A stretch of DNA of 64,000 nucleotides from the NCBI RefSeq assembly GCF_036507355.1, contig NZ_AP027877.1; one strand, given 5' to 3'. Below the pieces are notes generated by a model. The model did no database searches. It had not been told where the DNA came from and was given only the letters and a program-made list of their open reading frames with translations. The stretch is from Escherichia coli (GTDB taxonomy: Bacteria; Pseudomonadota; Gammaproteobacteria; Enterobacterales; Enterobacteriaceae). This document shows, piece by piece, positions 1 through 64,000 of this stretch. Position numbers and translations under genes: made by a program. How positions within the stretch are numbered: position 1 is the stretch's first letter; every line of letters starts with the position of its first letter.

Positions 1-160
1 TGACTATTAAAAAAGCGGCACCGCCCATTAGCGCCAACGTTAAGTATTTTTGTGCGTAACGATTGCGACGCGGTTCAAAAGGATTATTCGGTCTGCCAAT
101 GCGACTGATCGCTCCGTGACCAATTTTACTGTTATTTCTTGATTTGCGTTTTCTGGCCAT
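1..160 (-). CDS. 5' portion of an ORF that runs off the window start (possibly yjfM-like); candidate ATG at 160, N-terminus MARKRKSRNSKIGHG...
   Basis: Only minus-strand frame open from 169 down to position 1; ATG at 160-158 with a weak GGA upstream; start choice uncertain (alternative ATG at 28). Confidence 0.25.
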   Translation of the reverse strand, partial: MARKRKSRNNSKIGHGAISRIGRPNNPFEPRRNRYAQKYLTLALMGGAAFLIV

Positions 161-569
161 GATCGTCCATTACCATGTCATACATGGCTGCGTTAAAAAT
201 ACCACCAGCCAGTGCGGCGGTTCCCATAAACATTCCTGCTGCGGTATTGTGATTAATAATTTTTTCGCTTAATGCGGGCATATAAAGTCTGACACCAGCA
301 AAAACGAGTAACTGAATCACTAGTGCAATCCCGCCCCAGGCGAAATAGTCTGGAATACTCACCGCATTGATTGCCGCACTGGATAAGGGGATCACGTAAC
401 CCAACAATGTACCGCTGAATGCCAGTGACGCCGCGGTATTATTGTTTTTGATTAATTGCCATTCGTTGTGCGGTGTAATTTTGGAGTAGATAAACAGAAA
501 AATAATCACCATAGCCACGCCAATAAAAAAATAGGCACTAAAGGCAAGAAGTGAATCCAGTATATGCAT
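132..569 (-). CDS. yjfL: YjfL-like DUF350 inner-membrane protein, if translated independently from the internal ATG at 569 (MHILDSLLAF...)
   Basis: Internal ATG at 569-567 followed by multiple hydrophobic segments; lies in the same frame as the upstream yjfK-like part. Confidence 0.4.
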   Translation of the reverse strand: MHILDSLLAFSAYFFIGVAMVIIFLFIYSKITPHNEWQLIKNNNTAASLAFSGTLLGYVIPLSSAAINAVSIPDYFAWGGIALVIQLLVFAGVRLYMPALSEKIINHNTAAGMFMGTAALAGGIFNAAMYDMVMDDHGQKTQIKK

Positions 570-1244
570 TGTAAACGTCCTTGTAATTAACCAATAATAT
601 GAAGTGATGTCAGCGGGATATCGACACCCAGCGCGCGAAAATAACCACTCTGGCTCGCCGAGATCGTTAAAAGATTCCTCACCATTTAACAGCAAATATT
701 CGTAAGTATCTTCGGTCACTTGCCGCTGGTAACCCATGGTAAAATTATGGACTTCCCATTTGGCATGGTTTTGATTTTCTACTTTTTCCAGCATGTAGAC
801 GGGTTCGATATTTCCCGGTTCTTCGCTGTTAAAAAATCGCTGCCAGCGTTTTTCCTGCCAGTTTAAGGTCATTGCCCCCATCGCTTTGGCGTTGATCGCC
901 TCGCGCCAGTGACTCTCTTTACTGATACCGTAGCTCTCTTCATAGACAAAGAGCTTGATATCATCAATGTCATCAATATCTTCGCCGCCGGTGGTATTGA
1001 TTTGCAGAAACTCATCGCCTGAAGTGTAGTAGCGGAAAATCTGGCTACCGCCGCCCAGATCGATGTGACTGACAGCGGCTACCGTAAATTCCTCACCCGG
1101 CAGCGCAATCAGCAATTCATCTTCCAGCAAACGAAACGCTAACGTGTCGAGCGTAAAGCCACTATTAAGATGAAGGCCCAGCGGACCGCGAGCGATTGCA
1201 GGCTTATTATCCTTGCCAAACAGACGCTGGAAAAAACCAGACAT
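132..1244 (-). CDS. yjfK: YjfK-like (DUF2491) protein fused in-frame to a YjfL-like (DUF350) inner-membrane domain; single 370-aa ORF
   Basis: Track ORF MSGFFQRLFGKDNKP...; the N-terminal ~205 aa match YjfK as I recall it and the C-terminal part is hydrophobic and YjfL-like; no stop codon between them. Confidence 0.6.
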   Translation of the reverse strand: MSGFFQRLFGKDNKPAIARGPLGLHLNSGFTLDTLAFRLLEDELLIALPGEEFTVAAVSHIDLGGGSQIFRYYTSGDEFLQINTTGGEDIDDIDDIKLFVYEESYGISKESHWREAINAKAMGAMTLNWQEKRWQRFFNSEEPGNIEPVYMLEKVENQNHAKWEVHNFTMGYQRQVTEDTYEYLLLNGEESFNDLGEPEWLFSRAGCRYPADITSYYWLITRTFTMHILDSLLAFSAYFFIGVAMVIIFLFIYSKITPHNEWQLIKNNNTAASLAFSGTLLGYVIPLSSAAINAVSIPDYFAWGGIALVIQLLVFAGVRLYMPALSEKIINHNTAAGMFMGTAALAGGIFNAAMYDMVMDDHGQKTQIKK

Positions 1245-1294
1245 ATTTTATCCTTAAAATAGTTGCCAGCCTTGCAGTGAGGCTGGCAAAAAAA

Positions 1295-1993
1295 TTACTC
1301 GCCCTGTTGGCGTTGCAGTCTTGCTAATACATCCTGGGCGCTACTTTTATTGCTACCGCCAATTCCGGCTTCCGCCAGCTTTTCATCAAGATCGCGACCG
1401 TCTGCGACTTTCTCCAACTGTGCGGCAGCATCCAGGCGAGCCTGACGTTCGGCCTGACGCGTTTGCAGGCGTTTTAAGGATTCTGCCGCTGTCGAAACGC
1501 TGGAAGATGCGCCAACGGTAGAGGTTGTTACAGCCTGTTGTGCACGCTGCATGGCTTCAGTGGCTTTAACGACTTCCATTTGCTGCTCAAACTGAGCGAT
1601 ACGCTGCGCTGTCGCTGTAACTGCTTTTTCCACGCCATCACGGGAGACTTCCAGATTCGACAACACTTGCTCTTCAGCGGTAATGAGATTCTCAAGGCGC
1701 GCGATTTCTTCAGCAACTTCGTTAATCAACGACGGATTAACGTTCTTGCTTAACGCTTCCAGCGCACGGGCTTCCAGACTGGCTTTGCGCTCACGTAAAT
1801 CTTTCAGCTTATCGTGACTTAATTTCACCCGCGCCAGCAGATCAACGCGAGATTTTCCGGCTTTATCGAGTTCAGCTTTAGCGTCACGAATATACTGTTC
1901 CAGCATGCGCACACCCTGGGTTTCTTCAATGGACTCTTCCGCCTGGGAGATAAACGATTTCCCCAGCGTAAATAAACTTTTTAAAATTCCCAT
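1295..1993 (-). CDS. yjfJ: PspA/IM30-family protein YjfJ
   Basis: 232-aa ORF MGILKSLFTLGKSF..., coiled-coil rich; ATG at 1993. Confidence 0.85.
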   Translation of the reverse strand: MGILKSLFTLGKSFISQAEESIEETQGVRMLEQYIRDAKAELDKAGKSRVDLLARVKLSHDKLKDLRERKASLEARALEALSKNVNPSLINEVAEEIARLENLITAEEQVLSNLEVSRDGVEKAVTATAQRIAQFEQQMEVVKATEAMQRAQQAVTTSTVGASSSVSTAAESLKRLQTRQAERQARLDAAAQLEKVADGRDLDEKLAEAGIGGSNKSSAQDVLARLQRQQGE

Positions 1994-2011
1994 AAATACC
2001 CGTCCTTGTAA

Positions 2012-2413
2012 TTAGTGTGAATATTCTTCTGTAATTTCAGCCAGATCCAATGCGTTATCTACCAGCGAGGTTATCTCAAGCAGGATATCTTCAAGAGAAG
2101 ATTTAAGCGATAACGCCCCGAAAACAATGTAATACTCTTCCTGTTGCACGCTGGAGATTCCTACCGATGACAACGGCATCATCTTCTGATTTCTTAATAA
2201 GAAGGTATTAAATTCATCTGGATTGCTGATACTACTTACCGGACAAATAAAGGTTTCGATAACCATTTGGCGGGAAGTAAAAAGAATATTGATTTGCAAA
2301 TCGCCATAATCATTCATTTTAATAATTAATGCGTTCTCGCTATTTGTTACATCAATATTTTGTTCATGTACAGTTTGCAGCGCCGTCGCCAGCGCCAACG
2401 GATTCCATGTCAT
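2012..2413 (-). CDS. yjfI: Uncharacterised protein YjfI (DUF2170)
   Basis: 133-aa ORF MTWNPLALATALQ...; ATG at 2413. Confidence 0.8.
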   Translation of the reverse strand: MTWNPLALATALQTVHEQNIDVTNSENALIIKMNDYGDLQINILFTSRQMVIETFICPVSSISNPDEFNTFLLRNQKMMPLSSVGISSVQQEEYYIVFGALSLKSSLEDILLEITSLVDNALDLAEITEEYSH

Positions 2414-2539
2414 ATATTATTCCATATAGATTAAGTTTAAATATTAATAAAATGAATATTTGCAATACGTAATTATCTTACCAGCTATAGACAAAAAAAA
2501 ACCATCCAAATCTGGATGGCTTTTCATAATTCAGAGGAA

Positions 2540-3271
2540 CTAGCTGCGCTGACGCACCGCTTCAAATAAGCAAATTCCGGTTGCAACCGAAACGTTCAGG
2601 GAAGAAACACTTCCTGCCATTGGGATGCTGATCAACTCATCGCAATGTTCACGGGTCAGGCGACGCATACCTTCACCTTCCGCGCCCATCACCAGCGCCA
2701 GGCGTCCGGTCATTTTGCTCTGAAAGAGTGTATGATCCGCCTCGCCTGCCGTACCGACGATCCAGATATTCTCTTCCTGCAACATACGCATGGTGCGCGC
2801 AAGGTTAGTCACCCGAATCAGTGGAACGCTTTCTGCCGCGCCGCAGGCTACTTTTTTCGCCGTGGCGTTGAGCTGTGCGGAGCGATCTTTCGGCACAATC
2901 ACCGCGTGAACGCCAGCGGCGTCCGCGCTACGCAGGCACGCGCCGAGGTTGTGCGGATCGGTTACACCGTCGAGGATCAGCAGGAACGGTTGATCGAGCG
3001 AAGCGATCAGATCCGGCAGATCGTTTTCCTGATACTGACGTCCTGGCTTCACGCGGGCGATAATGCCCTGATGCACGGCACCGTCGCTTTTCTCGTCGAG
3101 ATATTGGCGGTTTGCCAACTGGATAACCACGCCCTGAGACTCAAGGGCATGAATCAGCGGTAACAGACGTTTATCTTCACGGCCTTTTAAAATAAAGACT
3201 TCCTGAAAACGTTCAGGGGCGCGCTCCAGCAGGGCCTGCACTGCGTGGATGCCGTAAATCATTTCGCTCAT
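2540..3271 (-). CDS. rlmB: 23S rRNA (guanosine-2'-O)-methyltransferase RlmB
   Basis: 243-aa [20 protein letters not shown]..., SpoU-type methyltransferase; ATG at 3271. Confidence 0.93.
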
Positions 3272-3295
3272 TAATGTACTCGTTGTTTACGTTTT

Positions 3296-3395
3296 GCCTG
3301 ATGCACTACGTTTATCCGGTCTACATGATCCCTGCAATATATTGAATTTGCGTGATTATGTAGGCCGGATAAGGCGTTCACGCCGCATCCGGCAT
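3296..3395. repeat. REP/BIME-type palindromic repeat pair between rnr and rlmB
   Basis: gcctgatgcactacgtttatccggtctaca ... tgtaggccggataaggcgttcacgccgcatccggca: two inverted REP-like units. Confidence 0.6.
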
Positions 3396-3451
3396 GAACA
3401 AAGCGCATTTTGTCAGCAATCTAACCCTCTTCTGTTTGAAGAGGGTAATGA

Positions 3452-5893
3452 TCACTCTGCCACTTTTTTCTTCGCCGCACGCTTCGCTTTGGTCGCTGCA
3501 GCTATTTTCTGCGTTTTCGCCGATGGCTTTTTCGCTTTTCTCGCGTCTTTCTTCGCTGCTTTCGGCTTCGTTTTTTTCTCACCGCGGAAGGCGCTGTCTG
3601 GCTCAAAGTTTACCTTTTTACCGACCTGACGACGCTTGCCGCCTTTTTTACCTGCATCGCCTTTTTTCGCTTTCTCGCGCGCCGTTTTACCGACGTTGCG
3701 CGGTGCGCGTTCGCTGGAGATCAGGCTAAAGTCGATTTTGCGCTCGTCCATATTAACCGCTTCGACGCGAACTTCCACGCGATCGCCCAGGCGATAAGTC
3801 TGACCGCTGGATTCACCCATCAGGCGTTGCCCTACCTGGTCAAAGCGATAGTAGTCATTGTCCAGCGAAGAGACATGGACCAGACCATCGATGAACAAGT
3901 CGTCCAGACGGACGAAGAAGCCAAAGCCAGTGACGCTGGAAATTACGCCTTTAAAGACGTTACCTACCTGGTCGAGCATAAAGTCACACTTCAGCCAGTC
4001 AGCCACATCGCGCGTTGCTTCGTCGGCACGACGTTCTGCCATCGAACAGTGCTGACCCAGTTGCAGCATCTCTTCCATCGAATAATGGTAGCCGCCGGTT
4101 TCAGTGGTGTTACCCTGATGCCCCTGCTCTTTCGCCAGCAGATACTTAATGGCGCGGTGCAGCGTCAGGTCAGGATAACGACGAATCGGCGAAGTAAAGT
4201 GCGCATAGGACTGCAATGCCAGACCGAAGTGACCACGGTTTTCCGGATCGTAAATCGCCTGTTTCATCGAGCGCAGCAGCATGGTTTGCAGCATTTCTGC
4301 GTCAGGACGATCGGCAACAGACTCCAGCAACTCTGCATAGTCGCGCGGTTCCGGCTTGTTACCGCCCGGCAATTCCAGCCCCAGTTCCGCCAGCACTGAA
4401 CGGAAAGAGGTAATCGCTTCGGTGCTCGGCTTGTCGTGAATACGGAACAGTGCCGGTTCTTTGGCTTTCTCAACGAAACGCGCCGCCGAGATATTCGCCA
4501 GAATCATGCACTCTTCAATTAACTTGTGCGCGTCGTTACGCTGGGTCTGTTCGATACGCTCAATACGGCGTTCAGCGTTGAAAATGAACTTCGCTTCTTC
4601 GCTCTCAAATGAGATCCCGCCGCGTTCTTCACGGGCTTTATCCAGCACTTTATAGAGGTTATGCAACTCTTCGAGATGCTTAACCAGCGGGGCGTACTGC
4701 TCGCGCAGATCCTGATCGCCCTGCAGAATATGCCAGACTTTGGTGTAGGTCAGACGCGCGTGAGAGCTCATCACCGCTTCGTAGAATTTGTAGCCAGTCA
4801 GGCGGCCTTTCGACGAAACCGTCATCTCGCACACCATACACAGGCGGTCTACCTGCGGGTTGAGCGAACACAGGCCGTTAGAGAGCACTTCCGGCAGCAT
4901 CGGGATAACCTGCGAAGGGAAGTACACCGACGTGCCACGGTTACGCGCTTCTCTGTCCAGCGGCGTTGGCGGACGCACATAGTAGCTGACGTCAGCAATC
5001 GCGACCCATAAACGCCAGCCGCCGCCGCGTTTTTTCTCGCAGTAAACTGCATCGTCAAAGTCACGGGCGTCTTCGCCATCAATGGTGACCAGCGGTAAAT
5101 CGCGCAGATCAACACGGCCCGCTTTTGCTTCTTCCGGCACTTCTTCTTTCAGCCCGGCAACCTGTTGCTCAACAGCCTGCGGCCAGATGTACGGAATTTC
5201 ATGGGTACGCAGAGCGATATCAACCGCCATGCCGGTGCCCATATTGTCGCCCAGCACTTCGACGATTTTACCCACCGCTTTGGTACGGCGAGTCGGGCGT
5301 TGGGTCAGTTCAACAACCACCACAAAGCCCATCCGCGCGCCCATGATCTGATCGGGCGGGATTAAGATATCGAAGCTCAGACGGCTATCGTCAGGAACCA
5401 CAAAGCCGACGCCCGCTTCGGTAAAGTAGCGACCAACAATCTGGCTGGTTTTTGGCACCAGTACGCGGACAATACGCGCTTCACGACGACCTTTACGGTC
5501 AGCGCCCAGCGGCTGCGCCAGCACCTGATCGCCATGAATGCAGGTTTTCATCTGCTCGCTGGAGAGATACAAATCATCTTTACGCCCTTCAACCCGCAGA
5601 AAGCCGTAGCCATCACGGTGGCCAATAACGGTACCTTTCACCAGGTCGAGGCGTTCCGGCAGCGCATAGCACTGACGACGAGTAAAGACCAGTTGACCAT
5701 CGCGCTCCATCGCGCGCAGGCGGCGACGCAGGCCTTCAAGCTGCTCTTCGCCTTCAATGTGCAGTTCTACCGCCAGCTCATCACGGCTGGCCGGTTTTTC
5801 ACGTTTGGTTAAATGTTCGAGGATAAATTCCCGACTAGGGATGGGATTCGCGTATTTTTCAGCTTCGCGTTCCTGGAAAGGATCTTGTGACAT
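3452..5893 (-). CDS. rnr: Ribonuclease R
   Basis: Track ORF trimmed to the internal ATG at 5893 ([17 protein letters not shown]..., 813 aa) with GGAGG 7 nt upstream; lysine-rich C-terminal tail. Confidence 0.93.
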
Positions 5894-5931
5894 CTCGGTT
5901 CCTCCGTTGTCATCTCTGATGAAGATTTTCG

Positions 5932-6357
5932 TCACTCCACCAGCAATAATTTATAAAGCGGTTGATTCTCTTCAACCAAATCGGCAAGCGTGTAGTTATC
6001 CAGTTCCGTAAGAAAACTTTGCACGGCCTTAGAAAGCGCCTGTTTCAACCGACAGGCAGGTGTAATGTGGCAAAACTCACTGCTGCAATTCACCAGCGAT
6101 AAGGGCTCCAGCTCGCGCACCACATCACCAATACGTATCGCACTCGCCGGTTTACCCAGGCGAATGCCGCCATTTTTTCCACGAACAGCAGTCACGTAGC
6201 CGGCACGACTAAGTTGATTGATTATTTTGACCATATGATTACGGGAGACGCCGTAGACGTCAGTCACTTCAGAAATACTGGTCATCCGCCCTTCTGGCAA
6301 TGACGCCATGTAGATCAGCGCACGTAATCCGTAATCAGTGAAACTCGTTAACTGCAC
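5932..6357 (-). CDS. nsrR: Nitric-oxide-sensing transcriptional repressor NsrR (Rrf2 family)
   Basis: 141-aa [22 protein letters not shown]...; GTG start at 6357. Confidence 0.93.
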
Positions 6358-6561
6358 ATCAACCTCAAAAGGGAAATCGGGAAAAAATACATTTATATTG
6401 ATGATAAACCAGCCACAAGCTGTGTCGCTAATTTATTTCAGTTCGGGGAAGGAAAAAAGCGAGGATTTAACACTGTGTCGGATAGCGTAATGGCTTAACC
6501 GACACAGCAATGTATCACACTGTTAGCCCGGCAGGCAAAATATCTGCCAGGCGTACCAGAA

Positions 6562-7863
<1,302 letters not shown>

Positions 7864-7963
7864 TCAAAATCACCGTTTGCTTAAAAATGGATTCTACCAT
7901 CGCTTTTTCAGAGTTACAGCACTTTTTGCACTCAAAAATGACCTCGATCAGTCTGTTTTTTGT

Positions 7964-8161
7964 TCAGCCAATCGTTTTCCTCAACATGTAGTAGACCACA
8001 ACGCCCGCAACCACAAGTCCACCGCCAAAACGACGTAAAATATTATCGGGCAAATTGGTCATCGCAGAGATCATCTTCTTCCATGCCTTCGGGTAAAGCA
8101 TCGGCCCTAAACCTTCCAGTACCAAAACCAGGGCAAGCGCCAGCCAGATTGTCGAATTCAT
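7964..8161 (-). CDS. yjeT: Small membrane protein YjeT (DUF2065)
   Basis: 65-aa hydrophobic ORF MNSTIWLALALVLVLEG... Confidence 0.8.
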   Translation of the reverse strand: MNSTIWLALALVLVLEGLGPMLYPKAWKKMISAMTNLPDNILRRFGGGLVVAGVVVYYMLRKTIG

Positions 8162-8242
8162 TCATTATCCTTATAGAAAAAGAAAACCACCGACATCCCT
8201 GAGGATGCGGTGGCTTTATTGACCTGTACCGCAGTCGTTATA

Positions 8243-9247
8243 TTAACGCGTTGCGGAAGTCGGCGTCTTCATGTAGCGGAAGAAATCGCTATCCGGGCTC
8301 ATGACCATCACGTCCTGATTGCCAGAGAAGCTGTTCTCATAAGCACGCAGGCTACGGATGAATGCGTAGAAGTCCGGATCTTTACTGAATGCATCAGCAA
8401 ACAGTTTGGCTGCTTCGGCATCGCCTTCACCACGCATGATACGGCCCTGACGCTCAGCTTCTGCCAGCGTTCTGGTCACTTCATAGTCGGCAGTCGCGCG
8501 CAGTTTTTCCGCTTCTTCCTGACCTTGTGAACGGTGACGACGCGCTACCGCTTCACGCTCGGCGCGCATACGGTTGTAGATCGCTTCAGACACTTCGGTC
8601 GGCAGGTTGATCTGCTTGATACGCACATCGACAACTTCAATACCCAGCGCCGCCATACTGTTCGGGTTGATGACCGGAACTTTGCCCTTCGTCTCAGCCG
8701 TTACGCGCTCTGCCGCTTCGGCAATGGCGTTATCCGCTGCCGGGGTAGTAACTTCATCTTCTGTACCCGCAGAACCGGAGTTCAGCGCGTCACGTACTTC
8801 GAGGGTCAGACGACCACGGGAATCGGTGACGATGTCTTTCACGTCCAGGCGACCAATTTCAGAACGTAGACGGTCAGAGAACTTACGTTTCAACAGCACT
8901 TCCGCTTGCGAAATGTCGCCACCACCCGTTGCCAGGTAGTAACGGCTGAAATCGCTGATGCGCCATTTGATGTAAGAGTCGACGATCAGGTCTTTCTTCT
9001 CTTTGGTCACAAAGCGGTCGGCCTGGTTGTCCATGGTCTGAATACGTGCGTCGAGCATTTTCACCGTTTCAATGAACGGTATCTTGAAATGCAGACCCGG
9101 CTCATAAACCAGAGGTTTGTTGTCATCGTCACGCAGTACCTTACCAAAACGCAGCGTAATACCGCGCTCACCTTCTTTGACGACAAAGACAGACATGTAA
9201 AGCACTACCAGCACGATGATGATAATCGCGATAACTGACTTACGCAT
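8243..9247 (-). CDS. hflC: FtsH protease modulator HflC
   Basis: 334-aa ORF MRKSVIAIIIIVLVVLYMS..., SPFH/band-7 family. Confidence 0.95.
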   Translation of the reverse strand: MRKSVIAIIIIVLVVLYMSVFVVKEGERGITLRFGKVLRDDDNKPLVYEPGLHFKIPFIETVKMLDARIQTMDNQADRFVTKEKKDLIVDSYIKWRISDFSRYYLATGGGDISQAEVLLKRKFSDRLRSEIGRLDVKDIVTDSRGRLTLEVRDALNSGSAGTEDEVTTPAADNAIAEAAERVTAETKGKVPVINPNSMAALGIEVVDVRIKQINLPTEVSEAIYNRMRAEREAVARRHRSQGQEEAEKLRATADYEVTRTLAEAERQGRIMRGEGDAEAAKLFADAFSKDPDFYAFIRSLRAYENSFSGNQDVMVMSPDSDFFRYMKTPTSATR

Positions 9248-9249
9248 CG

Positions 9250-10509
9250 TTATTCCCCCTGACGCTGGTAGTCGTTACGCTGCGCGTTGGCGCGGCGTTG
9301 GTCCATAATATCGCCCTGACTAGTGGACGACGTGTTGCTTGCTCCACTGGTTGTGGAGGAAGAGGCTGGCGGCAGACGCAGCAGATTGCTGGCACCGTTA
9401 TCGCTCTTCGCCGCAGGGGCGTTACCACCTTTCAGCATCTGGTCTAACGGCAGAACCATCAGGTTGCCACCTTTATCGTTAACCAGCACTTTGCGGGTGT
9501 TACCCAACACTTTTTCCATCGTCTCGATATACAGACGCTCGCGAGTAATTTCAGGCGCGGCTTTATATTCCGGCAGAAGTTTAGCAAAGCGCGCCACTTC
9601 ACCCTGAGCTTCCAGGATGGTCTGGGCCTTGTACGCACGCGCCTCTTCGAGGATACGTTGCGCCTGACCGTTCGCACGCGGCTGAACTTCATTGGTATAC
9701 GCTTCTGCTTCACGAATGTATTGCTGTTCGTTTTCACGCGCGGCAATCGCATCGTCAAACGCCGCTTTTACTTCTTCCGGCGGACGAGCAGCCTGGAAGT
9801 TGACGTCCAGCAGCGTGATACCCATGTCATACGGACGAATCGTCTCTTCCAGTTCGCGCTGAGTATCGCTACGAATCACGGTACGACCTTCCGTCAGAAT
9901 GCGATCCATGGTGTATTTACCGATAACTCCACGCAGGGCGCTGTCGGTAGCCTGACGCAGGCTGTCATCCGGGCTGGTCACGCTATACAGATATTTTTCC
10001 GGATTGGTGACGCGGTACTGCACGTTCATCTCAACGCGCACTACGTTCTCGTCCGACGTCAGCATCACACCAGAAGCGGCCAGTTCACGCACGGCTTCCA
10101 CGTTCACCGGTTTGACTTCGTCGATAAACGTCGGTTTCCAGTTCAGACCCGGCTCAACCAGATGGCTGAATTTACCAAAGCGTGTTACCACGCCGCGTTC
10201 GGCTTCTTTAATGGTATAGAAACCACTGGCCGCCCAGATAATGACAATCGCTGCCGCTGCGATGGTAACGACACGACCGCCAAGCTGCGGGCGCGGGCCT
10301 TGCGATGAACTGCCACCGCCAGATCCGGTGCCTTTACCGCCGCCCAGACCACCGAGCTTTTTGCTCAGTTTGCGGAAGATATCATCTAAATCAGGTGGCC
10401 CTTGATCGCGACCGCCTTTGTTTCCATTTCCCTCAGAGTTGCCGCCAGGTTTGCTGCTTCCCCACGGGTCGCGGTCTTGTCCGTTATTACCGGGCTGATT
10501 CCACGCCAT
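9250..10509 (-). CDS. hflK: FtsH protease modulator HflK
   Basis: 419-aa ORF MAWNQPGNNGQDRDPWGSS..., Gly-rich N-terminus, SPFH domain; stop lies 2 nt upstream of the hflC start. Confidence 0.95.
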   Translation of the reverse strand: MAWNQPGNNGQDRDPWGSSKPGGNSEGNGNKGGRDQGPPDLDDIFRKLSKKLGGLGGGKGTGSGGGSSSQGPRPQLGGRVVTIAAAAIVIIWAASGFYTIKEAERGVVTRFGKFSHLVEPGLNWKPTFIDEVKPVNVEAVRELAASGVMLTSDENVVRVEMNVQYRVTNPEKYLYSVTSPDDSLRQATDSALRGVIGKYTMDRILTEGRTVIRSDTQRELEETIRPYDMGITLLDVNFQAARPPEEVKAAFDDAIAARENEQQYIREAEAYTNEVQPRANGQAQRILEEARAYKAQTILEAQGEVARFAKLLPEYKAAPEITRERLYIETMEKVLGNTRKVLVNDKGGNLMVLPLDQMLKGGNAPAAKSDNGASNLLRLPPASSSTTSGASNTSSTSQGDIMDQRRANAQRNDYQRQGE

Positions 10510-10594
10510 GTTTGTGCTCCATATTTGTTATGCGGTGATCCCTGTTGTCTTTCGACGCCAGAGGATATGACTCCACGCTTCAGACGCTACGCCG

Positions 10595-11875
10595 TTAGAT
10601 CAGGTAATCGATCAACGCCGGTTCTTGTTTACAGAGGCGACGCCAGTCAACGATCGGCATACGAACTTGCAGACTTACGCTGCCGTCCTCCTCCATCCAC
10701 TCTTTTTCTATTGCCTGAAGCTGATAAAAACGACTTCTCAGACGCCCTTCCTGCGGTGGTAGACGCAATGTATGCTGCGCCACCTCGCCGGAAAGCCGCT
10801 CCGTCAAAGCCTGAAAAAGCTGTGGTATCCCCGCTCCGGTCTGTGCGGAAAGCCAGACACGGATCGGTTTGTTCTCTTCGTCCCGATCAATACGCGGTTC
10901 GAAATCTTCCAGCATATCGATCTTGTTCATCACCAGCAGGGTTGGGATCTCGTGAGCGTCGATCTCTTCAAGAACCGTATTCACCGCTTCGATGTTTTCT
11001 TGTACACGCACATCCGCCGCATCAATGACGTGCAGCAGTAATGTGGCTTGCCGCGTCTCTTGTAACGTGGCTTTAAATGCTGCAACCAGATCGTGCGGCA
11101 GGTGGCGAATAAACCCTACGGTATCTGCCAACACGGTTTCACCGACATCTGCAACGTCAATACGCCGCAACGTCGGGTCGAGGGTGGCAAACAACTGGTC
11201 TGCCGCGTAGACCCGCGCTTCGGTGATGCGATTGAAAAGGGTAGATTTACCGGCGTTGGTATATCCCACCAGCGAAACAGTAGGAACGTCGGCTTTGATA
11301 CGCGATTGCCGCCCCTGCTCACGCTGCTTTTCAACTCTTTCCAGGCGCGACTGTATCTGCACGATGCGATTACGCAACAAACGACGGTCGGTTTCGAGCT
11401 GGGTTTCACCCGGACCACGCAAACCTATCCCGCCTTTCTGTCTTTCAAGGTGGGTCCAGCCACGCACCAGGCGCGTAGCCAGATGGCGCAGCTGCGCCAG
11501 CTCAACCTGCAACTTACCCTCATGGGTACGCGCACGTTGGGCGAAAATATCTAAAATAAGGCCGGTGCGGTCGATAACACGACACTCGCACAAACGCTCC
11601 AGGTTACGCTCTTGCGCCGGGCTCAGGGCATGGTCAAAAAGAACGACCGAAGCACCCGTCGCTTTGACAGCTTCCGCAATTTCAACTGCTTTACCTTCAC
11701 CTACAAAATACTTTGGGTGCGGCGCTTTACGGCTACCGGTAATCACCTGCAATGCTTCGACACCGGCGGAAGAGACCAGAGATTCAAACTCCTGGAGGTC
11801 TTCCATATCTTTGTCTTGCGTAAAATAGATGTGTACCAGTACCGCCTGCTCACCAGCATCATAACGGTCAAACAA
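10595..11875 (-). CDS. hflX: Ribosome-associated GTPase HflX
   Basis: 426-aa [21 protein letters not shown]... with [10 protein letters not shown]-loop; first codon is TTG, with an in-frame stop 5 codons upstream. Confidence 0.92.
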
Positions 11876-11951
11876 GCGTATAACCCTCTAAATAGATCAG
11901 CGGGGAACGCAGGATCGCTGGCTCCCCGTGTAAAAAAAACAGCCCGAAACC

Positions 11952-12272
<321 letters not shown>

Positions 12273-12345
12273 TTATATGCTTATTTGTACTTTGAACCTT
12301 TCGATTCTGAAAAAATTGCGCACGATACGTCTCAATTGTACACAT

Positions 12346-13296
12346 TCAGCCTGCGATAGCACCAACAACCTGTAATACTTCGTCACGCGCCTGTTCTGGT
12401 TTTTCACTATCAAGCCAGTGAACCCCTTCCCAACCACGCAGCCAGGTTATCTGCCGCTTCGCCAACTGTCTCGTGGCGCAAACACCTCGATAAACCATTT
12501 CATCGTATGAGATTTCGCCTTCAAGGTAAGACCACATCTGGCGATAACCCACGCAACGAATGGAAGGCAAGTCCGTATGCAAATCTCCTCGGGCAAAAAG
12601 CGCCCGGACTTCTGCTTCAAAACCTGAAGCCAACATCTGATGAAAACGCTGCTCAATGCGTTGATGGAGCAGTTCACGGCTCGCCGGGGCGATGGCGAAC
12701 TGATGCACCTGATACGGTAGAGCGTCTCCTGACGTTTGCGTCAGTTCCGTTAAAGTTTTACCCGAAATGAAAAAAACTTCCAGTGCCCGGGAAAGCCTTT
12801 GTGGATCATTTGGATGAATCCTTGCTGCCGCAACCGGATCTACCTCCTGAAGTTGACGATGCAATGACTCCCAACCTTGCTCTGCCGCCTGTTGCTCAAT
12901 TCTGGCCCGCACTTCCGGGTCTGCCGACGGTAGCGGCGATAACCCTTCCAGCAATGCCTTGAAATACAACATCGTACCGCCCACTAACAGTGGGATCCGC
13001 CCCGCCGCGGTGATATCGGCCATTTCCGCCAGCGCATCGCGGCGAAAATCAGCAGCCGAGTAAGCCTGCGACGGATCGCGAATATCCAGCAATCGGTGCG
13101 GCGCGGCGAGTAACTCTTCAGCGTTCGGCTTCGCCGTCCCGATATCCATCCCTTTGTAAATAAGGGCAGAATCAACGCTTATCAACTCTACTGGTAAAAT
13201 TTTACGCAGCTCAATGGCTAACGCCGTTTTACCGGAGGCCGTCGGCCCCATCAAAAAAATCGCCTTAGGCAGGCTCGCCTTACTGATATCACTCAT
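12346..13296 (-). CDS. miaA: tRNA dimethylallyltransferase MiaA
   Basis: 316-aa ORF with GPTASGKT P-loop; start overlaps the mutL stop by 8 nt. Confidence 0.95.
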
Positions 13297-15136
13297 CTTT
13301 CAGGGCTTTTATCGCCGGATGTAAATCAACAGATTGTAACAGACCACCCGGCGGCGTTTTCACAAGTTGCGGACATAACCGTTCCACGTCCGCCAGCAGG
13401 GTTATGGCCTGTGCCATTGACCACTGTGCATGTTCGCTCATCAGATTTCGTGCAATCCACTGCGCAATATTGCCAGGTTCGAATACGGACTGCTTCGCCA
13501 GGTAGCCTATCAGTTCAGGAATCAAGATTTGTAAATTTTGTTGGCGTAAGGGTAAAGGCACGGCCCTGATGGTCACATGCTGTGCATCTGACTGGAAATC
13601 AATACCCAATTCCGCCAGGGCAGACTGCGCTTTTTCTAATGCCGATTTTTCTTCGCCAGAAACTTTTAGCCGCAACGGAATCAGCAACGGCTGGGCGCAA
13701 ACGGGCGCTTCACCCGGCGTCAGTTGTACCTGACGCAGCCAACGTTCTGCCACTGGCAAGGCTAAAAGTGAAATGTTGCCGTCGCGCTCCAGCAACGCAC
13801 AGTCGGAATGGACGATAGTCAGTACCCGACCAAAACTCTGACTGTTCGCCGCAAGTGCAGGTTCCTGCGGTTCCGGCGCTTTTGGTTTTTGCATCGGCGC
13901 GGGCGTTTGCAAAAGCAGGCGATACACTTCACCTTGCTGTTTCTGGTAGCCTGGCTGCGCATTCGGCCAGGGGGCAGCCGGACGACTGCCTGAGGCGGGC
14001 GCAGGAGAGTAGCGCGGAGCTACCGGCTCACGAGCTGCCGGTTCTGCAAAGTGATTGCGCCCCGCCGCCACGCGGTTTTCCGGAATGGGACGCGGTGCAG
14101 GTTGGGGTTCATCGTCCAGCGGTAGCGGCGTTTCCAGTTGCTGTTGTAGCACGCTCAGCACGCCCTGATAGATAAAATCATGCACCAGACGCGACTGATG
14201 GAAACGCACTTCGTGTTTGGCGGGGTGTACGTTGACGTCCACCTGATGCGGGTCGATCTCCAGATACAACACAAACGCCGGTTGTTGATCGGCCCCCAGT
14301 TTGTCTTCGCAGGCCTGGCGGATCGCATGATTGATCAGGCGATCGCGCATCATGCGACCATTCACGTAGCAATACTGAATTTCTGCCAGGGCGGGCGTGG
14401 TGTGATTCGGATCGGCCACCCAGCCGCGCAGGGTGAGATCGCCGTGTTGCCATTCAATCGCCAGCGCTTGTTCGAGAAAAGCGGTGCCACAAATCGCGCC
14501 TAAGCGCCGTTCTTTTTGCCCGCCTTCCGGCACTGCGCGGTACTGACGCACAATTTTACCGTTATGCGACAGGTTGATCGTGACGTCGAAACGCGCCAGC
14601 GCAATGCGGCGGATGATTTCATCGATATGGTTAAATTCGGTTTTCTCGGTGCGCAGGAATTTGCGCCGCGCCGGGGTGTTGTAGAACAGATCCAGCACCT
14701 CCAGCGTCGTTCCCACCGGATGCGCCGCCGGTTTAACCGTCACTTCCATATCGCGCCCTTCGGCATAGGCCTGCCAGGCTTCCTGCTGTTCTGCGGTGCG
14801 TGAAGTGAGCGTCAGGCGGGAAACCGAACTGATACTCGCCAGCGCCTCACCGCGAAAGCCCAGGCTGATAATGGCTTCGAGATCGTCCAGAGAGGCGATT
14901 TTACTGGTGGCATGACGAGCCAGCGCCAGCGCCAGCTCATCTTTTTTGATACCGCAGCCGTTATCACGAATGCGGATAAGTTTCGCCCCACCGCGTTCGA
15001 TATCAATATCGATACGCGTCGCACCTGCATCGAGGCTGTTTTCCACCAGTTCTTTGACTACCGACGCAGGTCGCTCGACCACCTCACCTGCGGCAATCTG
15101 GTTCGCCAGTTGTGGCGGTAAGACCTGAATTGGCAT
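13289..15136 (-). CDS. mutL: DNA mismatch repair protein MutL
   Basis: Track ORF trimmed to the ATG at 15136 ([23 protein letters not shown]..., 615 aa); GHKL ATPase N-terminus. Confidence 0.95.
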
Positions 15137-15145
15137 CAATCGTCC

Positions 15146-16483
15146 TTAGTTTGGCAGCGTGCGATCTGGCGTCGTCACCGTACTGGCCGTTTGTGCCGTT
15201 GCCCCCTGCGGCGCAGATTGCATCGGATGCGCAAGGAAATAATTGCGCAGGCCTTTGTAAATGGCTTCTGCCAGCTGTTGTTGGTAATCGTCGCTCGCCA
15301 GCAAACGTTCTTCGCTGTTGTTGCTGATAAAACCGGTTTCGACCAGTACTGATGGGATATCCGGCGAACGCAGAACGCCAAGGCTGGCATGTTCTGGTCG
15401 GCGTTTATGTATTTCGCCAATGCGTTGCAACTGACTGATCATACTGGTCGCTACATCATACCCTACCCGCTGGGAATGACCGAACTGTAAATCCAGCACC
15501 GCCTGGCTTAAATAGGGGTCAGACTGACTGTTCGCCAGCACATCGCCCGCGCCGCCCAGCAGCTCCGACTGTTTCTCATGCTGTTCCAGCCAGCTTGCCA
15601 TCTCGCTGTTTGCACGACGGTTTGAGAGCACCCATACGGAAGCGCCAGTCGCACTGCGGTTCGGTGCGGCATCAGCGTGAATCGACACGAGGAAATTGGC
15701 GTTTTGCTTACGTGCCACATCGCTGCGCCCCATCACCGAGATAAAGTAATCCCCGTCACGGGTTAAAACGCCTTTAAACATCGGATCGTCATTGAGCAAA
15801 GTACGCAATTTACGCGCGATGGCGATGGTGACATTTTTCTCCCGCGTACCACCGGGGCCGATAGCGCCAGGGTCCTGACCGCCGTGTCCGGCATCAATAG
15901 CGATGATAATTTTATCGCCAGTGTTAGCCGTCGCGCGCGCTGCCGGACGCGTTACCGTATTACTGCTGATAACACCCGTAGTGCGGTTACTTTCCGTTTT
16001 AAACGGATTGCGCGCCGGTTCGCTGACGCGCGGTGCGACAACCGCAGGCGTTTCAACGCGTTTCGCAACCACAGGCGGCGGAGGAGGCGGTGGCGGCGCA
16101 TCGGCGTTAATCGTAAAGACGACAGTGTAATTGCTGCCATTCTGCCGCTTCACCGCTTCGGTTTTACCATTTTCGGTAAGATCGACCACCAGCCGTAGCG
16201 TTTGTGCATCTTTAGGCGTTCCGGAGCGAATCGCCTTCACCAGATTATTACCGCTGAACAACAACGGCAGTCCCTGAATCACGCCCGTTTGTTTGATATC
16301 GAGCGCCACGGTGCGTTTGCTTTGATGGCTAAACGCATAATCAGGATCGCCAATAAAACTCAACGTTATCCGCGCCTGTTGATTACCGTTAGAAACCTGA
16401 ATATCAGAGAGCGTCGCGGCACCCACCTGCGCGCACAGCAGCAGCAACGTCGCTACCAACCAATTTCTGATGCGATACATCAT
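15146..16483 (-). CDS. amiB: N-acetylmuramoyl-L-alanine amidase AmiB
   Basis: Track ORF trimmed to [23 protein letters not shown] (signal peptide, 445 aa); contains an 8-proline tract. Confidence 0.93.
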
Positions 16484-16501
16484 CCTGCCACCTTTCAAAG
16501 G

Positions 16502-18480
<1,979 letters not shown>

Positions 18481-18482
<2 letters not shown>

Positions 18483-19620
18483 GTCAGAGCCCCTCGATCT
18501 CAATCAGTTAGCGCAAAAAATTAAACAGTGGGGGCTGGAACTGGGCTTTCAGCAGGTAGGTATTACCGATACCGATCTCAGCGAGTCCGAGCCCAAACTG
18601 CAAGCATGGCTGGACAAACAATACCACGGCGAAATGGACTGGATGGCACGTCACGGTATGTTGCGCGCCCGCCCTCACGAATTATTGCCCGGTACGCTGC
18701 GCGTGATCAGCGTGCGGATGAATTACCTTCCTGCTAACGCCGCATTTGCCAGCACGCTGAAAAACCCCAAACTCGGCTATGTCAGCCGTTATGCGCTGGG
18801 CCGTGACTATCACAAACTTCTGCGCAACCGACTCAAAAAGCTGGGCGAGATGATTCAGCAACATTGTGTTTCGCTGAATTTTAGACCGTTTGTCGATTCT
18901 GCGCCTATTCTCGAGCGCCCGTTAGCTGAAAAAGCTGGGCTCGGCTGGACAGGTAAGCACTCACTTATCCTCAATCGCGAGGCCGGTTCGTTCTTCTTTT
19001 TAGGCGAATTGCTGGTCGATATTCCGCTGCCCGTGGATCAACCAGTCGAGGAAGGATGCGGCAAATGCGTGGCCTGTATGACGATTTGCCCGACCGGTGC
19101 CATCGTCGAGCCATATACCGTCGATGCTCGCCGCTGTATCTCTTATCTCACCATCGAACTGGAAGGGGCGATCCCGGAAGAGTTGCGACCGTTAATGGGA
19201 AACCGTATTTACGGTTGCGATGACTGCCAGCTTATCTGCCCGTGGAATCGCTATTCACAACTCACTACAGAAGACGATTTCAGCCCGCGTAAGCCGCTAC
19301 ACGCACCGGAACTCATTGAGTTATTCGCCTGGAGCGAAGAGAAGTTTTTAAAAGTCACGGAAGGATCGGCGATTCGTCGTATTGGTCACCTGCGTTGGCT
19401 GCGTAATATCACCGTAGCATTAGGCAATGCGCCCTGGGATGAAACGATTCTGGCGGCGCTGGAGAGTCGCAAAGGTGAGCACCCACTTCTTGATGAGCAC
19501 ATAGCGTGGGCGATGGCGCAGCAAATCGAGAGGCGAAATGCGTGCATAGTCGAAGTGCAATTGCCGAAAAAACAGCGTCTGGTTCGGGTAATTGAAAAAG
19601 GGTTACCGCGTGACGCCTGA
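18481..19620 (+). CDS. queG: Epoxyqueuosine reductase QueG
   Basis: Track ORF trimmed to the ATG at 18481 (MSEPLDLNQLAQKIKQWGLE..., 379 aa); 4Fe-4S motif CGKCVACMTICP. Confidence 0.92.
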
Positions 19621-19889
19621 TTCATCCACAGCTTGTGAATAAAAATAAAAACGCATTGCAATTCAAGACGAATAAAATCGTCAAGTGATCGACTCGACAA
19701 AACGGAATCTTAATTTTTAACTTATCTATCAATAGGTTAAAAAAATACTATTCACCGTGCGAAGTTTCTTTGAAATTAAGATTACAGCCTGAGGCTGTGG
19801 ATAACTCTGTTTACAAGAGTTTGTCAGAGACAACAAAAACCAGCAATAACGCATCGCGTCGCTGTGGATATTTTATTGAGAGAAGAATT

Positions 19890-19965
<76 letters not shown>

Positions 19966-20000
19966 TTGGGTGGTCTGTGCCTTACAGCACTTTCAAATTT

Positions 20001-20076
<76 letters not shown>

Positions 20077-20112
20077 TTGGGTGGTCTGTGCTTTACAGCA
20101 CTTTTCAAATTT

Positions 20113-20188
<76 letters not shown>

Positions 20189-20398
20189 GTACTACTTAAT
20201 TTTGCTTTCGTAATTTTCGCATTTCTGCGTCGTTACGGGAGGCGCATTATACGAGAAATCTTTCCCTCTGCAACCCCCCTAAAAAATTTTTTTTGAGTTT
20301 TTATCTCAAGTGCTGAAATTATCAGCAAGACGTTCAATTTAGCGTCAAAATCACGCCGCCGCAAGTGGATTCCGGCGCTTACGTGACCAGCAAAAATT

Positions 20399-20944
20399 TT
20401 ACAGCTTGATAAAATGCTCGCGGTAGTAAGCCAGCTCCGCCACCGATTCACGGATATCATCCATCGCCTGATGCGTCCCCTGCTTGGTAAAACCATCCAA
20501 AATTTCCGGCTTCCAGCGGCGCGCCAGCTCTTTCAGGGTGCTGACATCGAGATAACGGTAGTGGAAGTAGGCTTCCAGCTCCGGCATGTATTTAAACAGG
20601 AAGCGACGATCCTGGCCGATGCTGTTACCGCAAATCGGCGATTTTCCCGCAGGCACCCACTGTTTTAAGAATTCGAGCGTTGCCAGTTCAGCTTCACGAT
20701 CGCCCATCGTGCTCGCTTTCACGCGCTCCACCAGCCCGCTGGCGGTATGGGTGCGCACGTTCCAGTCATCCATCAGCGCCAGCTGTTCATCAGACTGGTG
20801 TACTGCAATGGTCGGCCCTTCTGCCAGAATATTCAGGTTGGCATCGGTCACCAGCGTGGCAATCTCAATAATGCGATCGCGCTCGGGATCCAGACCGGTC
20901 ATCTCAAGATCGATCCAAATCAGGTTGTTTTCATTGGCACTCAT
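20399..20944 (-). CDS. orn: Oligoribonuclease
   Basis: Track ORF trimmed to the ATG at 20944 ([23 protein letters not shown]..., 181 aa); DEDDh exonuclease. Confidence 0.94.
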
Positions 20945-21038
20945 GCTATTTTCCACCCATTCACAGTGACTATATTGATCCACAATTGCGTGTATCATAG
21001 ATGTTTTGCCCATCAGGGGCGACCAGGAGTCAGTACGA

Positions 21039-22091
21039 TTGAGTAAAAATAAACTCTCCAAAGGCCAGCAGCGCCGCGTGAACGCCAATCACCAGCGTCG
21101 TCTTAAAACGTCTAAGGAGAAGCCCGACTACGACGACAATCTGTTTGGCGAGCCTGATGAAGGTATCGTCATCAGCCGCTTTGGTATGCACGCTGATGTG
21201 GAATCCGCCGATGGCGACGTTCACCGCTGCAATATTCGCCGTACCATCCGTTCGCTGGTGACCGGCGACCGCGTAGTCTGGCGTCCGGGTAAACCGGCGG
21301 CGGAAGGCGTAAATGTCAAAGGGATCGTGGAAGCGGTGCATGAGCGCACCTCGGTGTTGACGCGTCCGGATTTCTACGACGGCGTGAAACCTATTGCCGC
21401 CAACATCGACCAGATTGTCATTGTCTCCGCCATTTTGCCGGAGCTGTCGCTCAATATTATCGACCGTTACCTGGTGGCCTGCGAAACCTTGCAGATTGAG
21501 CCGATTATTGTGCTCAATAAGATAGACCTGCTGGACGACGAAGGCATGGCGTTCGTCAACGAGCAGATGGATATCTACCGCAATATCGGTTATCGCGTAT
21601 TGATGGTTTCCAGCCATACTCAGGATGGGCTGAAACCGCTGGAAGAGGCGTTGACCGGGCGCATCAGCATTTTTGCCGGCCAGTCTGGCGTTGGTAAATC
21701 CAGCCTGCTGAACGCGTTGCTGGGGCTGCAAAAAGAGATCCTGACCAACGATGTCTCTGACAACTCGGGTCTCGGTCAGCACACCACGACCGCCGCACGA
21801 CTGTATCACTTCCCGCACGGCGGTGATGTGATTGATTCCCCTGGTGTGCGTGAGTTCGGCCTCTGGCACCTGGAGCCGGAACAAATCACTCAGGGTTTTG
21901 TCGAATTCCATGACTACTTAGGTCTGTGTAAATATCGCGATTGCAAACACGATACCGATCCGGGCTGCGCTATCCGGGAAGCGGTTGAGGAAGGAAAAAT
22001 CGCGGAAATCCGTTTCGAAAACTATCACCGTATTCTGGAAAGCATGGCGCAGGTAAAAACGCGTAAAAACTTTTCTGATACGGATGACTGA
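21039..22091 (+). CDS. rsgA: Small-ribosomal-subunit biogenesis GTPase RsgA
   Basis: Track ORF trimmed to the TTG at 21039 ([21 protein letters not shown]..., 350 aa); [10 protein letters not shown]-loop; start codon choice is from memory of the N-terminus. Confidence 0.88.
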
Positions 22092-22187
22092 CAATTAAGC
22101 TAACCGTCGTTAGAATCGTCCCCTTTTTTTCAGGATCCGGCATGTAGGCCGGATCAGGAACGACAAAACAATGGCCTGGAGGCTACC

Positions 22188-23156
22188 TTGTTAAATTCAT
22201 TTAAACTTTCGCTACAGTACATTCTGCCGAAACTATGGCTTACTCGCCTGGCGGGTTGGGGCGCAAGCAAGCGGGCAGGATGGCTGACAAAACTGGTTAT
22301 CGATCTGTTCGTTAAATACTACAAGGTCGACATGAAAGAGGCGCAAAAGCCGGACACCGCCAGCTACCGCACCTTTAACGAATTCTTTGTCCGTCCGCTG
22401 CGTGACGAAGTACGCCCAATCGATACCGATCCGAATGTCCTGGTTATGCCTGCCGATGGCGTTATCAGCCAGTTGGGTAAAATCGAAGAAGATAAAATCC
22501 TGCAAGCCAAAGGCCACAACTACAGCCTCGAAGCCCTGCTGGCAGGCAACTATCTGATGGCGGACCTGTTCCGCAACGGTACGTTTGTGACCACTTACCT
22601 CTCCCCGCGTGACTACCACCGCGTACACATGCCGTGCAACGGTATTCTGCGTGAAATGATCTACGTGCCGGGCGATCTCTTCTCCGTTAACCATCTCACC
22701 GCTCAGAACGTGCCGAATCTGTTTGCCCGTAACGAACGCGTGATCTGCCTGTTCGATACCGAATTTGGCCCAATGGCGCAGATTCTGGTCGGGGCGACGA
22801 TTGTAGGCAGCATTGAGACGGTCTGGGCGGGCACCATTACGCCGCCGCGCGAAGGTATCATCAAGCGCTGGACCTGGCCTGCCGGGGAAAACGACGGTTC
22901 TGTGGCACTGCTGAAAGGCCAGGAAATGGGTCGCTTTAAACTCGGTTCCACCGTTATCAACCTGTTTGCACCGGGTAAAGTGAATCTGGTTGAGCAACTG
23001 GAAAGCCTGTCTGTCACGAAAATTGGCCAGCCGCTGGCAGTATCTACCGAAACCTTTGTTACGCCAGACGCTGAACCGGCCCCGCTTCCTGCTGAAGAGA
23101 TCGAAGCAGAACACGACGCCAGCCCATTGGTTGACGATAAAAAAGACCAGGTCTAA
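22188..23156 (+). CDS. psd: Phosphatidylserine decarboxylase proenzyme
   Basis: 322-aa [18 protein letters not shown]... with LGST self-cleavage motif; TTG start. Confidence 0.94.
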
Positions 23157-23177
23157 TCCATCAAAGGAAACGCTGAC

Positions 23178-26100
23178 GTGCGCCTGATTATCACTTTTCT
23201 GATGGCCTGGTGCCTCAGTTGGGGGGCGTACGCCGCGACGGCCCCCGATAGCAAACAAATCACCCAGGAACTGGAGCAGGCAAAAGCGGCGAAACCCGCG
23301 CAGCCAGAAGTCATAGAGGCACTCCAGTCTGCCTTAAATGCGCTTGAGGAACGAAAAGGTTCCCTTGAGCGCATCAAGCAATATCAAGAAGTCATTGATA
23401 ATTATCCGAAACTCTCCGCTACTCTGCGCGCACAATTAAACAACATGCGTGACGAGCCGCGCAGCGTGTCGCCGGGGATGTCTACCGACGCGCTGAATCA
23501 GGAAATTCTCCAGGTCAGCAGTCAGTTGCTGGATAAAAGCCGTCAGGCCCAGCAAGAGCAGGAGCGCGCCCGCGAGATTGCCGATTCGCTGAATCAACTG
23601 CCGCAACAGCAAACCGACGCCCGCCGTCAGTTAAACGAGATCGAGCGCCGCCTGGGAACGCTTACCGGCAATACTCCGCTCAATCAGGCACAAAATTTCG
23701 CGTTGCAGTCTGACTCTGCACGTCTTAAGGCGCTCGTTGATGAACTGGAGCTGGCGCAGCTGTCTGCCAATAACCGCCAGGAATTAGCGCGCTTGCGCTC
23801 TGAGCTGGCTGAAAAAGAGAGCCAGCAACTGGATGCGTATTTGCAGGCCTTGCGTAATCAATTGAACAGCCAACGCCAGCTTGAGGCAGAGCGGGCGCTG
23901 GAAAGTACCGAATTACTAGCAGAAAACAGTGCCGATTTGCCGAAAGATATCGTCGCGCAATTCAAAATTAACCGCGAACTATCGGCGGCGCTGAATCAAC
24001 AGGCGCAGCGGATGGATCTCGTTGCCTCGCAACAGCGTCAGGCTGCCAGCCAGACGTTACAGGTCCGGCAGGCGTTGAATACGCTGCGTGAACAGTCGCA
24101 ATGGCTGGGATCGTCCAATCTGCTCGGTGAAGCGTTGCGGGCGCAGGTGGCACGGCTACCGGAAATGCCGAAACCACAACAGCTTGATACCGAAATGGCG
24201 CAGTTGCGTGTGCAACGGTTACGTTATGAGGATCTGCTTAATAAACAGCCGCTGCTACGGCAAATTCATCAGGCCGACGGTCAGCCGCTGACCGCTGAGC
24301 AAAACCGTATTCTGGAAGCACAGCTACGCACTCAGCGTGAGTTGCTGAACTCATTGTTGCAGGGTGGTGACACGCTACTGCTGGAACTGACCAAGCTGAA
24401 AGTCTCCAACGGGCAACTGGAAGATGCGCTGAAAGAAGTGAACGAAGCGACGCACCGCTATCTGTTCTGGACCTCTGACGTGCGCCCGATGACCATCGCC
24501 TGGCCGCTGGAAATCGCCCAGGATCTGCGTCGTCTCATTTCGCTGGACACCTTCAGTCAGTTGGGCAAAGCCAGTGTGATGATGCTGACCAGCAAAGAGA
24601 CGATTTTGCCGCTGTTTGGCGCGTTGATTCTGGTCGGTTGCAGTATTTACTCGCGCCGCTATTTCACCCGTTTTCTTGAACGTTCGGCGGCGAAAGTCGG
24701 CAAAGTGACTCAGGATCACTTCTGGCTGACGTTACGCACTCTTTTCTGGTCGATTCTCGTCGCGTCACCGCTGCCGGTGCTGTGGATGACGCTGGGTTAC
24801 GGCTTGCGCGAGGCGTGGCCTTATCCGCTGGCGGTCGCGATTGGCGATGGCGTAACGGCCACCGTGCCGCTGCTGTGGGTAGTGATGATTTGCGCTACTT
24901 TTGCCCGCCCGAACGGCTTGTTTATCGCTCATTTTGGCTGGCCGCGCGAACGTGTTTCTCGTGGGATGCGCTACTACCTGATGAGCATCGGGCTTATTGT
25001 GCCACTGATTATGGCGCTGATGATGTTCGATAATCTCGACGACCGCGAATTTTCCGGTTCGCTGGGACGGCTTTGCTTTATCCTCATTTGCGGTGCGCTG
25101 GCGGTGGTCACCCTCAGCCTGAAAAAGGCCGGGATCCCGCTGTATCTCAACAAAGAAGGCAGCGGCGACAATATTACCAACCATATGTTGTGGAACATGA
25201 TGATTGGCGCGCCACTGGTTGCCATTCTGGCGTCGGCGGTGGGTTATCTGGCAACGGCACAGGCGCTGTTAGCGAGGCTTGAAACCTCGGTTGCCATCTG
25301 GTTCCTGCTACTGGTGGTTTATCACGTTATCCGCCGCTGGATGCTGATCCAACGACGCAGGCTGGCGTTTGACCGGGCGAAGCATCGCCGGGCAGAGATG
25401 TTAGCGCAACGTGCGCGTGGCGAAGAGGAAGCACATCATCACAGTAGCCCGGAAGGGGCAATTGAAGTCGATGAAAGCGAAGTCGATCTCGATGCCATCA
25501 GTGCGCAATCCTTGCGGCTGGTGCGCTCAATTTTGATGTTGATCGCCCTGCTTTCGGTCATTGTGCTGTGGTCAGAAATCCATTCCGCTTTCGGCTTCCT
25601 CGAAAATATTTCGCTGTGGGATGTCACCTCCACGGTACAGGGCGTAGAAAGTCTGGAGCCGATAACCCTCGGTGCGGTGCTGATTGCCATTCTGGTGTTT
25701 ATCATCACCACGCAGCTGGTGCGCAACCTGCCCGCGCTGCTGGAACTGGCGATTTTGCAGCACCTGGATTTAACGCCGGGTACGGGTTACGCCATCACCA
25801 CCATCACCAAATATCTGCTGATGCTGATTGGCGGGCTGGTCGGCTTCTCAATGATTGGTATTGAGTGGTCGAAATTGCAGTGGCTGGTCGCCGCGCTCGG
25901 TGTTGGTCTCGGTTTTGGTTTGCAGGAAATTTTCGCCAACTTTATCTCTGGCCTGATCATCCTGTTCGAAAAACCGATTCGCATTGGCGATACGGTAACG
26001 ATCCGCGATCTTACTGGTAGTGTGACGAAAATTAACACCCGCGCCACCACCATCAGCGACTGGGACCGTAAAGAGATAATCGTGCCGAACAAGGCGTTTA

Positions 26101-26501
26101 TTACCGAGCAGTTTATTAACTGGTCGCTCTCTGACTCGGTTACGCGCGTGGTGTTGACGATTCCGGCCCCTGCCGATGCCAACAGTGAAGAAGTGACGGA
26201 AATCCTGCTCACCGCAGCGCGTCGCTGCTCGCTGGTGATCGACAACCCGGCACCGGAAGTCTTCCTGGTGGATCTGCAACAGGGGATTCAGATTTTCGAG
26301 CTGCGTATTTACGCCGCTGAGATGGGTCACCGTATGCCGCTACGCCATGAGATCCACCAGCTGATTCTGGCTGGCTTCCATGCTCACGGTATCGATATGC
26401 CATTCCCGCCCTTCCAGATGCGTCTGGAAAGCCTCAACGGTAAACAAACGGGGAGAACGCTGACGTCTGCGGGCAAAGGTCGTCAGGCGGGAAGTTTGTA
26501 A
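23178..26501 (+). CDS. mscM: Miniconductance mechanosensitive channel MscM (YjeP)
   Basis: 1107-aa ORF with signal peptide, long coiled-coil periplasmic region, multiple TM helices and a C-terminal MscS-like domain; GTG start. Confidence 0.92.
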   Translation: MRLIITFLMAWCLSWGAYAATAPDSKQITQELEQAKAAKPAQPEVIEALQSALNALEERKGSLERIKQYQEVIDNYPKLSATLRAQLNNMRDEPRSVSPGMSTDALNQEILQVSSQLLDKSRQAQQEQERAREIADSLNQLPQQQTDARRQLNEIERRLGTLTGNTPLNQAQNFALQSDSARLKALVDELELAQLSANNRQELARLRSELAEKESQQLDAYLQALRNQLNSQRQLEAERALESTELLAENSADLPKDIVAQFKINRELSAALNQQAQRMDLVASQQRQAASQTLQVRQALNTLREQSQWLGSSNLLGEALRAQVARLPEMPKPQQLDTEMAQLRVQRLRYEDLLNKQPLLRQIHQADGQPLTAEQNRILEAQLRTQRELLNSLLQGGDTLLLELTKLKVSNGQLEDALKEVNEATHRYLFWTSDVRPMTIAWPLEIAQDLRRLISLDTFSQLGKASVMMLTSKETILPLFGALILVGCSIYSRRYFTRFLERSAAKVGKVTQDHFWLTLRTLFWSILVASPLPVLWMTLGYGLREAWPYPLAVAIGDGVTATVPLLWVVMICATFARPNGLFIAHFGWPRERVSRGMRYYLMSIGLIVPLIMALMMFDNLDDREFSGSLGRLCFILICGALAVVTLSLKKAGIPLYLNKEGSGDNITNHMLWNMMIGAPLVAILASAVGYLATAQALLARLETSVAIWFLLLVVYHVIRRWMLIQRRRLAFDRAKHRRAEMLAQRARGEEEAHHHSSPEGAIEVDESEVDLDAISAQSLRLVRSILMLIALLSVIVLWSEIHSAFGFLENISLWDVTSTVQGVESLEPITLGAVLIAILVFIITTQLVRNLPALLELAILQHLDLTPGTGYAITTITKYLLMLIGGLVGFSMIGIEWSKLQWLVAALGVGLGFGLQEIFANFISGLIILFEKPIRIGDTVTIRDLTGSVTKINTRATTISDWDRKEIIVPNKAFITEQFINWSLSDSVTRVVLTIPAPADANSEEVTEILLTAARRCSLVIDNPAPEVFLVDLQQGIQIFELRIYAAEMGHRMPLRHEIHQLILAGFHAHGIDMPFPPFQMRLESLNGKQTGRTLTSAGKGRQAGSL

Positions 26502-26607
26502 TGCATGAAGCTGCCAAATGATGTCAACGTGGCTCATTTAGCAGCTTAACATCATCTTCAGTTATCACCAGCCCCGGAGAATATCATCCATACGCATTAC
26601 TTCCTGA

Positions 26608-26636
26608 CAACTCATCGCCGGAGAGACGATGAGTTG
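26608..26636. terminator. Perfect 10-bp stem hairpin between the convergent mscM and yjeM (possible bidirectional terminator)
   Basis: caactcatcg-ccggagaga-cgatgagttg; no clear U-tract on either side. Confidence 0.3.
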
Positions 26637-26651
26637 CAGGATTTCATAGGA

Positions 26652-28154
26652 TCAGTCGAGAGCCAGTTCAGGTTTGTTCGCCATGCGACTGCAATAGTTC
26701 TGGTAAATCGCCATCGCTAACAGCGAGAAGAAGACAGGGCCGCCAATCATCCACAATGTGCTGTCCCAGTCTCCGGCTTCAACCACAGGCTGAATAATGG
26801 TGAAGACGTTCGCAAATGTCACCACCAGAACGACAACCACCGTCGCAATCATTGCCGACATACGCGTTTTGAAAATCACAAATGGTCTGTCGAGATCCTG
26901 ACGTGCTTTAAAGAATGGGAAAGCCAGCGCGAGGAACAGGTAAGGAAGCGTCATAGACACGTTCGCCATCAGCGTCAGCTTGTTAAAGAACGCCGATGCG
27001 GTACCGCCACCAAACGAAACCAGCAGGATGAAAACAGTAACCAACCCGCACTGCATCCACATGGCGATAGACGGCATCCCCATCGCATTCAGGCGCGTCA
27101 TCGGTTCCGGCCACAACGCTTTCGGCGTCCCCTGGATGATGGCTTTCAGCGGTGAATAGCAAAGCGTAAAGAACGCACCGGTATAGGCGAGGAACATCGA
27201 AAGTCCGGTAATACGCGCAAACCATACGCCCAGCGACAATGACGCTTCAGGTGACAAATGCAGTGCGTTACCCAGCGTCACCCCGAGGCTCTTCATCAGC
27301 ACATAGGTAATATTGCCAAGGTTAACGGAACCATTACTTAATACCTGCTGCCAGTTTGTGCTGACGCCCCATAAAAATATTGCCAGCGAATAACCGATTG
27401 AAATAACAATAGCGGCAAAAACAATACCTTTGGCAAAGTTCTTTTCTGGATTTTCCGTTTTATCGACCAGACCACCAACCGCTTCAATTCCGCCATAGGC
27501 AAAAATAGCAAATACCACAAACGATAGCATTGCCAGACCGGACTGATAACCCGGGTTCGGTGATGCAAGGAAATTAATATCCTGCGCGAAATGCCCACCA
27601 TTTAATAACAAAATAGTAATGCTTACTAACAGCAATACTAAATTCAGACACATTACTGCAATACCGCCCACCGCAGTAATGCGGGCAATTTTATTAATCC
27701 CCTTAGAAGCAACGACGGTGACCAGAATCATCCATGCCACTGCCAGCAGACCAACCACCTGCGTAGGCTCCAGTCCGGCAATACGCCAGTGCTGGGTCAT
27801 GTCGCTACCATAGAGGAATGTTGAGAACGGTACCCAAACTTTCGCGGAGGTACTCACCATCCAGATGATATAAGAGGAAAACCACATAAACGTACCAATG
27901 AAGGCAAAACGTGGTCCGACACTATTATTCATCCAGGAATAGATACCACCTTCTTCTTTGCGATAAGCAGCTCCCATTTCAGCCATCATTAAGGCGAATG
28001 GAATAAAGAATAACAATGCAGAAAATATATAAAAGGGAATCGCACTATAACCCATTAAGTAATAAGCCGATGGGCTATTGGCAAATCCAAATACGGAAGT
28101 AAAGATCATCAATATGAGTCCTATCAGACTCATCTTTTTTATCGTGTGAGGCAT
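26652..28154 (-). CDS. yjeM: Inner-membrane APC-family transporter YjeM
   Basis: Track ORF trimmed to the ATG at 28154 (MPHTIKKMSLIGLILMIFTSVFG..., 500 aa); polytopic membrane protein. Confidence 0.88.
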   Translation of the reverse strand: MPHTIKKMSLIGLILMIFTSVFGFANSPSAYYLMGYSAIPFYIFSALLFFIPFALMMAEMGAAYRKEEGGIYSWMNNSVGPRFAFIGTFMWFSSYIIWMVSTSAKVWVPFSTFLYGSDMTQHWRIAGLEPTQVVGLLAVAWMILVTVVASKGINKIARITAVGGIAVMCLNLVLLLVSITILLLNGGHFAQDINFLASPNPGYQSGLAMLSFVVFAIFAYGGIEAVGGLVDKTENPEKNFAKGIVFAAIVISIGYSLAIFLWGVSTNWQQVLSNGSVNLGNITYVLMKSLGVTLGNALHLSPEASLSLGVWFARITGLSMFLAYTGAFFTLCYSPLKAIIQGTPKALWPEPMTRLNAMGMPSIAMWMQCGLVTVFILLVSFGGGTASAFFNKLTLMANVSMTLPYLFLALAFPFFKARQDLDRPFVIFKTRMSAMIATVVVVLVVTFANVFTIIQPVVEAGDWDSTLWMIGGPVFFSLLAMAIYQNYCSRMANKPELALD

Positions 28155-28372
28155 GAAACCATCCTTCATTTCAGCGCGTGTATAAAACGCGCCCACTGAA
28201 CTGCACTGCCCAACATTGAGCGGGCAGCGTAAAAACCAATACAGAATTGATACCTGGATGATATCAAATATCCAGTCTTAAATTGTGGCCTTTAACAGAA
28301 AAATGAAAACATATGCTACAGAATGGCGCTTATCACGCCATTCTTCGCTGTTAATTCAGTAATTTTTCAGAA

Positions 28373-29350
28373 TTATGCCCGGTCAACGCTAAAGGCGATG
28401 ACTTCAGCCAGTGTCTCCGCGCCCAGCGCCAACATCACCAGACGATCAACGCCTAATGCCACGCCGGAACAGTCAGGCATACCGACTTTCAAGGCTTCAA
28501 TCAGATTCTGGTCAATGGGGTGCTGCGGCAAACCGCGCACCGCGCGCTTACGGTTATCTTGTTCAAAGCGTTGTTGCTGCTCACGGGCATCCGTCAATTC
28601 ATGGAAACCATTCGCCAGCTCAATACCTTTATAATAAACCTCAAAGCGTTCAGCGACCCGATGATCTTCGGTACTGATTTGCGCCAGTGATGCCTGGCTG
28701 GCTGGAAAGTGGTACACAAAGGTCGGTTTTTCTTTACCAATATTTGGCTCTACGCCAAAGGTAAACAGCAATTGTAGCAACGTGTCGCGGTCTTCTTCGG
28801 TATCAGCAACATTGCTCAAATCCAGTTTCGCTGCCACTTCCCGCAGTTGCGTTTTGTCGGCAGAGAGCGGGTCAATTTCCAGATAACGCAAGAAAGCTTG
28901 TTGATAAGAAAGGCTTTCTGCTGCCGGGCAGTCCAGCACTTGTTGTAAGAGATCGTCCACCTCGTTCATCAACCGGTACATATCATAGTGCGGTCGATAC
29001 CACTCAAGCATAGTGAACTCAGGGTTGTGATAACGCCCCATCTCTTCATTACGGAAGCTGCGGCACAGCTGGAATACCGGCCCACAACCAGCAACCAGCA
29101 GGCGTTTCATATGGTATTCCGGGCTGGTCATTAACCAGAGATTCATCCCCTGCGAATGCCCGGGGCCAACGAAACGTGTCTCAAACGGGACCAAATGAAT
29201 ATCGGTTACCGTCGCCTGGCTCATACAAGGCGTCTCCACCTCCAGCACTCCACGATCGGCAAAGAAACGACGGATCTCCGCCATAATCGCCGCGCGTTTT
29301 AATAAGTTAGGAATGGATGCGCTCGGCTGCCAGGATGCCGTTTCGCTCAT
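28373..29350 (-). CDS. epmA: EF-P lysine-34 lysyltransferase EpmA (PoxA/GenX)
   Basis: Track ORF trimmed to the ATG at 29350 ([30 protein letters not shown]..., 325 aa); class II aaRS-like catalytic core. Confidence 0.93.
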
Positions 29351-29528
29351 AGTTAAATCTCCAGTTTTTGACAAGGGCACGAAGTCTACTCGCAACGCGA
29401 CGGCGAGACAAATTTTACGCAGGAATCAAACAGCGGTGGGCAGTAACTAAAAAAAGCACGATCTGATGGTTTAGTAATTAAATTAATCATCTTCAGTGAT
29501 AATTTAGCCCTCTTGCGCACTAAAAAAA

Positions 29529-29569
29529 TCGATCTCGTCAAATTTCAGACTTATCCATCAGACTATACT
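29529..29569 (+). promoter_or_regulatory. frdA promoter region: FNR-like site (tcgatctcgtcaaa) and -10 tatact
   Basis: Near-palindromic FNR half-sites at 29529-29542 about 22 bp upstream of tatact at 29564-29569; frdA GTG at 29675. Confidence 0.45.
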
Positions 29570-29674
29570 GTTGTACCTATAAAGGAGCAGTGGAATAGCG
29601 TTCGCAGACCGTAACTTTCAGGCACTTACCCTGAAGTACGGGGCTGTGGGATAAAAACAATCTGGAGGAATGTC

Positions 29675-31475
29675 GTGCAAACCTTTCAAGCCGATCTTGC
29701 CATTGTAGGCGCCGGTGGCGCGGGATTACGTGCTGCAATTGCTGCCGCGCAGGCAAATCCGAATGCAAAAATCGCACTAATCTCAAAAGTATACCCGATG
29801 CGTAGCCATACCGTTGCTGCAGAAGGGGGCTCCGCCGCTGTCGCGCAGGATCATGACAGCTTCGAATATCACTTTCACGATACAGTAGCGGGTGGCGACT
29901 GGTTGTGTGAGCAGGATGTCGTGGATTATTTCGTCCACCACTGCCCAACCGAAATGACCCAACTGGAACTGTGGGGATGCCCATGGAGCCGTCGCCCGGA
30001 TGGTAGCGTCAACGTACGTCGCTTCGGCGGCATGAAAATCGAGCGTACCTGGTTCGCCGCCGATAAGACCGGCTTCCATATGCTGCACACGCTGTTCCAG
30101 ACCTCTCTGCAATTCCCGCAGATCCAGCGTTTTGACGAACATTTCGTGCTGGATATTCTGGTTGATGATGGTCATGTTCGCGGCTTGGTAGCAATGAACA
30201 TGATGGAAGGCACGCTGGTGCAGATCCGTGCTAACGCGGTCGTTATGGCTACTGGCGGTGCGGGTCGCGTTTATCGTTACAACACCAACGGCGGCATCGT
30301 TACCGGTGACGGTATGGGTATGGCGCTAAGCCACGGCGTTCCGCTGCGTGACATGGAATTCGTTCAGTATCACCCAACCGGTCTGCCAGGTTCCGGTATC
30401 CTGATGACCGAAGGTTGCCGCGGTGAAGGCGGTATTCTGGTCAACAAAAATGGCTACCGTTATCTGCAAGATTACGGCATGGGCCCGGAAACTCCGCTGG
30501 GCGAGCCGAAAAACAAATATATGGAACTGGGTCCACGCGACAAAGTTTCTCAGGCCTTCTGGCACGAATGGCGTAAAGGCAACACCATCTCCACGCCGCG
30601 TGGTGATGTGGTTTATCTCGACCTGCGTCACCTCGGCGAGAAAAAACTGCATGAACGTCTGCCGTTCATCTGCGAACTGGCGAAAGCGTACGTTGGCGTC
30701 GATCCGGTTAAAGAACCGATTCCGGTACGTCCGACCGCACACTACACCATGGGCGGTATCGAAACCGATCAGAACTGTGAAACCCGCATTAAAGGTCTGT
30801 TCGCCGTGGGTGAATGTTCCTCTGTTGGTCTGCACGGTGCAAACCGTCTGGGCTCCAACTCCCTGGCGGAACTGGTGGTCTTCGGCCGTCTGGCCGGTGA
30901 ACAAGCGACAGAGCGTGCAGCAACTGCCGGTAATGGCAACGAAGCGGCAATTGAAGCGCAGGCAGCTGGCGTTGAACAACGTCTGAAAGATCTGGTTAAC
31001 CAGGATGGCGGCGAAAACTGGGCGAAGATCCGCGACGAAATGGGCCTGGCTATGGAAGAAGGCTGCGGTATCTACCGTACGCCGGAACTGATGCAGAAAA
31101 CCATCGACAAGCTGGCAGAGCTGCAGGAACGCTTCAAGCGCGTGCGCATCACCGACACTTCCAGCGTGTTCAACACCGACCTGCTCTACACCATTGAACT
31201 GGGCCACGGTCTGAACGTTGCTGAATGTATGGCGCACTCCGCAATGGCACGTAAAGAGTCCCGCGGCGCACACCAGCGTCTGGACGAAGGTTGCACCGAG
31301 CGTGACGACGTCAACTTCCTCAAACACACCCTCGCCTTCCGCGATGCTGATGGCACGACTCGCCTGGAGTACAGCGACGTGAAGATTACTACGCTACCGC
31401 CAGCTAAACGCGTTTACGGTGGCGAAGCGGATGCAGCCGATAAGGCGGAAGCAGCCAATAAGAAGGAGAAGGCGA

Positions 31476-31483
<8 letters not shown>
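29675..31483 (+). CDS. frdA: Fumarate reductase flavoprotein subunit
   Basis: 602-aa [24 protein letters not shown]... (FAD-binding GxGxxG); GTG start. Confidence 0.97.
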
Positions 31484-32616
<1,133 letters not shown>

Positions 32617-32626
32617 GGAGCCTGAG

Positions 32627-34182
<1,556 letters not shown>

Positions 34183-34270
34183 AATTTCATCGGGTCCGAA
34201 TTTTCGGACCTTTTCTCCGCTTTTCCTTGCTGTCATCTACACTTAGAAAAAAACCAGTAAGGAAACATTT

Positions 34271-34804
34271 ATGCGCCTGCTCCCTCTCGTTGCCGCAGCG
34301 ACAGCTGCATTTCTGGTCGTTGCCTGCAGTTCTCCTACGCCGCCGCGTGGCGTGACCGTAGTGAATAATTTCGACACCAAACGTTATCTCGGTACCTGGT
34401 ATGAGATTGCCCGTTTTGATCACCGCTTTGAACGTGGACTGGAAAAAGTCACCGCAACATACAGCCTGCGTGATGACGGCGGCCTGAATGTCATTAATAA
34501 AGGCTATAGCCCTGACAGAGGAATGTGGCAGCAGAGTGAAGGGAAAGCGTACTTTACCGGCGCACCAACTCGCGCTGCGCTGAAAGTGTCATTCTTTGGT
34601 CCTTTCTATGGCGGTTATAACGTTATTGCACTCGATCGGGAATACCACCATGCGCTGGTTTGCGGCCCGGACCGCGACTACCTGTGGATACTCTCCCGCA
34701 CGCCAACCATTTCTGACGAAGTGAAACAGGAGATGCTGGCAGTCGCGACCCGGGAAGGGTTTGATGTCAGTAAGTTTATTTGGGTACAGCAGCCCGGTAG
34801 TTAA
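34271..34804 (+). CDS. blc: Outer-membrane lipocalin Blc
   Basis: 177-aa ORF with lipoprotein signal (LVVACSS). Confidence 0.93.
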
Positions 34805-35118
34805 TGAGTGCTGAGTTTCAGACCAATAATCCCCAATACGATTAACGCCAGACTCGCCAGGCGCATCGGGTTAGCGGACTCACCGAGCAGCACAATGCCG
34901 GTGATGGCCGCGCCGACTGCGCCAATCCCCGTCCACACGGCATAAGCCGTTCCAACCGGTAACGATTTCATCGCCCAGGCAAGTAGCGCCATACTGACAA
35001 TCATCGCCGTCACGGTAATAACACTTGGCGTCAAACGACTAAAGCCGTGGGTATATTTCAGGCCAACGGCCCATACCACTTCCAGCAGACCAGCAATAAC
35101 TAAGATAATCCAGGACAT
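34801..35118 (-). CDS. gdx: SMR-family guanidinium exporter Gdx (SugE)
   Basis: ATG at 35118 ([22 protein letters not shown]..., 105 aa), four TM helices; stop overlaps the blc stop (convergent). Confidence 0.9.
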
Positions 35119-35298
35119 ATCAGGCTCCGGAGAATTGGGGCCGTCCCCGGTGAAAAGAGGCGTTTGCAGGTCGTCCTGCAAAGCTGATGGTTGAACGGAT
35201 ATTTTGCCAGGTGGCAGAGGAATTTCAACTATTACCTTTGTGACTATCGCAAAAAAACAAACGGCACGACACAGCTGTCGTACCGTTATTGCTTATTG

Positions 35299-35445
35299 CT
35301 ATTGCTGCGCTTTCGTTGCTGCGCCAGAAATCGCGTTACCGCCATCAGAAATGTCTTCACCAACGCCACGCGTGGTGTTGCAGGCAGTTAATACTGTTGA
35401 AAGCACCAGAACAGAAAAGATCGCTGCAATTGTCTTCTTCACCAT
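35299..35445 (-). CDS. ecnB: Entericidin B lipoprotein
   Basis: Hand-translated 48-aa [51 protein letters not shown] (lipobox LTAC); absent from the ORF track because it is under 60 aa. Confidence 0.85.
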
Positions 35446-35556
35446 AACGTCTTCCTTTTAGGTAATGTTATTTATGTTTGCCTATAGCAAATTAATAATA
35501 GACAACATCGCCAAAAATGATGGAAATCTGATGATTTTTCGGAAGAGAAGAAGAAT

Positions 35557-35682
35557 TAGCTGGCAGCGCGGGAGATGGAGTTGCCGAGATGTTTGATGTC
35601 TTCGCCGAAACCGCGAGCGGTGTTACAGCCCGTGAGCAGCGTGCTGGCAAGCAAAACAAGAACGATAAGGCGTTTCATCATC
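35557..35682 (-). CDS. ecnA: Entericidin A lipoprotein (antidote to EcnB)
   Basis: Hand-translated ORF from the ATG-ATG at 35682: [19 protein letters not shown]... (lipobox LTGC), 41 aa, stop TAA at 35557-35559. Confidence 0.8.
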
Positions 35683-35732
35683 TCTGACCTGAATAAGTGA
35701 TGGTGCAGCCTGCAGGCCGCACCACAACCGCA

Positions 35733-36299
35733 TTACTTCACGCGAGAGACGTATTCACCAGAGCGGGTATCCACTTTGATGACTTCGCCGATTTGTACGA
35801 ACAGCGGAACTTTAACCACAGCGCCAGTAGACAGGGTAGCCGGTTTGCCGCCAGTACCTGCGGTATCACCTTTCAGGCCCGGATCGGTATCAACGATTTC
35901 CAGTTCAACGAAGTTCGGCGGAGTAACGGAGATCGGCTGACCATTCCACAGAGTTACGATACACTCTGCCTGATCCAGCAGCCATTTAGCGTTGTCGCCA
36001 ATTGCTTTTGCGTCAGCAGACAGCTGCTCGAAAGTTTCGTTGTTCATGAAGTGCCAGAACTCACCGTCGTTGTACAGGTAAGTCAGGTTCATATCGACAA
36101 CATCAGCGCCTTCAGCGGAATCAGTAGATTTGAAGGTTTTTTCTACGCGAGTACCGGTCAGCAGACGACGCAGTTTAACGCGAGCAAATGCCTGGCCTTT
36201 ACCCGGTTTTACGAATTCACTCGCTTCAACCGCGTAAGGTTCGCCGTCTAACATGATTTTAAGACCAGCACGAAAATCGTTGCTATAGTACGTTGCCAT
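35733..36299 (-). CDS. efp: Elongation factor P
   Basis: 188-aa [27 protein letters not shown]... with the modified-lysine loop KPGKGQA. Confidence 0.97.
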
Positions 36300-36340
36300 A
36301 AGGCCCTCTGAAATTTGTTAATTGGTAGCTAAGCCACAAA

Positions 36341-37369
36341 ATGGCGCATATTGTAACCCTAAATACCCCATCCAGAGAAGATTGGTTAACGCAACTTGCC
36401 GATGTTGTGACCGATCCTGATGAACTTCTGCGTCTTTTGAATATAGACGCGGACGAAAAACTGTTGGCCGGACGCAGCGCCAAAAAGCTGTTTGCCCTGC
36501 GTGTGCCCCGCTCATTTATCGATCGCATGGAGAAAGGCAATCCGGACGATCCTCTTTTGCGTCAGGTACTTACCTCGCAAGATGAGTTTGTCGTCGCACC
36601 CGGATTCTCCACCGACCCACTGGAAGAACAGCACAGCGTAGTGCCTGGTTTGTTGCATAAATACCACAACCGGGCGCTTTTGCTGGTCAAAGGCGGCTGC
36701 GCGGTAAATTGCCGCTATTGCTTCCGTCGTCACTTCCCTTATGCCGAAAATCAGGGCAACAAGCGTAACTGGCAAACTGCACTTGAGTATGTTGCTGCGC
36801 ATCCGGAACTGGACGAGATGATTTTCTCCGGCGGCGATCCGCTGATGGCGAAAGATCACGAGCTGGACTGGTTGCTCACACAACTGGAAGCCATCCCGCA
36901 TATCAAACGTCTGCGGATTCACAGTCGTCTGCCGATTGTGATCCCGGCACGCATCACAGATGCGCTGGTTGAACGCTTTTCACATTCTACGCTGCAAATC
37001 TTGCTGGTGAATCACATCAACCATGCCAATGAGATAGATGAAACATTCCGTCAGGCGATGGCTAAGTTGCGCCGGGTAGGCGTTACTTTGCTGAACCAGA
37101 GCGTTCTGTTACGTGGTGTGAACGATAACGCACAAACGCTGGCAAACCTGAGTAATGCGTTGTTCGATGCCGGCGTAATGCCGTATTACCTGCATGTGCT
37201 CGATAAAGTACAGGGCGCGGCGCATTTTATGGTGAGTGATGACGAAGCACGGCAGATTATGCGTGAGTTGCTGACACTGGTATCGGGATATCTGGTGCCG
37301 AAACTGGCGCGAGAAATTGGCGGCGAACCCAGCAAAACGCCGCTGGATCTCCAGCTACGCCAGCAGTAA
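36341..37369 (+). CDS. epmB: EF-P beta-lysylation enzyme EpmB (lysine 2,3-aminomutase, YjeK)
   Basis: 342-aa ORF with radical-SAM motif CAVNCRYC; divergent from efp across a 41-bp spacer. Confidence 0.94.
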   Translation: MAHIVTLNTPSREDWLTQLADVVTDPDELLRLLNIDADEKLLAGRSAKKLFALRVPRSFIDRMEKGNPDDPLLRQVLTSQDEFVVAPGFSTDPLEEQHSVVPGLLHKYHNRALLLVKGGCAVNCRYCFRRHFPYAENQGNKRNWQTALEYVAAHPELDEMIFSGGDPLMAKDHELDWLLTQLEAIPHIKRLRIHSRLPIVIPARITDALVERFSHSTLQILLVNHINHANEIDETFRQAMAKLRRVGVTLLNQSVLLRGVNDNAQTLANLSNALFDAGVMPYYLHVLDKVQGAAHFMVSDDEARQIMRELLTLVSGYLVPKLAREIGGEPSKTPLDLQLRQQ

Positions 37370-37400
37370 CTGATTAAACAGGGAAGTCAAACATTAAAAT

Positions 37401-37501
<101 letters not shown>

Positions 37502-37681
37502 AGAGCAACAAACGCAAGTACAGCAACCTGTCATTAAACTGGGAAATTTAATCTTTGCCCGTTGCATAACCTTTAATTATTCATATGCATTGCTGTTGTT
37601 ACTCTTTATATAACTAACACCAATAAGGTGATGCTGCCAACTTACTGATTTAGTGTATGATGGTGTTTTTGAGGTGCTCCA

Positions 37682-37957
37682 GTGGCTTCTGTTTCTATCA
37701 GCTGTCCCTCCTGTTCAGCTACTGACGGGGTGGTGCGTAACGGCAAAAGCACCGCCGGACATCAGCGCTATCTCTGCTCTCACTGCCGTAAAACATGGCA
37801 ACTGCAGTTCACTTACACCGCTTCTCAACCCGGTACGCACCAGAAAATCATTGATATGGCCATGAATGGCGTTGGATGCCGGGCAACAGCCCGCATTATG
37901 GGCATTGGCCTCAACACGATTTTACGTCACTTAAAAAACTCAGGCCGCAGTCGGTAA
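37682..37957 (+). CDS. insA: IS1 InsA (transposition inhibitor / N-terminal part of the InsAB' transposase)
   Basis: 91-aa [43 protein letters not shown]... (zinc finger plus HTH). Confidence 0.92.
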
Positions 37958-38379
37958 CCTCGCGCATACAGCCGGGCAGTGACGTCATCGTCTGCGCGGA
38001 AATGGACGAACAGTGGGGCTATGTCGGGGCTAAATCGCGCCAGCGCTGGCTGTTTTACGCGTATGACAGGCTCCGGAAGACGGTTGTTGCGCACGTATTC
38101 GGTGAACGCACGATGGCGACGCTGGGGCGTCTTATGAGCCTGCTGTCACCCTTTGACGTGGTGATATGGATGACGGATGGCTGGCCGCTGTATGAATCCC
38201 GCCTGAAGGGAAAGCTGCACGTAATCAGCAAGCGATATACGCAGCGAATTGAGCGGCATAACCTGAATCTGAGGCAGCACCTGGCACGGCTGGGACGGAA
38301 GTCGCTGTCGTTCTCAAAATCGGTGGAGCTGCATGACAAAGTCATCGGGCATTATCTGAACATAAAACACTATCAATAA
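37876..38379 (+). CDS. insB: IS1 InsB reading frame (expressed as InsAB' after a -1 frameshift)
   Basis: -1 frame relative to insA; [16 protein letters not shown]...DDE-type catalytic region, 167 aa. Confidence 0.9.
37933..37939 (+). other. IS1 programmed -1 ribosomal frameshift site (AAAAAAC)
   Basis: A6C heptamer in the insA/insB overlap. Confidence 0.6.
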
Positions 38380-38540
38380 GTTGGAGTCATTACCCACCAA
38401 TAATTAACCTTTCTTTTCTGTTTATATAGAGTGAGTACGGCTATTTATGTTATTTTAACAACTATTACTACCAAGCCCATTTATCTGGCTTATAAATTAA
38501 AATTAATTATTTAATTGAGAAATGGTTAGGGAGAACCTAC

Positions 38541-39410
38541 ATGGCCATAAGCATCAAGGGTGTTAATACCGGTGTTATTCGCAAGAGTAATAATTTCATT
38601 GCACTGGCGCTGAAAATTAAAGAACCTCGCAATAAAGAATCGTTGTTCTTTATGTCTGTCATGGAACTGCGCGACCTGCTGATTGCGCTGGAAAGTCGTC
38701 TGCATCAAAAGCATAAACTGGATGCTGCTGCACGCCTTCAGTATGAGCAAGCTCGCGATAAAGTCATTAAGAAAATGGCAGAAAACATCCCAGAAATTCT
38801 GGTTGATGAGCTTAAAAATGCCGATATTAATCGTCGGGTTAACACGCTGGAACTTACCGATAATCAAGGCGAAAATCTTACCTTCGTATTAACGCTACAT
38901 GACGGTAGCAAATGTGAGTTAGTCGTCAATGAATTGCAGATTGAAATGCTGGCGCGAGCAATCATTCATGCAATTAATAATGCAGAAATGCGCGAACTGG
39001 CATTACGTATTACCTCACTGTTAGATTTCCTGCCGTTATACGACGTTGACTGCCAGGAAAATGGCAATCTGGAATATGACACCTATTCCCAACCGGAATG
39101 GAAACATAACTTGTTCGACCATTATCTGGCGGTGCTTTACCGCTTTAAAGATGAAAGTGGCAAAGAACAATTTAGCGGCGCAGTGGTGAAAACGCGTGAA
39201 GCAACGCCGGGTAAAGAAATAGAGGCGATCACTCGCCGAATGCTTGATTTCAGCCCACGACTGAAAAAACTCGTGGGTGTGCCATGTCAGGTCTATGTTC
39301 GCACCGTAGCGGCGAATAACGCCCAACCGCTAACCCAGGATCAATGCTTACGCGCGCTGCATCACTTACGTGTTCAATCCACCAGCAAAACTGCACCACA
39401 GGCGAAATAA
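38541..39410 (+). CDS. yjeJ: Uncharacterised protein YjeJ
   Basis: 289-aa ORF MAISIKGVNTGVIRKSNNFIALALKIKEPRN...; AT-rich codon usage. Confidence 0.8.
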   Translation: MAISIKGVNTGVIRKSNNFIALALKIKEPRNKESLFFMSVMELRDLLIALESRLHQKHKLDAAARLQYEQARDKVIKKMAENIPEILVDELKNADINRRVNTLELTDNQGENLTFVLTLHDGSKCELVVNELQIEMLARAIIHAINNAEMRELALRITSLLDFLPLYDVDCQENGNLEYDTYSQPEWKHNLFDHYLAVLYRFKDESGKEQFSGAVVKTREATPGKEIEAITRRMLDFSPRLKKLVGVPCQVYVRTVAANNAQPLTQDQCLRALHHLRVQSTSKTAPQAK

Positions 39411-39477
39411 TCTCATCTTTGCTAATGCGAGGCTGGAGCCATCCAGCCTGAAATGACTGATAACGTGATCGTTGGTC

Positions 39478-39580
<103 letters not shown>

Positions 39581-39602
39581 TTATACGTTTGTCACCATCA
39601 CA

Positions 39603-39956
39603 TCAGTTCGGGCACTTATAAACCTGACCGATAATCTGGCTATCCGTCGGGACAAAACTGGACAACATTCCCTGCGACGGGCTGCTGATGCCATAAATCA
39701 CGTTACCGCCCATTGCAGCCGCCTGGTTGCGCAGATCGTTTGCTGCGCCGCGCATAGAACCGCCTTCTTCTCCGTGTTGCCCGGAAAGCCAGTTGCTTTG
39801 CTTACCTGTCGCAGTACCAATCAGCTGGCACTCTGCGCCTGGCTGCTCGTCCACAATGCGTACACTCTGACCGGCAGCACTCAATTCGTTGCTGGAGCTA
39901 CAACCCGCCATCAGTAGCGCGGCACCGACAATCCCTGCTAAGTATTTTACGTGCAT
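39603..39956 (-). CDS. yjeI: Lipoprotein YjeI (DUF4156)
   Basis: ATG at 39956 (MHVKYLAGIVGAALLMAGCSSS..., 117 aa), lipobox LMAGC. Confidence 0.85.
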   Translation of the reverse strand: MHVKYLAGIVGAALLMAGCSSSNELSAAGQSVRIVDEQPGAECQLIGTATGKQSNWLSGQHGEEGGSMRGAANDLRNQAAAMGGNVIYGISSPSQGMLSSFVPTDSQIIGQVYKCPN

Positions 39957-40034
39957 GTTATTCCCCATAATCAATGAGCTGGACGCCACTCGCGTCGTCC
40001 GTGTCTGAATCTTATACTAGAAAGATGACCAAAA

Positions 40035-40075
40035 GAAAAACCCCCAGACATTTCTGCCCGGGGGTTTGTTTATTT
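40035..40075 (-). terminator. Probable groESL intrinsic terminator
   Basis: Minus-strand reading aaacccccgggcagaaatgtctgggggtttttctttt immediately downstream of the groL stop: GC-rich hairpin followed by a U-run. Confidence 0.45.
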
Positions 40076-40093
40076 CTGCGAGGTGCAGGGCAA

Positions 40094-41761
<1,668 letters not shown>

Positions 41762-41792
41762 TTAAATTCGTATGTTCAGTGTCGTGCGAGGA

Positions 41793-42137
<345 letters not shown>

Positions 42138-42159
42138 TTACGTGGTTTCCCGGCTGGTG

Positions 42160-42200
42160 ACCAGAGAAATGGGGATGAGGCTTCGCCCCTTCAAGGGGGA
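42160..42200 (-). promoter_or_regulatory. sigma-32 heat-shock promoter of groESL (-35 CTTGAA, -10 CCCCATTT)
   Basis: Minus-strand reading TTTCCCCCTTGAAGGGGCGAAGCC...CCCCATTTCTCTGGTCAC; 15-bp spacer. Confidence 0.6.
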
Positions 42201-42361
42201 AAAAGAAAAAAAATTCTGATCAGCACAAAATCGGGTGAAAACCCTGATTCACCTCACATTTCATCGCAATTTCTTCATCGCCGTCATAAGCGAATCTGAT
42301 TGTGCTACCATCGAAAATCTACGCAGTTGCCCAAAATTTGGGCGTAATCGGACATCAACCC

Positions 42362-43618
42362 ATGAGTGGACTCAAACAAGAACTGGGGCTGGCCCAGGGC
42401 ATTGGCCTGCTATCGACGTCATTATTAGGCACTGGCGTGTTTGCCGTTCCTGCGTTAGCTGCACTGGTAGCGGGCAATAACAGCCTGTGGGCGTGGCCCG
42501 TTTTGATTATCTTAGTGTTCCCGATTGCGATTGTGTTTGCGATTCTGGGTCGCCACTATCCCAGCGCAGGCGGCGTCGCGCACTTCGTCGGTATGGCGTT
42601 TGGTTCGCGGCTTGAGCGAGTCACCGGCTGGCTGTTTTTATCGGTCATTCCCGTGGGTTTGCCTGCCGCGCTACAAATTGCTGCCGGATTCGGCCAGGCA
42701 ATGTTTGGCTGGCATAGCTGGCAACTGTTGTTGGCAGAACTCGGTACGCTGGCGTTGGTGTGGTATATCGGTACTCGCGGTGCCAGTTCCAGTGCAAATC
42801 TACAAACCGTTATTGCCGGACTTATCGTCGCACTGATTGTCGCTATCTGGTGGGCGGGCGATATCAAACCTGCGAGTATCCCCTTCCCCGCGCCAGGAAA
42901 TATCGAACTTACCGGGTTATTTGCTGCGTTATCAGTGATGTTCTGGTGTTTTGTCGGTCTTGAAGCATTTGCCCATCTTGCCTCGGAATTTAAAAATCCA
43001 GAACGTGATTTTCCTCGTGCTTTGATGATTGGTCTGCTGCTGGCAGGATTAGTCTACTGGGGCTGTACGGTAGTCGTCTTACACTTCGACGCCTATGGTG
43101 AACAAATGGCCGCGGCAGCATCGCTTCCAAAAATTGTAGTGCAACTGTTCGGTGTAGGAGCGTTATGGATTGCCTGCGTAATTGGCTATCTGGCCTGCTT
43201 TGCCAGTCTCAACATTTATATACAGAGCTTCGCCCGCCTGGTCTGGTCGCAGGCGCAACATAATCCTGACCACTACCTGGCACGCCTCTCTTCTCGCCAT
43301 ATCCCGAATAATGCCCTCAATGCGGTGCTCGGCTGCTGCGTGGTGAGCACGTTGGTGATTCATGCTTTAGAGATCAATCTGGACGCTCTTATTATTTATG
43401 CCAATGGCATCTTTATTATGATTTATCTGTTATGCATGCTGGCAGGCTGTAAATTATTGCAAGGTCGTTATCGACTACTGGCGGTGGTTGGCGGGCTGTT
43501 ATGCGTTCTGTTACTGACAATGGTCGGCTGGAAAAGTCTCTATGCGCTGATTATGCTGGCGGGGTTATGGCTGTTTCTGCCAAAACGAAAAACGCCGGAA
43601 AATGGCATAACCACATAA
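42362..43618 (+). CDS. yjeH: APC-family inner-membrane amino-acid exporter YjeH
   Basis: ATG at 42362 (MSGLKQELGLAQGIGLLSTSLLGTGVF..., 418 aa). Confidence 0.87.
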   Translation: MSGLKQELGLAQGIGLLSTSLLGTGVFAVPALAALVAGNNSLWAWPVLIILVFPIAIVFAILGRHYPSAGGVAHFVGMAFGSRLERVTGWLFLSVIPVGLPAALQIAAGFGQAMFGWHSWQLLLAELGTLALVWYIGTRGASSSANLQTVIAGLIVALIVAIWWAGDIKPASIPFPAPGNIELTGLFAALSVMFWCFVGLEAFAHLASEFKNPERDFPRALMIGLLLAGLVYWGCTVVVLHFDAYGEQMAAAASLPKIVVQLFGVGALWIACVIGYLACFASLNIYIQSFARLVWSQAQHNPDHYLARLSSRHIPNNALNAVLGCCVVSTLVIHALEINLDALIIYANGIFIMIYLLCMLAGCKLLQGRYRLLAVVGGLLCVLLLTMVGWKSLYALIMLAGLWLFLPKRKTPENGITT

Positions 43619-43633
43619 TCCGGCGTTTCGACA

Positions 43634-44110
43634 TTAATCCTGGCGATCGTCTTTATGATCAAGGCGGTCGCGGTCATCATCCTTTCGCTGGTACTCACCA
43701 TCAAAAGTATTACCGCCACCGGTCCCGGCGCTAAAACCGCCGCCTGGCATGCGAGAAAAGCGCAAATGTGGCATCAACTTCACTGTCAGATGCTTTTGCA
43801 CCGGCGGCAATAAAAGCAGAAGACCGAGGAAGTCGGTGAAAAAGCCCGGTAATAAAAGCAGCAAACCGGCAATGATCAGCGAAACACTTTTAATCATCTC
43901 CGCCGCAGGGTTTTCACCCGCCGCCATTTTTTGCTGCATCAGCACGAAATTCTTAAAGCCCTGGTTACGTACCAGTGACATACCGATAACTGACGTGAAT
44001 ATAACCAGCACGAGGGTCAGCAATACCCCCAATACATGGGCAACCTGAATAAAGATTGAAATCTCAATATAGACATAAAGGAAAATGGCAATAAAAGGTA
44101 ACCAGCGCAA
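43634..44110 (-). CDS. fxsA: Inner-membrane protein FxsA
   Basis: 158-aa ORF MRWLPFIAIFLYVYIEISIFIQVAHV... with charged C-terminal tail; TTG start. Confidence 0.87.
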   Translation of the reverse strand: MRWLPFIAIFLYVYIEISIFIQVAHVLGVLLTLVLVIFTSVIGMSLVRNQGFKNFVLMQQKMAAGENPAAEMIKSVSLIIAGLLLLLPGFFTDFLGLLLLLPPVQKHLTVKLMPHLRFSRMPGGGFSAGTGGGNTFDGEYQRKDDDRDRLDHKDDRQD

Positions 44111-44446
44111 AGGTTTCTCCTGTAATAGCAGCCGGTAAAACCCGGCTACCTGAATGGGTTGCGAATCGCGTTCAGCTTATATTGTGGTCATTAGCAAAAT
44201 TTCAAGATGTTTGCGCAACTATTTTTGGTAGTAATCCCAAAGCGGTGATCTATTTCACAAATTAATAATTAAGGGGTAAAAACCGACACTTAAAGTGATC
44301 CAGATTACGGTAGAAATCCTCAAGCAGCATATGATCTCGGGTATTCGGTCGATGCAGGGGATAATCGTCGGTCGAAAAACATTCGAAACCACATATATTC
44401 TGTGTGCTTAAAGCAAATCATTGGCAGCTTGAAAAAGAAGGTTCAC

Positions 44447-45883
44447 ATGTCAAACAACATTCGTATCGAAGAAGATCTGTTGGGTACCAGGGAAGTTCCA
44501 GCTGATGCCTACTATGGTGTTCACACTCTGAGAGCGATTGAAAACTTCTATATCAGCAACAACAAAATCAGTGATATTCCTGAATTTGTTCGCGGTATGG
44601 TAATGGTTAAAAAAGCCGCAGCTATGGCAAACAAAGAGCTGCAAACCATTCCTAAAAGTGTAGCGAATGCCATCATTGCCGCATGTGATGAAGTCCTGAA
44701 CAACGGAAAATGCATGGATCAGTTCCCGGTAGACGTCTACCAGGGCGGCGCAGGTACTTCCGTAAACATGAACACCAACGAAGTGCTGGCCAATATCGGT
44801 CTGGAACTGATGGGTCACCAGAAAGGTGAATATCAGTACCTGAACCCGAACGACCATGTTAACAAATGTCAGTCCACTAACGACGCCTACCCGACCGGTT
44901 TCCGTATCGCAGTTTACTCTTCCCTGATTAAGCTGGTAGATGCGATTAACCAACTGCGTGAAGGCTTTGAACGTAAAGCTGTCGAATTCCAGGACATCCT
45001 GAAAATGGGTCGTACCCAGCTGCAGGACGCAGTACCGATGACCCTCGGTCAGGAATTCCGCGCTTTCAGCATCCTGCTGAAAGAAGAAGTGAAAAACATC
45101 CAACGTACCGCTGAACTGCTGCTGGAAGTTAACCTTGGCGCAACAGCAATCGGTACTGGTCTGAACACGCCGAAAGAGTACTCTCCGCTGGCAGTGAAAA
45201 AACTGGCTGAAGTCACTGGCTTCCCATGCGTACCGGCTGAAGACCTGATCGAAGCGACCTCAGACTGCGGCGCTTATGTTATGGTTCACGGTGCGCTGAA
45301 ACGCCTGGCTGTGAAGATGTCCAAAATCTGTAACGACCTGCGCTTGCTCTCTTCTGGTCCACGTGCCGGCCTGAACGAGATCAACCTGCCGGAACTGCAG
45401 GCGGGCTCTTCCATCATGCCAGCTAAAGTAAACCCGGTTGTTCCGGAAGTGGTTAACCAGGTATGCTTCAAAGTCATCGGTAACGACACCACTGTTACCA
45501 TGGCAGCAGAAGCAGGTCAGCTGCAGTTGAACGTTATGGAGCCGGTCATTGGCCAGGCCATGTTCGAATCCGTTCACATTCTGACCAACGCTTGCTACAA
45601 CCTGCTGGAAAAATGCATTAACGGCATCACTGCTAACAAAGAAGTGTGCGAAGGTTACGTTTACAACTCTATCGGTATCGTTACTTACCTGAACCCGTTC
45701 ATCGGTCACCACAACGGTGACATCGTGGGTAAAATCTGTGCCGAAACCGGTAAGAGTGTACGTGAAGTCGTTCTGGAACGCGGTCTGTTGACTGAAGCGG
45801 AACTTGACGATATTTTCTCCGTACAGAATCTGATGCACCCGGCTTACAAAGCAAAACGCTATACTGATGAAAGCGAACAGTAA
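44447..45883 (+). CDS. aspA: Aspartate ammonia-lyase
   Basis: ATG at 44447 ([34 protein letters not shown]..., 478 aa); [10 protein letters not shown] signature. Confidence 0.96.
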
Positions 45884-45904
45884 TCGTACAGGGTAGTACA
45901 AATA

Positions 45905-45936
45905 AAAAAGGCACGTCAGATGACGTGCCTTTTTTC
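45905..45936 (+). terminator. Intrinsic terminator downstream of aspA
   Basis: aaaaaaggcacgtca-ga-tgacgtgcctttttt: 10-bp stem with flanking A/T runs. Confidence 0.7.
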
Positions 45937-46000
45937 TTGTGAGCAGTAACTTAAAAATAACAATCTAATATCAACTTGTTAAAAAACAAGGAAGGCTAAT

Positions 46001-47302
46001 ATGCTAGTTGTAGAACTCATCATAGTTTTGCTGGCGATCTTCTTGGGCGCCAGATTGGGGGGAATAGGTATTGGTTTTGCAGGCGGATTGGGGGTGCTGG
46101 TTCTTGCCGCTATTGGCGTTAAACCCGGTAACATCCCGTTCGATGTCATTTCCATTATCATGGCGGTTATCGCCGCTATTTCTGCCATGCAGGTTGCTGG
46201 CGGTCTGGACTATCTGGTTCATCAGACAGAAAAGCTGCTGCGCCGTAACCCGAAATACATCACGATCCTCGCACCGATCGTGACCTATTTCCTGACAATC
46301 TTTGCTGGTACTGGCAACATCTCTCTGGCGACACTGCCAGTTATCGCTGAAGTTGCGAAGGAACAAGGCGTTAAACCTTGCCGTCCGCTGTCTACTGCAG
46401 TGGTATCCGCGCAGATTGCGATCACCGCATCGCCAATCTCAGCGGCAGTGGTTTACATGTCTTCCGTGATGGAAGGTCATGGCATCAGCTACCTCCATCT
46501 GCTCTCCGTGGTCATCCCGTCCACCCTGCTGGCGGTTCTGGTGATGTCCTTCCTGGTCACTATGCTGTTCAACTCCAAACTCTCTGACGATCCGATTTAT
46601 CGCAAGCGTCTGGAAGAGGGCCTGGTTGAACTGCGCGGTGAAAAGCAGATTGAAATCAAATCCGGTGCAAAAACGTCCGTCTGGCTGTTCCTGCTGGGCG
46701 TAGTTGGCGTGGTTATCTATGCAATCATCAACAGCCCAAGCATGGGTCTGGTTGAAAAACCGCTGATGAACACCACCAACGCAATCCTGATCATCATGCT
46801 CAGCGTTGCAACTCTGACCACCGTTATCTGTAAAGTCGATACCGACAACATCCTCAACTCCAGCACCTTCAAAGCAGGTATGAGCGCCTGTATTTGTATC
46901 CTGGGTGTTGCGTGGCTGGGCGATACTTTCGTTTCCAACAACATCGACTGGATCAAAGATACCGCTGGTGAAGTGATTCAGGGTCATCCGTGGCTGCTGG
47001 CCGTCATCTTCTTCTTTGCTTCTGCTCTGCTGTACTCTCAGGCTGCAACCGCAAAAGCACTGATGCCGATGGCTCTGGCACTGAACGTTTCTCCGCTGAC
47101 CGCTGTTGCTTCTTTCGCTGCGGTGTCTGGTCTGTTCATTCTGCCGACCTACCCGACGCTGGTTGCTGCGGTACAGATGGATGACACGGGTACTACCCGT
47201 ATCGGTAAATTCGTCTTCAACCATCCGTTCTTCATCCCGGGTACTCTGGGTGTTGCCCTGGCCGTTTGCTTCGGCTTCGTGCTGGGTAGCTTCATGCTGT
47301 AA
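46001..47302 (+). CDS. dcuA: Anaerobic C4-dicarboxylate transporter DcuA
   Basis: 433-aa polytopic ORF MLVVELIIVLLAIFLGARLGGIGIGFAGG... Confidence 0.95.
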   Translation: MLVVELIIVLLAIFLGARLGGIGIGFAGGLGVLVLAAIGVKPGNIPFDVISIIMAVIAAISAMQVAGGLDYLVHQTEKLLRRNPKYITILAPIVTYFLTIFAGTGNISLATLPVIAEVAKEQGVKPCRPLSTAVVSAQIAITASPISAAVVYMSSVMEGHGISYLHLLSVVIPSTLLAVLVMSFLVTMLFNSKLSDDPIYRKRLEEGLVELRGEKQIEIKSGAKTSVWLFLLGVVGVVIYAIINSPSMGLVEKPLMNTTNAILIIMLSVATLTTVICKVDTDNILNSSTFKAGMSACICILGVAWLGDTFVSNNIDWIKDTAGEVIQGHPWLLAVIFFFASALLYSQAATAKALMPMALALNVSPLTAVASFAAVSGLFILPTYPTLVAAVQMDDTGTTRIGKFVFNHPFFIPGTLGVALAVCFGFVLGSFML

Positions 47303-47417
47303 TGACCAATCGCGGGGCGTTCACGCCCCGCTTTCTTTCCCGCCGACTAACATCCTTCCCCCGTCCGTTGTATAGTGACCTCTCTCTTGCGGTTCCATCT
47401 GTTCTTGCGAGGTGTTT

Positions 47418-47756
47418 ATGCTTGATGAAAAAAGTTCGAATACCGCGTCTGTCGTGGTGCTATGTACCGCACCGGATGAAGCGACAGCCCAGGATTTAGC
47501 CGCCAAAGTGCTGGCGGAAAAACTGGCGGCCTGCGCGACCTTGATCCCCGGCGCTACCTCTCTCTATTACTGGGAAGGTAAGCTGGAGCAAGAATACGAA
47601 GTGCAGATGATTTTAAAAACTACCGTATCTCACCAGCAGGCACTGCTGGAATGCCTGAAGTCTCATCATCCATATCAAACCCCGGAACTTCTGGTTTTAC
47701 CTGTTACACACGGAGACACAGATTACCTCTCATGGCTCAACGCATCTTTACGCTGA
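47418..47756 (+). CDS. cutA: Divalent-cation tolerance protein CutA
   Basis: ATG at 47418 ([25 protein letters not shown]..., 112 aa). Confidence 0.9.
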
Positions 47757-49429
47757 TCCTGCTACTTTGCAGCACTTCCGTTTTTGCCGGATTATTCGAC
47801 GCGCCGGGACGTTCACAATTTGTCCCCGCGGATCAAGCCTTTACTTTTGATTTTCAGCAAAACCAACATGACCTTAATCTGACCTGGCAGATCAAAGACG
47901 GTTACTACCTCTACCGTAAACAGATCCGCATTACGCCGGAACACGCGAAAATTGCCGACGTGCAGCTTCCGCAAGGCGTCTGGCATGAAGATGAGTTTTA
48001 CGGCAAAAGCGAGATTTACCGCGATCGGCTGACGCTTCCCGTAACCATCAACCAGGCGAGTGCGGGAGCGACGTTAACTGTCACCTACCAGGGCTGTGCT
48101 GATGCCGGTTTCTGTTATCCGCCAGAAACCAAAACCGTTCCGTTAAGCGAAGTGGTCGCCAACAACGCAGCGTCACAGCCTGTGTCTGTTTCGCAGCAAG
48201 AGCAGCACACCGCGCAATTGCCCTTTTCCGCGCTCTGGGCGTTGTTGATCGGTATTGGTATCGCCTTTACGCCATGCGTGCTGCCAATGTACCCACTGAT
48301 TTCTGGCATCGTGCTGGGTGGTAAACAGCGGCTCTCCACTGCCAGAGCATTGTTGCTGACCTTTATTTATGTGCAGGGGATGGCACTGACTTACACGGCG
48401 CTGGGTCTGGTAGTTGCCGCCGCAGGGTTACAGTTCCAGGCGGCGCTACAGCACCCATACGTGCTCATTGGCCTCGCCATCGTCTTTACCTTGCTGGCGA
48501 TGTCAATGTTTGGCTTGTTTACTCTACAACTCCCCTCCTCGCTGCAAACGCGCCTCACGCTGATGAGCAATCGCCAACAGGGCGGCTCACCCGGCGGAGT
48601 GTTTATTATGGGGGCGATTGCCGGACTGATCTGTTCACCATGCACCACCGCACCGCTTAGCGCGATTCTGCTGTATATCGCCCAAAGCGGGAACATGTGG
48701 CTGGGCGGCGGCACGCTTTATCTCTATGCGTTGGGCATGGGCCTGCCGCTGATGCTAATTACCGTCTTTGGTAACCGCTTGCTGCCGAAAAGCGGCCCGT
48801 GGATGGAACAAGTCAAAACCGCGTTTGGTTTTGTGATCCTCGCACTGCCGGTCTTCCTGCTGGAGCGAGTGATTGGTGATATATGGGGATTACGCTTGTG
48901 GTCGGCGCTGGGTGTCGCATTCTTTGGCTGGGCCTTTATCACCAGCCTACAGACCAAACGCGGCTGGATGCGCGTGGTGCAAATAATCCTGCTGGCAGCG
49001 GCATTGGTTAGCGTGCGCCCACTTCAGGATTGGGCATTTGGTGCGACGCATACCGCGCAAACTCAGACGCATCTCAACTTTACACAAATCAAAACGGTAG
49101 ATGAGTTAAATCAGGCGCTCGTTGAAGCCAAAGGCAAACCGGTGATATTAGATCTTTATGCCGACTGGTGCGTCGCCTGTAAAGAGTTTGAGAAATACAC
49201 CTTCAGCGACCCGCAGGTGCAAAAAGCGTTAGCAGACACGGTCTTACTTCAGGCCAACGTCACGGCCAACGACGCACAAGATGTGGCGCTGTTAAAGCAT
49301 CTTAATGTCCTTGGCCTACCGACAATTCTCTTTTTTGACGGACAAGGCCAGGAGCATCCACAAGCACGCGTCACGGGCTTTATGGATGCTGAAACCTTCA
49401 GCGCACATTTGCGCGATCGCCAACCGTGA
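47732..49429 (+). CDS. dsbD: Thiol:disulfide interchange protein DsbD
   Basis: ATG at 47732 ([19 protein letters not shown]..., 565 aa); C-terminal thioredoxin CxxC ([10 protein letters not shown]); overlaps the cutA 3' end by 25 nt. Confidence 0.93.
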
Positions 49430-49465
49430 ACGACACTTGCAGTGGGAAAGACGGAGGAAAATAGC

Positions 49466-50041
49466 GTGCAACGTGAAGATGTACTGGGAGAAGCCCTGAA
49501 ATTATTAGAATTACAAGGGATTGCCAACACCACGCTGGAGATGGTTGCTGAACGTGTGGATTATCCACTGGACGAGCTGCGCCGCTTCTGGCCAGACAAA
49601 GAGGCAATACTCTACGATGCGCTGCGTTATCTTAGCCAACAGATAGATGTCTGGCGTCGTCAGCTGATGCTGGACGAAACGCAAACCGCCGAACAAAAGC
49701 TGCTGGCACGTTATCAGGCGTTATCGGAGTGCGTTAAAAACAACCGCTATCCGGGCTGTCTATTTATCGCTGCCTGTACGTTTTATCCCGATCCTGGCCA
49801 CCCTATTCATCAACTGGCCGATCAGCAAAAAAGCGCGGCCTACGATTTCACCCACGAACTGTTAACCACGCTGGAAGTTGACGATCCAGCGATGGTAGCA
49901 AAGCAGATGGAACTGGTGCTGGAAGGCTGTTTAAGCCGAATGCTGGTGAATCGTAGCCAGGCGGATGTCGACACCGCACATCGGCTGGCGGAAGATATCC
50001 TGCGCTTCGCCCGCTGCCGCCAGGGTGGTGCACTGACCTGA
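49466..50041 (+). CDS. yjdC: TetR-family HTH transcriptional regulator YjdC
   Basis: GTG at 49466 ([31 protein letters not shown]..., 191 aa); an upstream GTG at 49442 is an alternative start. Confidence 0.8.
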
Positions 50042-50137
50042 CAGAAACACAGAAAAGAAGCGATTTGCCGCAATCTTAAGCAGTTGAATCGCTTTTACTG
50101 AAATTAGGTTGACGAGATGTGCAGATTACGGTTTAAT

Positions 50138-50213
50138 GCGCCCCGTTGCCCGGATAGCTCAGTCGGTAGAGCAGGGGATTGAAAATCCCCGTGTCCTTGG
50201 TTCGATTCCGAGT
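50138..50213 (+). tRNA. pheU: tRNA-Phe (GAA)
   Basis: GCCCGGATAGCTCAGTCGGTAGAGCAGGGGATTGAAAATCCCCGTGTCCTTGGTTCGATTCCGAGTCCGGGCACCA, 76 nt with encoded CCA. Confidence 0.96.
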
Positions 50214-50222
50214 CCGGGCACC

Positions 50223-50252
50223 AAATTCATATAAACGGACCTCCACGGAGGT
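50223..50252 (+). terminator. Intrinsic terminator after pheU
   Basis: aaacggacctcc-acgg-aggtccgttttt. Confidence 0.7.
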
Positions 50253-50839
50253 CCGTTTTTCGTTTCTGGACGCCACAATTTAAGTGTTCTGCCTTCAAAT
50301 CAATTCTACCGAACTCAACCCGATTCTCCCCACATCACCAGCAATTTGCGGGCATATCCCAATTCGGGAAAATTTGTTTCTGAGCTATAGCACTGACTGA
50401 CGTGAAATGTCGTGCGGCCCCGTGATGCTGTTGAACGTCAAATGACGTCATCAGGAGCGTAACGCATCCATAAAGCACAACATCAGTCTGAACGCCGACT
50501 GATGAGATTTTCTGAATGAGAACAAAGAGAAATGTATCGGTCCACTTGCTCATGCAAAGACTAACAATCCATTAAAATAGTAAGCGCTCTGGACAATTTT
50601 CCATGGATTATTTTCTGAACATTTTTCTTTGGCAAAGATGATGAATTTTGATGATAAGGAATATTACTTCTGGTTCTCAGTAAAATCCTTTCGTAATACC
50701 ATGTAATCAAGAAGTTTATGGCTGGTAAAAATAACGTCTTGCATTCACCAATAATATGTAAATAAACCCATCTATAGATGGTAAAAATAGGTTGTGGCAA
50801 TTATCATTGCATCATTCCCTTTTCGAATGAGTTTCTATT

Positions 50840-52378
50840 ATGCAACAACCTGTAGTTCGCGTTGGCGAATGGCTTGTTACTCCGTCCATAAACCAAATTA
50901 GCCGCAATGGGCGTCAACTTACCCTTGAGCCGAGATTAATCGATCTTCTGGTTTTCTTTGCTCAACACAGTGGCGAAGTACTTAGCAGGGATGAACTTAT
51001 CGATAATGTCTGGAAGAGAAGTATTGTCACCAATCACGTTGTGACGCAGAGTATCTCAGAACTACGTAAGTCATTAAAAGATAATGATGAAGATAGTCCT
51101 GTCTATATCGCTACTGTACCAAAGCGCGGCTATAAATTAATGGTGCCGGTTATCTGGCACAGCGAAGAAGAGGGAGAGGAAATAATGCTATCTTCGCCTC
51201 CCCCTATACCAGAGGCGGTTCCTGCCACAGATTCTCCCTCCCACAGTCTTAACATTCAAAACACCGCAACGCCACCTGAACAATCCCCAGTTAAAAGCAA
51301 ACGATTCACTACCTTTTGGGTATGGTTTTTTTTCCTGTTGTCCTTAGGTATCTGTGTAGCACTGGTAGCGTTTTCAAGTCTTGATACACGTCTTCCGATG
51401 AGCAAATCGCGTATTTTGCTCAATCCACGCGATATTGACATTAATATGGTAAATAAAAGTTGTAACAGCTGGAGTTCCCCGTATCAGCTCTCTTACGCGA
51501 TAGGCGTGGGTGATTTGGTGGCGACATCACTTAACACCTTCTCCACCTTTATGGTGCATGACAAAATCAACTACAACATTGATGAACCGAGCAGTTCCGG
51601 TAAAACATTATCTATTGCGTTTGTTAATCAGCGCCAATACCGTGCTCAACAATGCTTTATGTCGATAAAATTGGTAGACAATGCAGATGGTTCAACCATG
51701 CTGGATAAACGTTATGTCATCACTAACGGTAATCAGCTGGCGATTCAAAATGATTTACTGGAGAGTTTATCAAAAGCGTTAAACCAACCGTGGCCACAAC
51801 GAATGCAGGAGACGCTCCAGCAAATTTTGCCTCATCGTGGTGCGTTATTAACTAATTTTTATCAGGCACATGATTATTTACTGCATGGCGATGATAAATC
51901 ATTGAACCGTGCCAGTGAATTATTAGGTGAGATTGTTCAATCATCTCCAGAATTTACCTACGCGAGAGCAGAAAAAGCATTAGTTGATATCGTGCGCCAT
52001 TCTCAACATCCTTTAGATGAAAAACAATTAGCAGCACTGAACACAGAAATAGATAACATTGTTACACTACCGGAATTGAATAACTTGTCCATTATATATC
52101 AAATAAAAGCGGTCAGTGCTCTGGTAAAAGGTAAAACAGATGAGTCTTACCAGGCGATAAATACTGGCATTGATCTTGAAATGTCCTGGCTAAATTATGT
52201 ATTGCTTGGCAAGGTTTATGAAATGAAGGGGATGAACCGGGAAGCGGCTGATGCATATCTCACCGCCTTTAATTTACGCCCAGGGGCAAACACCCTTTAC
52301 TGGATTGAAAATGGTATATTCCAGACTTCTGTTCCTTATGTTGTACCTTATCTCGACAAATTTCTCGCTTCAGAATAA
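50840..52378 (+). CDS. cadC: Membrane-integrated transcriptional activator CadC (ToxR-like)
   Basis: 512-aa ORF MQQPVVRVGEWLVTPSINQISRNGRQLTLEPRLIDLL... with N-terminal winged-helix, single TM segment and periplasmic sensor. Confidence 0.95.
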   Translation: MQQPVVRVGEWLVTPSINQISRNGRQLTLEPRLIDLLVFFAQHSGEVLSRDELIDNVWKRSIVTNHVVTQSISELRKSLKDNDEDSPVYIATVPKRGYKLMVPVIWHSEEEGEEIMLSSPPPIPEAVPATDSPSHSLNIQNTATPPEQSPVKSKRFTTFWVWFFFLLSLGICVALVAFSSLDTRLPMSKSRILLNPRDIDINMVNKSCNSWSSPYQLSYAIGVGDLVATSLNTFSTFMVHDKINYNIDEPSSSGKTLSIAFVNQRQYRAQQCFMSIKLVDNADGSTMLDKRYVITNGNQLAIQNDLLESLSKALNQPWPQRMQETLQQILPHRGALLTNFYQAHDYLLHGDDKSLNRASELLGEIVQSSPEFTYARAEKALVDIVRHSQHPLDEKQLAALNTEIDNIVTLPELNNLSIIYQIKAVSALVKGKTDESYQAINTGIDLEMSWLNYVLLGKVYEMKGMNREAADAYLTAFNLRPGANTLYWIENGIFQTSVPYVVPYLDKFLASE

Positions 52379-52743
52379 GTAACCCCCGGGTTGATTCATG
52401 CTCGGGAATATTTGTTGTTGAGTTTTTGTATGTTCCTGTTGGTGTAATATGTTGCGGCAATTTATTTGCCGCATAATTTTTATTACATAAATTTAACCAG
52501 AAGACGTCACGCAATCTATTGTAAACATTGAATGTTTATCTTTTCATGATATCAACTTGCGATCCTGATGTGTTAATAAAAAACCTCAAGTTCTCACTTA
52601 CAGAAACTTTTGTGTTATTTCACCTAATCTTTAGGATTAATCCTTTTTTCGTGAGTAATCTTATCGCCAGTTTGGTCTGGTCAGGAAATAGTTATACATC
52701 ATGACCCGGACTCCAAATTCAAAAATGAAATTAGGAGAAGAGC

Positions 52744-54078
52744 ATGAGTTCTGCCAAGAAGATCGGGCTATTTGCCTGTACCGGTGTTGTTGCCGGTAAT
52801 ATGATGGGGAGCGGTATTGCATTATTACCTGCGAACCTAGCAAGTATCGGTGGTATTGCTATCTGGGGTTGGATTATCTCTATTATTGGTGCAATGTCGC
52901 TGGCGTATGTATATGCCCGACTGGCAACAAAAAACCCGCAACAAGGTGGCCCAATTGCTTATGCCGGAGAAATTTCTCCTGCATTTGGTTTTCAGACAGG
53001 TGTTCTTTATTACCATGCTAACTGGATTGGTAACCTGGCGATTGGTATTACCGCTGTATCTTATCTTTCCACCTTCTTCCCAGTATTAAATGATCCTGTT
53101 CCGGCGGGTATCGCCTGTATTGCTATCGTCTGGGTATTTACCTTTGTAAATATGCTCGGCGGTACCTGGGTAAGCCGTTTAACCACTATTGGTCTGGTGC
53201 TGGTTCTTATTCCTGTGGTGATGACTGCTATTGTTGGCTGGCATTGGTTTGATGCGGCAACTTATGCAGCTAACTGGAATACTGCGGATACCACTGATGG
53301 TCATGCGATCATTAAAAGTATTCTGCTCTGCCTGTGGGCCTTCGTGGGTGTTGAATCCGCAGCTGTAAGTACTGGTATGGTTAAAAACCCGAAACGTACC
53401 GTTCCGCTGGCAACCATGCTGGGTACTGGTTTAGCAGGTATTGTTTACATCGCTGCGACTCAGGTGCTTTCCGGTATGTATCCGTCTTCTGTAATGGCGG
53501 CCTCCGGTGCTCCGTTTGCAATCAGTGCTTCAACTATCCTCGGTAACTGGGCTGCGCCGCTGGTTTCTGCATTCACCGCCTTTGCGTGCCTGACTTCTCT
53601 GGGCTCCTGGATGATGTTGGTAGGCCAGGCAGGTGTACGTGCCGCTAACGACGGTAACTTCCCGAAAGTTTATGGTGAAGTCGACAGCAACGGTATTCCG
53701 AAAAAAGGTCTGCTGCTGGCTGCAGTGAAAATGACTGCCCTGATGATCCTCATCACTCTGATGAACTCTGCCGGTGGTAAAGCATCTGACCTGTTCGGTG
53801 AACTGACCGGTATCGCAGTACTGCTGACTATGCTGCCGTACTTCTACTCTTGCGTTGACCTGATTCGTTTTGAAGGCGTTAACATCCGCAACTTTGTCAG
53901 CCTGATCTGCTCTGTACTGGGTTGCGTGTTCTGCTTCATCGCGCTGATGGGCGCAAGCTCCTTCGAGCTGGCAGGTACCTTCATCGTCAGCCTGATTATC
54001 CTGATGTTCTACGCTCGCAAAATGCACGAGCGCCAGAGCCACTCAATGGATAACCACACCGCGTCTAACGCACATTAA
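52744..54078 (+). CDS. cadB: Lysine/cadaverine antiporter CadB
   Basis: 444-aa polytopic ORF MSSAKKIGLFACTGVVAGNMMGSGIALLPANLA... Confidence 0.95.
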   Translation: MSSAKKIGLFACTGVVAGNMMGSGIALLPANLASIGGIAIWGWIISIIGAMSLAYVYARLATKNPQQGGPIAYAGEISPAFGFQTGVLYYHANWIGNLAIGITAVSYLSTFFPVLNDPVPAGIACIAIVWVFTFVNMLGGTWVSRLTTIGLVLVLIPVVMTAIVGWHWFDAATYAANWNTADTTDGHAIIKSILLCLWAFVGVESAAVSTGMVKNPKRTVPLATMLGTGLAGIVYIAATQVLSGMYPSSVMAASGAPFAISASTILGNWAAPLVSAFTAFACLTSLGSWMMLVGQAGVRAANDGNFPKVYGEVDSNGIPKKGLLLAAVKMTALMILITLMNSAGGKASDLFGELTGIAVLLTMLPYFYSCVDLIRFEGVNIRNFVSLICSVLGCVFCFIALMGASSFELAGTFIVSLIILMFYARKMHERQSHSMDNHTASNAH

Positions 54079-54157
54079 TTAAAAGTATTTTCCGAGGCTC
54101 CTCCTTTCATTTTGTCCCATGTGTTGGGAGGGGCCTTTTTTACCTGGAGATATGACT

Positions 54158-56305
54158 ATGAACGTTATTGCAATATTGAATCACATGGGGGTTTATTTTA
54201 AAGAAGAACCCATCCGTGAACTTCATCGCGCGCTTGAACGTCTGAACTTCCAGATTGTTTACCCGAACGACCGTGACGACTTATTAAAACTGATCGAAAA
54301 CAATGCGCGTCTGTGCGGCGTTATTTTTGACTGGGATAAATATAATCTCGAGCTGTGCGAAGAAATTAGCAAAATGAACGAGAACCTGCCGTTGTACGCG
54401 TTCGCTAATACGTATTCCACTCTCGATGTAAGCCTGAATGACCTGCGTTTACAGATTAGCTTCTTTGAATATGCGCTGGGTGCTGCTGAAGATATTGCTA
54501 ACAAGATCAAGCAGACCACTGACGAATATATCAACACTATTCTGCCTCCGCTGACTAAAGCACTGTTTAAATATGTTCGTGAAGGTAAATATACTTTCTG
54601 TACTCCTGGTCACATGGGCGGTACTGCATTCCAGAAAAGCCCGGTAGGTAGCCTGTTCTATGATTTCTTTGGTCCGAATACCATGAAATCTGATATTTCC
54701 ATTTCAGTATCTGAACTGGGTTCTCTGCTGGATCACAGTGGTCCACACAAAGAAGCAGAACAGTATATCGCTCGCGTCTTTAACGCAGACCGCAGCTACA
54801 TGGTGACCAACGGTACTTCCACTGCGAACAAAATTGTTGGTATGTACTCTGCTCCGGCAGGCAGCACCATTCTGATTGACCGTAACTGCCACAAATCGCT
54901 GACCCACCTGATGATGATGAGCGATGTTACGCCAATCTATTTCCGCCCGACCCGTAACGCTTACGGTATTCTTGGTGGTATTCCACAGAGTGAATTCCAG
55001 CACGCTACCATTGCTAAGCGCGTGAAAGAAACACCAAACGCAACCTGGCCGGTACATGCTGTAATTACTAACTCTACCTATGATGGTCTGCTGTACAACA
55101 CCGACTTCATCAAGAAAACACTGGATGTGAAATCCATCCACTTTGACTCCGCGTGGGTGCCTTACACCAACTTCTCACCGATTTACGAAGGTAAATGCGG
55201 TATGAGCGGTGGCCGTGTAGAAGGGAAAGTGATTTACGAAACCCAGTCCACTCACAAACTGCTGGCGGCGTTCTCTCAGGCTTCCATGATCCACGTTAAA
55301 GGTGACGTAAACGAAGAAACCTTTAACGAAGCCTACATGATGCACACCACCACTTCTCCGCACTACGGTATCGTGGCGTCCACTGAAACCGCTGCAGCGA
55401 TGATGAAAGGTAATGCTGGTAAGCGTCTGATCAACGGTTCCATTGAACGTGCGATCAAATTCCGTAAAGAGATCAAACGTTTGAGAACGGAATCTGATGG
55501 CTGGTTCTTTGATGTATGGCAGCCGGATCATATCGATACGACTGAATGCTGGCCGCTGCGTTCTGACAGCACCTGGCACGGCTTCAAAAACATCGATAAC
55601 GAGCACATGTATCTTGACCCGATCAAAGTCACCCTGCTGACTCCGGGGATGGAAAAAGACGGCACCATGAGCGACTTTGGTATTCCGGCCAGCATCGTGG
55701 CGAAATACCTCGACGAACATGGCATCGTTGTTGAGAAAACCGGTCCGTATAACCTGCTGTTCCTGTTCAGCATCGGTATCGATAAGACCAAAGCACTGAG
55801 CCTGCTGCGTGCTCTGACTGACTTCAAACGTGCGTTCGACCTGAACCTGCGTGTGAAAAACATGCTGCCGTCTCTGTATCGTGAAGATCCTGAATTCTAT
55901 GAAAACATGCGTATTCAGGAACTGGCTCAGAATATCCACAAACTGATTGTTCACCACAATCTGCCGGATCTGATGTATCGCGCATTTGAAGTGCTGCCGA
56001 CGATGGTAATGACTCCGTATGCTGCGTTCCAGAAAGAGCTGCACGGTATGACCGAAGAAGTTTACCTCGACGAAATGGTAGGTCGTATTAACGCCAATAT
56101 GATCCTTCCATATCCGCCGGGAGTTCCTCTGGTAATGCCGGGTGAAATGATCACCGAAGAAAGCCGTCCGGTTCTGGAGTTCCTGCAGATGCTGTGTGAA
56201 ATCGGCGCTCACTATCCGGGCTTTGAAACCGATATTCACGGTGCATACCGTCAGGCTGATGGCCGCTATACCGTTAAGGTATTGAAAGAAGAAAGCAAAA
56301 AATAA
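54158..56305 (+). CDS. cadA: Inducible lysine decarboxylase CadA
   Basis: ATG at 54158 (MNVIAILNHMGVYFKEEPIRELHRALERLNF..., 715 aa) with GGAGA 8 nt upstream. Confidence 0.96.
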   Translation: MNVIAILNHMGVYFKEEPIRELHRALERLNFQIVYPNDRDDLLKLIENNARLCGVIFDWDKYNLELCEEISKMNENLPLYAFANTYSTLDVSLNDLRLQISFFEYALGAAEDIANKIKQTTDEYINTILPPLTKALFKYVREGKYTFCTPGHMGGTAFQKSPVGSLFYDFFGPNTMKSDISISVSELGSLLDHSGPHKEAEQYIARVFNADRSYMVTNGTSTANKIVGMYSAPAGSTILIDRNCHKSLTHLMMMSDVTPIYFRPTRNAYGILGGIPQSEFQHATIAKRVKETPNATWPVHAVITNSTYDGLLYNTDFIKKTLDVKSIHFDSAWVPYTNFSPIYEGKCGMSGGRVEGKVIYETQSTHKLLAAFSQASMIHVKGDVNEETFNEAYMMHTTTSPHYGIVASTETAAAMMKGNAGKRLINGSIERAIKFRKEIKRLRTESDGWFFDVWQPDHIDTTECWPLRSDSTWHGFKNIDNEHMYLDPIKVTLLTPGMEKDGTMSDFGIPASIVAKYLDEHGIVVEKTGPYNLLFLFSIGIDKTKALSLLRALTDFKRAFDLNLRVKNMLPSLYREDPEFYENMRIQELAQNIHKLIVHHNLPDLMYRAFEVLPTMVMTPYAAFQKELHGMTEEVYLDEMVGRINANMILPYPPGVPLVMPGEMITEESRPVLEFLQMLCEIGAHYPGFETDIHGAYRQADGRYTVKVLKEESKK

Positions 56306-56363
56306 TTAGCTCGTACAAGGGAAGTGGCTTGCCACTTCCCTTTTTTGCTCATAAGGAGAACAC

Positions 56364-57821
56364 ATGAAAACACCCTCACAGCCGCGCGCGATATACTATA
56401 TCGTGGCGATCCAAATCTGGGAGTACTTCAGTTTTTACGGCATGCGTGCCTTACTCATTCTCTATCTCACCCATCAGCTTGGTTTTGATGATAACCATGC
56501 CATCAGCCTGTTCAGCGCATATGCTTCTCTGGTTTACGTTACCCCTATTCTCGGCGGCTGGCTTGCCGACCGCCTGCTCGGCAACCGCACTGCAGTGATT
56601 GCCGGCGCGCTGTTAATGACCCTTGGCCATGTGGTGCTGGGCATTGATACAAATTCAACCTTTAGCCTGTATCTGGCGCTGGCAATCATTATTTGTGGCT
56701 ACGGTTTATTCAAATCAAACATCAGCTGTTTGCTTGGCGAGCTCTACGACGAGAACGATCATCGACGTGATGGCGGTTTTTCGCTGCTGTATGCTGCGGG
56801 CAATATCGGTTCTATCGCCGCCCCAATCGCCTGCGGCCTGGCTGCTCAGTGGTATGGATGGCATGTTGGCTTTGCCCTTGCGGGTGGCGGCATGTTTATC
56901 GGTTTGTTGATTTTCTTAAGCGGTCATCGTCATTTCCAGTCCACGCGTAGTATGGATAAAAAAGCGCTCACTAGCGTGAAATTTGCCTTACCAGTATGGA
57001 GCTGGTTAGTGGTGATGCTCTGTTTAGCCCCAGTATTTTTTACTCTGCTGCTGGAGAACGACTGGTCCGGATATTTGCTGGCGATCGTTTGCCTCATTGC
57101 CGCACAAATCATTGCCCGCATGATGATCAAATTCCCCGAACACCGCCGTGCTCTTTGGCAAATTGTATTGTTGATGTTTGTCGGGACGTTGTTCTGGGTA
57201 CTGGCACAACAGGGCGGCAGTACCATCAGCTTGTTTATCGATCGCTTTGTGAATCGTCAGGCATTCAATATTGAAGTACCTACTGCACTATTCCAGTCGG
57301 TGAATGCAATTGCGGTGATGCTCGCTGGGGTTGTTCTGGCCTGGCTGGCGTCGCCAGAAAGCCGCGGCAACTCAACATTGCGCGTCTGGCTGAAGTTTGC
57401 CTTTGGCTTACTGCTGATGGCTTGTGGCTTTATGTTGCTGGCATTTGATGCCCGACATGCAGCGGCTGACGGTCAAGCGTCAATGGGCGTGATGATATCC
57501 GGGTTGGCGCTAATGGGCTTTGCCGAACTCTTTATTGACCCGGTGGCGATTGCGCAAATCACGCGTCTGAAAATGTCTGGCGTATTAACCGGGATTTATA
57601 TGCTGGCAACAGGCGCGGTCGCCAACTGGCTGGCAGGCGTAGTGGCACAGCAGACGACAGAGTCGCAAATTAGCGGTATGGCAATTGCAGCTTACCAGCG
57701 ATTCTTTTCTCAGATGGGAGAGTGGACGTTGGCTTGTGTCGCGATCATCGTGGTATTGGCCTTTGCTGCCCGTTTTCTGTTTAGCACGCCGACGAATATG
57801 ATACAGGAGAGCAACGATTAA
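56364..57821 (+). CDS. dtpC: Proton-dependent di/tripeptide transporter DtpC (YjdL), POT family
   Basis: 485-aa polytopic [38 protein letters not shown]... Confidence 0.93.
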
Positions 57822-58057
57822 CTGTCGTAAAAACAATTATTTATGAATAAATTAACTTTCAGTTTATAACACTAGCAAATCGATATTAATAAGTCATTTA
57901 AACCATTTTGATGGTTATTTATTAGTGATATCAACTTGAGGTAAGCGTTAGTTTCGATAAGATAAACTGAGTTACTAATAGTCGAGGCAGATAATACAGT
58001 GTACCGATCTGTCTCTTTATCTACGCTAAATTGAAAGCTGGATTTAGAGGAACCAAA

Positions 58058-59575
58058 ATGTCTGAACAAGAAACACGGGGAGCCAATGAGGCTATTGATT
58101 TTAACGATGAACTGAGAAATCGCCGCGAAAAACTGGCGGCACTACGTCAGCAAGGTGTGGCGTTTCCCAATGATTTTCGCCGCGACCATACCTCTGACCA
58201 GTTGCACGAAGAGTTTGATGCGAAGGATAACCAGGAACTGGAATCCTTAAACATTGAAGTCTCGGTTGCTGGCCGAATGATGACCCGTCGTATCATGGGG
58301 AAAGCCTCCTTTGTAACGTTGCAGGATGTCGGTGGCCGTATTCAACTGTACGTCGCACGAGATAGCCTGCCAGAAGGTGTTTATAACGATCAGTTTAAAA
58401 AATGGGATCTGGGTGACATTATCGGTGCCCGCGGTACGCTGTTTAAGACGCAAACGGGTGAGCTTTCCATTCACTGTACTGAGCTGCGTCTGCTGACTAA
58501 AGCACTACGTCCTTTACCAGATAAATTCCATGGTCTGCAGGATCAGGAAGTTCGTTATCGTCAACGTTATCTGGACCTCATCGCTAACGATAAATCCCGT
58601 CAAACGTTTGTTGTCCGTTCAAAAATTCTGGCCGCTATCCGTCAGTTCATGGTCGCGCGCGGCTTTATGGAAGTAGAAACCCCGATGATGCAGGTAATTC
58701 CAGGTGGGGCATCTGCTCGCCCGTTTATTACCCATCATAATGCTCTGGATTTAGATATGTATCTGCGTATCGCGCCGGAGCTGTATCTGAAACGTCTGGT
58801 TGTAGGCGGTTTTGAACGGGTATTCGAAATCAACCGTAACTTCCGTAATGAAGGTATTTCTGTTCGCCATAATCCTGAGTTCACAATGATGGAACTCTAC
58901 ATGGCGTATGCGGATTACCACGATTTGATTGAACTGACAGAGTCACTGTTCCGCACCCTGGCACAAGAGGTTCTGGGTACCACTAAAGTCACTTATGGCG
59001 AGCATGTGTTTGATTTCGGCAAACCGTTTGAAAAACTCACCATGCGCGAAGCAATCAAAAAATATCGTCCAGAAACCGATATGGCCGACCTGGATAATTT
59101 TGATGCTGCTAAAGCATTAGCTGAATCTATCGGTATTACGGTAGAGAAAAGCTGGGGGCTGGGACGTATTGTCACGGAGATCTTTGATGAAGTGGCAGAA
59201 GCACATCTGATTCAGCCAACCTTTATTACGGAATATCCGGCAGAAGTGTCACCGCTGGCACGCCGTAATGATGTTAACCCGGAAATCACCGACCGTTTTG
59301 AATTCTTCATCGGTGGTCGTGAAATCGGTAATGGTTTTAGCGAATTAAACGACGCAGAAGATCAGGCTGAACGTTTCCAGGAACAGGTTAATGCTAAAGC
59401 TGCAGGTGACGACGAAGCCATGTTCTATGACGAAGATTACGTGACTGCGCTGGAATATGGTCTGCCGCCAACCGCTGGTCTGGGTATTGGTATCGACCGA
59501 ATGATTATGCTGTTCACAAACAGTCATACTATTCGCGACGTTATTCTCTTCCCGGCGATGCGCCCACAGAAATAA
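58058..59575 (+). CDS. lysU: Lysine--tRNA ligase, heat-inducible isoform
   Basis: ATG at 58058 ([40 protein letters not shown]..., 505 aa); class II aaRS. Confidence 0.95.
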
Positions 59576-59588
59576 ATTTCACTTTAAT

Positions 59589-59618
59589 GAACGAAGCAGT
59601 CAGGCGACTGCTTCGTTC
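59589..59618. terminator. Perfect 13-bp stem hairpin between the convergent lysU and ghoT (likely bidirectional terminator)
   Basis: gaacgaagcagtc-aggc-gactgcttcgttc. Confidence 0.5.
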
Positions 59619-59693
59619 GTCGTTCCGCAAATCCAGTTTTGAGGAGAGACGCTTCGTTTCACGATAACCAGCGGGTCCACTCAACTACAGCTC

Positions 59694-59867
59694 CTAAAAG
59701 AGAGAAAAAAGTAATGCCACAGGCAGACTCATTGGCCAGGTTATTCCGACCAGGAATGCACTAAGTAAACGAATATGTGTTTTCTCATGTGAGATAAACC
59801 AGATAATGACAAAGGATATGTTCACACCAATCACATAAAAAATTAATATTTTAGAGAATAGTGCCAT
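59694..59867 (-). CDS. ghoT: Type V toxin GhoT (small membrane-lytic peptide)
   Basis: Hand-translated 57-aa ORF MALFSKILIFYVIGVNISFVIIWFISHEKTHIRLLSAFLVGITWPMSLPVALLFSLF; below the ORF-track cutoff. Confidence 0.85.
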   Translation of the reverse strand: MALFSKILIFYVIGVNISFVIIWFISHEKTHIRLLSAFLVGITWPMSLPVALLFSLF

Positions 59868-59894
59868 TTTTTATGTTCTTCTTATCCTTCCTGG

Positions 59895-60191
59895 CTACTT
59901 GTAAAACTGACGGAAATAGTCATCAACTGTCATAATGTTGAGGTCAAAGTCAATATCCGGTAAGTCTAAGCATTTAAGCCTGATTAAATCTTCGATTTCA
60001 CTTGCGGCTAACGATGTCGTTATTGCGAAGGAGTTTTCATTCAATTGTCGTGGTATCCCATATTCATCAGCCACGATAGAGGAGAAATTCATATCATACA
60101 TCAATGATCTTAACCTTAAGAACACTGAGGAATAAGATGATGGATAATCAAAAGAAACAACATAAGTATTGAACTTGTTTTTACCTTCCAT
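59895..60191 (-). CDS. ghoS: Type V antitoxin GhoS (endoribonuclease cleaving ghoT mRNA)
   Basis: 98-aa ORF MEGKNKFNTYVVSFDYPSSYSSVFLRLRSLMYDMNFSSIVADEYGIP... immediately upstream of ghoT. Confidence 0.87.
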   Translation of the reverse strand: MEGKNKFNTYVVSFDYPSSYSSVFLRLRSLMYDMNFSSIVADEYGIPRQLNENSFAITTSLAASEIEDLIRLKCLDLPDIDFDLNIMTVDDYFRQFYK

Positions 60192-60417
60192 AATATGACT
60201 CCTATCAATATTGAACGCTCTGGGGACGCAAAACTTATTAACCCCGATTGATGATTCTCATATAGGAGATATTCTTTTTTTTGCTCAGTAAAGGGGATGA
60301 CTTGGGACAAAAAAACGCGCTCTCTGCCCATTCTTTGTGCATCCCCCTACCCTTCAGATGCTCTCCTGCATCACACCGTGGAGAGCATGAAAAATATCGT
60401 GAATCTGTACTCTCCCA

Positions 60418-60690
60418 TCAACTGCGAATATCATCATACTCCCGCGTTTTATCAAATTCGTGTTTCGCAAATGGACATAATGGGATAATTTTTCGTTTTT
60501 CCCGACGCATTTTTTCCACGACTTTCGCAACCAGCTGTTTACCAATCCCTTGCCCTTTCAGGCTTTCATCGACATCGGTATGTTCGATAATCGCTAAATT
60601 CTCTCCGGTCGGCACAAAGACAATTTCAGCGATTTGCTTGCCCTGTTCATCATTAATGTAAAATTTATTGTAGCCTTCGCGTATTTCCAT
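60418..60690 (-). CDS. yjdJ: GNAT-like small protein YjdJ
   Basis: 90-aa [56 protein letters not shown]... Confidence 0.8.
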
Positions 60691-60701
60691 TTTACCCTCG
60701 C

Positions 60702-60932
60702 TTATTTATGACGGTATTTCAGCGCGCCGCTCGGGCACGTATCAATCACTTTAACCACAGTGGTAACGTCGACTTCATCCGGCATGATCCACGGCTTTCG
60801 TTTGAGATTAAATAACTTGCCGTTGCCACGTACGCAATTGCCAGAATGCTGACATATCGCAGTATTGAAATAGACATCGATCTTTTCGCCGGTATAACAG
60901 CGATAACCCCCGTCCAGTAGCGCCTGATCCAT
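60702..60932 (-). CDS. yjdI: Small Cys-rich protein YjdI
   Basis: 76-aa [42 protein letters not shown]... Confidence 0.8.
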
Positions 60933-61112
60933 GACCTTCCCTCTCTCATCAGTATGATTATCGCTATAAGCATAGCCCTGGAATCCTCATACAGCACTGG
61001 CAGTTTCCGTTGCCAGAGTCTCTTCCCCTATATAGCCAATCATTCTTACTCCCTTTGAATTACCCGCCTCATCAGAGATAATGCTTAAGAAATTTGTCAC
61101 ACAAGGAAGCTG

Positions 61113-62744
61113 ATGAGACATTCATTGCCCTACCGCATGTTACGCAAACGTCCGATGAAATTGAGTACCACAGTGATCTTAATGGTCAGCGCGGTACTGT
61201 TCTCGGTGCTATTGGTGGTGCATCTGATTTACTTCTCGCAAATCAGTGATATGACGCGAGACGGGCTAGCCAACAAGGCACTGGCAGTGGCGCGTACTCT
61301 CGCCGACTCGCCGGAAATCCGTCAGGGCTTGCAGAAAAAACCGCAGGAGAGTGGAATCCAGGCCATCGCGGAAGCCGTGCGCAAACGCAACGATCTGCTG
61401 TTTATTGTCGTTACCGATATGCAAAGTCTTCGCTATTCGCATCCTGAAGCCCAGCGTATTGGTCAGCCATTTAAAGGTGATGACATCCTTAAGGCGCTGA
61501 ATGGCGAAGAAAATGTCGCTATCAATCGCGGTTTTCTGGCGCAGGCTTTACGCGTATTTACCCCCATCTACGATGAAAATCATAAACAAATTGGCGTGGT
61601 GGCGATCGGCCTTGAGTTAAGCCGCGTGACCCAACAGATCAATGACAGTCGCTGGAGCATTATCTGGTCAGTATTATTTGGCATGCTGGTCGGACTGATT
61701 GGCACCTGCATTCTGGTTAAAGTACTGAAAAAAATCCTTTTCGGCCTGGAACCCTACGAAATCTCCACGCTGTTTGAGCAACGCCAGGCCATGTTGCAGT
61801 CTATCAAAGAAGGCGTCGTTGCCGTGGACGATCGCGGCGAGGTCACGCTGATCAACGATGCCGCACAAGAATTGCTGAATTACCGTAAGTCGCAGGACGA
61901 TGAGAAACTGTCGACGCTAAGCCACTCGTGGTCACAGGTGGTAGATGTCTCGGAAGTGTTACGCGACGGTACCCCGCGCCGCGACGAAGAGATTACGATT
62001 AAAGATCGGCTATTACTGATCAACACCGTTCCGGTGCGCAGTAATGGCGTTATCATCGGTGCCATTTCAACCTTCAGGGACAAAACTGAAGTACGTAAAC
62101 TGATGCAGCGACTCGACGGTCTGGTCAACTATGCTGATGCACTTCGTGAACGATCCCACGAATTTATGAATAAATTGCATGTGATTCTCGGATTATTGCA
62201 TCTGAAGAGTTATAAGCAGTTGGAAGATTACATTCTCAAAACAGCCAATAACTATCAGGAAGAGATTGGCTCTCTGCTGGGTAAGATCAAATCTCCGGTT
62301 ATCGCTGGTTTTTTAATCAGCAAGATTAACCGCGCGACCGATTTAGGCCATACGCTGATTTTAAACAGTGAAAGCCAGCTGCCAGACAGCGGCAGTGAGG
62401 ACCAGGTCGCGACGCTGATTACCACATTGGGAAATCTGATAGAAAACGCGCTGGAAGCATTAGGGCCGGAACCCGGAGGCGAAATTAGCGTAACATTGCA
62501 CTACCGTCACGGCTGGCTGCACTGTGAAGTTAATGATGATGGACCGGGGATCGCACCCGATAAAATCGATCACATTTTTGACAAAGGTGTCTCGACAAAA
62601 GGAAGCGAGCGAGGCGTCGGTTTAGCACTTGTCAAACAACAGGTAGAAAATCTCGGCGGCAGCATCGCCGTGGAATCGGAACCCGGGATTTTCACACAAT
62701 TTTTTGTCCAGATACCCTGGGACGGGGAGAGGTCGAACAGATGA
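61113..62744 (+). CDS. dcuS: C4-dicarboxylate sensor histidine kinase DcuS
   Basis: 543-aa ORF with two TM segments flanking a periplasmic PAS-like domain, H-box (SHEFMNKLHVI) and HATPase domain. Confidence 0.95.
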   Translation: MRHSLPYRMLRKRPMKLSTTVILMVSAVLFSVLLVVHLIYFSQISDMTRDGLANKALAVARTLADSPEIRQGLQKKPQESGIQAIAEAVRKRNDLLFIVVTDMQSLRYSHPEAQRIGQPFKGDDILKALNGEENVAINRGFLAQALRVFTPIYDENHKQIGVVAIGLELSRVTQQINDSRWSIIWSVLFGMLVGLIGTCILVKVLKKILFGLEPYEISTLFEQRQAMLQSIKEGVVAVDDRGEVTLINDAAQELLNYRKSQDDEKLSTLSHSWSQVVDVSEVLRDGTPRRDEEITIKDRLLLINTVPVRSNGVIIGAISTFRDKTEVRKLMQRLDGLVNYADALRERSHEFMNKLHVILGLLHLKSYKQLEDYILKTANNYQEEIGSLLGKIKSPVIAGFLISKINRATDLGHTLILNSESQLPDSGSEDQVATLITTLGNLIENALEALGPEPGGEISVTLHYRHGWLHCEVNDDGPGIAPDKIDHIFDKGVSTKGSERGVGLALVKQQVENLGGSIAVESEPGIFTQFFVQIPWDGERSNR

Positions 62745-63460
62745 TCAATGTATTAATTATCGATGACGACGCAATGGTCGCGGAGCTGAATCGCCGATAC
62801 GTGGCACAAATCCCGGGCTTTCAATGCTGTGGAACGGCCTCGACGCTGGAGAAAGCCAAAGAGATTATCTTCAATAGCGATACGCCTATCGACCTGATAT
62901 TGCTCGATATCTATATGCAAAAAGAGAACGGGCTCGATTTACTGCCTGTCCTGCATAACGCGCGTTGCAAAAGTGATGTGATTGTCATCTCCTCCGCAGC
63001 CGATGCGGCAACCATTAAAGATTCGCTGCATTACGGTGTCGTGGATTACCTGATCAAACCCTTCCAGGCTTCCCGCTTTGAAGAGGCGCTCACCGGCTGG
63101 CGGCAAAAGAAAATGGCGCTGGAAAAACATCAGTATTATGACCAGGCCGAGCTTGATCAGCTAATCCACGGCAGCAGCTCCAACGAGCAGGATCCTCGTC
63201 GCTTGCCAAAAGGCTTAACGCCGCAGACGTTACGCACACTGTGCCAGTGGATTGACGCGCATCAGGACTATGAGTTTTCAACCGACGAGCTAGCCAACGA
63301 GGTTAACATTTCGCGTGTTTCCTGCCGTAAATACCTCATCTGGCTGGTCAACTGCCACATCTTGTTCACCAGTATCCATTATGGCGTCACGGGGCGTCCG
63401 GTTTACCGTTACCGTATTCAGGCAGAACACTACTCACTGCTGAAACAATATTGCCAATAA
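62741..63460 (+). CDS. dcuR: Response regulator DcuR
   Basis: 239-aa ORF MINVLIIDDDAMVAELNRRYVAQIPGF... (receiver domain plus C-terminal HTH); ATG overlaps the dcuS stop (ATGA). Confidence 0.95.
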   Translation: MINVLIIDDDAMVAELNRRYVAQIPGFQCCGTASTLEKAKEIIFNSDTPIDLILLDIYMQKENGLDLLPVLHNARCKSDVIVISSAADAATIKDSLHYGVVDYLIKPFQASRFEEALTGWRQKKMALEKHQYYDQAELDQLIHGSSSNEQDPRRLPKGLTPQTLRTLCQWIDAHQDYEFSTDELANEVNISRVSCRKYLIWLVNCHILFTSIHYGVTGRPVYRYRIQAEHYSLLKQYCQ

Positions 63461-63512
63461 CGGATCGCTGGTTATCTGTAAGTAATAATTATTACCGTAA
63501 TGCAAAATACCC

Positions 63513-63553
63513 CTGGCACAAGTTACATCGTTAATCAGTAAAACTTGTGCCAG
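63513..63553. other. Perfect 12-bp inverted repeat downstream of dcuR in an AT-rich spacer
   Basis: ctggcacaagtt-(17 nt)-aacttgtgccag; no U-tract, so more likely a protein-binding palindrome than a terminator. Confidence 0.3.
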
Positions 63554-64000
63554 ATCAAATATAATTATCCCTCCATCATCGTTAAAAATTAATATCTCTT
63601 CAGATGAACGGTGTTTTTAATTTCAAAACGCTAACAAAAGTTAATTAACTATTATGTCACCCGCATTATGTGTATTTTTACCCACAAATGGGTAAATCAG
63701 ATTAATCTATAAACCTAATGATATCTGCCCTGAGAACAAAAAACAGACCGATAAATATCAATAAGATAACAGCAAACAAAACATTAACATCTGCGCAGTA
63801 CAAACTTTAAACCCATCGCCAGAGAGTTTTTCTCTCTGAAAAAGCCGCTTATCACAGTGCATAAATTTGCCGCTGCTTTAATCAGCCAATATTCACTGTG
63901 AGGTATTTGCTAAAGCCGGTAACGACCAAACGGATATTTAGTCAGGCTCTGAAAACAGTTCATACAAAACAGAACGTGACTGTGATCTATTCAGCAAAAA

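Follow-up and report, generated by a model that had tools for sequence, protein, structure and literature searches.

pheU is a textbook integration site of genomic islands. The question raised by the locus described here is whether this tRNA-Phe gene is free in the chromosome under study and, if so, whether it has always been free. The window analysed is a stretch of 64,000 nucleotides of Escherichia coli (contig NZ_AP027877.1 of RefSeq assembly GCF_036507355.1), in which pheU and cadC are separated by a short spacer. An initial annotation made from the sequence regarded the site as unoccupied. This holds for the present, as dicD, pheU, the spacer and cadC are contiguous and the intact tRNA 3′-end is followed by its flanking gene with no island in between; it does not hold for the past, as the spacer contains the relic of an integrase gene. 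We conclude, with a probability of about 0.93, that the spacer is the immobile scar of an ancient island with a P4-family integrase, located beside an intact and currently free attachment site.

Organization of the pheU locus

The region 40000-64000 of the window is ordinary E. coli chromosome and can be aligned colinearly with several complete genomes at 99.4% identity. The genes around pheU are arranged as dsbD, dicD (yjdC), tRNA-Phe, cadC, cadB, cadA, dtpC (yjdL) and lysU, followed by ghoST, yjdJ, yjdI and dcuS, which is the order of K-12. A single tRNA-Phe(GAA) was called by ARAGORN, in agreement with Rfam, and both pheU and cadC are annotated at the homologous positions of other E. coli genomes. 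The tRNA had previously been placed at 50138-50213, which is 10 nt too low. The spacer accordingly spans 50224-50839 and has a length of 616 bp. The features that define the locus are:

50148-50223, + strand: pheU, tRNA-Phe(GAA), intact (ARAGORN; Rfam RF00005, 68.3 bits)
50201-50223, + strand: attB core, formed by the 3′-terminal 23 nt of the tRNA and found again as distal repeat (attR) of islands in occupied genomes
50840-52378, + strand: cadC, 512 aa (open reading frame; 100% identity to a protein named CadC)

Upstream, dicD and pheU are 106 bp apart in the window. Between the same two genes, a gene encoding a DUF1176 domain (about 670 aa) is present in E. whittamii, Escherichia sp. E1V33, several Citrobacter species and Klebsiella (locus L007, 10644-12659; same position in L008, L016, L020, L080 and others). 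Elsewhere in the window, three tandem tRNA-Gly(GCC) genes with a spacing of about 111 bp were observed on the minus strand at 19890-20188.

Remains of an island arm and an integrase gene in the spacer

The spacer was compared with the pheU island of the O111:H8 strain 8B (locus L005), in which pheU is occupied and a 421-aa integrase (WP_001218841.1) starts 198 bp past the tRNA. The following features were found between pheU and the cad genes:

50224-50386, + strand: relic of the left (attL-proximal) island arm, 163 bp (DNA alignment to the strain 8B island)
50233-50268, + strand: terminator-like hairpin (50233-50258; 11-bp stem, 4-nt loop) followed by a T-run, directly 3′ of the tRNA
50387-50419, + strand: 5′ piece of the integrase relic, codons 1-11 (tblastn, MAFFT, blastn)
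50413-50418, + strand: deletion junction TGCGGC, aligning to both sides (blastn overlap)
50421-50583, + strand: 3′ piece of the integrase relic, codons ~359-420 and stop (tblastn, blastn)
50584-50773, no strand: AT-rich stretch between the relic and the cad block

The arm (50224-50377) aligns to the 166 bp following pheU in the strain 8B island with 81% identity and a single 12-bp gap (E = 6e-39). In a tblastn search of the 421-aa integrase against the spacer, three colinear pieces in three frames were obtained with a joint E of 6e-10, namely residues 1-11 at 50387-50419, residues 359-391 at 50421-50504 and residues 397-420 at 50506-50577. The 5′ piece encodes IALTDVKCRAA where the intact protein has MALTDAKIRAA, the start codon ATG having become ATA. 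On its own this piece is weak, with 77% identity over 39 nt (50380-50418; E = 4e-4) by blastn and E = 0.12 as protein, and it was accepted on account of its colinearity with the arm, whose match is strong. The 3′ piece matches the last 200 bp of the integrase gene with 70% identity over 201 alignment columns (50413-50583; E = 2e-26), and TAGTAA at 50578-50583 aligns to the integrase stop codon (TAA).

The two blastn alignments of the integrase gene overlap on TGCGGC, and therefore approximately 1.03 kb (1,034 bp) is missing internally, corresponding to island positions ~230-1263 past the tRNA. Judged from the junction sequence, microhomology at TGCGGC probably had a role in this deletion. Further damage to the 3′ piece consists of one inserted nucleotide, two deletions of 16 and 14 nt and an in-frame stop, and the 16-nt deletion takes out the codons GCT GCT TAC (A-A-Y) including that of the catalytic tyrosine. 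In total, the integrase relic amounts to 197 bp (50387-50583), and together with the arm to 360 bp (50224-50583). It adjoins the tRNA boundary in the usual orientation, on the same strand as pheU and reading away from it.

As a gene, the relic lacks both a start codon (ATA) and an uninterrupted frame, three frames being needed and one in-frame stop being present. The arm-type DNA-binding domain (PF13356) and the central domain (PF22022) are absent with the deleted codons ~12-358, and a catalytic domain (PF00589) with its tyrosine nucleophile is likewise absent from the relic. It would thus produce no recombinase and could not excise.

The hairpin adjoining pheU is also present in intact islands with a P4-type integrase. 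A near-identical hairpin after pheU was observed in Klebsiella, Leclercia, Citrobacter, Trabulsiella and Raoultella, with 97-99% identity over the tRNA and the following 37 bp, and these loci outside Escherichia (L014, L054, L066, L083, L086) occur with or without an adjoining integrase. Because genera in which no integrase adjoins pheU have kept the hairpin as well, the initial ~40 bp of the arm may be native sequence and not island DNA.

Integrase family and the limits of profile searches

The intact integrase of strain 8B consists of the domains Arm-DNA-bind_3, Phage_int_M and Phage_integrase, and an alignment covering 97% of its length shows 54% identity to phage P4 Int. Solved structure fragments were matched by its N-terminal and central domains, among them one labelled as CP4-like integrase. 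Because its intact homologue has these domains and this similarity to P4 Int, the relic is the wreck of a P4-family integrase gene. The integrase type of strain HD12480 (394 aa), which was also considered as a source, shows no similarity to the spacer, and the relic is therefore specifically of the O111/LEE-island type.

The spacer had been described as free of an integrase, with an integrase fragment named as the finding that would speak against this view. Such a fragment is present at 50387-50583, preceded by the 163-bp arm relic, and its homology to P4-type integrases is documented at the protein level (tblastn joint E = 6e-10) as well as at the DNA level (E = 2e-26). The check that had been proposed, a search of the translated spacer with tyrosine-recombinase models, gives a false negative, as neither Pfam nor NCBIfam models matched the relic peptides even at E ≤ 10. 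Since the profile HMMs are silent on the relic, such a search would wrongly confirm that there is no integrase. The case for the relic is built on pairwise similarity to a close intact homologue. It follows that the combination of no integrase open reading frame and no HMM match does not prove that a tRNA site is virgin; the relic of 200 bp described here was visible only against a close intact integrase.

Composition of the spacer and search for a repeat of the tRNA end

With a GC content of 39%, the spacer is AT-rich compared with the whole window (50.6%), and its last 256 bp (50584-50839) have a GC content of 32%. Both this composition and the presence of a terminator, here seen as a strong terminator-like hairpin with a T-run at 50233-50258, had been recognized correctly in the initial annotation. 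The same applies to the lack of a direct repeat of the tRNA 3′-end, which can be extended to all 64 kb: in a pattern search of the window for the last 23 nt of the tRNA with up to three mismatches, the only match was the tRNA itself. In addition, ungapped scans with shuffled controls were performed for the spacer as well as for 50 kb on its upstream and 13.8 kb on its downstream side, and the best matches to the last 17, 20, 23 and 30 nt of the tRNA were at the level of shuffled sequences. Neither an attR nor any other right-hand limit of the old island was found in the window.

A search of 49500-51500 against Rfam at a permissive threshold returned the tRNA and two noise matches. In a promoter scan of the spacer, no sigma-70-like site was found on the + strand, and the cadC promoter was not found there; it may lie in 50584-50839. 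The AT-rich stretch 50584-50773 has no homology to the intact pheU island of the O111:H8 strain 8B, nor to the regions upstream of cadC in E. fergusonii or Raoultella. No conserved open reading frame is present in the relic on either strand. Two minus-strand open reading frames of 72-79 aa (50335-50553 and 50561-50800) were considered as genes and rejected, their frames being closed in K-12 and E. whittamii. Within the 3′ relic of the integrase gene, an inverted repeat with an 8-bp stem (CATCAGTC...GACTGATG, 50481-50504) was flagged as terminator-like on both strands, which is probably a chance match.

Age and distribution of the scar

The region 50100-50900, which includes the relic and the 5′-end of cadC, is covered to at least 80% in 5,210 of 5,426 complete E. 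coli genomes (96%). The scar is therefore fixed and not variably present as a mobile island would be, and it also occurs in other Escherichia species. Among 80 dicD loci of other species, the full spacer was found in Escherichia sp. E1V33 (91% identity) and E. whittamii (86%), and a part of it in one further Escherichia genome. The deletion junction in the integrase gene is identical in K-12, E1V33 and E. whittamii, and because it is common to the latter two, the scar must be old. The junction differs in SCPM-O-B-8794 (filed as E. coli, locus L009), which has 10 extra bases across it. The start codon ATG is kept in E. whittamii and Escherichia sp. E1V33 and is ATA in the window and in K-12, and the 16 nt lost from the E. 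coli relic are still present in E. whittamii.

E. albertii has the arm and approximately 41 codons (~1-41) of the same integrase gene, followed by unrelated AT-rich DNA. In E. albertii NBRC 107761 (locus L012, 10759-11438), this remnant contains a stop and a frameshift, with the start of another open reading frame beyond it; it is in a different state of decay from that of E. coli, and no cad genes adjoin it. Taken together, the comparison of these sequences indicates that the old island predates the split of these Escherichia species and that its remains decayed separately in each of them.

Present-day occupancy of pheU

In order to separate free from occupied sites, the tRNA together with the relic (50050-50500) was used as query. 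This replaced a first junction query (50150-50290), which was dropped because many islands share the arm and it was therefore blind to the difference between empty and occupied. The query was contiguous in 3,737 of 5,426 complete E. coli genomes, and about 31% are without the contiguous arrangement of pheU and scar. In those non-contiguous genomes that were sampled, an island lies between the tRNA and the scar (LEE-type, sugar-utilisation and others), with full-length integrases 177-198 bp past pheU.

The boundaries of the matches locate the point of entry. On the cadC side of occupied genomes the match begins at window position 50201, less often at 50174, and on the dicD side it ends at 50223/50229, or at 50337 where the island has the same arm type; by megablast, island-bearing genomes match from dicD through the tRNA to 50337. 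The attR of strain UTAK-23 is a 22-nt copy of the tRNA end, one G short, and in one occupied genome the end of a LEE-type island (EspG and others) abuts a 22-nt tRNA copy followed by the hairpin, the scar and cadC. A 22-bp direct repeat has been reported for islands at pheU and pheV (PMC6174562), and pheU (yjdC-cadC) is described in the literature as a site of pathogenicity islands and of the LEE. These junctions show that newly arriving islands insert into the tRNA end, with the scar downstream of them, and that attB is still usable. In the window, attB is free of an island while its flank contains integrase-derived sequence.

The pheU island of strain HD12480 is composite and exceeds 49 kb. 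Its sugar-utilisation genes (raffinose/sucrose-type) are followed by a type I restriction system and, among others, by an arginine deiminase operon, and 13.6 kb inside the island there is a second C-terminal integrase fragment of a different kind (locus L087, 13746-13930). The second fragment suggests that islands pile up in tandem at pheU. Many draft assemblies stop within about 1 kb past dicD/pheU (loci L010, L012, L015, L024, L026, L029, L036, L052 and L053), which is the expected effect of repeated island sequence or pheV-identical sequence at the tRNA.

The events leading to the present arrangement may be proposed as follows. An ancient island with a P4-family tyrosine integrase once inserted at pheU, and an internal deletion of ~1.03 kb fused codon 11 of the integrase gene to about codon 359. 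Further decay brought the loss of the start codon, frameshifts, a stop and the deletion of the catalytic tyrosine codon; flanked by the pheU terminator and the control region of cadC, the relic would since have drifted neutrally. In the sampled non-contiguous genomes, modern islands have used the 3′ 22-23 nt of pheU, and the scar and cadC are pushed behind a 22-23-nt partial copy of the tRNA. In practical terms, an "empty" pheU junction in E. coli, obtained by PCR or from an assembly, always carries the scar and is not evidence of a recent island loss.

The cadC-lysU block as possible cargo

The DNA beyond the relic is of interest with respect to the former content of the island. By comparison with E. 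fergusonii, the genes downstream of the spacer form one block, for which the following feature and chromosomal contexts were recorded:

50774-59575, + strand: cadC-cadB-cadA-dtpC(yjdL)-lysU block, 8.8 kb (blastn match to E. fergusonii)
E. coli: block between pheU with the integrase relic and ghoST
E. fergusonii: block between dgcT and tRNA-Ser(GGA) serX/ghrA
E. albertii: block with yicG/ligB as right flank, the contig starting inside cadC
Raoultella: block in another chromosomal context
Pseudescherichia vulneris: block in another chromosomal context
Trabulsiella: block in another chromosomal context, without lysU

The loci compared include L088, L091, L092, L093 and L094. The block is matched in E. 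fergusonii (L088, 9935-18757) by a single 8.8-kb alignment of 90.4% identity that begins 66 bp before cadC and ends at the lysU stop, and it lies there 453 bp from the 3′-end of tRNA-Ser(GGA) serX. Among the loci with CadC homologues that were looked up, cadC-lysU travels as one block, and it is located at a different chromosomal site in every lineage examined.

Outside Escherichia, an identical pheU sequence is present in 67 dicD loci, of which 44 extend 5 kb or more downstream. None of the 67 has cadC, cadB, cadA, dtpC or lysU after pheU, and sampled downstream open reading frames of at least 100 aa at such loci have no match elsewhere in the window. Likewise, among the 80 dicD loci nothing from window positions 59576-64000 lies within 10 kb of pheU outside Escherichia, and these loci gave no point on the right-hand side of the variable region at which synteny returns. 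Natural strains without this region are known: one lacks the same ~10 kb adjoining pheU (PMC3408504). In strain E69, filed as "E. coli" (CP089930.1; locus L011, 10759-13917), the genes next to pheU encode an Eco29kI-type restriction endonuclease and a C5 cytosine methylase; this restriction-modification pair is followed by the yjdJ/yjdI region, and the cad-dtpC-lysU block and ghoST are missing.

These observations raise the possibility that an ancient island became fixed here, with the relic as its integrase end and the cadC-lysU block (50774-59575), possibly extending to ghoST, as its cargo; the site would then still be occupied, by a domesticated island. We regard this as a tentative reading, unlikely on the present balance. 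In its favor, the block behaves as a single, sharply delimited unit (from ~66 bp before cadC to the lysU stop), occupies other chromosomal contexts in E. fergusonii, E. albertii, Raoultella, Pseudescherichia vulneris and Trabulsiella, and begins in E. coli 190 bp past the integrase stop, in a position and orientation that are cargo-like. Its genes do not follow the identical pheU of the 67 non-Escherichia loci, and exactly this block is missing at pheU in the natural strains mentioned above (PMC3408504; strain E69). The GC content of cadC is 42%, compared with 53-54% for dicD and dsbD; against the cargo reading, cadB, cadA and dtpC are near-genomic in this respect. Furthermore, no repeat of the tRNA end is found at or past the end of lysU, and the 190 bp between relic and block consist of unrelated DNA. 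E. albertii has an integrase relic of the same type at pheU and its cad block elsewhere, and no integrase adjoins the block in the lineages outside E. coli that were examined, so that the block moves there without one. Judged from the sequences, the link between block and relic consists of adjacency only.

The Cad acid-stress unit and the second lysyl-tRNA synthetase gene are nomadic in that their site changes between the lineages compared; that this block was domesticated in E. coli as the surviving cargo of a pheU island is doubtful. In the literature searched, no paper was found that states the relocation of the block or its link to an old pheU island. The relic itself is of little consequence, and the mobility of the block could matter more. 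If the block is really mobile, this would give an origin for the duplicate lysine genes of E. coli (cadA/ldcC and lysU/lysS) and would explain its clean loss in Shigella-like lineages.

Alternative explanations of the spacer

Apart from its origin, the relic could have been kept for a new role, for instance within the promoter of cadC or a control region bound by H-NS, or as a gene for a small RNA or peptide. Its presence in 96% of the complete E. coli genomes, its conservation at 86-91% in other Escherichia species and its AT-rich composition directly upstream of a regulated gene would fit such a role. We nevertheless consider it quite improbable, since the identity within E. coli (96-98%) is no higher than that of neighbouring non-coding DNA, and indels keep accumulating and differ between lineages. 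Neither an Rfam family above noise nor a promoter-like site on the + strand was found, and both K-12 and E. whittamii have the minus-strand frames (72-79 aa) closed.

That the site is simply unoccupied and the spacer is native intergenic DNA (terminator and cadC promoter region) that never belonged to an island would agree with the lack of an intact integrase open reading frame and of an att repeat, with the silence of the recombinase HMMs and with its being the majority arrangement in E. coli (3,737 of 5,426), but it is very improbable given that 50224-50583 shows colinear homology to an intact P4-type island integrase and its arm, covering codons 1-11 and the final ~63 codons, and that public annotation lists an integrase pseudogene at this position. 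An immobile scar beside a free attachment site thus remains our reading of the spacer.

Comparison with known systems

The scar can be compared with tRNA islands that grow by tandem accretion. In occupied E. coli genomes the order is pheU, island, 22/23-nt partial tRNA, scar and cadC. In the window only the oldest layer of this arrangement, the scar, is present; there is no distal repeat, and no cargo of its own is recognisable unless the cad block is that cargo.

The closest intact relatives are the P4-family (CP4-type) integrases of the LEE and of pathogenicity islands at pheU and pheV. The relic shares with them its position, the integrase gene lying 164-198 bp past the tRNA, as well as the orientation, and has a homologous arm, N-terminus and C-terminus. 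Unlike them, the window copy has kept about 74 of 421 codons and has no start codon, domains or catalytic tyrosine; it is not a functional member of the family.

The relic as such is already known, as yjdQ in K-12 and as a PGAP pseudogene in RefSeq. The pseudogene yjdQ (b4654) of K-12 MG1655 (4362191-4362353) maps to ~50421-50583 of the window, and the label given by PGAP at this spot in other E. coli is "integrase" or "tyrosine-type recombinase", with the additions "frameshifted, incomplete, missing N-terminus"; a literature search for yjdQ returned no paper. K-12 yjdQ and the window copy agree in locus, strand, sequence, deletion junction and indels. The yjdQ and PGAP annotations differ from the present description in that they cover the 3′ piece only, and the first 11 codons and the 163-bp arm were recognized here additionally. 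As codons 1-11 and the arm are present, the gene was gutted by an internal deletion and not truncated from its 5′ side.

Follow-up and report, generated by a model that had tools for sequence, protein, structure and literature searches.

A canonical, functional-looking Cad acid-stress locus (cadC-cadBA-dtpC-lysU) in its ancestral position next to pheU in Escherichia coli

The stretch of Escherichia coli DNA analysed here, further called the window, comprises 64,000 nucleotides and carries, downstream of a phenylalanine tRNA gene, the genes of the Cad acid-stress system followed by a peptide permease and a lysyl-tRNA synthetase. The cad locus belongs to the best-studied acid-stress systems; its presence here is real but ordinary. 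The genes and the elements surrounding them are as follows.

50148..50223, plus strand: pheU, tRNA-Phe(GAA), found by ARAGORN and Rfam (RF00005, 68.3 bits), identical to K-12 pheU
50233-50258: terminator-like hairpin 3' of pheU
50421..50583, plus strand: remains of an integrase pseudogene (yjdQ in K-12), left by a former island at pheU, by annotation transfer
50840..52378, plus strand: cadC, ToxR-like membrane-integrated pH/lysine-responsive activator, 512 aa, intact (NCBIfam NF007540, 751.7 bits)
52744..54078, plus strand: cadB, lysine:cadaverine antiporter, 444 aa (NF007754, 920.4 bits)
54158..56305, plus strand: cadA, inducible lysine decarboxylase, 715 aa (NF011929, 1628.4 bits)
56317..56342, plus strand: terminator-like hairpin closing the cadBA unit, 11-pair stem with 6 GC pairs, then a T run
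56364..57821, plus strand: dtpC (yjdL), proton-coupled di/tripeptide permease, 485 aa (TIGR00924, 268.1 bits)
58058..59575, plus strand: lysU, inducible lysyl-tRNA synthetase, 505 aa (NF009101, 1203.5 bits)

When aligned to K-12 MG1655, all five protein-coding genes proved to be full length, equal in length to their counterparts, free of internal stops and provided with a terminal stop. The six-frame list of open reading frames gave the spans 50840-52378 (512 aa), 52744-54078 (444 aa), 54119-56305, 56364-57821 (485 aa) and 58031-59575; for cadA and lysU the ORF lister took the first in-frame start codon, but the genes actually begin further downstream, at 54158 and 58058, and the NF011929 profile begins at residue 14 of the longer cadA frame. 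CadC, CadB, CadA and LysU score far above the curated NCBIfam cut-offs of equivalog or subfamily HMMs, which are 400 bits for NF007540 (CadC), 585 for NF007754 (cadaverine/lysine antiporter, an equivalog model), 1056 for NF011929 (lysine decarboxylase) and 1026 for NF009101 (lysine--tRNA ligase). CadB is thereby assigned as the APC-family antiporter directly upstream of cadA, and the decarboxylase, a fold-type I PLP-dependent enzyme, is the inducible CadA rather than LdcC, its 1628.4 bits with NF011929 exceeding the 1350 bits obtained with the LdcC model NF011928. For DtpC the best specific model, PRK15462 of the DtpD subfamily, gave 612.7, just below its cut-off of 623; nevertheless its membership in the POT family and its orthology to K-12 DtpC are supported by TIGR00924, a general oligopeptide:H+ symporter model with a cut-off of 130.2, and by 484 identical residues out of 485. 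LysU, a class IIb LysRS, is the orthologue of lysU and not of lysS, being 100% identical to K-12 LysU and occupying the lysU position. The label 'lysS' that RefSeq PGAP places on the lysU gene in other genomes is a naming artefact.

The architecture predicted for CadC consists of an OmpR/ToxR-type winged-helix N-terminus, a single putative transmembrane helix and a periplasmic CadC_C1 sensor. The NF007540 match spans residues 1-509, the Pfam domains Trans_reg_C and CadC_C1 (PF00486, PF18500) are recorded on a protein identical to that of the window, and the sequence matches two solved E. coli structures in the PDB, 5JU7 for the DNA-binding domain and 3LY7 for the periplasmic domain. The hydrophobic segment FTTFWVWFFFLLSLGICVALVAFSSL at residues 156-181, from which the transmembrane helix is read, is present. 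Only two residues differ from K-12 CadC, namely Y107H and K328Q. The checked residues R50, H66, T69, C208, C272, D198, D200, K242, R265, R268 and D471, among others, are all unchanged, as is the PPP motif at 120-122, and R184, read from the segment 155-190, is retained. K328Q was considered as an unusual change and rejected: the 61-mer around it occurs exactly in 1275 genomes, and glutamine is found in 22 of the 26 aligned sequences (25 orthologues and the window).

The region between cadC and cadB contains the elements listed below.

52379..52743, plus strand: cadC-cadB spacer (cadC terminator region and cadBA promoter), 365 bp, 34.8% GC
52519..52559, plus strand: Cad1 CadC-binding site, 41-mer, -153 to -113 of the cadBA promoter, predicted from the K-12 match
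52583..52613, plus strand: Cad2 CadC-binding site (predicted), about -89 to -59, placed after Kuper and Jung 2005 relative to the Cad1 numbering in PMC5430869; identical to K-12 and well conserved in other genera

The original prediction described this spacer as long and AT-rich, and rightly so, since its GC content compares with 50.6% for the whole window and falls among the lowest 1% of 365-bp windows. Its 3' part of about 230 bp, the promoter half, is conserved across genera while the 5' part of about 130 bp is not, and between 52531 (-141) and the cadB ATG no base differs from K-12. A cadBA promoter whose -35 element is preceded by Cad1 and Cad2 can thus be predicted. Cad1 matches the published K-12 41-mer TTGTAAACATTAAATGTTTATCTTTTCATGATATCAACTTG (PMC5430869) at 40 of 41 positions, the single difference being a G at 52530 where K-12 has an A. 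This A-to-G change turns TTA into TTG within the proposed CadC consensus TTAxxxxT (PMC5430869), but as a promoter defect it was rejected, because G is the majority allele and K-12 carries the minority one (the 61-mer around the G is exact in 3623 of 5203 genomes, O157:H7 included) and the sub-site is variable across genera.

Two terminator-like hairpins (52385-52406 and 52453-52473) lie inside the spacer, 3' of cadC, and another follows cadA. The block therefore reads as cadC, cadBA, dtpC and lysU, and the term 'module', if understood as a single transcription unit, does not hold. A weak similarity between 52402-52458 and 50364-50418 (score 17) is probably due to chance. Towards pheU, the integrase remnant, whose coordinates were carried over from annotations of collinear genomes, sits inside the 616-bp pheU-cadC spacer; it is listed as the pseudogene yjdQ in K-12 and as 'integrase, frameshifted, incomplete' in CUWW06 and in O157:H7 LSU61. 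As the length of the pheU-cadC spacer equals that of K-12, no island is present at pheU here. With Rfam at gathering thresholds, pheU was the sole RNA family found in the locus. Enclosure of the cad block by a pheU-integrated element was also considered and rejected, since a search of 50100-64000 gave no second, directly repeated copy of the 3' end of pheU.

The region from 46774 to 62775 aligns to K-12 as one block with 99.0% identity, that is 157 substitutions and a single 1-bp indel in 16 kb, the indel being an extra C at 52383 in the window, just 3' of the cadC stop. Order, orientation, gene and spacer lengths are shared with the cad region of MG1655 (b4129-b4134: lysU, dtpC, cadA, cadB, cadC, pheU), and so is the yjdQ remnant; CadB, CadA and LysU are 100% identical, whereas the window differs in Y107H and K328Q of CadC and T469A of DtpC. 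The identities of the genes and their order next to pheU, as originally proposed, are thus confirmed by HMMs, by ARAGORN and Rfam, and by collinearity with K-12. It can be said that the stretch is very probably a canonical Cad locus, functional in appearance and in the ancestral position pheU-cadC-cadBA-dtpC-lysU; integrity of the sequence, conserved cis-elements and conserved synteny are what was observed here, and activity is what they lead us to expect.

The mechanism is that of the K-12 literature, applied to the window by inference from near-identity. At mildly acidic pH and in the presence of external lysine, CadC would bind Cad1 and Cad2 in the AT-rich spacer, displace H-NS and activate cadBA. 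The periplasmic domain and the C208-C272 disulfide would serve in sensing pH, and lysine would be sensed through the co-sensor LysP. The route of the signal to DNA is disputed: either intact dimeric CadC would bind DNA or CadC would be cleaved at R184 by DegP/DegQ. CadA would then decarboxylate lysine to cadaverine with consumption of one proton, and CadB would exchange cadaverine for lysine. The separate transcription units dtpC and lysU would fit the same physiology: yjdL (dtpC) is induced after acid shift (PMC2270276), while low pH induces LysU, an enzyme that cadaverine inhibits less than it does LysS (PMC5078493).

What an intact locus says about the strain is a separate question. Shigella and most EIEC silence the cad locus (PMC5723341, PMC4156367), which stays at the same chromosomal position, EIEC loci being described as collinear with K-12 (PMC5723341), but has cadC and/or cadBA damaged by deletions, frameshifts or IS insertions (PMC4156367, PMC5723341). 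No such pathoadaptive lesion (deletion, IS, frameshift or stop) was found in cadC, cadB or cadA on alignment to K-12, so that the three genes are intact and uninterrupted as claimed. The accompanying statement that the locus is disrupted in Shigella and enteroinvasive lineages is correct for Shigella and most EIEC, but not for the emerging EIEC O96:H19 clone, in which the cad operon is intact and the strains are LDC-positive (PMC5723341).

From this integrity the original prediction concluded that the background is of commensal or laboratory type. The loss of LDC through cad lesions in Shigella and most EIEC (PMC5723341) speaks for such a reading, as do the source chromosome, which appears small since the identical proteins lie on a 4.64-Mb contig, and the K-12-collinear core genome of which the window consists except for one IS1 and the yjeN-yjeO region. 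However, 5188 of 5426 complete E. coli genomes (approximately 96%) carry the same collinear region, with O55:H7 and O157:H7 among the top matches, and O157:H7 LSU61 has the same cad architecture with no pseudogene flags. Since the intact collinear arrangement is the default state of E. coli, the locus says little about lifestyle, and since EIEC O96:H19 keeps the cad operon, an intact cad does not strictly exclude even EIEC. Besides, divergence of the window from K-12 amounts to about 1%, and complete RefSeq E. coli genomes reach at most 99.4% identity in the 10-kb region around the locus and at most 99.0% in the 25 kb upstream, which already refutes a laboratory strain. The conclusion from integrity is not supported, and a commensal or laboratory-type origin is on the whole rather doubtful. 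As the window carries no pathotype marker, pathotype cannot be judged from it either way; integrity of cad shows only that the strain is off the Shigella and classical EIEC route of cadaverine loss. The IS1 (37627-38394) is intergenic, lies 12.4 kb upstream of cad with a 9-bp target duplication on its flanks and has no bearing on cad.

It could also be argued that the reading frames are intact while the system is silent or attenuated, either because Y107H weakens DNA binding or the relay of the signal, or owing to defects beyond the window, similarly to EIEC strains whose intact cadBA is silent for want of a functional CadC. In EIEC HN280, 4608 and 53638 cadBA is indeed kept intact, the lack of a functional CadC being the sole cause of its silence (PMC4156367). 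The allele is also rare: among the 5238 complete E. coli genomes carrying that part of cadC, none contains the exact 61-mer around the Y107H codon, and records of the exact CadC protein of the window come from just two or three contigs. On the other hand, orthologues carry C, Y, S, R or L at position 107, where conservation in this part of the protein is lowest. The site follows directly on strand beta7 (residues 104-106), where the linker joins the DNA-binding domain, and replacement of all three beta7 residues, V104, I105 and W106, by alanine leaves signalling normal (PMC5430869). Moreover, the cad genes contain no IS, frameshift or stop and the promoter has the majority form. The genes of the trans-acting LysP, H-NS and DsbC lie outside the window; efp, epmA and epmB lie within it as full-length frames, with epmB matching its model, and EF-P is needed for CadC translation (PMC5078493). 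Judged from sequence, the substitution may have some effect on CadC, but a silent system is very unlikely, and Y107H is a natural allele at the domain/linker junction of minor specialist interest. Origin from Shigella or a Shigella-like lineage, to which the modest best identity among 5426 E. coli genomes (99.0-99.4%) and the single IS1 might point, was rejected as hardly credible, given that identical CadC, DsbD and DtpC proteins are deposited as E. coli (BED24148, BED24150, BED24153), cad is intact and the window has only one IS in 64 kb and is otherwise fully collinear with K-12.

The control region of lysU deserves some attention.

57822..58057, plus strand: dtpC-lysU spacer (lysU control region), 236 bp, 30.1% GC
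57898..57938, plus strand: Cad1-like element, direct repeat D2, 120-160 bp upstream of the lysU start codon

Three blocks of this spacer are conserved in E. fergusonii and Raoultella. When both strands of the whole window were searched, the Cad1-like element was the best non-self match of the Cad1 41-mer (28/41, the next being 24/41) and of the Cad1 28-mer (23/28, the next 18/28). It holds the exact 13-mer TGATATCAACTTG, and its gapped alignment score was reached by 1 of 1000 dinucleotide shuffles. A literature search for a link between lysU and CadC found none, and no cad genes were found in the Lrp genomic-SELEX paper. That the element is a functional cis-element common to the lysU and cadBA promoters, through which CadC or another factor recognising the conserved TGAnATCAnC core couples both inductions at low pH, is a long shot. 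If true, the regulation of the cadaverine-tolerant LysRS would be tied directly to the Cad system, the CadC regulon, otherwise limited to a single target, would be widened and the low-pH induction of LysU would be explained.

Among the sampled Enterobacteriaceae lineages, the block cadC-cadB-cadA-PTR2 permease-LysRS recurs in Raoultella, Pseudescherichia vulneris, E. fergusonii and Enterobacter sp. C2, with the same gene order and orientation as here, cadC-cadB spacers of 337-364 bp and a conserved promoter half. In contrast, these blocks have neighbours that bear no relation to those of the E. coli locus, and their CadC shares only 64-80% identity. The sampled flanks of the Raoultella, P. vulneris and E. 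fergusonii loci were scanned for a tRNA-Phe gene and yielded none. The linkage of the five genes is not universal, as in Trabulsiella the permease is not followed by a LysRS gene, and Scandinavium is limited to cadCBA. Nevertheless, the recurrence in other genera with mostly different flanks (at least three chromosomal settings, one of them common to P. vulneris and Enterobacter sp. C2) supports cadC-cadBA-dtpC-lysU as a selected cluster and not a chance adjacency. In P. vulneris and Enterobacter sp. C2 the gap between the permease and LysRS genes is only 17 bp.

The five protein-coding genes beside pheU were found at exactly the positions of the original prediction when these were compared with a six-frame list of open reading frames (ORFs), and its gene annotation is judged correct: the block is the usual Escherichia coli Cad region, well known and already described. 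The ORF lister runs cadA and lysU back to earlier in-frame start codons, and for these two genes the start was taken from the comparison with K-12 MG1655.

50148-50223, tRNA-Phe(GAA)
50840-52378, cadC ORF, 512 aa
52744-54078, cadB ORF, 444 aa
54119-56305 as listed, cadA ORF, gene start at 54158
56364-57821, dtpC (yjdL) ORF, 485 aa
57898-57938, Cad1-like element in the spacer upstream of lysU, carrying TGATATCAAC, to be compared with the CadC-binding site Cad1 at 52519-52559
58031-59575 as listed, lysU ORF, gene start at 58058

Four of the five ORFs exceed the curated cut-offs of NCBIfam profiles (CadC, cadaverine/lysine antiporter, lysine decarboxylase and lysine--tRNA ligase). The dtpC product passes the cut-off of the general POT-family symporter model and scores 612.7 against the closest specific model, PRK15462 (DtpD subfamily), slightly below its cut-off of 623. 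The profile search placed dicD and dsbD as neighbours upstream of the block, and proteins of the window are identical to the E. coli records BED24148, BED24150 and BED24153.

In a gene-by-gene comparison with K-12, each of the five genes matches in length, begins with a proper start and runs without internal stops to its terminal stop. Positions 46774-62775 align in a single 16-kb block with 99.0% identity, in which the sole indel is an extra C at 52383, 5 bases 3' of the cadC stop. With no internal stops and the single indel intergenic, the alignment revealed no missed frameshift or stop in cadA, cadB or cadC, and the cad genes are intact as had been proposed. CadB, CadA and LysU are completely identical to their K-12 counterparts, DtpC has one change (T469A) and CadC two (Y107H and K328Q).

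The K328Q change in CadC is a frequent polymorphism with exact matches in 1275 genomes, and glutamine is usual at this position among orthologues. Y107H (codon 107, TAC to CAC at 51158) lies at the boundary of the DNA-binding domain and the linker and is rare: a 61-mer with this codon had no exact match among the 5238 complete E. coli genomes carrying the segment. The exact protein is on record solely as WP_063080436.1/BED24150.1, from a few contigs, and the same allele occurs in GCA_001616415.1 and one Logan run, whose DNA is about 1% diverged over the locus, yet differs at 4 of 1539 bases in cadC. Orthologues vary at position 107 (C, Y, S, R or L), which directly follows the short strand beta7 (residues 104-106), and replacement of V104, I105 and W106 by alanine leaves signalling normal (PMC5430869). 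The checked residues of DNA binding, the C208-C272 disulfide, pH sensing, LysP coupling and the PPP motif are unaltered, as is R184, the reported cleavage site (PMC11484849). CadC is judged from its sequence to be functional, with a small residual doubt.

The original prediction described the cadC-cadB spacer as long, AT-rich and typical of a heavily regulated promoter, which is borne out by its length (52379-52743, 365 bp), its GC content (34.8% vs 50.6% in the window, within the lowest 1% of 365-bp windows), the Cad1 site and the conservation of its promoter half. Positions 52519-52559 agree with the published K-12 Cad1 41-mer (PMC5430869) at 40 of 41 positions; the lone mismatch, a G at 52530 inside the proposed TTAxxxxT CadC consensus, is the form that most E. 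coli carry (3623 of 5203 genomes match exactly). No difference from K-12 occurs between 52531 and the cadB ATG. In alignment with E. fergusonii, Raoultella and Pseudescherichia vulneris the promoter-proximal part of about 230 bp is strongly conserved, and conservation is absent from the cadC-proximal part of about 130 bp. A weak gapped similarity (score 17) links 52402-52458, just past the cadC stop, with 50364-50418 in the pheU-cadC spacer, starting TCGGGAATATTTGTT vs TCGGGAAAATTTGTT; it is probably due to chance.

Two terminator-like hairpins stand directly 3' of cadC inside this spacer, pheU and cadA are each followed by a strong hairpin terminator (50233-50258 and 56317-56342), and dtpC and lysU are separated by 236 bp of 30% GC. 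The hairpins and the dtpC-lysU spacer predict four transcription units (cadC, cadBA, dtpC and lysU) and no single operon. A common functional theme is supported by literature and synteny: an acid shift raises yjdL (PMC2270276), and moderately low pH induces LysU, which is less sensitive to inhibition by cadaverine than LysS is (PMC5078493). Raoultella, P. vulneris, E. fergusonii and Enterobacter sp. C2 carry the five genes in the same order, with flanks unrelated to those in E. coli; between P. vulneris and Enterobacter sp. C2 the context is the same. The five-gene linkage is nevertheless not universal, as Trabulsiella has the permease and lacks the LysRS gene, and Scandinavium has cadCBA only.

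Upstream of lysU, 57911-57938 copies part of Cad1 (52532-52559) at 23 of 28 positions, including the exact 13-mer TGATATCAACTTG. On both strands of the 64-kb window this copy is the top non-self match of the Cad1 41-mer (28/41, runner-up 24/41) and of the 28-mer (23/28, runner-up 18/28), and its gapped alignment score of 19 is attained by 1 of 1000 dinucleotide shuffles. E. fergusonii and Raoultella retain three blocks of the sequence upstream of lysU, one of them the AGTGAnATCAnC core, but not the AT-rich part resembling the CadC-contacted Cad1B. A literature search for a link between lysU and CadC found none, and 81% of cells lose their CadC clusters once the cadBA promoter is deprived of its CadC-binding site (PMC6320335), which argues against a strong second site. 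That the copy would be a functional element in common with Cad1 is considered quite improbable, and it is left as an unexplained similarity.

The literature confirms that cad is silenced in Shigella and most enteroinvasive E. coli (EIEC), in the latter mainly via cadC (PMC5723341, PMC4156367). The conclusion drawn from integrity, a commensal background, was over-stated: the collinear region occurs in 5188 of 5426 complete E. coli genomes, with O55:H7 and O157:H7 among the top matches, O157:H7 LSU61 is organised identically, integrase remnant included, with no pseudogene flags on its cad genes, and EIEC O96:H19 has an intact operon and is lysine decarboxylase-positive (PMC5723341). Integrity therefore argues only against Shigella and classical EIEC. 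A laboratory-type background is wrong, the DNA being about 1% from K-12; no complete RefSeq E. coli genome exceeds 99.4% and 99.0% identity over the two segments tested (10-25 kb), so the source lineage is unrepresented in that collection.

Across the window, collinearity with K-12 is broken only by IS1 and by a shorter mscM-yjeM spacer (26502-26688, 188 bp vs 743 bp), where yjeN and yjeO of K-12 are missing or replaced. IS1 is complete (37627-38394, 768 bp, 9-bp target duplication CACCAATAA) and lies between epmB and yjeJ, 12.4 kb from cadC. At least 80% of a query spanning both flanks is matched in 15 complete genomes, which thus have IS1 at or near the site; this points to common descent or to a hot spot for insertion.

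A short way downstream of pheU is the remnant of an integrase pseudogene (yjdQ, 50421-50583). The pheU-cadC site is empty here, whereas in GCA_001616415.1, with the same CadC allele, CP4-like island genes fill at least 9 kb directly upstream of cadC (1-9118 of its retrieved locus), among them CbtA/CbeA, RadC, ParDE and an antirestriction gene. The 10 kb retrieved upstream are free of tRNA genes and thus stop short of the pheU end of the island.

Translation of the CadC PPP motif (residues 120-122) requires the EF-P beta-lysylation system, whose genes epmA (28373-29395, minus strand), efp (35733-36299, minus) and epmB (36341-37369, plus) lie 13-22 kb upstream of cadC, hence in one chromosomal neighbourhood with it. 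DsbD, which supplies electrons to DsbC, is the most diverged protein of the stretch (dsbD, 47732-49429; 9 substitutions vs K-12), with prolines replaced at three sites (P148S, P154S and P159H). The CadC disulfide is reportedly reduced by DsbC (PMC11484849). A Guanidine-II (mini-ykkC) riboswitch, a known element, is present at 35136-35182 on the minus strand upstream of gdx/sugE (Rfam RF01068, 50.4 bits).

Follow-up and report, generated by a model that had tools for sequence, protein, structure and literature searches.

We examine here a 64,000-nucleotide stretch of Escherichia coli DNA (hereafter, the window), and within it the short region where two small genes, ghoT and ghoS, lie one behind the other on the minus strand. 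The RefSeq gene order at this locus is lysU> <ghoT <ghoS <yjdJ <yjdI dcuS>. On the plus strand, lysU (lysine-tRNA ligase, the inducible paralogue) extends over 58058..59575, as placed by annotation transfer, and converges on ghoT (yjdO; 59694..59867, minus strand), whose product is a membrane toxin of 57 aa, predicted to have two transmembrane segments. A 27-nt spacer (CCAGGAAGGATAAGAAGAACATAAAAA; 59868..59894, minus strand) separates ghoT from ghoS (yjdK; 59895..60191, minus strand), which encodes a 98-aa antitoxin, a Cas2-like endoribonuclease. Beyond ghoS follow yjdJ (60418-60690) and yjdI (60702-60932), both on the minus strand, and dcuS (61113-62744) on the plus strand. The start of lysU differs between sources: the open reading frame listing begins the gene at a TTG at position 58031 (514 aa), whereas the annotation starts it at an ATG, position 58058 (505 aa). 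The same locus (K-12 b4129) is called “lysS” by PGAP in most RefSeq strains.

We are very nearly certain that this is the ghoST operon of the E. coli chromosome, the system on which type V of the toxin-antitoxin classification was founded, and we found no sequence evidence against this identification. The surrounding 25 kb, a groL-cadCBA-dtpC-lysU-ghoTS-yjdJI-dcuSR region, shows 99.4% identity with E. coli chromosomes. A 901-bp query around the pair was matched in 5,341 of the 5,426 complete E. coli genomes (~98%), and the RefSeq names that lie under the match are “type V toxin-antitoxin system toxin GhoT” and “endoribonuclease antitoxin GhoS”; across the RefSeq annotations, the gene order is kept, with both genes annotated, in ~5,340 of the 5,426. 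The K-12 proteins GhoT and GhoS (YjdO and YjdK, b4559 and b4128) are both identical to those of the window, and the K-12 locus agrees with it in the 27-nt spacer, in the flanking genes lysU and yjdJ, and in the presence of an intergenic hairpin. Over the 951 bp that were compared, K-12 and the window differ at 12 single bases, none of which falls in ghoT. The window comes from the chromosome of an E. coli strain other than K-12. The pair is already described and annotated rather than new, and its discovery value is small: this is a textbook type V system, annotated in nearly every E. coli genome.

The ghoT and ghoS genes

The ghoT reading frame (59694-59867, minus strand) consists of 57 codons with an ATG start and zero internal stops, and its minus-strand translation is MALFSKILIFYVIGVNISFVIIWFISHEKTHIRLLSAFLVGITWPMSLPVALLFSLF. 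Its 174 nt match K-12 ghoT (b4559; L002 3909-4082, the annotated K-12 MG1655 record) at every base, and the exact protein is labelled GHOT_ECOLI in the protein collection. The Pfam family PF10753 (Toxin_GhoT_OrtT) is matched with E=8.9e-26 and 90.4 bits, against a cutoff of 22.1; the alignment spans residues 4-57 of the 57 and profile positions 1-55 of 55. A first-pass annotation, made from the letters of the window, had proposed that a 57-codon frame directly after ghoS on the minus strand encodes GhoT, a small hydrophobic peptide with two helices. Its coordinates, strand and hand translation reproduce exactly, the K-12 and Pfam matches bear out the name, and neither a frameshift or stop within 59694-59867 nor a lack of similarity to GhoT was found when both were checked. 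The same annotation attributed the absence of the gene from the list of open reading frames to its length, and 57 aa indeed falls under the 60-aa default of the lister. The ghoT case can thereby serve as a calibration point: a 60-aa cutoff hides real, characterised genes.

The hydrophobic character of the peptide is likewise as proposed. GhoT has a GRAVY value of 1.50, with hydrophobic segments at approximately residues 4-25 and 34-57, and the polar loop SHEKTHIR separates the two, the Kyte-Doolittle profile dropping below zero at residues 28-32. The two transmembrane segments are thus predicted from Kyte-Doolittle hydropathy, and the profile agrees with the two transmembrane domains described for the GhoT/OrtT family (PMC4344625). 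Residue 38 of GhoT is F, the position at which the F38R substitution abolishes toxicity in this family (PMC4344625).

Upstream of the toxin gene, the identity of ghoS is equally well supported, as the first-pass annotation had it. The protein matches Pfam PF11080 (GhoS) with E=6.1e-41 and 138.8 bits (cutoff 21), and all 98 of its 98 residues are identical to residues 3-100 of PDB 2LLZ chain A, which was deposited as “yjdK”. At the DNA level, the gene shows three base differences from K-12 b4128, all of them synonymous. Residue 28 is R (...VFLRLR28SLM...), and L25 and M31 also stand at the positions cited for GhoS in the work that reports the catalytic importance of Arg28 (PMC4010927). Published work reports that GhoS is homologous to Cas2 in structure and that the catalytic residues are conserved (PMC4010927). 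We take this likeness of fold from the literature, the protein encoded here being identical to the solved 2LLZ; the CRISPR context of Cas2 is absent at the ghoST locus. Among the NCBIfam models, there was no HMM match for either GhoS or GhoT, though PGAP names both genes.

A well-placed Shine-Dalgarno sequence, AGGAG, can be read directly 7 nt 5' of the ghoS ATG (60199..60203, minus strand). Its duplex with the anti-Shine-Dalgarno sequence has a computed energy of -6.8 kcal/mol, and it falls within the stretch that is conserved with a diverged ghoST-like module found elsewhere (L007, described below). In the opposite orientation, a 66-aa ATG frame lies antisense within ghoS (59935-60135, plus strand), and E. 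whittamii has the same frame (L010 1889-2089). The frame probably arises as a by-product of sequence conservation in ghoS.

The hairpin between lysU and ghoT

A hairpin, to which we assign no strand, lies between the convergent lysU and ghoT genes at 59589..59618, as found by inverted-repeat scanning and folding. Its two arms (59589-59601 and 59606-59618) are 13 nt long and 100% complementary around a 4-nt loop, with 7 G-C pairs among the 13 bp. The folding energy is -23.7 kcal/mol on the plus strand (lysU-sense) and -22.9 kcal/mol on the minus strand (ghoT-sense); in the lysU-sense RNA, the stem extends to 15 pairs including one G-U (59587-59620). Perfect 13-bp inverted repeats with a given short loop are expected at ~1e-3 per 64 kb (64000 x 4^-13). 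The structure was detected by a local inverted-repeat scan, and the scan of the whole window had omitted it.

The hairpin is kept in K-12 and in E. whittamii with single changes, and lysU is a neighbour in both. One of the K-12 differences lies at the base of the hairpin, at 59619 (plus-strand coordinates), with C in the window and T in K-12; it cuts the minus-strand stem by two pairs, from 15 to 13 bp, and leaves a G-U pair on the plus strand. Of the two single-base variants seen in the hairpin, one pairs only in lysU-sense RNA and the other only in ghoT-sense RNA. As they point in opposite ways, the variants give no information on the direction in which the hairpin is used.

According to the first-pass annotation, this was a strong hairpin shared with the convergent lysU. 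The first part of that statement stands, as the hairpin is real, has a perfect 13-bp stem, and is situated between the convergent genes; the word “shared” goes beyond the evidence. For both genes to use the hairpin, it would have to act as a bidirectional intrinsic terminator of lysU and ghoST, a reading that we consider rather unlikely, although several observations speak for it: this is the sole strong structure between the two convergent genes, it folds similarly on both strands, and it is conserved in K-12 and E. whittamii. Against this, however, a U-run is absent past the stem on both strands (CGTTCCGCAAAT on the plus strand, TAAAGTGAAATT on the minus strand), and a terminator scan of 59400-60700 returned 0 terminator-like sites. 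The position is also lopsided, with 11 nt to the lysU stop versus ~75 nt to the ghoT stop. Furthermore, the hairpin lies outside the 548 bp common to the window and the diverged ghoST module (L007), whose 3' flank has no such hairpin, and none of the papers searched mentions a terminator in connection with both ghoT and lysU. On the simplest reading, the hairpin probably belongs with the 3' end of lysU; it may also stop, stabilise or incidentally bound ghoST transcripts.

There is a further way to read a hairpin without a U-run as the 3' end of lysU, namely that ghoST has no terminator of its own and that the lysU and ghoST transcripts overlap as convergent antisense partners. We consider this very improbable, but it would have consequences for regulation. 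If it were true, ghoST transcripts would reach at least ~75 nt into the 3' region of lysU, and transcripts of lysU, which is stress-induced, could enter ghoT; transcriptional interference or RNase III cleavage would then provide extra control of ghoT besides cleavage by GhoS. Where ghoST transcripts end is, in any case, a minor question for toxin-antitoxin specialists.

Two other structures in the window can be set beside this one. Judged by blastn conservation with L007, the module ends on its 3' side with the 29 nt that follow the ghoT stop (59665..59693, minus strand), and these nucleotides run into the beginning of a weaker predicted stem-loop at ~59642-59683. Far from the locus, the inverted repeat at 45901-45938 (AAAAAAGGCACGTCA..TGACGTGCCTTTTTT) has the canonical A-tract and U-tract that the lysU/ghoT hairpin is without, and it looks like a true bidirectional intrinsic terminator.

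Operon layout and the type V mechanism

The genes ghoS and ghoT are adjacent on the same strand, and a minus-strand scan of the 27-nt spacer between them found neither promoter-like nor terminator-like sites. A signal-free spacer fits a single ghoST transcript, and from this layout co-transcription is the likeliest arrangement, the antitoxin gene preceding that of the toxin. The literature likewise refers to the ghoST mRNA as one transcript (PMC4803016, PMC11783221). The two genes differ in their translation signals. In front of ghoT, the sole Shine-Dalgarno-like stretch, GGAAGGA, ends ~17 nt from the ATG, and this poor spacing suggests that independent initiation at ghoT would be weak.

Upstream of the pair, a promoter scan of the 226-nt spacer between yjdJ and ghoS gave no convincing promoter. 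The sole minus-strand promoter match (60455-60427, 9/12) falls within yjdJ, and the total of matches is no higher than in shuffled sequences. The predicted structure of the spacer is not unusual (z=-0.86), and when 59300-60700 was compared with Rfam at E<=1, neither strand matched a known RNA family. The spacer does contain an 8-9 bp hairpin without a U-run at 60359-60387 (minus strand, AUGCUCUCC...GGAGAGCAU), ~30 nt past the yjdJ stop; a base difference in K-12 disrupts one pair of its stem.

For the mechanism, our reading of the DNA covers gene identity, arrangement, family membership, key residues and the distribution of GCU triplets; the RNase activity, its specificity for ghoT mRNA, the membrane damage and the control by MqsR are taken solely from the literature, in the form of later papers that come mostly from the same laboratories. 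In these papers, GhoT/GhoS is the first member of type V, and GhoS cleaves the ghoT mRNA (PMC4344625, PMC4010927, PMC4905990, PMC4803016). The antitoxin is stated to neutralise the toxin by cleaving its message, without binding the toxin itself (PMC4344625, PMC4905990, PMC5086665). GhoS is described as stable, as not binding the toxin and as not regulating transcription (PMC4344625, PMC4010927, PMC4905990, PMC4803016, PMC5086665), and GhoT as a membrane-damaging peptide whose action yields ghost cells and lowered ATP (PMC4344625, PMC4905990). Under stress, MqsR is reported to degrade the ghoS part of the transcript (PMC4803016, PMC4905990). The part that MqsRA plays in stress responses is contested (PMC6918082; noted in PMC11783221).

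The distribution of GCT triplets in the window can be compared with this last point. There are three in ghoS (coding-sequence positions 121, 213 and 221) and zero in ghoT, and the presence of GCU sites in ghoS with none in ghoT is the published rationale for the sparing of ghoT by MqsR (PMC4803016, PMC4905990). The absence from ghoT is insignificant on its own, as 2.15 triplets are expected in 174 nt (Poisson P(0) ~0.12), and diverged ghoT copies do contain GCT sites.

Put together with the published work, the locus would operate as follows. A minus-strand ghoS-ghoT transcript would be made with the antitoxin gene leading. GhoS, a stable Cas2-like endoribonuclease, would cut the ghoT part of this mRNA, so that little toxin is translated. 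GhoT, an inner-membrane peptide of 57 aa with two hydrophobic helices, would, when made, damage the membrane, lower ATP and slow growth. Under stress, the GCU-specific RNase MqsR would cut the ghoS part at its three sites and spare ghoT, shifting the balance toward the toxin.

Relatives and a second ghoST-like pair

Close relatives of the pair appear to be confined to a narrow group. For GhoS, 47 protein clusters were retrieved from among 5.8 billion proteins, and all those named by organism are from E. coli or Shigella. A pattern of the ghoT DNA matched only E. coli and E. whittamii among ~100,000 species representatives. Both searches need exact words, and distant relatives may be missed by them. 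Both genes have ~35% G+C versus a window average of 50.6%; this low G+C content and the homologues, found only in Escherichia and Shigella, are in keeping with a small AT-rich insert that is limited to one lineage and lies between yjdJ and lysU. The idea that ghoS is carried by mobile elements was considered and rejected. Nine matches to ghoS (99-100% identity) were labelled as plasmids, but all are non-mobilizable E. coli records, 94 kb to 4.9 Mb in length, and the three longer than 4.7 Mb are evidently chromosomes filed as plasmids.

In 14 of the 5,426 complete E. coli genomes, a second ghoST-like pair is present outside the region studied here, downstream of an extra speF-potE and beside rarD (L004 972-1457; L007 3001-3497; L011 4256-4759). 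Gene order is the same as in the window and the spacer is similar; the GhoS-like proteins are 65-77% identical and the GhoT-like proteins share 47 of 57-58 residues. The second pair differs from that of the window in its locus (potE/rarD versus lysU/yjdJ), in lacking a downstream hairpin, and in having GCT sites in its ghoT copies. In the L007 lineage, both genes are intact (75 of 98 residues identical for GhoS, 47 of 57 for GhoT), and blastn aligns L007 with 60212..59665 of the window at 81% identity; these 548 nt begin 21 nt 5' of the ghoS ATG and end 29 nt past the ghoT stop. The other lineage, at 65% identity, has a different fate. In its ghoS-like gene, K stands in place of R28, and the gene is often truncated (91 aa), called a pseudogene by PGAP, or joined in frame to the toxin (fusions of 135 and 167 aa), whereas its 58-aa toxin frame is intact.

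The order of ghoS then ghoT, with a spacer of 26-27 nt, is kept both in the 77%/82%-identical copy at another locus (L007) and in E. whittamii. This pairing across loci and species implies that ghoS and ghoT travel as a unit. A relative of the toxin, the orphan OrtT (YdcX), belongs to the same family (PF10753), is also 57 aa long with two predicted transmembrane segments, and has the conserved F38. OrtT is reported to be 63% identical to GhoT, to have no antitoxin gene beside it and not to be neutralised by GhoS (PMC4344625). The frame in the window is GhoT rather than OrtT, and ghoS lies immediately upstream of it. Taken together, the existence of this orphan (PMC4344625) and the decayed ghoS-like genes of the second pair suggest that genes of the GhoT family can be maintained where no intact GhoS accompanies them. 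We read the decay as a mild caution on how obligatory the type V relation is; it leaves the identity of the genes in the window unaffected. The loss of the antitoxin from the second pair is itself a small matter, mainly for specialists in toxin-antitoxin systems.

These observations bear on whether the genes, being ghoS and ghoT, form a true toxin-antitoxin pair at native expression levels. One could hold that they do not, and that the type V relation appears mainly on overexpression: GhoT would be a small membrane protein kept low mainly by weak translation initiation, and GhoS an RNase with other or broader targets. The distant Shine-Dalgarno-like stretch before ghoT is in line with such a view, as are the orphan state of OrtT and the second-pair lineage in which the antitoxin gene has its R28 replaced and is broken or fused while the toxin frame survives. 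Overproduction of GhoS, moreover, reportedly lowers ~20 other transcripts too (PMC4010927), and transcriptional induction of a toxin-antitoxin operon has been claimed not necessarily to bring toxin activity, a point for which LeRoux et al. 2020 is cited in PMC11783221. However, the adjacency and spacer are maintained across loci and species, and the pair is retained in the great majority of complete E. coli genomes (the ~98% given above). Experiments, as cited in PMC4344625 and PMC4010927, also describe GhoS neutralising GhoT by mRNA cleavage. We think it quite improbable that the two genes are unpaired in this sense, and favor the type V operon. That the 57-codon frame is merely a chance opening can be dismissed outright: it is short and the region is AT-rich (35% GC), but stop codons abound in AT-rich DNA and make a long chance frame less likely, the Pfam match (8.9e-26) extends across its whole length, the gene is annotated and its protein experimentally studied (PMC4344625), and, decisively, a frame of 57-58 codons is preserved in homologues at 72-81% DNA identity with 47 of 57-58 residues identical.

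One genome offers a natural deletion of the locus. In E. coli ET479 (L003 4600-6104), an IS1 element and an integrase remnant beside tRNA-Phe stand in place of cadCBA, dtpC, lysU, ghoTS and the 3' part of yjdJ, so that the toxin-antitoxin pair is gone along with its neighbours.

What the first reader, a model, noticed from the sequence alone, without database searches (positions are those of the whole stretch)
63513..63553. Perfect 12-bp inverted repeat downstream of dcuR
ctggcacaagtt and aacttgtgccag flank a 17-nt AT-rich loop about 50 bp after the dcuR stop. There is no U-tract, so it does not look like an intrinsic terminator. Its position in the regulatory spacer leading to the next gene (probably dcuB, beyond the window) suggests a binding site for a dimeric regulator.
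Basis: inference. Interest (0 to 1): 0.2.

Follow-up and report, generated by a model that had tools for sequence, protein, structure and literature searches.

The report
FNR site inside dcuR 3' hairpin
The perfect inverted repeat after dcuR is real, but only its right arm belongs to a regulator site (a published FNR box for dcuB), and the repeat as a whole is most likely an ordinary RNA hairpin that caps the Rho-terminated dcuSR message.

Summary
CTGGCACAAGTT (63513-63524) and AACTTGTGCCAG (63542-63553) are perfectly complementary around a 17-nt loop, 52 nt after the dcuR stop codon, in E. coli DNA. dcuB starts 31 nt past the window end.

A dimeric regulator does bind here, but not to the repeat as such. 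Nine bases of the right arm plus the next five form TTGTGCCAGATCAA (63545-63558). This is the reverse complement of the FNR site that Myers et al. 2013 list under an FNR ChIP-seq peak, at -132.5 from the dcuB start site. The FNR dyad axis lies 18 bp from the repeat's axis.

The FNR box is conserved in Citrobacter, Salmonella and Trabulsiella. The left arm exists only in Escherichia and C. koseri and scores as a non-site for FNR.

The whole repeat fits the known class of U-tract-less stem-loops that protect Rho-terminated mRNAs. The hairpin is stable (-18.9 kcal/mol) and is followed by a C-rich, G-poor tract. A published bicyclomycin-sensitive Rho termination region has its best coordinate 13 nt after the stem. 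All four natural arm substitutions keep G.U pairing on the dcuSR sense strand only.

The RNA role is inferred: no 3' end has been mapped and no compensatory changes were seen. The finding is ordinary and of low interest.

The parts
62741..63460 (+). dcuR coding sequence (stop codon 63458-63460), last gene of the dcuSR operon
   Evidence: ORF list; RefSeq annotation of an identical O157:H7 locus
63513..63524 (+). Left arm CTGGCACAAGTT. It is the 5' half of the RNA stem, is found only in Escherichia and C. koseri, and is not an FNR site.
   Evidence: FNR PWM scores for all windows overlapping it are -7 or lower.
63525..63541 (+). 17-nt AT-rich loop. It is variable within Escherichia (7 of 17 columns vary) and is the target of an IS1 insertion in strain 14EC007.
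63542..63553 (+). Right arm AACTTGTGCCAG. It is the 3' half of the RNA stem, and 9 of its 12 nt (63545-63553) are the left half-site and spacer of the FNR box.
63545..63558 (.). FNR binding site TTGTGCCAGATCAA. It is the reverse complement of TTGATCTGGCACAA in Myers et al. 2013, Table S6. It lies under an FNR ChIP-seq peak at -132.5 from the dcuB transcription start.
   Evidence: My PWM gives 11.7 bits, rank 3 of 63,987 windows. TTGnG....ATCAA is invariant across four genera.
63554..63611 (+). C-rich, G-poor tract directly after the stem (C 12-15 against G 3-7 in 58 nt in all eight Escherichia lineages). From 63571 on, the sequence varies but the composition is kept. Candidate Rho loading (rut) region.
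   Evidence: Dar & Sorek 2018 place rut sites immediately downstream of such stem-loops. Inference.
63566..63566 (+). Best coordinate of a published Rho termination region (MG1655 4349209, minus strand; Rho score 3.32, p 4e-10). It lies 13 nt after the stem. It was derived from 800-nt windows, so its resolution is low.
   Evidence: Adams et al. 2021, Supplementary file 2; coordinate mapping
63612..63655 (.). Almost invariant block TGTTTTTAATTTCAAAACGCTAACAAAAGTTAATTAAsTATTAT. It matches the position of the published DcuR footprint on the dcuB promoter; the footprint position is recalled from Janausch 2004 and Abo-Amer 2004, which I could not read here.
   Evidence: conservation; my knowledge for the footprint; arithmetic with the TSS
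63673..63684 (+). -10 element TATTTT (63673-63678) and transcription start (about 63684) of the upstream, DcuR-responsive dcuB promoter. The hairpin lies upstream of this start and so is not part of the dcuB mRNA.
   Evidence: The -132.5 position in Myers Table 1; conserved TGTGTATTTTTA; a gut-adaptive A->T change at -354 from the dcuB ATG turns TATTTT into TATTAT

Best explanation
The repeat is two overlapping things.

(1) DNA level, shown. The right arm is most of a 14-bp FNR box (63545-63558) that belongs to the dcuB regulatory region. It lies about 132 bp upstream of the DcuR-dependent dcuB promoter.

(2) RNA level, inferred. On the dcuSR sense strand the two arms form a 12-bp stem-loop 52 nt after the dcuR stop codon. 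dcuSR transcription runs past it. Rho loads on the C-rich tract that follows and terminates further downstream. 3'-5' exonucleases then trim the RNA back to the stem, which becomes the stable 3' end of the dcuSR mRNA.

The left arm is a lineage-specific addition (Escherichia and C. koseri). It became complementary to a sequence that was already held constant by FNR.
For: FNR part:
- Myers et al. 2013, Table S6, lists TTGATCTGGCACAA near dcuB at an FNR ChIP-seq peak. Table 1 puts it at -132.5 and classes dcuB-fumB as directly FNR-activated.
- That sequence is the reverse complement of 63545-63558.
- A PWM I built from the 62 other ChIP-bound sites scores it at 11.7 bits. It is the only hit in the dcuR-dcuB spacer above 3.5 bits.
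- The box is conserved in Citrobacter, Salmonella and Trabulsiella.

RNA part:
- The hairpin is stable: -18.9 kcal/mol, z -7.1.
- There is no U-tract.
- A C>G tract follows directly.
- A bicyclomycin-sensitive Rho termination region on the dcuSR strand has its best coordinate 13 nt after the stem.
- Dar & Sorek 2018 describe this architecture for nearly all Rho-dependent E. coli transcripts.
- All three perfect repeats of at least 12 bp in the window lie 14-52 nt after a stop codon.
- Within Escherichia both arms are nearly invariant (1 of 24 columns varies), while the loop (7 of 17) and the 5' flank (19 of 52) vary.
- The four natural arm substitutions (C63517T twice, C63513T, C/T at 63544) all give G.U wobbles on the + strand. 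The + strand hairpins stay at -14 to -19 kcal/mol, while the - strand versions fall to between -7 and -14.
Against: - No Term-seq 3' end is listed at this position in the Adams et al. tables. dcuSR is weakly expressed in those aerobic conditions, so this is uninformative rather than negative.
- The Rho coordinate comes from 800-nt windows and is imprecise.
- No pair shows a compensatory double change: 8 of 12 pairs never vary.
- Four of four wobble-compatible transitions has only p of about 0.06 under a transitions-only null.
- 13.6% of all 12-nt windows in this spacer are equally invariant in Escherichia.
- A 17-nt loop is larger than is usual for terminator-like stem-loops.
- Citrobacter, Salmonella and Trabulsiella have no equivalent hairpin, so the function, if any, is dispensable.
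- FNR acting from -132.5 is itself an unusual distance.
Confidence: 0.55

Rival explanations
1. Only the FNR box is functional. The left arm arose by chance or by a template-switch (quasi-palindrome) mutation that copied the complement of the FNR-constrained right arm. The hairpin has no role of its own.
For: - The left arm is absent from most genera that keep dcuR-dcuB synteny and the FNR box.
- There is no compensatory covariation.
- Equally invariant 12-nt windows are common in this spacer, at 13.6%.
- A genome of this size is expected to hold a few such repeats by chance (extrapolated).
- Compared with C. amalonaticus and Trabulsiella (GGTTAAGGTT), the Escherichia and C. koseri arm (GGCACAAGTT) differs by a cluster of adjacent changes, as a single templated event would give (inference).
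- A strain with IS1 inserted in the loop exists.
Against: - The position and anatomy match the protective stem-loop class point by point: after a stop codon, no U-tract, C>G tract, Rho region.
- The arms are kept across all Escherichia species sampled while the loop and flanks diverge.
- All arm changes are wobble-compatible on the sense strand.
Confidence: 0.28
2. The hairpin acts during transcription rather than afterwards. It would be a pause or weak termination signal that helps Rho stop RNA polymerase before it runs into the FNR and DcuR sites and the dcuB promoter. In that role it insulates dcuB from dcuSR read-through.
For: - The Rho termination region is centred next to the hairpin.
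- No other terminator-like structure lies between dcuR and dcuB.
- Dar & Sorek note that such structures could also have direct roles in termination.
Against: - Without a U-tract, hairpins terminate E. coli RNA polymerase poorly (established knowledge).
- Dar & Sorek's exonuclease-mutant data favour termination downstream followed by trimming.
- Rho would have to load upstream of the hairpin, where C and G are balanced at 10 against 9.
Confidence: 0.1
3. One reading: the whole 12-N17-12 palindrome is the operator of a dimeric or tetrameric DNA-binding regulator other than FNR.
For: - The dyad symmetry is perfect, in a regulatory spacer.
- Both arms are invariant in Escherichia.
Against: - The left arm is not conserved where the dcuB regulatory blocks (FNR box, DcuR block, -10 element) are conserved.
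- A 29-bp centre-to-centre spacing with a freely varying 17-bp spacer is atypical for dimer operators (inference).
- Natural one-arm substitutions break the DNA symmetry but keep RNA pairing.
- Myers et al. count a single FNR site here, and the left arm scores -7 bits or lower.
- The DcuR footprint lies 60-100 bp downstream (my knowledge).
Confidence: 0.05
4. The hairpin functions on the opposite strand, at the start or end of an antisense RNA.
For: - A weak sigma-70-like match lies on the minus strand (TTAACG-16-TATATT, 63585-63558), so transcription would start near the hairpin.
- The minus-strand fold of the window sequence is equally stable, at -19.3 kcal/mol.
Against: - The -35 region lies in the part of the spacer that varies between Escherichia lineages.
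- Natural variants weaken the minus-strand hairpin to as little as -7.3 kcal/mol, z about 0.
- No plus-strand (K-12 coordinates) 3' end or Rho region is listed there.
Confidence: 0.02

Closest known systems
FNR binding site of the dcuB-fumB regulatory region (Myers et al. 2013, PLoS Genet, Tables 1 and S6; earlier FNR dependence in Golby et al. 1998)
   Same: The sequence is identical: TTGATCTGGCACAA is the reverse complement of 63545-63558. It lies under an FNR ChIP-seq peak, dcuB is FNR-activated, and the site is a 14-bp TTGAT-N4-ATCAA-type dyad.
   Different: It covers only 9 nt of the right arm and 5 nt outside the repeat.
Protective 3' stem-loops of Rho-dependent E. coli transcripts (Dar & Sorek 2018, NAR; hypothesis of Peters et al. 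2012)
   Same: It is a stable stem-loop shortly after the stop codon on the sense strand. It has no U-rich tail, C>G sequence follows immediately downstream, and bicyclomycin-sensitive termination occurs in the same region.
   Different: The 3' end has not been mapped here, and exonuclease dependence is untested. The 17-nt loop is larger than usual. Half of the stem doubles as a transcription-factor site for the next gene.
Intrinsic (Rho-independent) terminators
   Same: It is a stem-loop downstream of an operon with a comparable folding energy.
   Different: It has no U-tract and no upstream A-tract. The stem is 50% GC rather than GC-rich. The loop is 17 nt against the usual 3-8 nt.
REP/BIME extragenic palindromes
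   Same: It is an extragenic palindrome at a gene's 3' end that could block exonucleases.
   Different: It is single-copy in every E. coli genome searched and has no REP consensus.

Membership tests
FNR (CRP/FNR-family) binding site | 14-bp dyad matching TTGAT-N4-ATCAA or an FNR weight matrix | tested here: met
   TTGTG-CCAG-ATCAA matches the consensus at 8 of 10 positions. A PWM built from 62 other ChIP-bound sites gives 11.7 bits, rank 3 of 63,987 windows, at the low end of the training sites (minimum 11.8). The PatSer score in Myers Table S6 is 12.3, just above their threshold.
FNR (CRP/FNR-family) binding site | FNR occupancy in vivo and FNR-dependent expression of the adjacent operon | tested here: met
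   This rests on a literature look-up, not a new experiment. Myers 2013 report an FNR ChIP-seq peak at dcuB with the site marked '+' at the peak, and class dcuB-fumB as directly activated.
   The FNR axis is at 63551/63552 and the repeat axis is at 63533. All windows overlapping the left arm score -7 bits or lower. Myers et al. count one site.
FNR (CRP/FNR-family) binding site | Conservation of the half-sites in related genera that keep the target gene | tested here: met
   TTGnG....ATCAA is invariant in 24 dcuR-dcuB spacers from Escherichia, Citrobacter, Salmonella and Trabulsiella.
Protective 3' stem-loop of a Rho-terminated mRNA | Energetically stable stem-loop on the sense strand downstream of the last stop codon | tested here: met
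   The stem is 12 bp, folds at -18.9 kcal/mol with z -7.1, and starts 52 nt after the dcuR stop codon. It is kept at -14 to -19 kcal/mol in all Escherichia variants.
Protective 3' stem-loop of a Rho-terminated mRNA | No U-rich tract after the stem; cytosine over guanosine downstream (rut) | tested here: met
   The tail is AUCAAAUAUAAUUAUCC. C is 12-15 against G 3-7 in the next 58 nt in eight Escherichia lineages.
Protective 3' stem-loop of a Rho-terminated mRNA | Read-through when Rho is inhibited | tested here: met
   This rests on a literature table. Adams 2021, Supp. file 2, lists position 4349209 (-), with reads 90/44 without and 309/502 with bicyclomycin, Rho score 3.32, p 4e-10. The resolution is low (800-nt windows).
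Protective 3' stem-loop of a Rho-terminated mRNA | Steady-state RNA 3' end mapped immediately after the stem | tested here: inconclusive
   No Term-seq 3' end near 43492xx appears in Adams Supp. files 1 and 3, which cover aerobic LB and M63. The Dar & Sorek tables are not held.
Protective 3' stem-loop of a Rho-terminated mRNA | Trimming by PNPase or RNase II down to the stem | not testable with these tools
   This needs RNA-seq of pnp and rnb mutants at this locus.
Intrinsic terminator | U-tract of about 7-8 nt directly after a GC-rich stem with a short loop | tested here: not met
   The terminator scan found none in 63300-64000. The tail has 2 U in its first 8 nt, the loop is 17 nt, and the stem is 50% GC.
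Palindromic operator of a dimeric regulator (whole repeat) | Both arms conserved together wherever the regulated promoter is conserved | tested here: not met
   The right arm is conserved in four genera. The left arm is present only in Escherichia and, in part, C. koseri.
REP/BIME or other repeated palindromic element | Many copies per genome | tested here: not met
   The median is one place per genome in 5,414 E. coli genomes with word-11 blastn. The only window matches to the arm are the two arms themselves.
Known structured RNA family (Rfam) | Covariance-model hit at or near the gathering score | tested here: not met
   The best overlapping hit is mir-BHRF1-2 at 15.8 bits against a gathering score of 87, E 9.7.

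The most novel reading that the evidence does not exclude
The overlap may be functional rather than incidental. One 9-nt stretch would serve both as an FNR half-site in DNA and as the 3' strand of the dcuSR mRNA end-hairpin. Under anaerobiosis, FNR bound there would also act as a roadblock or insulator for polymerases reading out of dcuSR. That would couple formation of the sensor-regulator mRNA's 3' end to the oxygen status that controls its target gene dcuB.
Probability: 0.08. Interest if true: 0.45.

Novelty: new member of a known kind. Interest (0 to 1): 0.15.

Why it matters
The finding matters little beyond annotation. It corrects a tempting misreading, namely that a perfect palindrome must be an operator. 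It places the published FNR site of dcuB on the sequence. It also proposes where the dcuSR mRNA ends.

If the RNA role is confirmed, this would be a tidy example of a transcription-factor site being reused as one strand of the neighbouring operon's 3' stem-loop. It would also show how quickly such stem-loops arise and are lost between enterobacterial genera.

Tried and rejected
- Rfam scan of 63300-64000 at E up to 10 gave only noise.
- The simple terminator and promoter scan found no terminator and only a weak minus-strand promoter match, whose -35 region is not conserved.
- I could not read the primary dcuB promoter papers (Golby 1998, Abo-Amer 2004, Goh 2005, Golby 1999); they are not held. 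The DcuR footprint positions therefore rest on my memory plus conservation.
- No Term-seq or operon-architecture supplements were held for Dar & Sorek 2018, Conway 2014 or the 3'-UTR valves paper.
- The metagenome scan with the right-flank 19-mer returned only nine Escherichia loci and little new variation.
- Covariation counting on the hairpin found no double-sided changes, so it neither supports nor refutes the structure.
- Fur as the binder of the adjacent AT-rich palindrome was rejected: dcuB-fumB was unaffected by Fur in Salmonella.
- A NarL heptamer TACCCCT at 63508-63514 is not conserved even within Escherichia.
- A sigma-54-like TGGCAC in the arms lacks the -12 GC element (reading).
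- A second FNR dimer on the left arm was rejected by the PWM.
- The 13-codon ORF over the left arm was rejected as coding: it has no Shine-Dalgarno sequence and its substitutions are almost all non-synonymous.
- Identity bands from BLAST against 5,400 genomes could not resolve arm-specific variants, so I sampled seven divergent strains instead.

Full report
**Where the window comes from.** The window is Escherichia coli DNA. It is 100% identical over this stretch to O157:H7 strain TR01 and 96.7-99% identical to essentially all other complete E. coli genomes. The local genes are dcuS (61113-62744), dcuR (62741-63460) and then dcuB, whose ATG falls about 31 nt beyond the window end. In K-12 MG1655 (NC_000913.3) the repeat lies at 4349262-4349222 on the minus strand. 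Its arms are identical to the window's, and its loop differs at two positions.

**Observation.** The inverted repeat is exactly as described. The arms are CTGGCACAAGTT (63513-63524) and AACTTGTGCCAG (63542-63553), 12 of 12 complementary, with a 17-nt loop, starting 52 nt after the dcuR stop codon. No U-tract follows.
- Perfect repeats of at least 12 bp with loops of 3-30 nt occur at three places in the window, against 0.075 expected from dinucleotide shuffles.
- The other two also follow stop codons. One is a canonical A-stem-T terminator at 45904-45935. The other is a 13-bp U-less hairpin at 59589-59618, after lysU.
- As RNA the element folds at -18.9 kcal/mol with z = -7.1.
- It is single-copy and matches no Rfam family.

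**What the right arm is.** I aligned 24 dcuR-dcuB spacers from Escherichia, Citrobacter, Salmonella and Trabulsiella. The alignment shows a few sharply conserved blocks, and one is AAnTTGyGyyAGATCAAAtAT (63542-63562). Inside it, TTGTG-CCAG-ATCAA (63545-63558) is an FNR-type dyad.
- Myers et al. 2013 (PMC3688515) list exactly its reverse complement, TTGATCTGGCACAA. It is the predicted FNR site next to dcuB and coincides with an FNR ChIP-seq peak (Table S6).
- Their Table 1 places the site at -132.5 from the dcuB start and classes dcuB-fumB as directly FNR-activated, with a single site.
- Their coordinate (4347240, older numbering) maps onto the centre of the site in current numbering.
- A weight matrix I built from the other 62 ChIP-bound sites in that table scores 63545-63558 at 11.7 bits. 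That is third best of 63,987 windows and the only hit above 3.5 bits in the spacer. Every window overlapping the left arm scores -7 bits or lower.

A dimeric regulator therefore does bind here. It uses 9 nt of the right arm plus 5 nt outside the repeat, and its symmetry axis is 18 bp from the repeat's axis.

**The rest of the spacer fits the known dcuB promoter.**
- The -132.5 position puts the transcription start at about 63684.
- Just upstream is the conserved TGTGTATTTTTA, with a TATTTT -10 element at 63673-63678.
- A gut-adaptive A->T mutation at -354 from the dcuB ATG (PMC5094792) changes that hexamer to TATTAT.
- The almost invariant AT-rich block at 63612-63655 is where I recall the DcuR footprints of Janausch 2004 and Abo-Amer 2004 to lie. 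Those papers could not be read here.
- The hairpin is upstream of this start, so it is not part of the dcuB mRNA.

**What the left arm is.**
- The left arm is present in all eight Escherichia lineages examined: E. coli, E. albertii, E. whittamii and cryptic-clade genomes. In C. koseri it is present as a 10-bp version with one G.U pair.
- It is absent in C. amalonaticus, the C. freundii group, S. diarizonae and Trabulsiella, although these keep the right arm and FNR box. RNA folds of those regions are no better than shuffles.
- Within Escherichia 1 of 24 arm columns varies, against 7 of 17 loop columns and 19 of 52 columns in the 5' flank. However, 13.6% of all 12-nt windows in the spacer are equally invariant, so this is only moderate evidence of constraint.

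**Why an RNA reading is favoured.** The element lies on the sense strand of dcuSR, shortly after the last stop codon, and lacks a U-tract. The tract that follows directly is C-rich and G-poor in every Escherichia lineage (C 12-15, G 3-7 in 58 nt). From 63571 on, the sequence of that tract varies freely while its composition is kept.
- Adams et al. 2021 (PMC7815308, Supplementary file 2) list a Rho termination region on this strand with best coordinate 4349209, which is window 63566, 13 nt after the stem.
- Downstream reads there rise from 44 to 502 with bicyclomycin (Rho score 3.32, p 4e-10). That coordinate comes from 800-nt windows and is approximate.
- Dar & Sorek 2018 (PMC6061677) showed that nearly all Rho-dependent E. 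coli transcripts end, at steady state, just after a stable stem-loop without a U-tract. Rut-like C>G sequence lies immediately downstream, and PNPase and RNase II trim the RNA back to the stem. The dcuR hairpin matches this description feature by feature.

**Natural variation in the arms.**
- Typical O157:H7 strains (for example 86-24) and an E. albertii-like metagenome contig carry C63517T.
- Strain 8_140198 also carries C63513T.
- E. albertii and C. koseri have T where E. coli has C at 63544.
- All four events are C/T differences on the plus strand. They give G.U wobbles in sense-strand RNA, where the hairpin stays at -14 to -19 kcal/mol. In antisense RNA they give A.C mismatches, and that hairpin drops to between -7 and -14 kcal/mol, with z near 0 in the worst case.
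- This favours the sense-strand RNA over both a DNA operator and an antisense RNA. It is weak statistically, at about p = 0.06. Formal counting finds no compensatory double changes.

**Limits.**
- No RNA 3' end has been mapped at the stem. The available Term-seq tables are from aerobic cultures in which dcuSR is poorly expressed.
- The 17-nt loop is large for this class.
- Several genera lack the hairpin altogether.
- A strain with IS1 inserted in the loop exists.
- A neutral origin therefore remains a serious rival. One route would be a template-switch event that copied the complement of the FNR-constrained arm. This is suggested by the cluster of adjacent differences between GGTTAAGGTT and GGCACAAGTT.

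**Verdict.** The regulator site is real and already published, but it is an FNR box offset from the palindrome, not the palindrome itself. The palindrome as a whole is best explained as an unremarkable, lineage-specific 3' stem-loop of the Rho-terminated dcuSR mRNA, built onto the FNR box. That part is inferred. Novelty is low: an unannotated member of a known class overlapping a known site.

Noticed in passing
window 63811-63838: There is a second hairpin, CAGAGAG-N5-CTCTCTG (63820-63838), preceded by invariant CCCATCGCC. It lies in the long dcuB leader transcribed from the upstream promoter. Across 24 sequences from four genera, 92% of cells pair and 4 of 7 pairs show compensatory double changes. 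None of 500 shuffles reaches its covariation score. It has no Rfam match, and its function is unknown.
   Followed up: partly
window 63471-63507: A block just upstream of the hairpin is conserved across genera: GTTAT, then the perfect 14-bp palindrome GTAATAATTATTAC (63482-63495), then TAATGMAAAAT. It is not an FNR site (0.6 bits). dcuB-fumB is reported as Fur-independent in Salmonella. The binder is unknown.
   Followed up: partly
L102 1734-2500 (E. coli-labelled strain 14EC007, NZ_CP024131.1); equivalent to window 63528-63536: An IS1A element is inserted inside the hairpin loop, with a 9-bp target duplication (TGTTCATCG). It separates the arms by about 0.77 kb while leaving the FNR box next to dcuB. 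This is a natural hairpin knock-out. The flanking sequence looks E. albertii-like.
   Followed up: partly
window 63500-63541: A 13-codon ORF (MQNTPGTSYIVNQ*) spans the left arm and loop and stops just before the right arm. Its length is kept in all Escherichia. It has no Shine-Dalgarno sequence and its substitutions are almost all non-synonymous, so it is probably not coding.
   Followed up: partly
window 59589-59618: A perfect 13-bp hairpin (GAACGAAGCAGTC/GACTGCTTCGTTC) lies 14 nt after the lysU stop codon and also lacks a U-tract. Adams 2021 lists a strong Rho termination region further along the same strand (4352446, score 11). It looks like another instance of the same class.
   Followed up: no
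window 63672-63693 and about 63908 (positions -359, -354, -338 and -123 from the dcuB ATG): Published mouse-gut adaptive mutations cluster at the upstream dcuB promoter. They are IS2 and IS5 insertions and an A->T change that improves the -10 hexamer (TATTTT to TATTAT). None touches the hairpin or the FNR box.
   Followed up: partly
window 63461-63640: The window's version of this segment is rare among E. coli: only 7 of 5,415 records are at least 99% identical. It differs from typical O157:H7 at five clustered positions, including the arm base 63517, although the best match is an O157:H7 strain. Local recombination or an atypical lineage may be the cause.
   Followed up: no
window 47847-47860: The best FNR matrix hit in the whole window is TTGATTTTCAGCAA (14.1 bits). 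It lies about 550 bp downstream of the 433-aa ORF 46001-47302, which I take to be dcuA from its length and position. I did not examine it.
   Followed up: no
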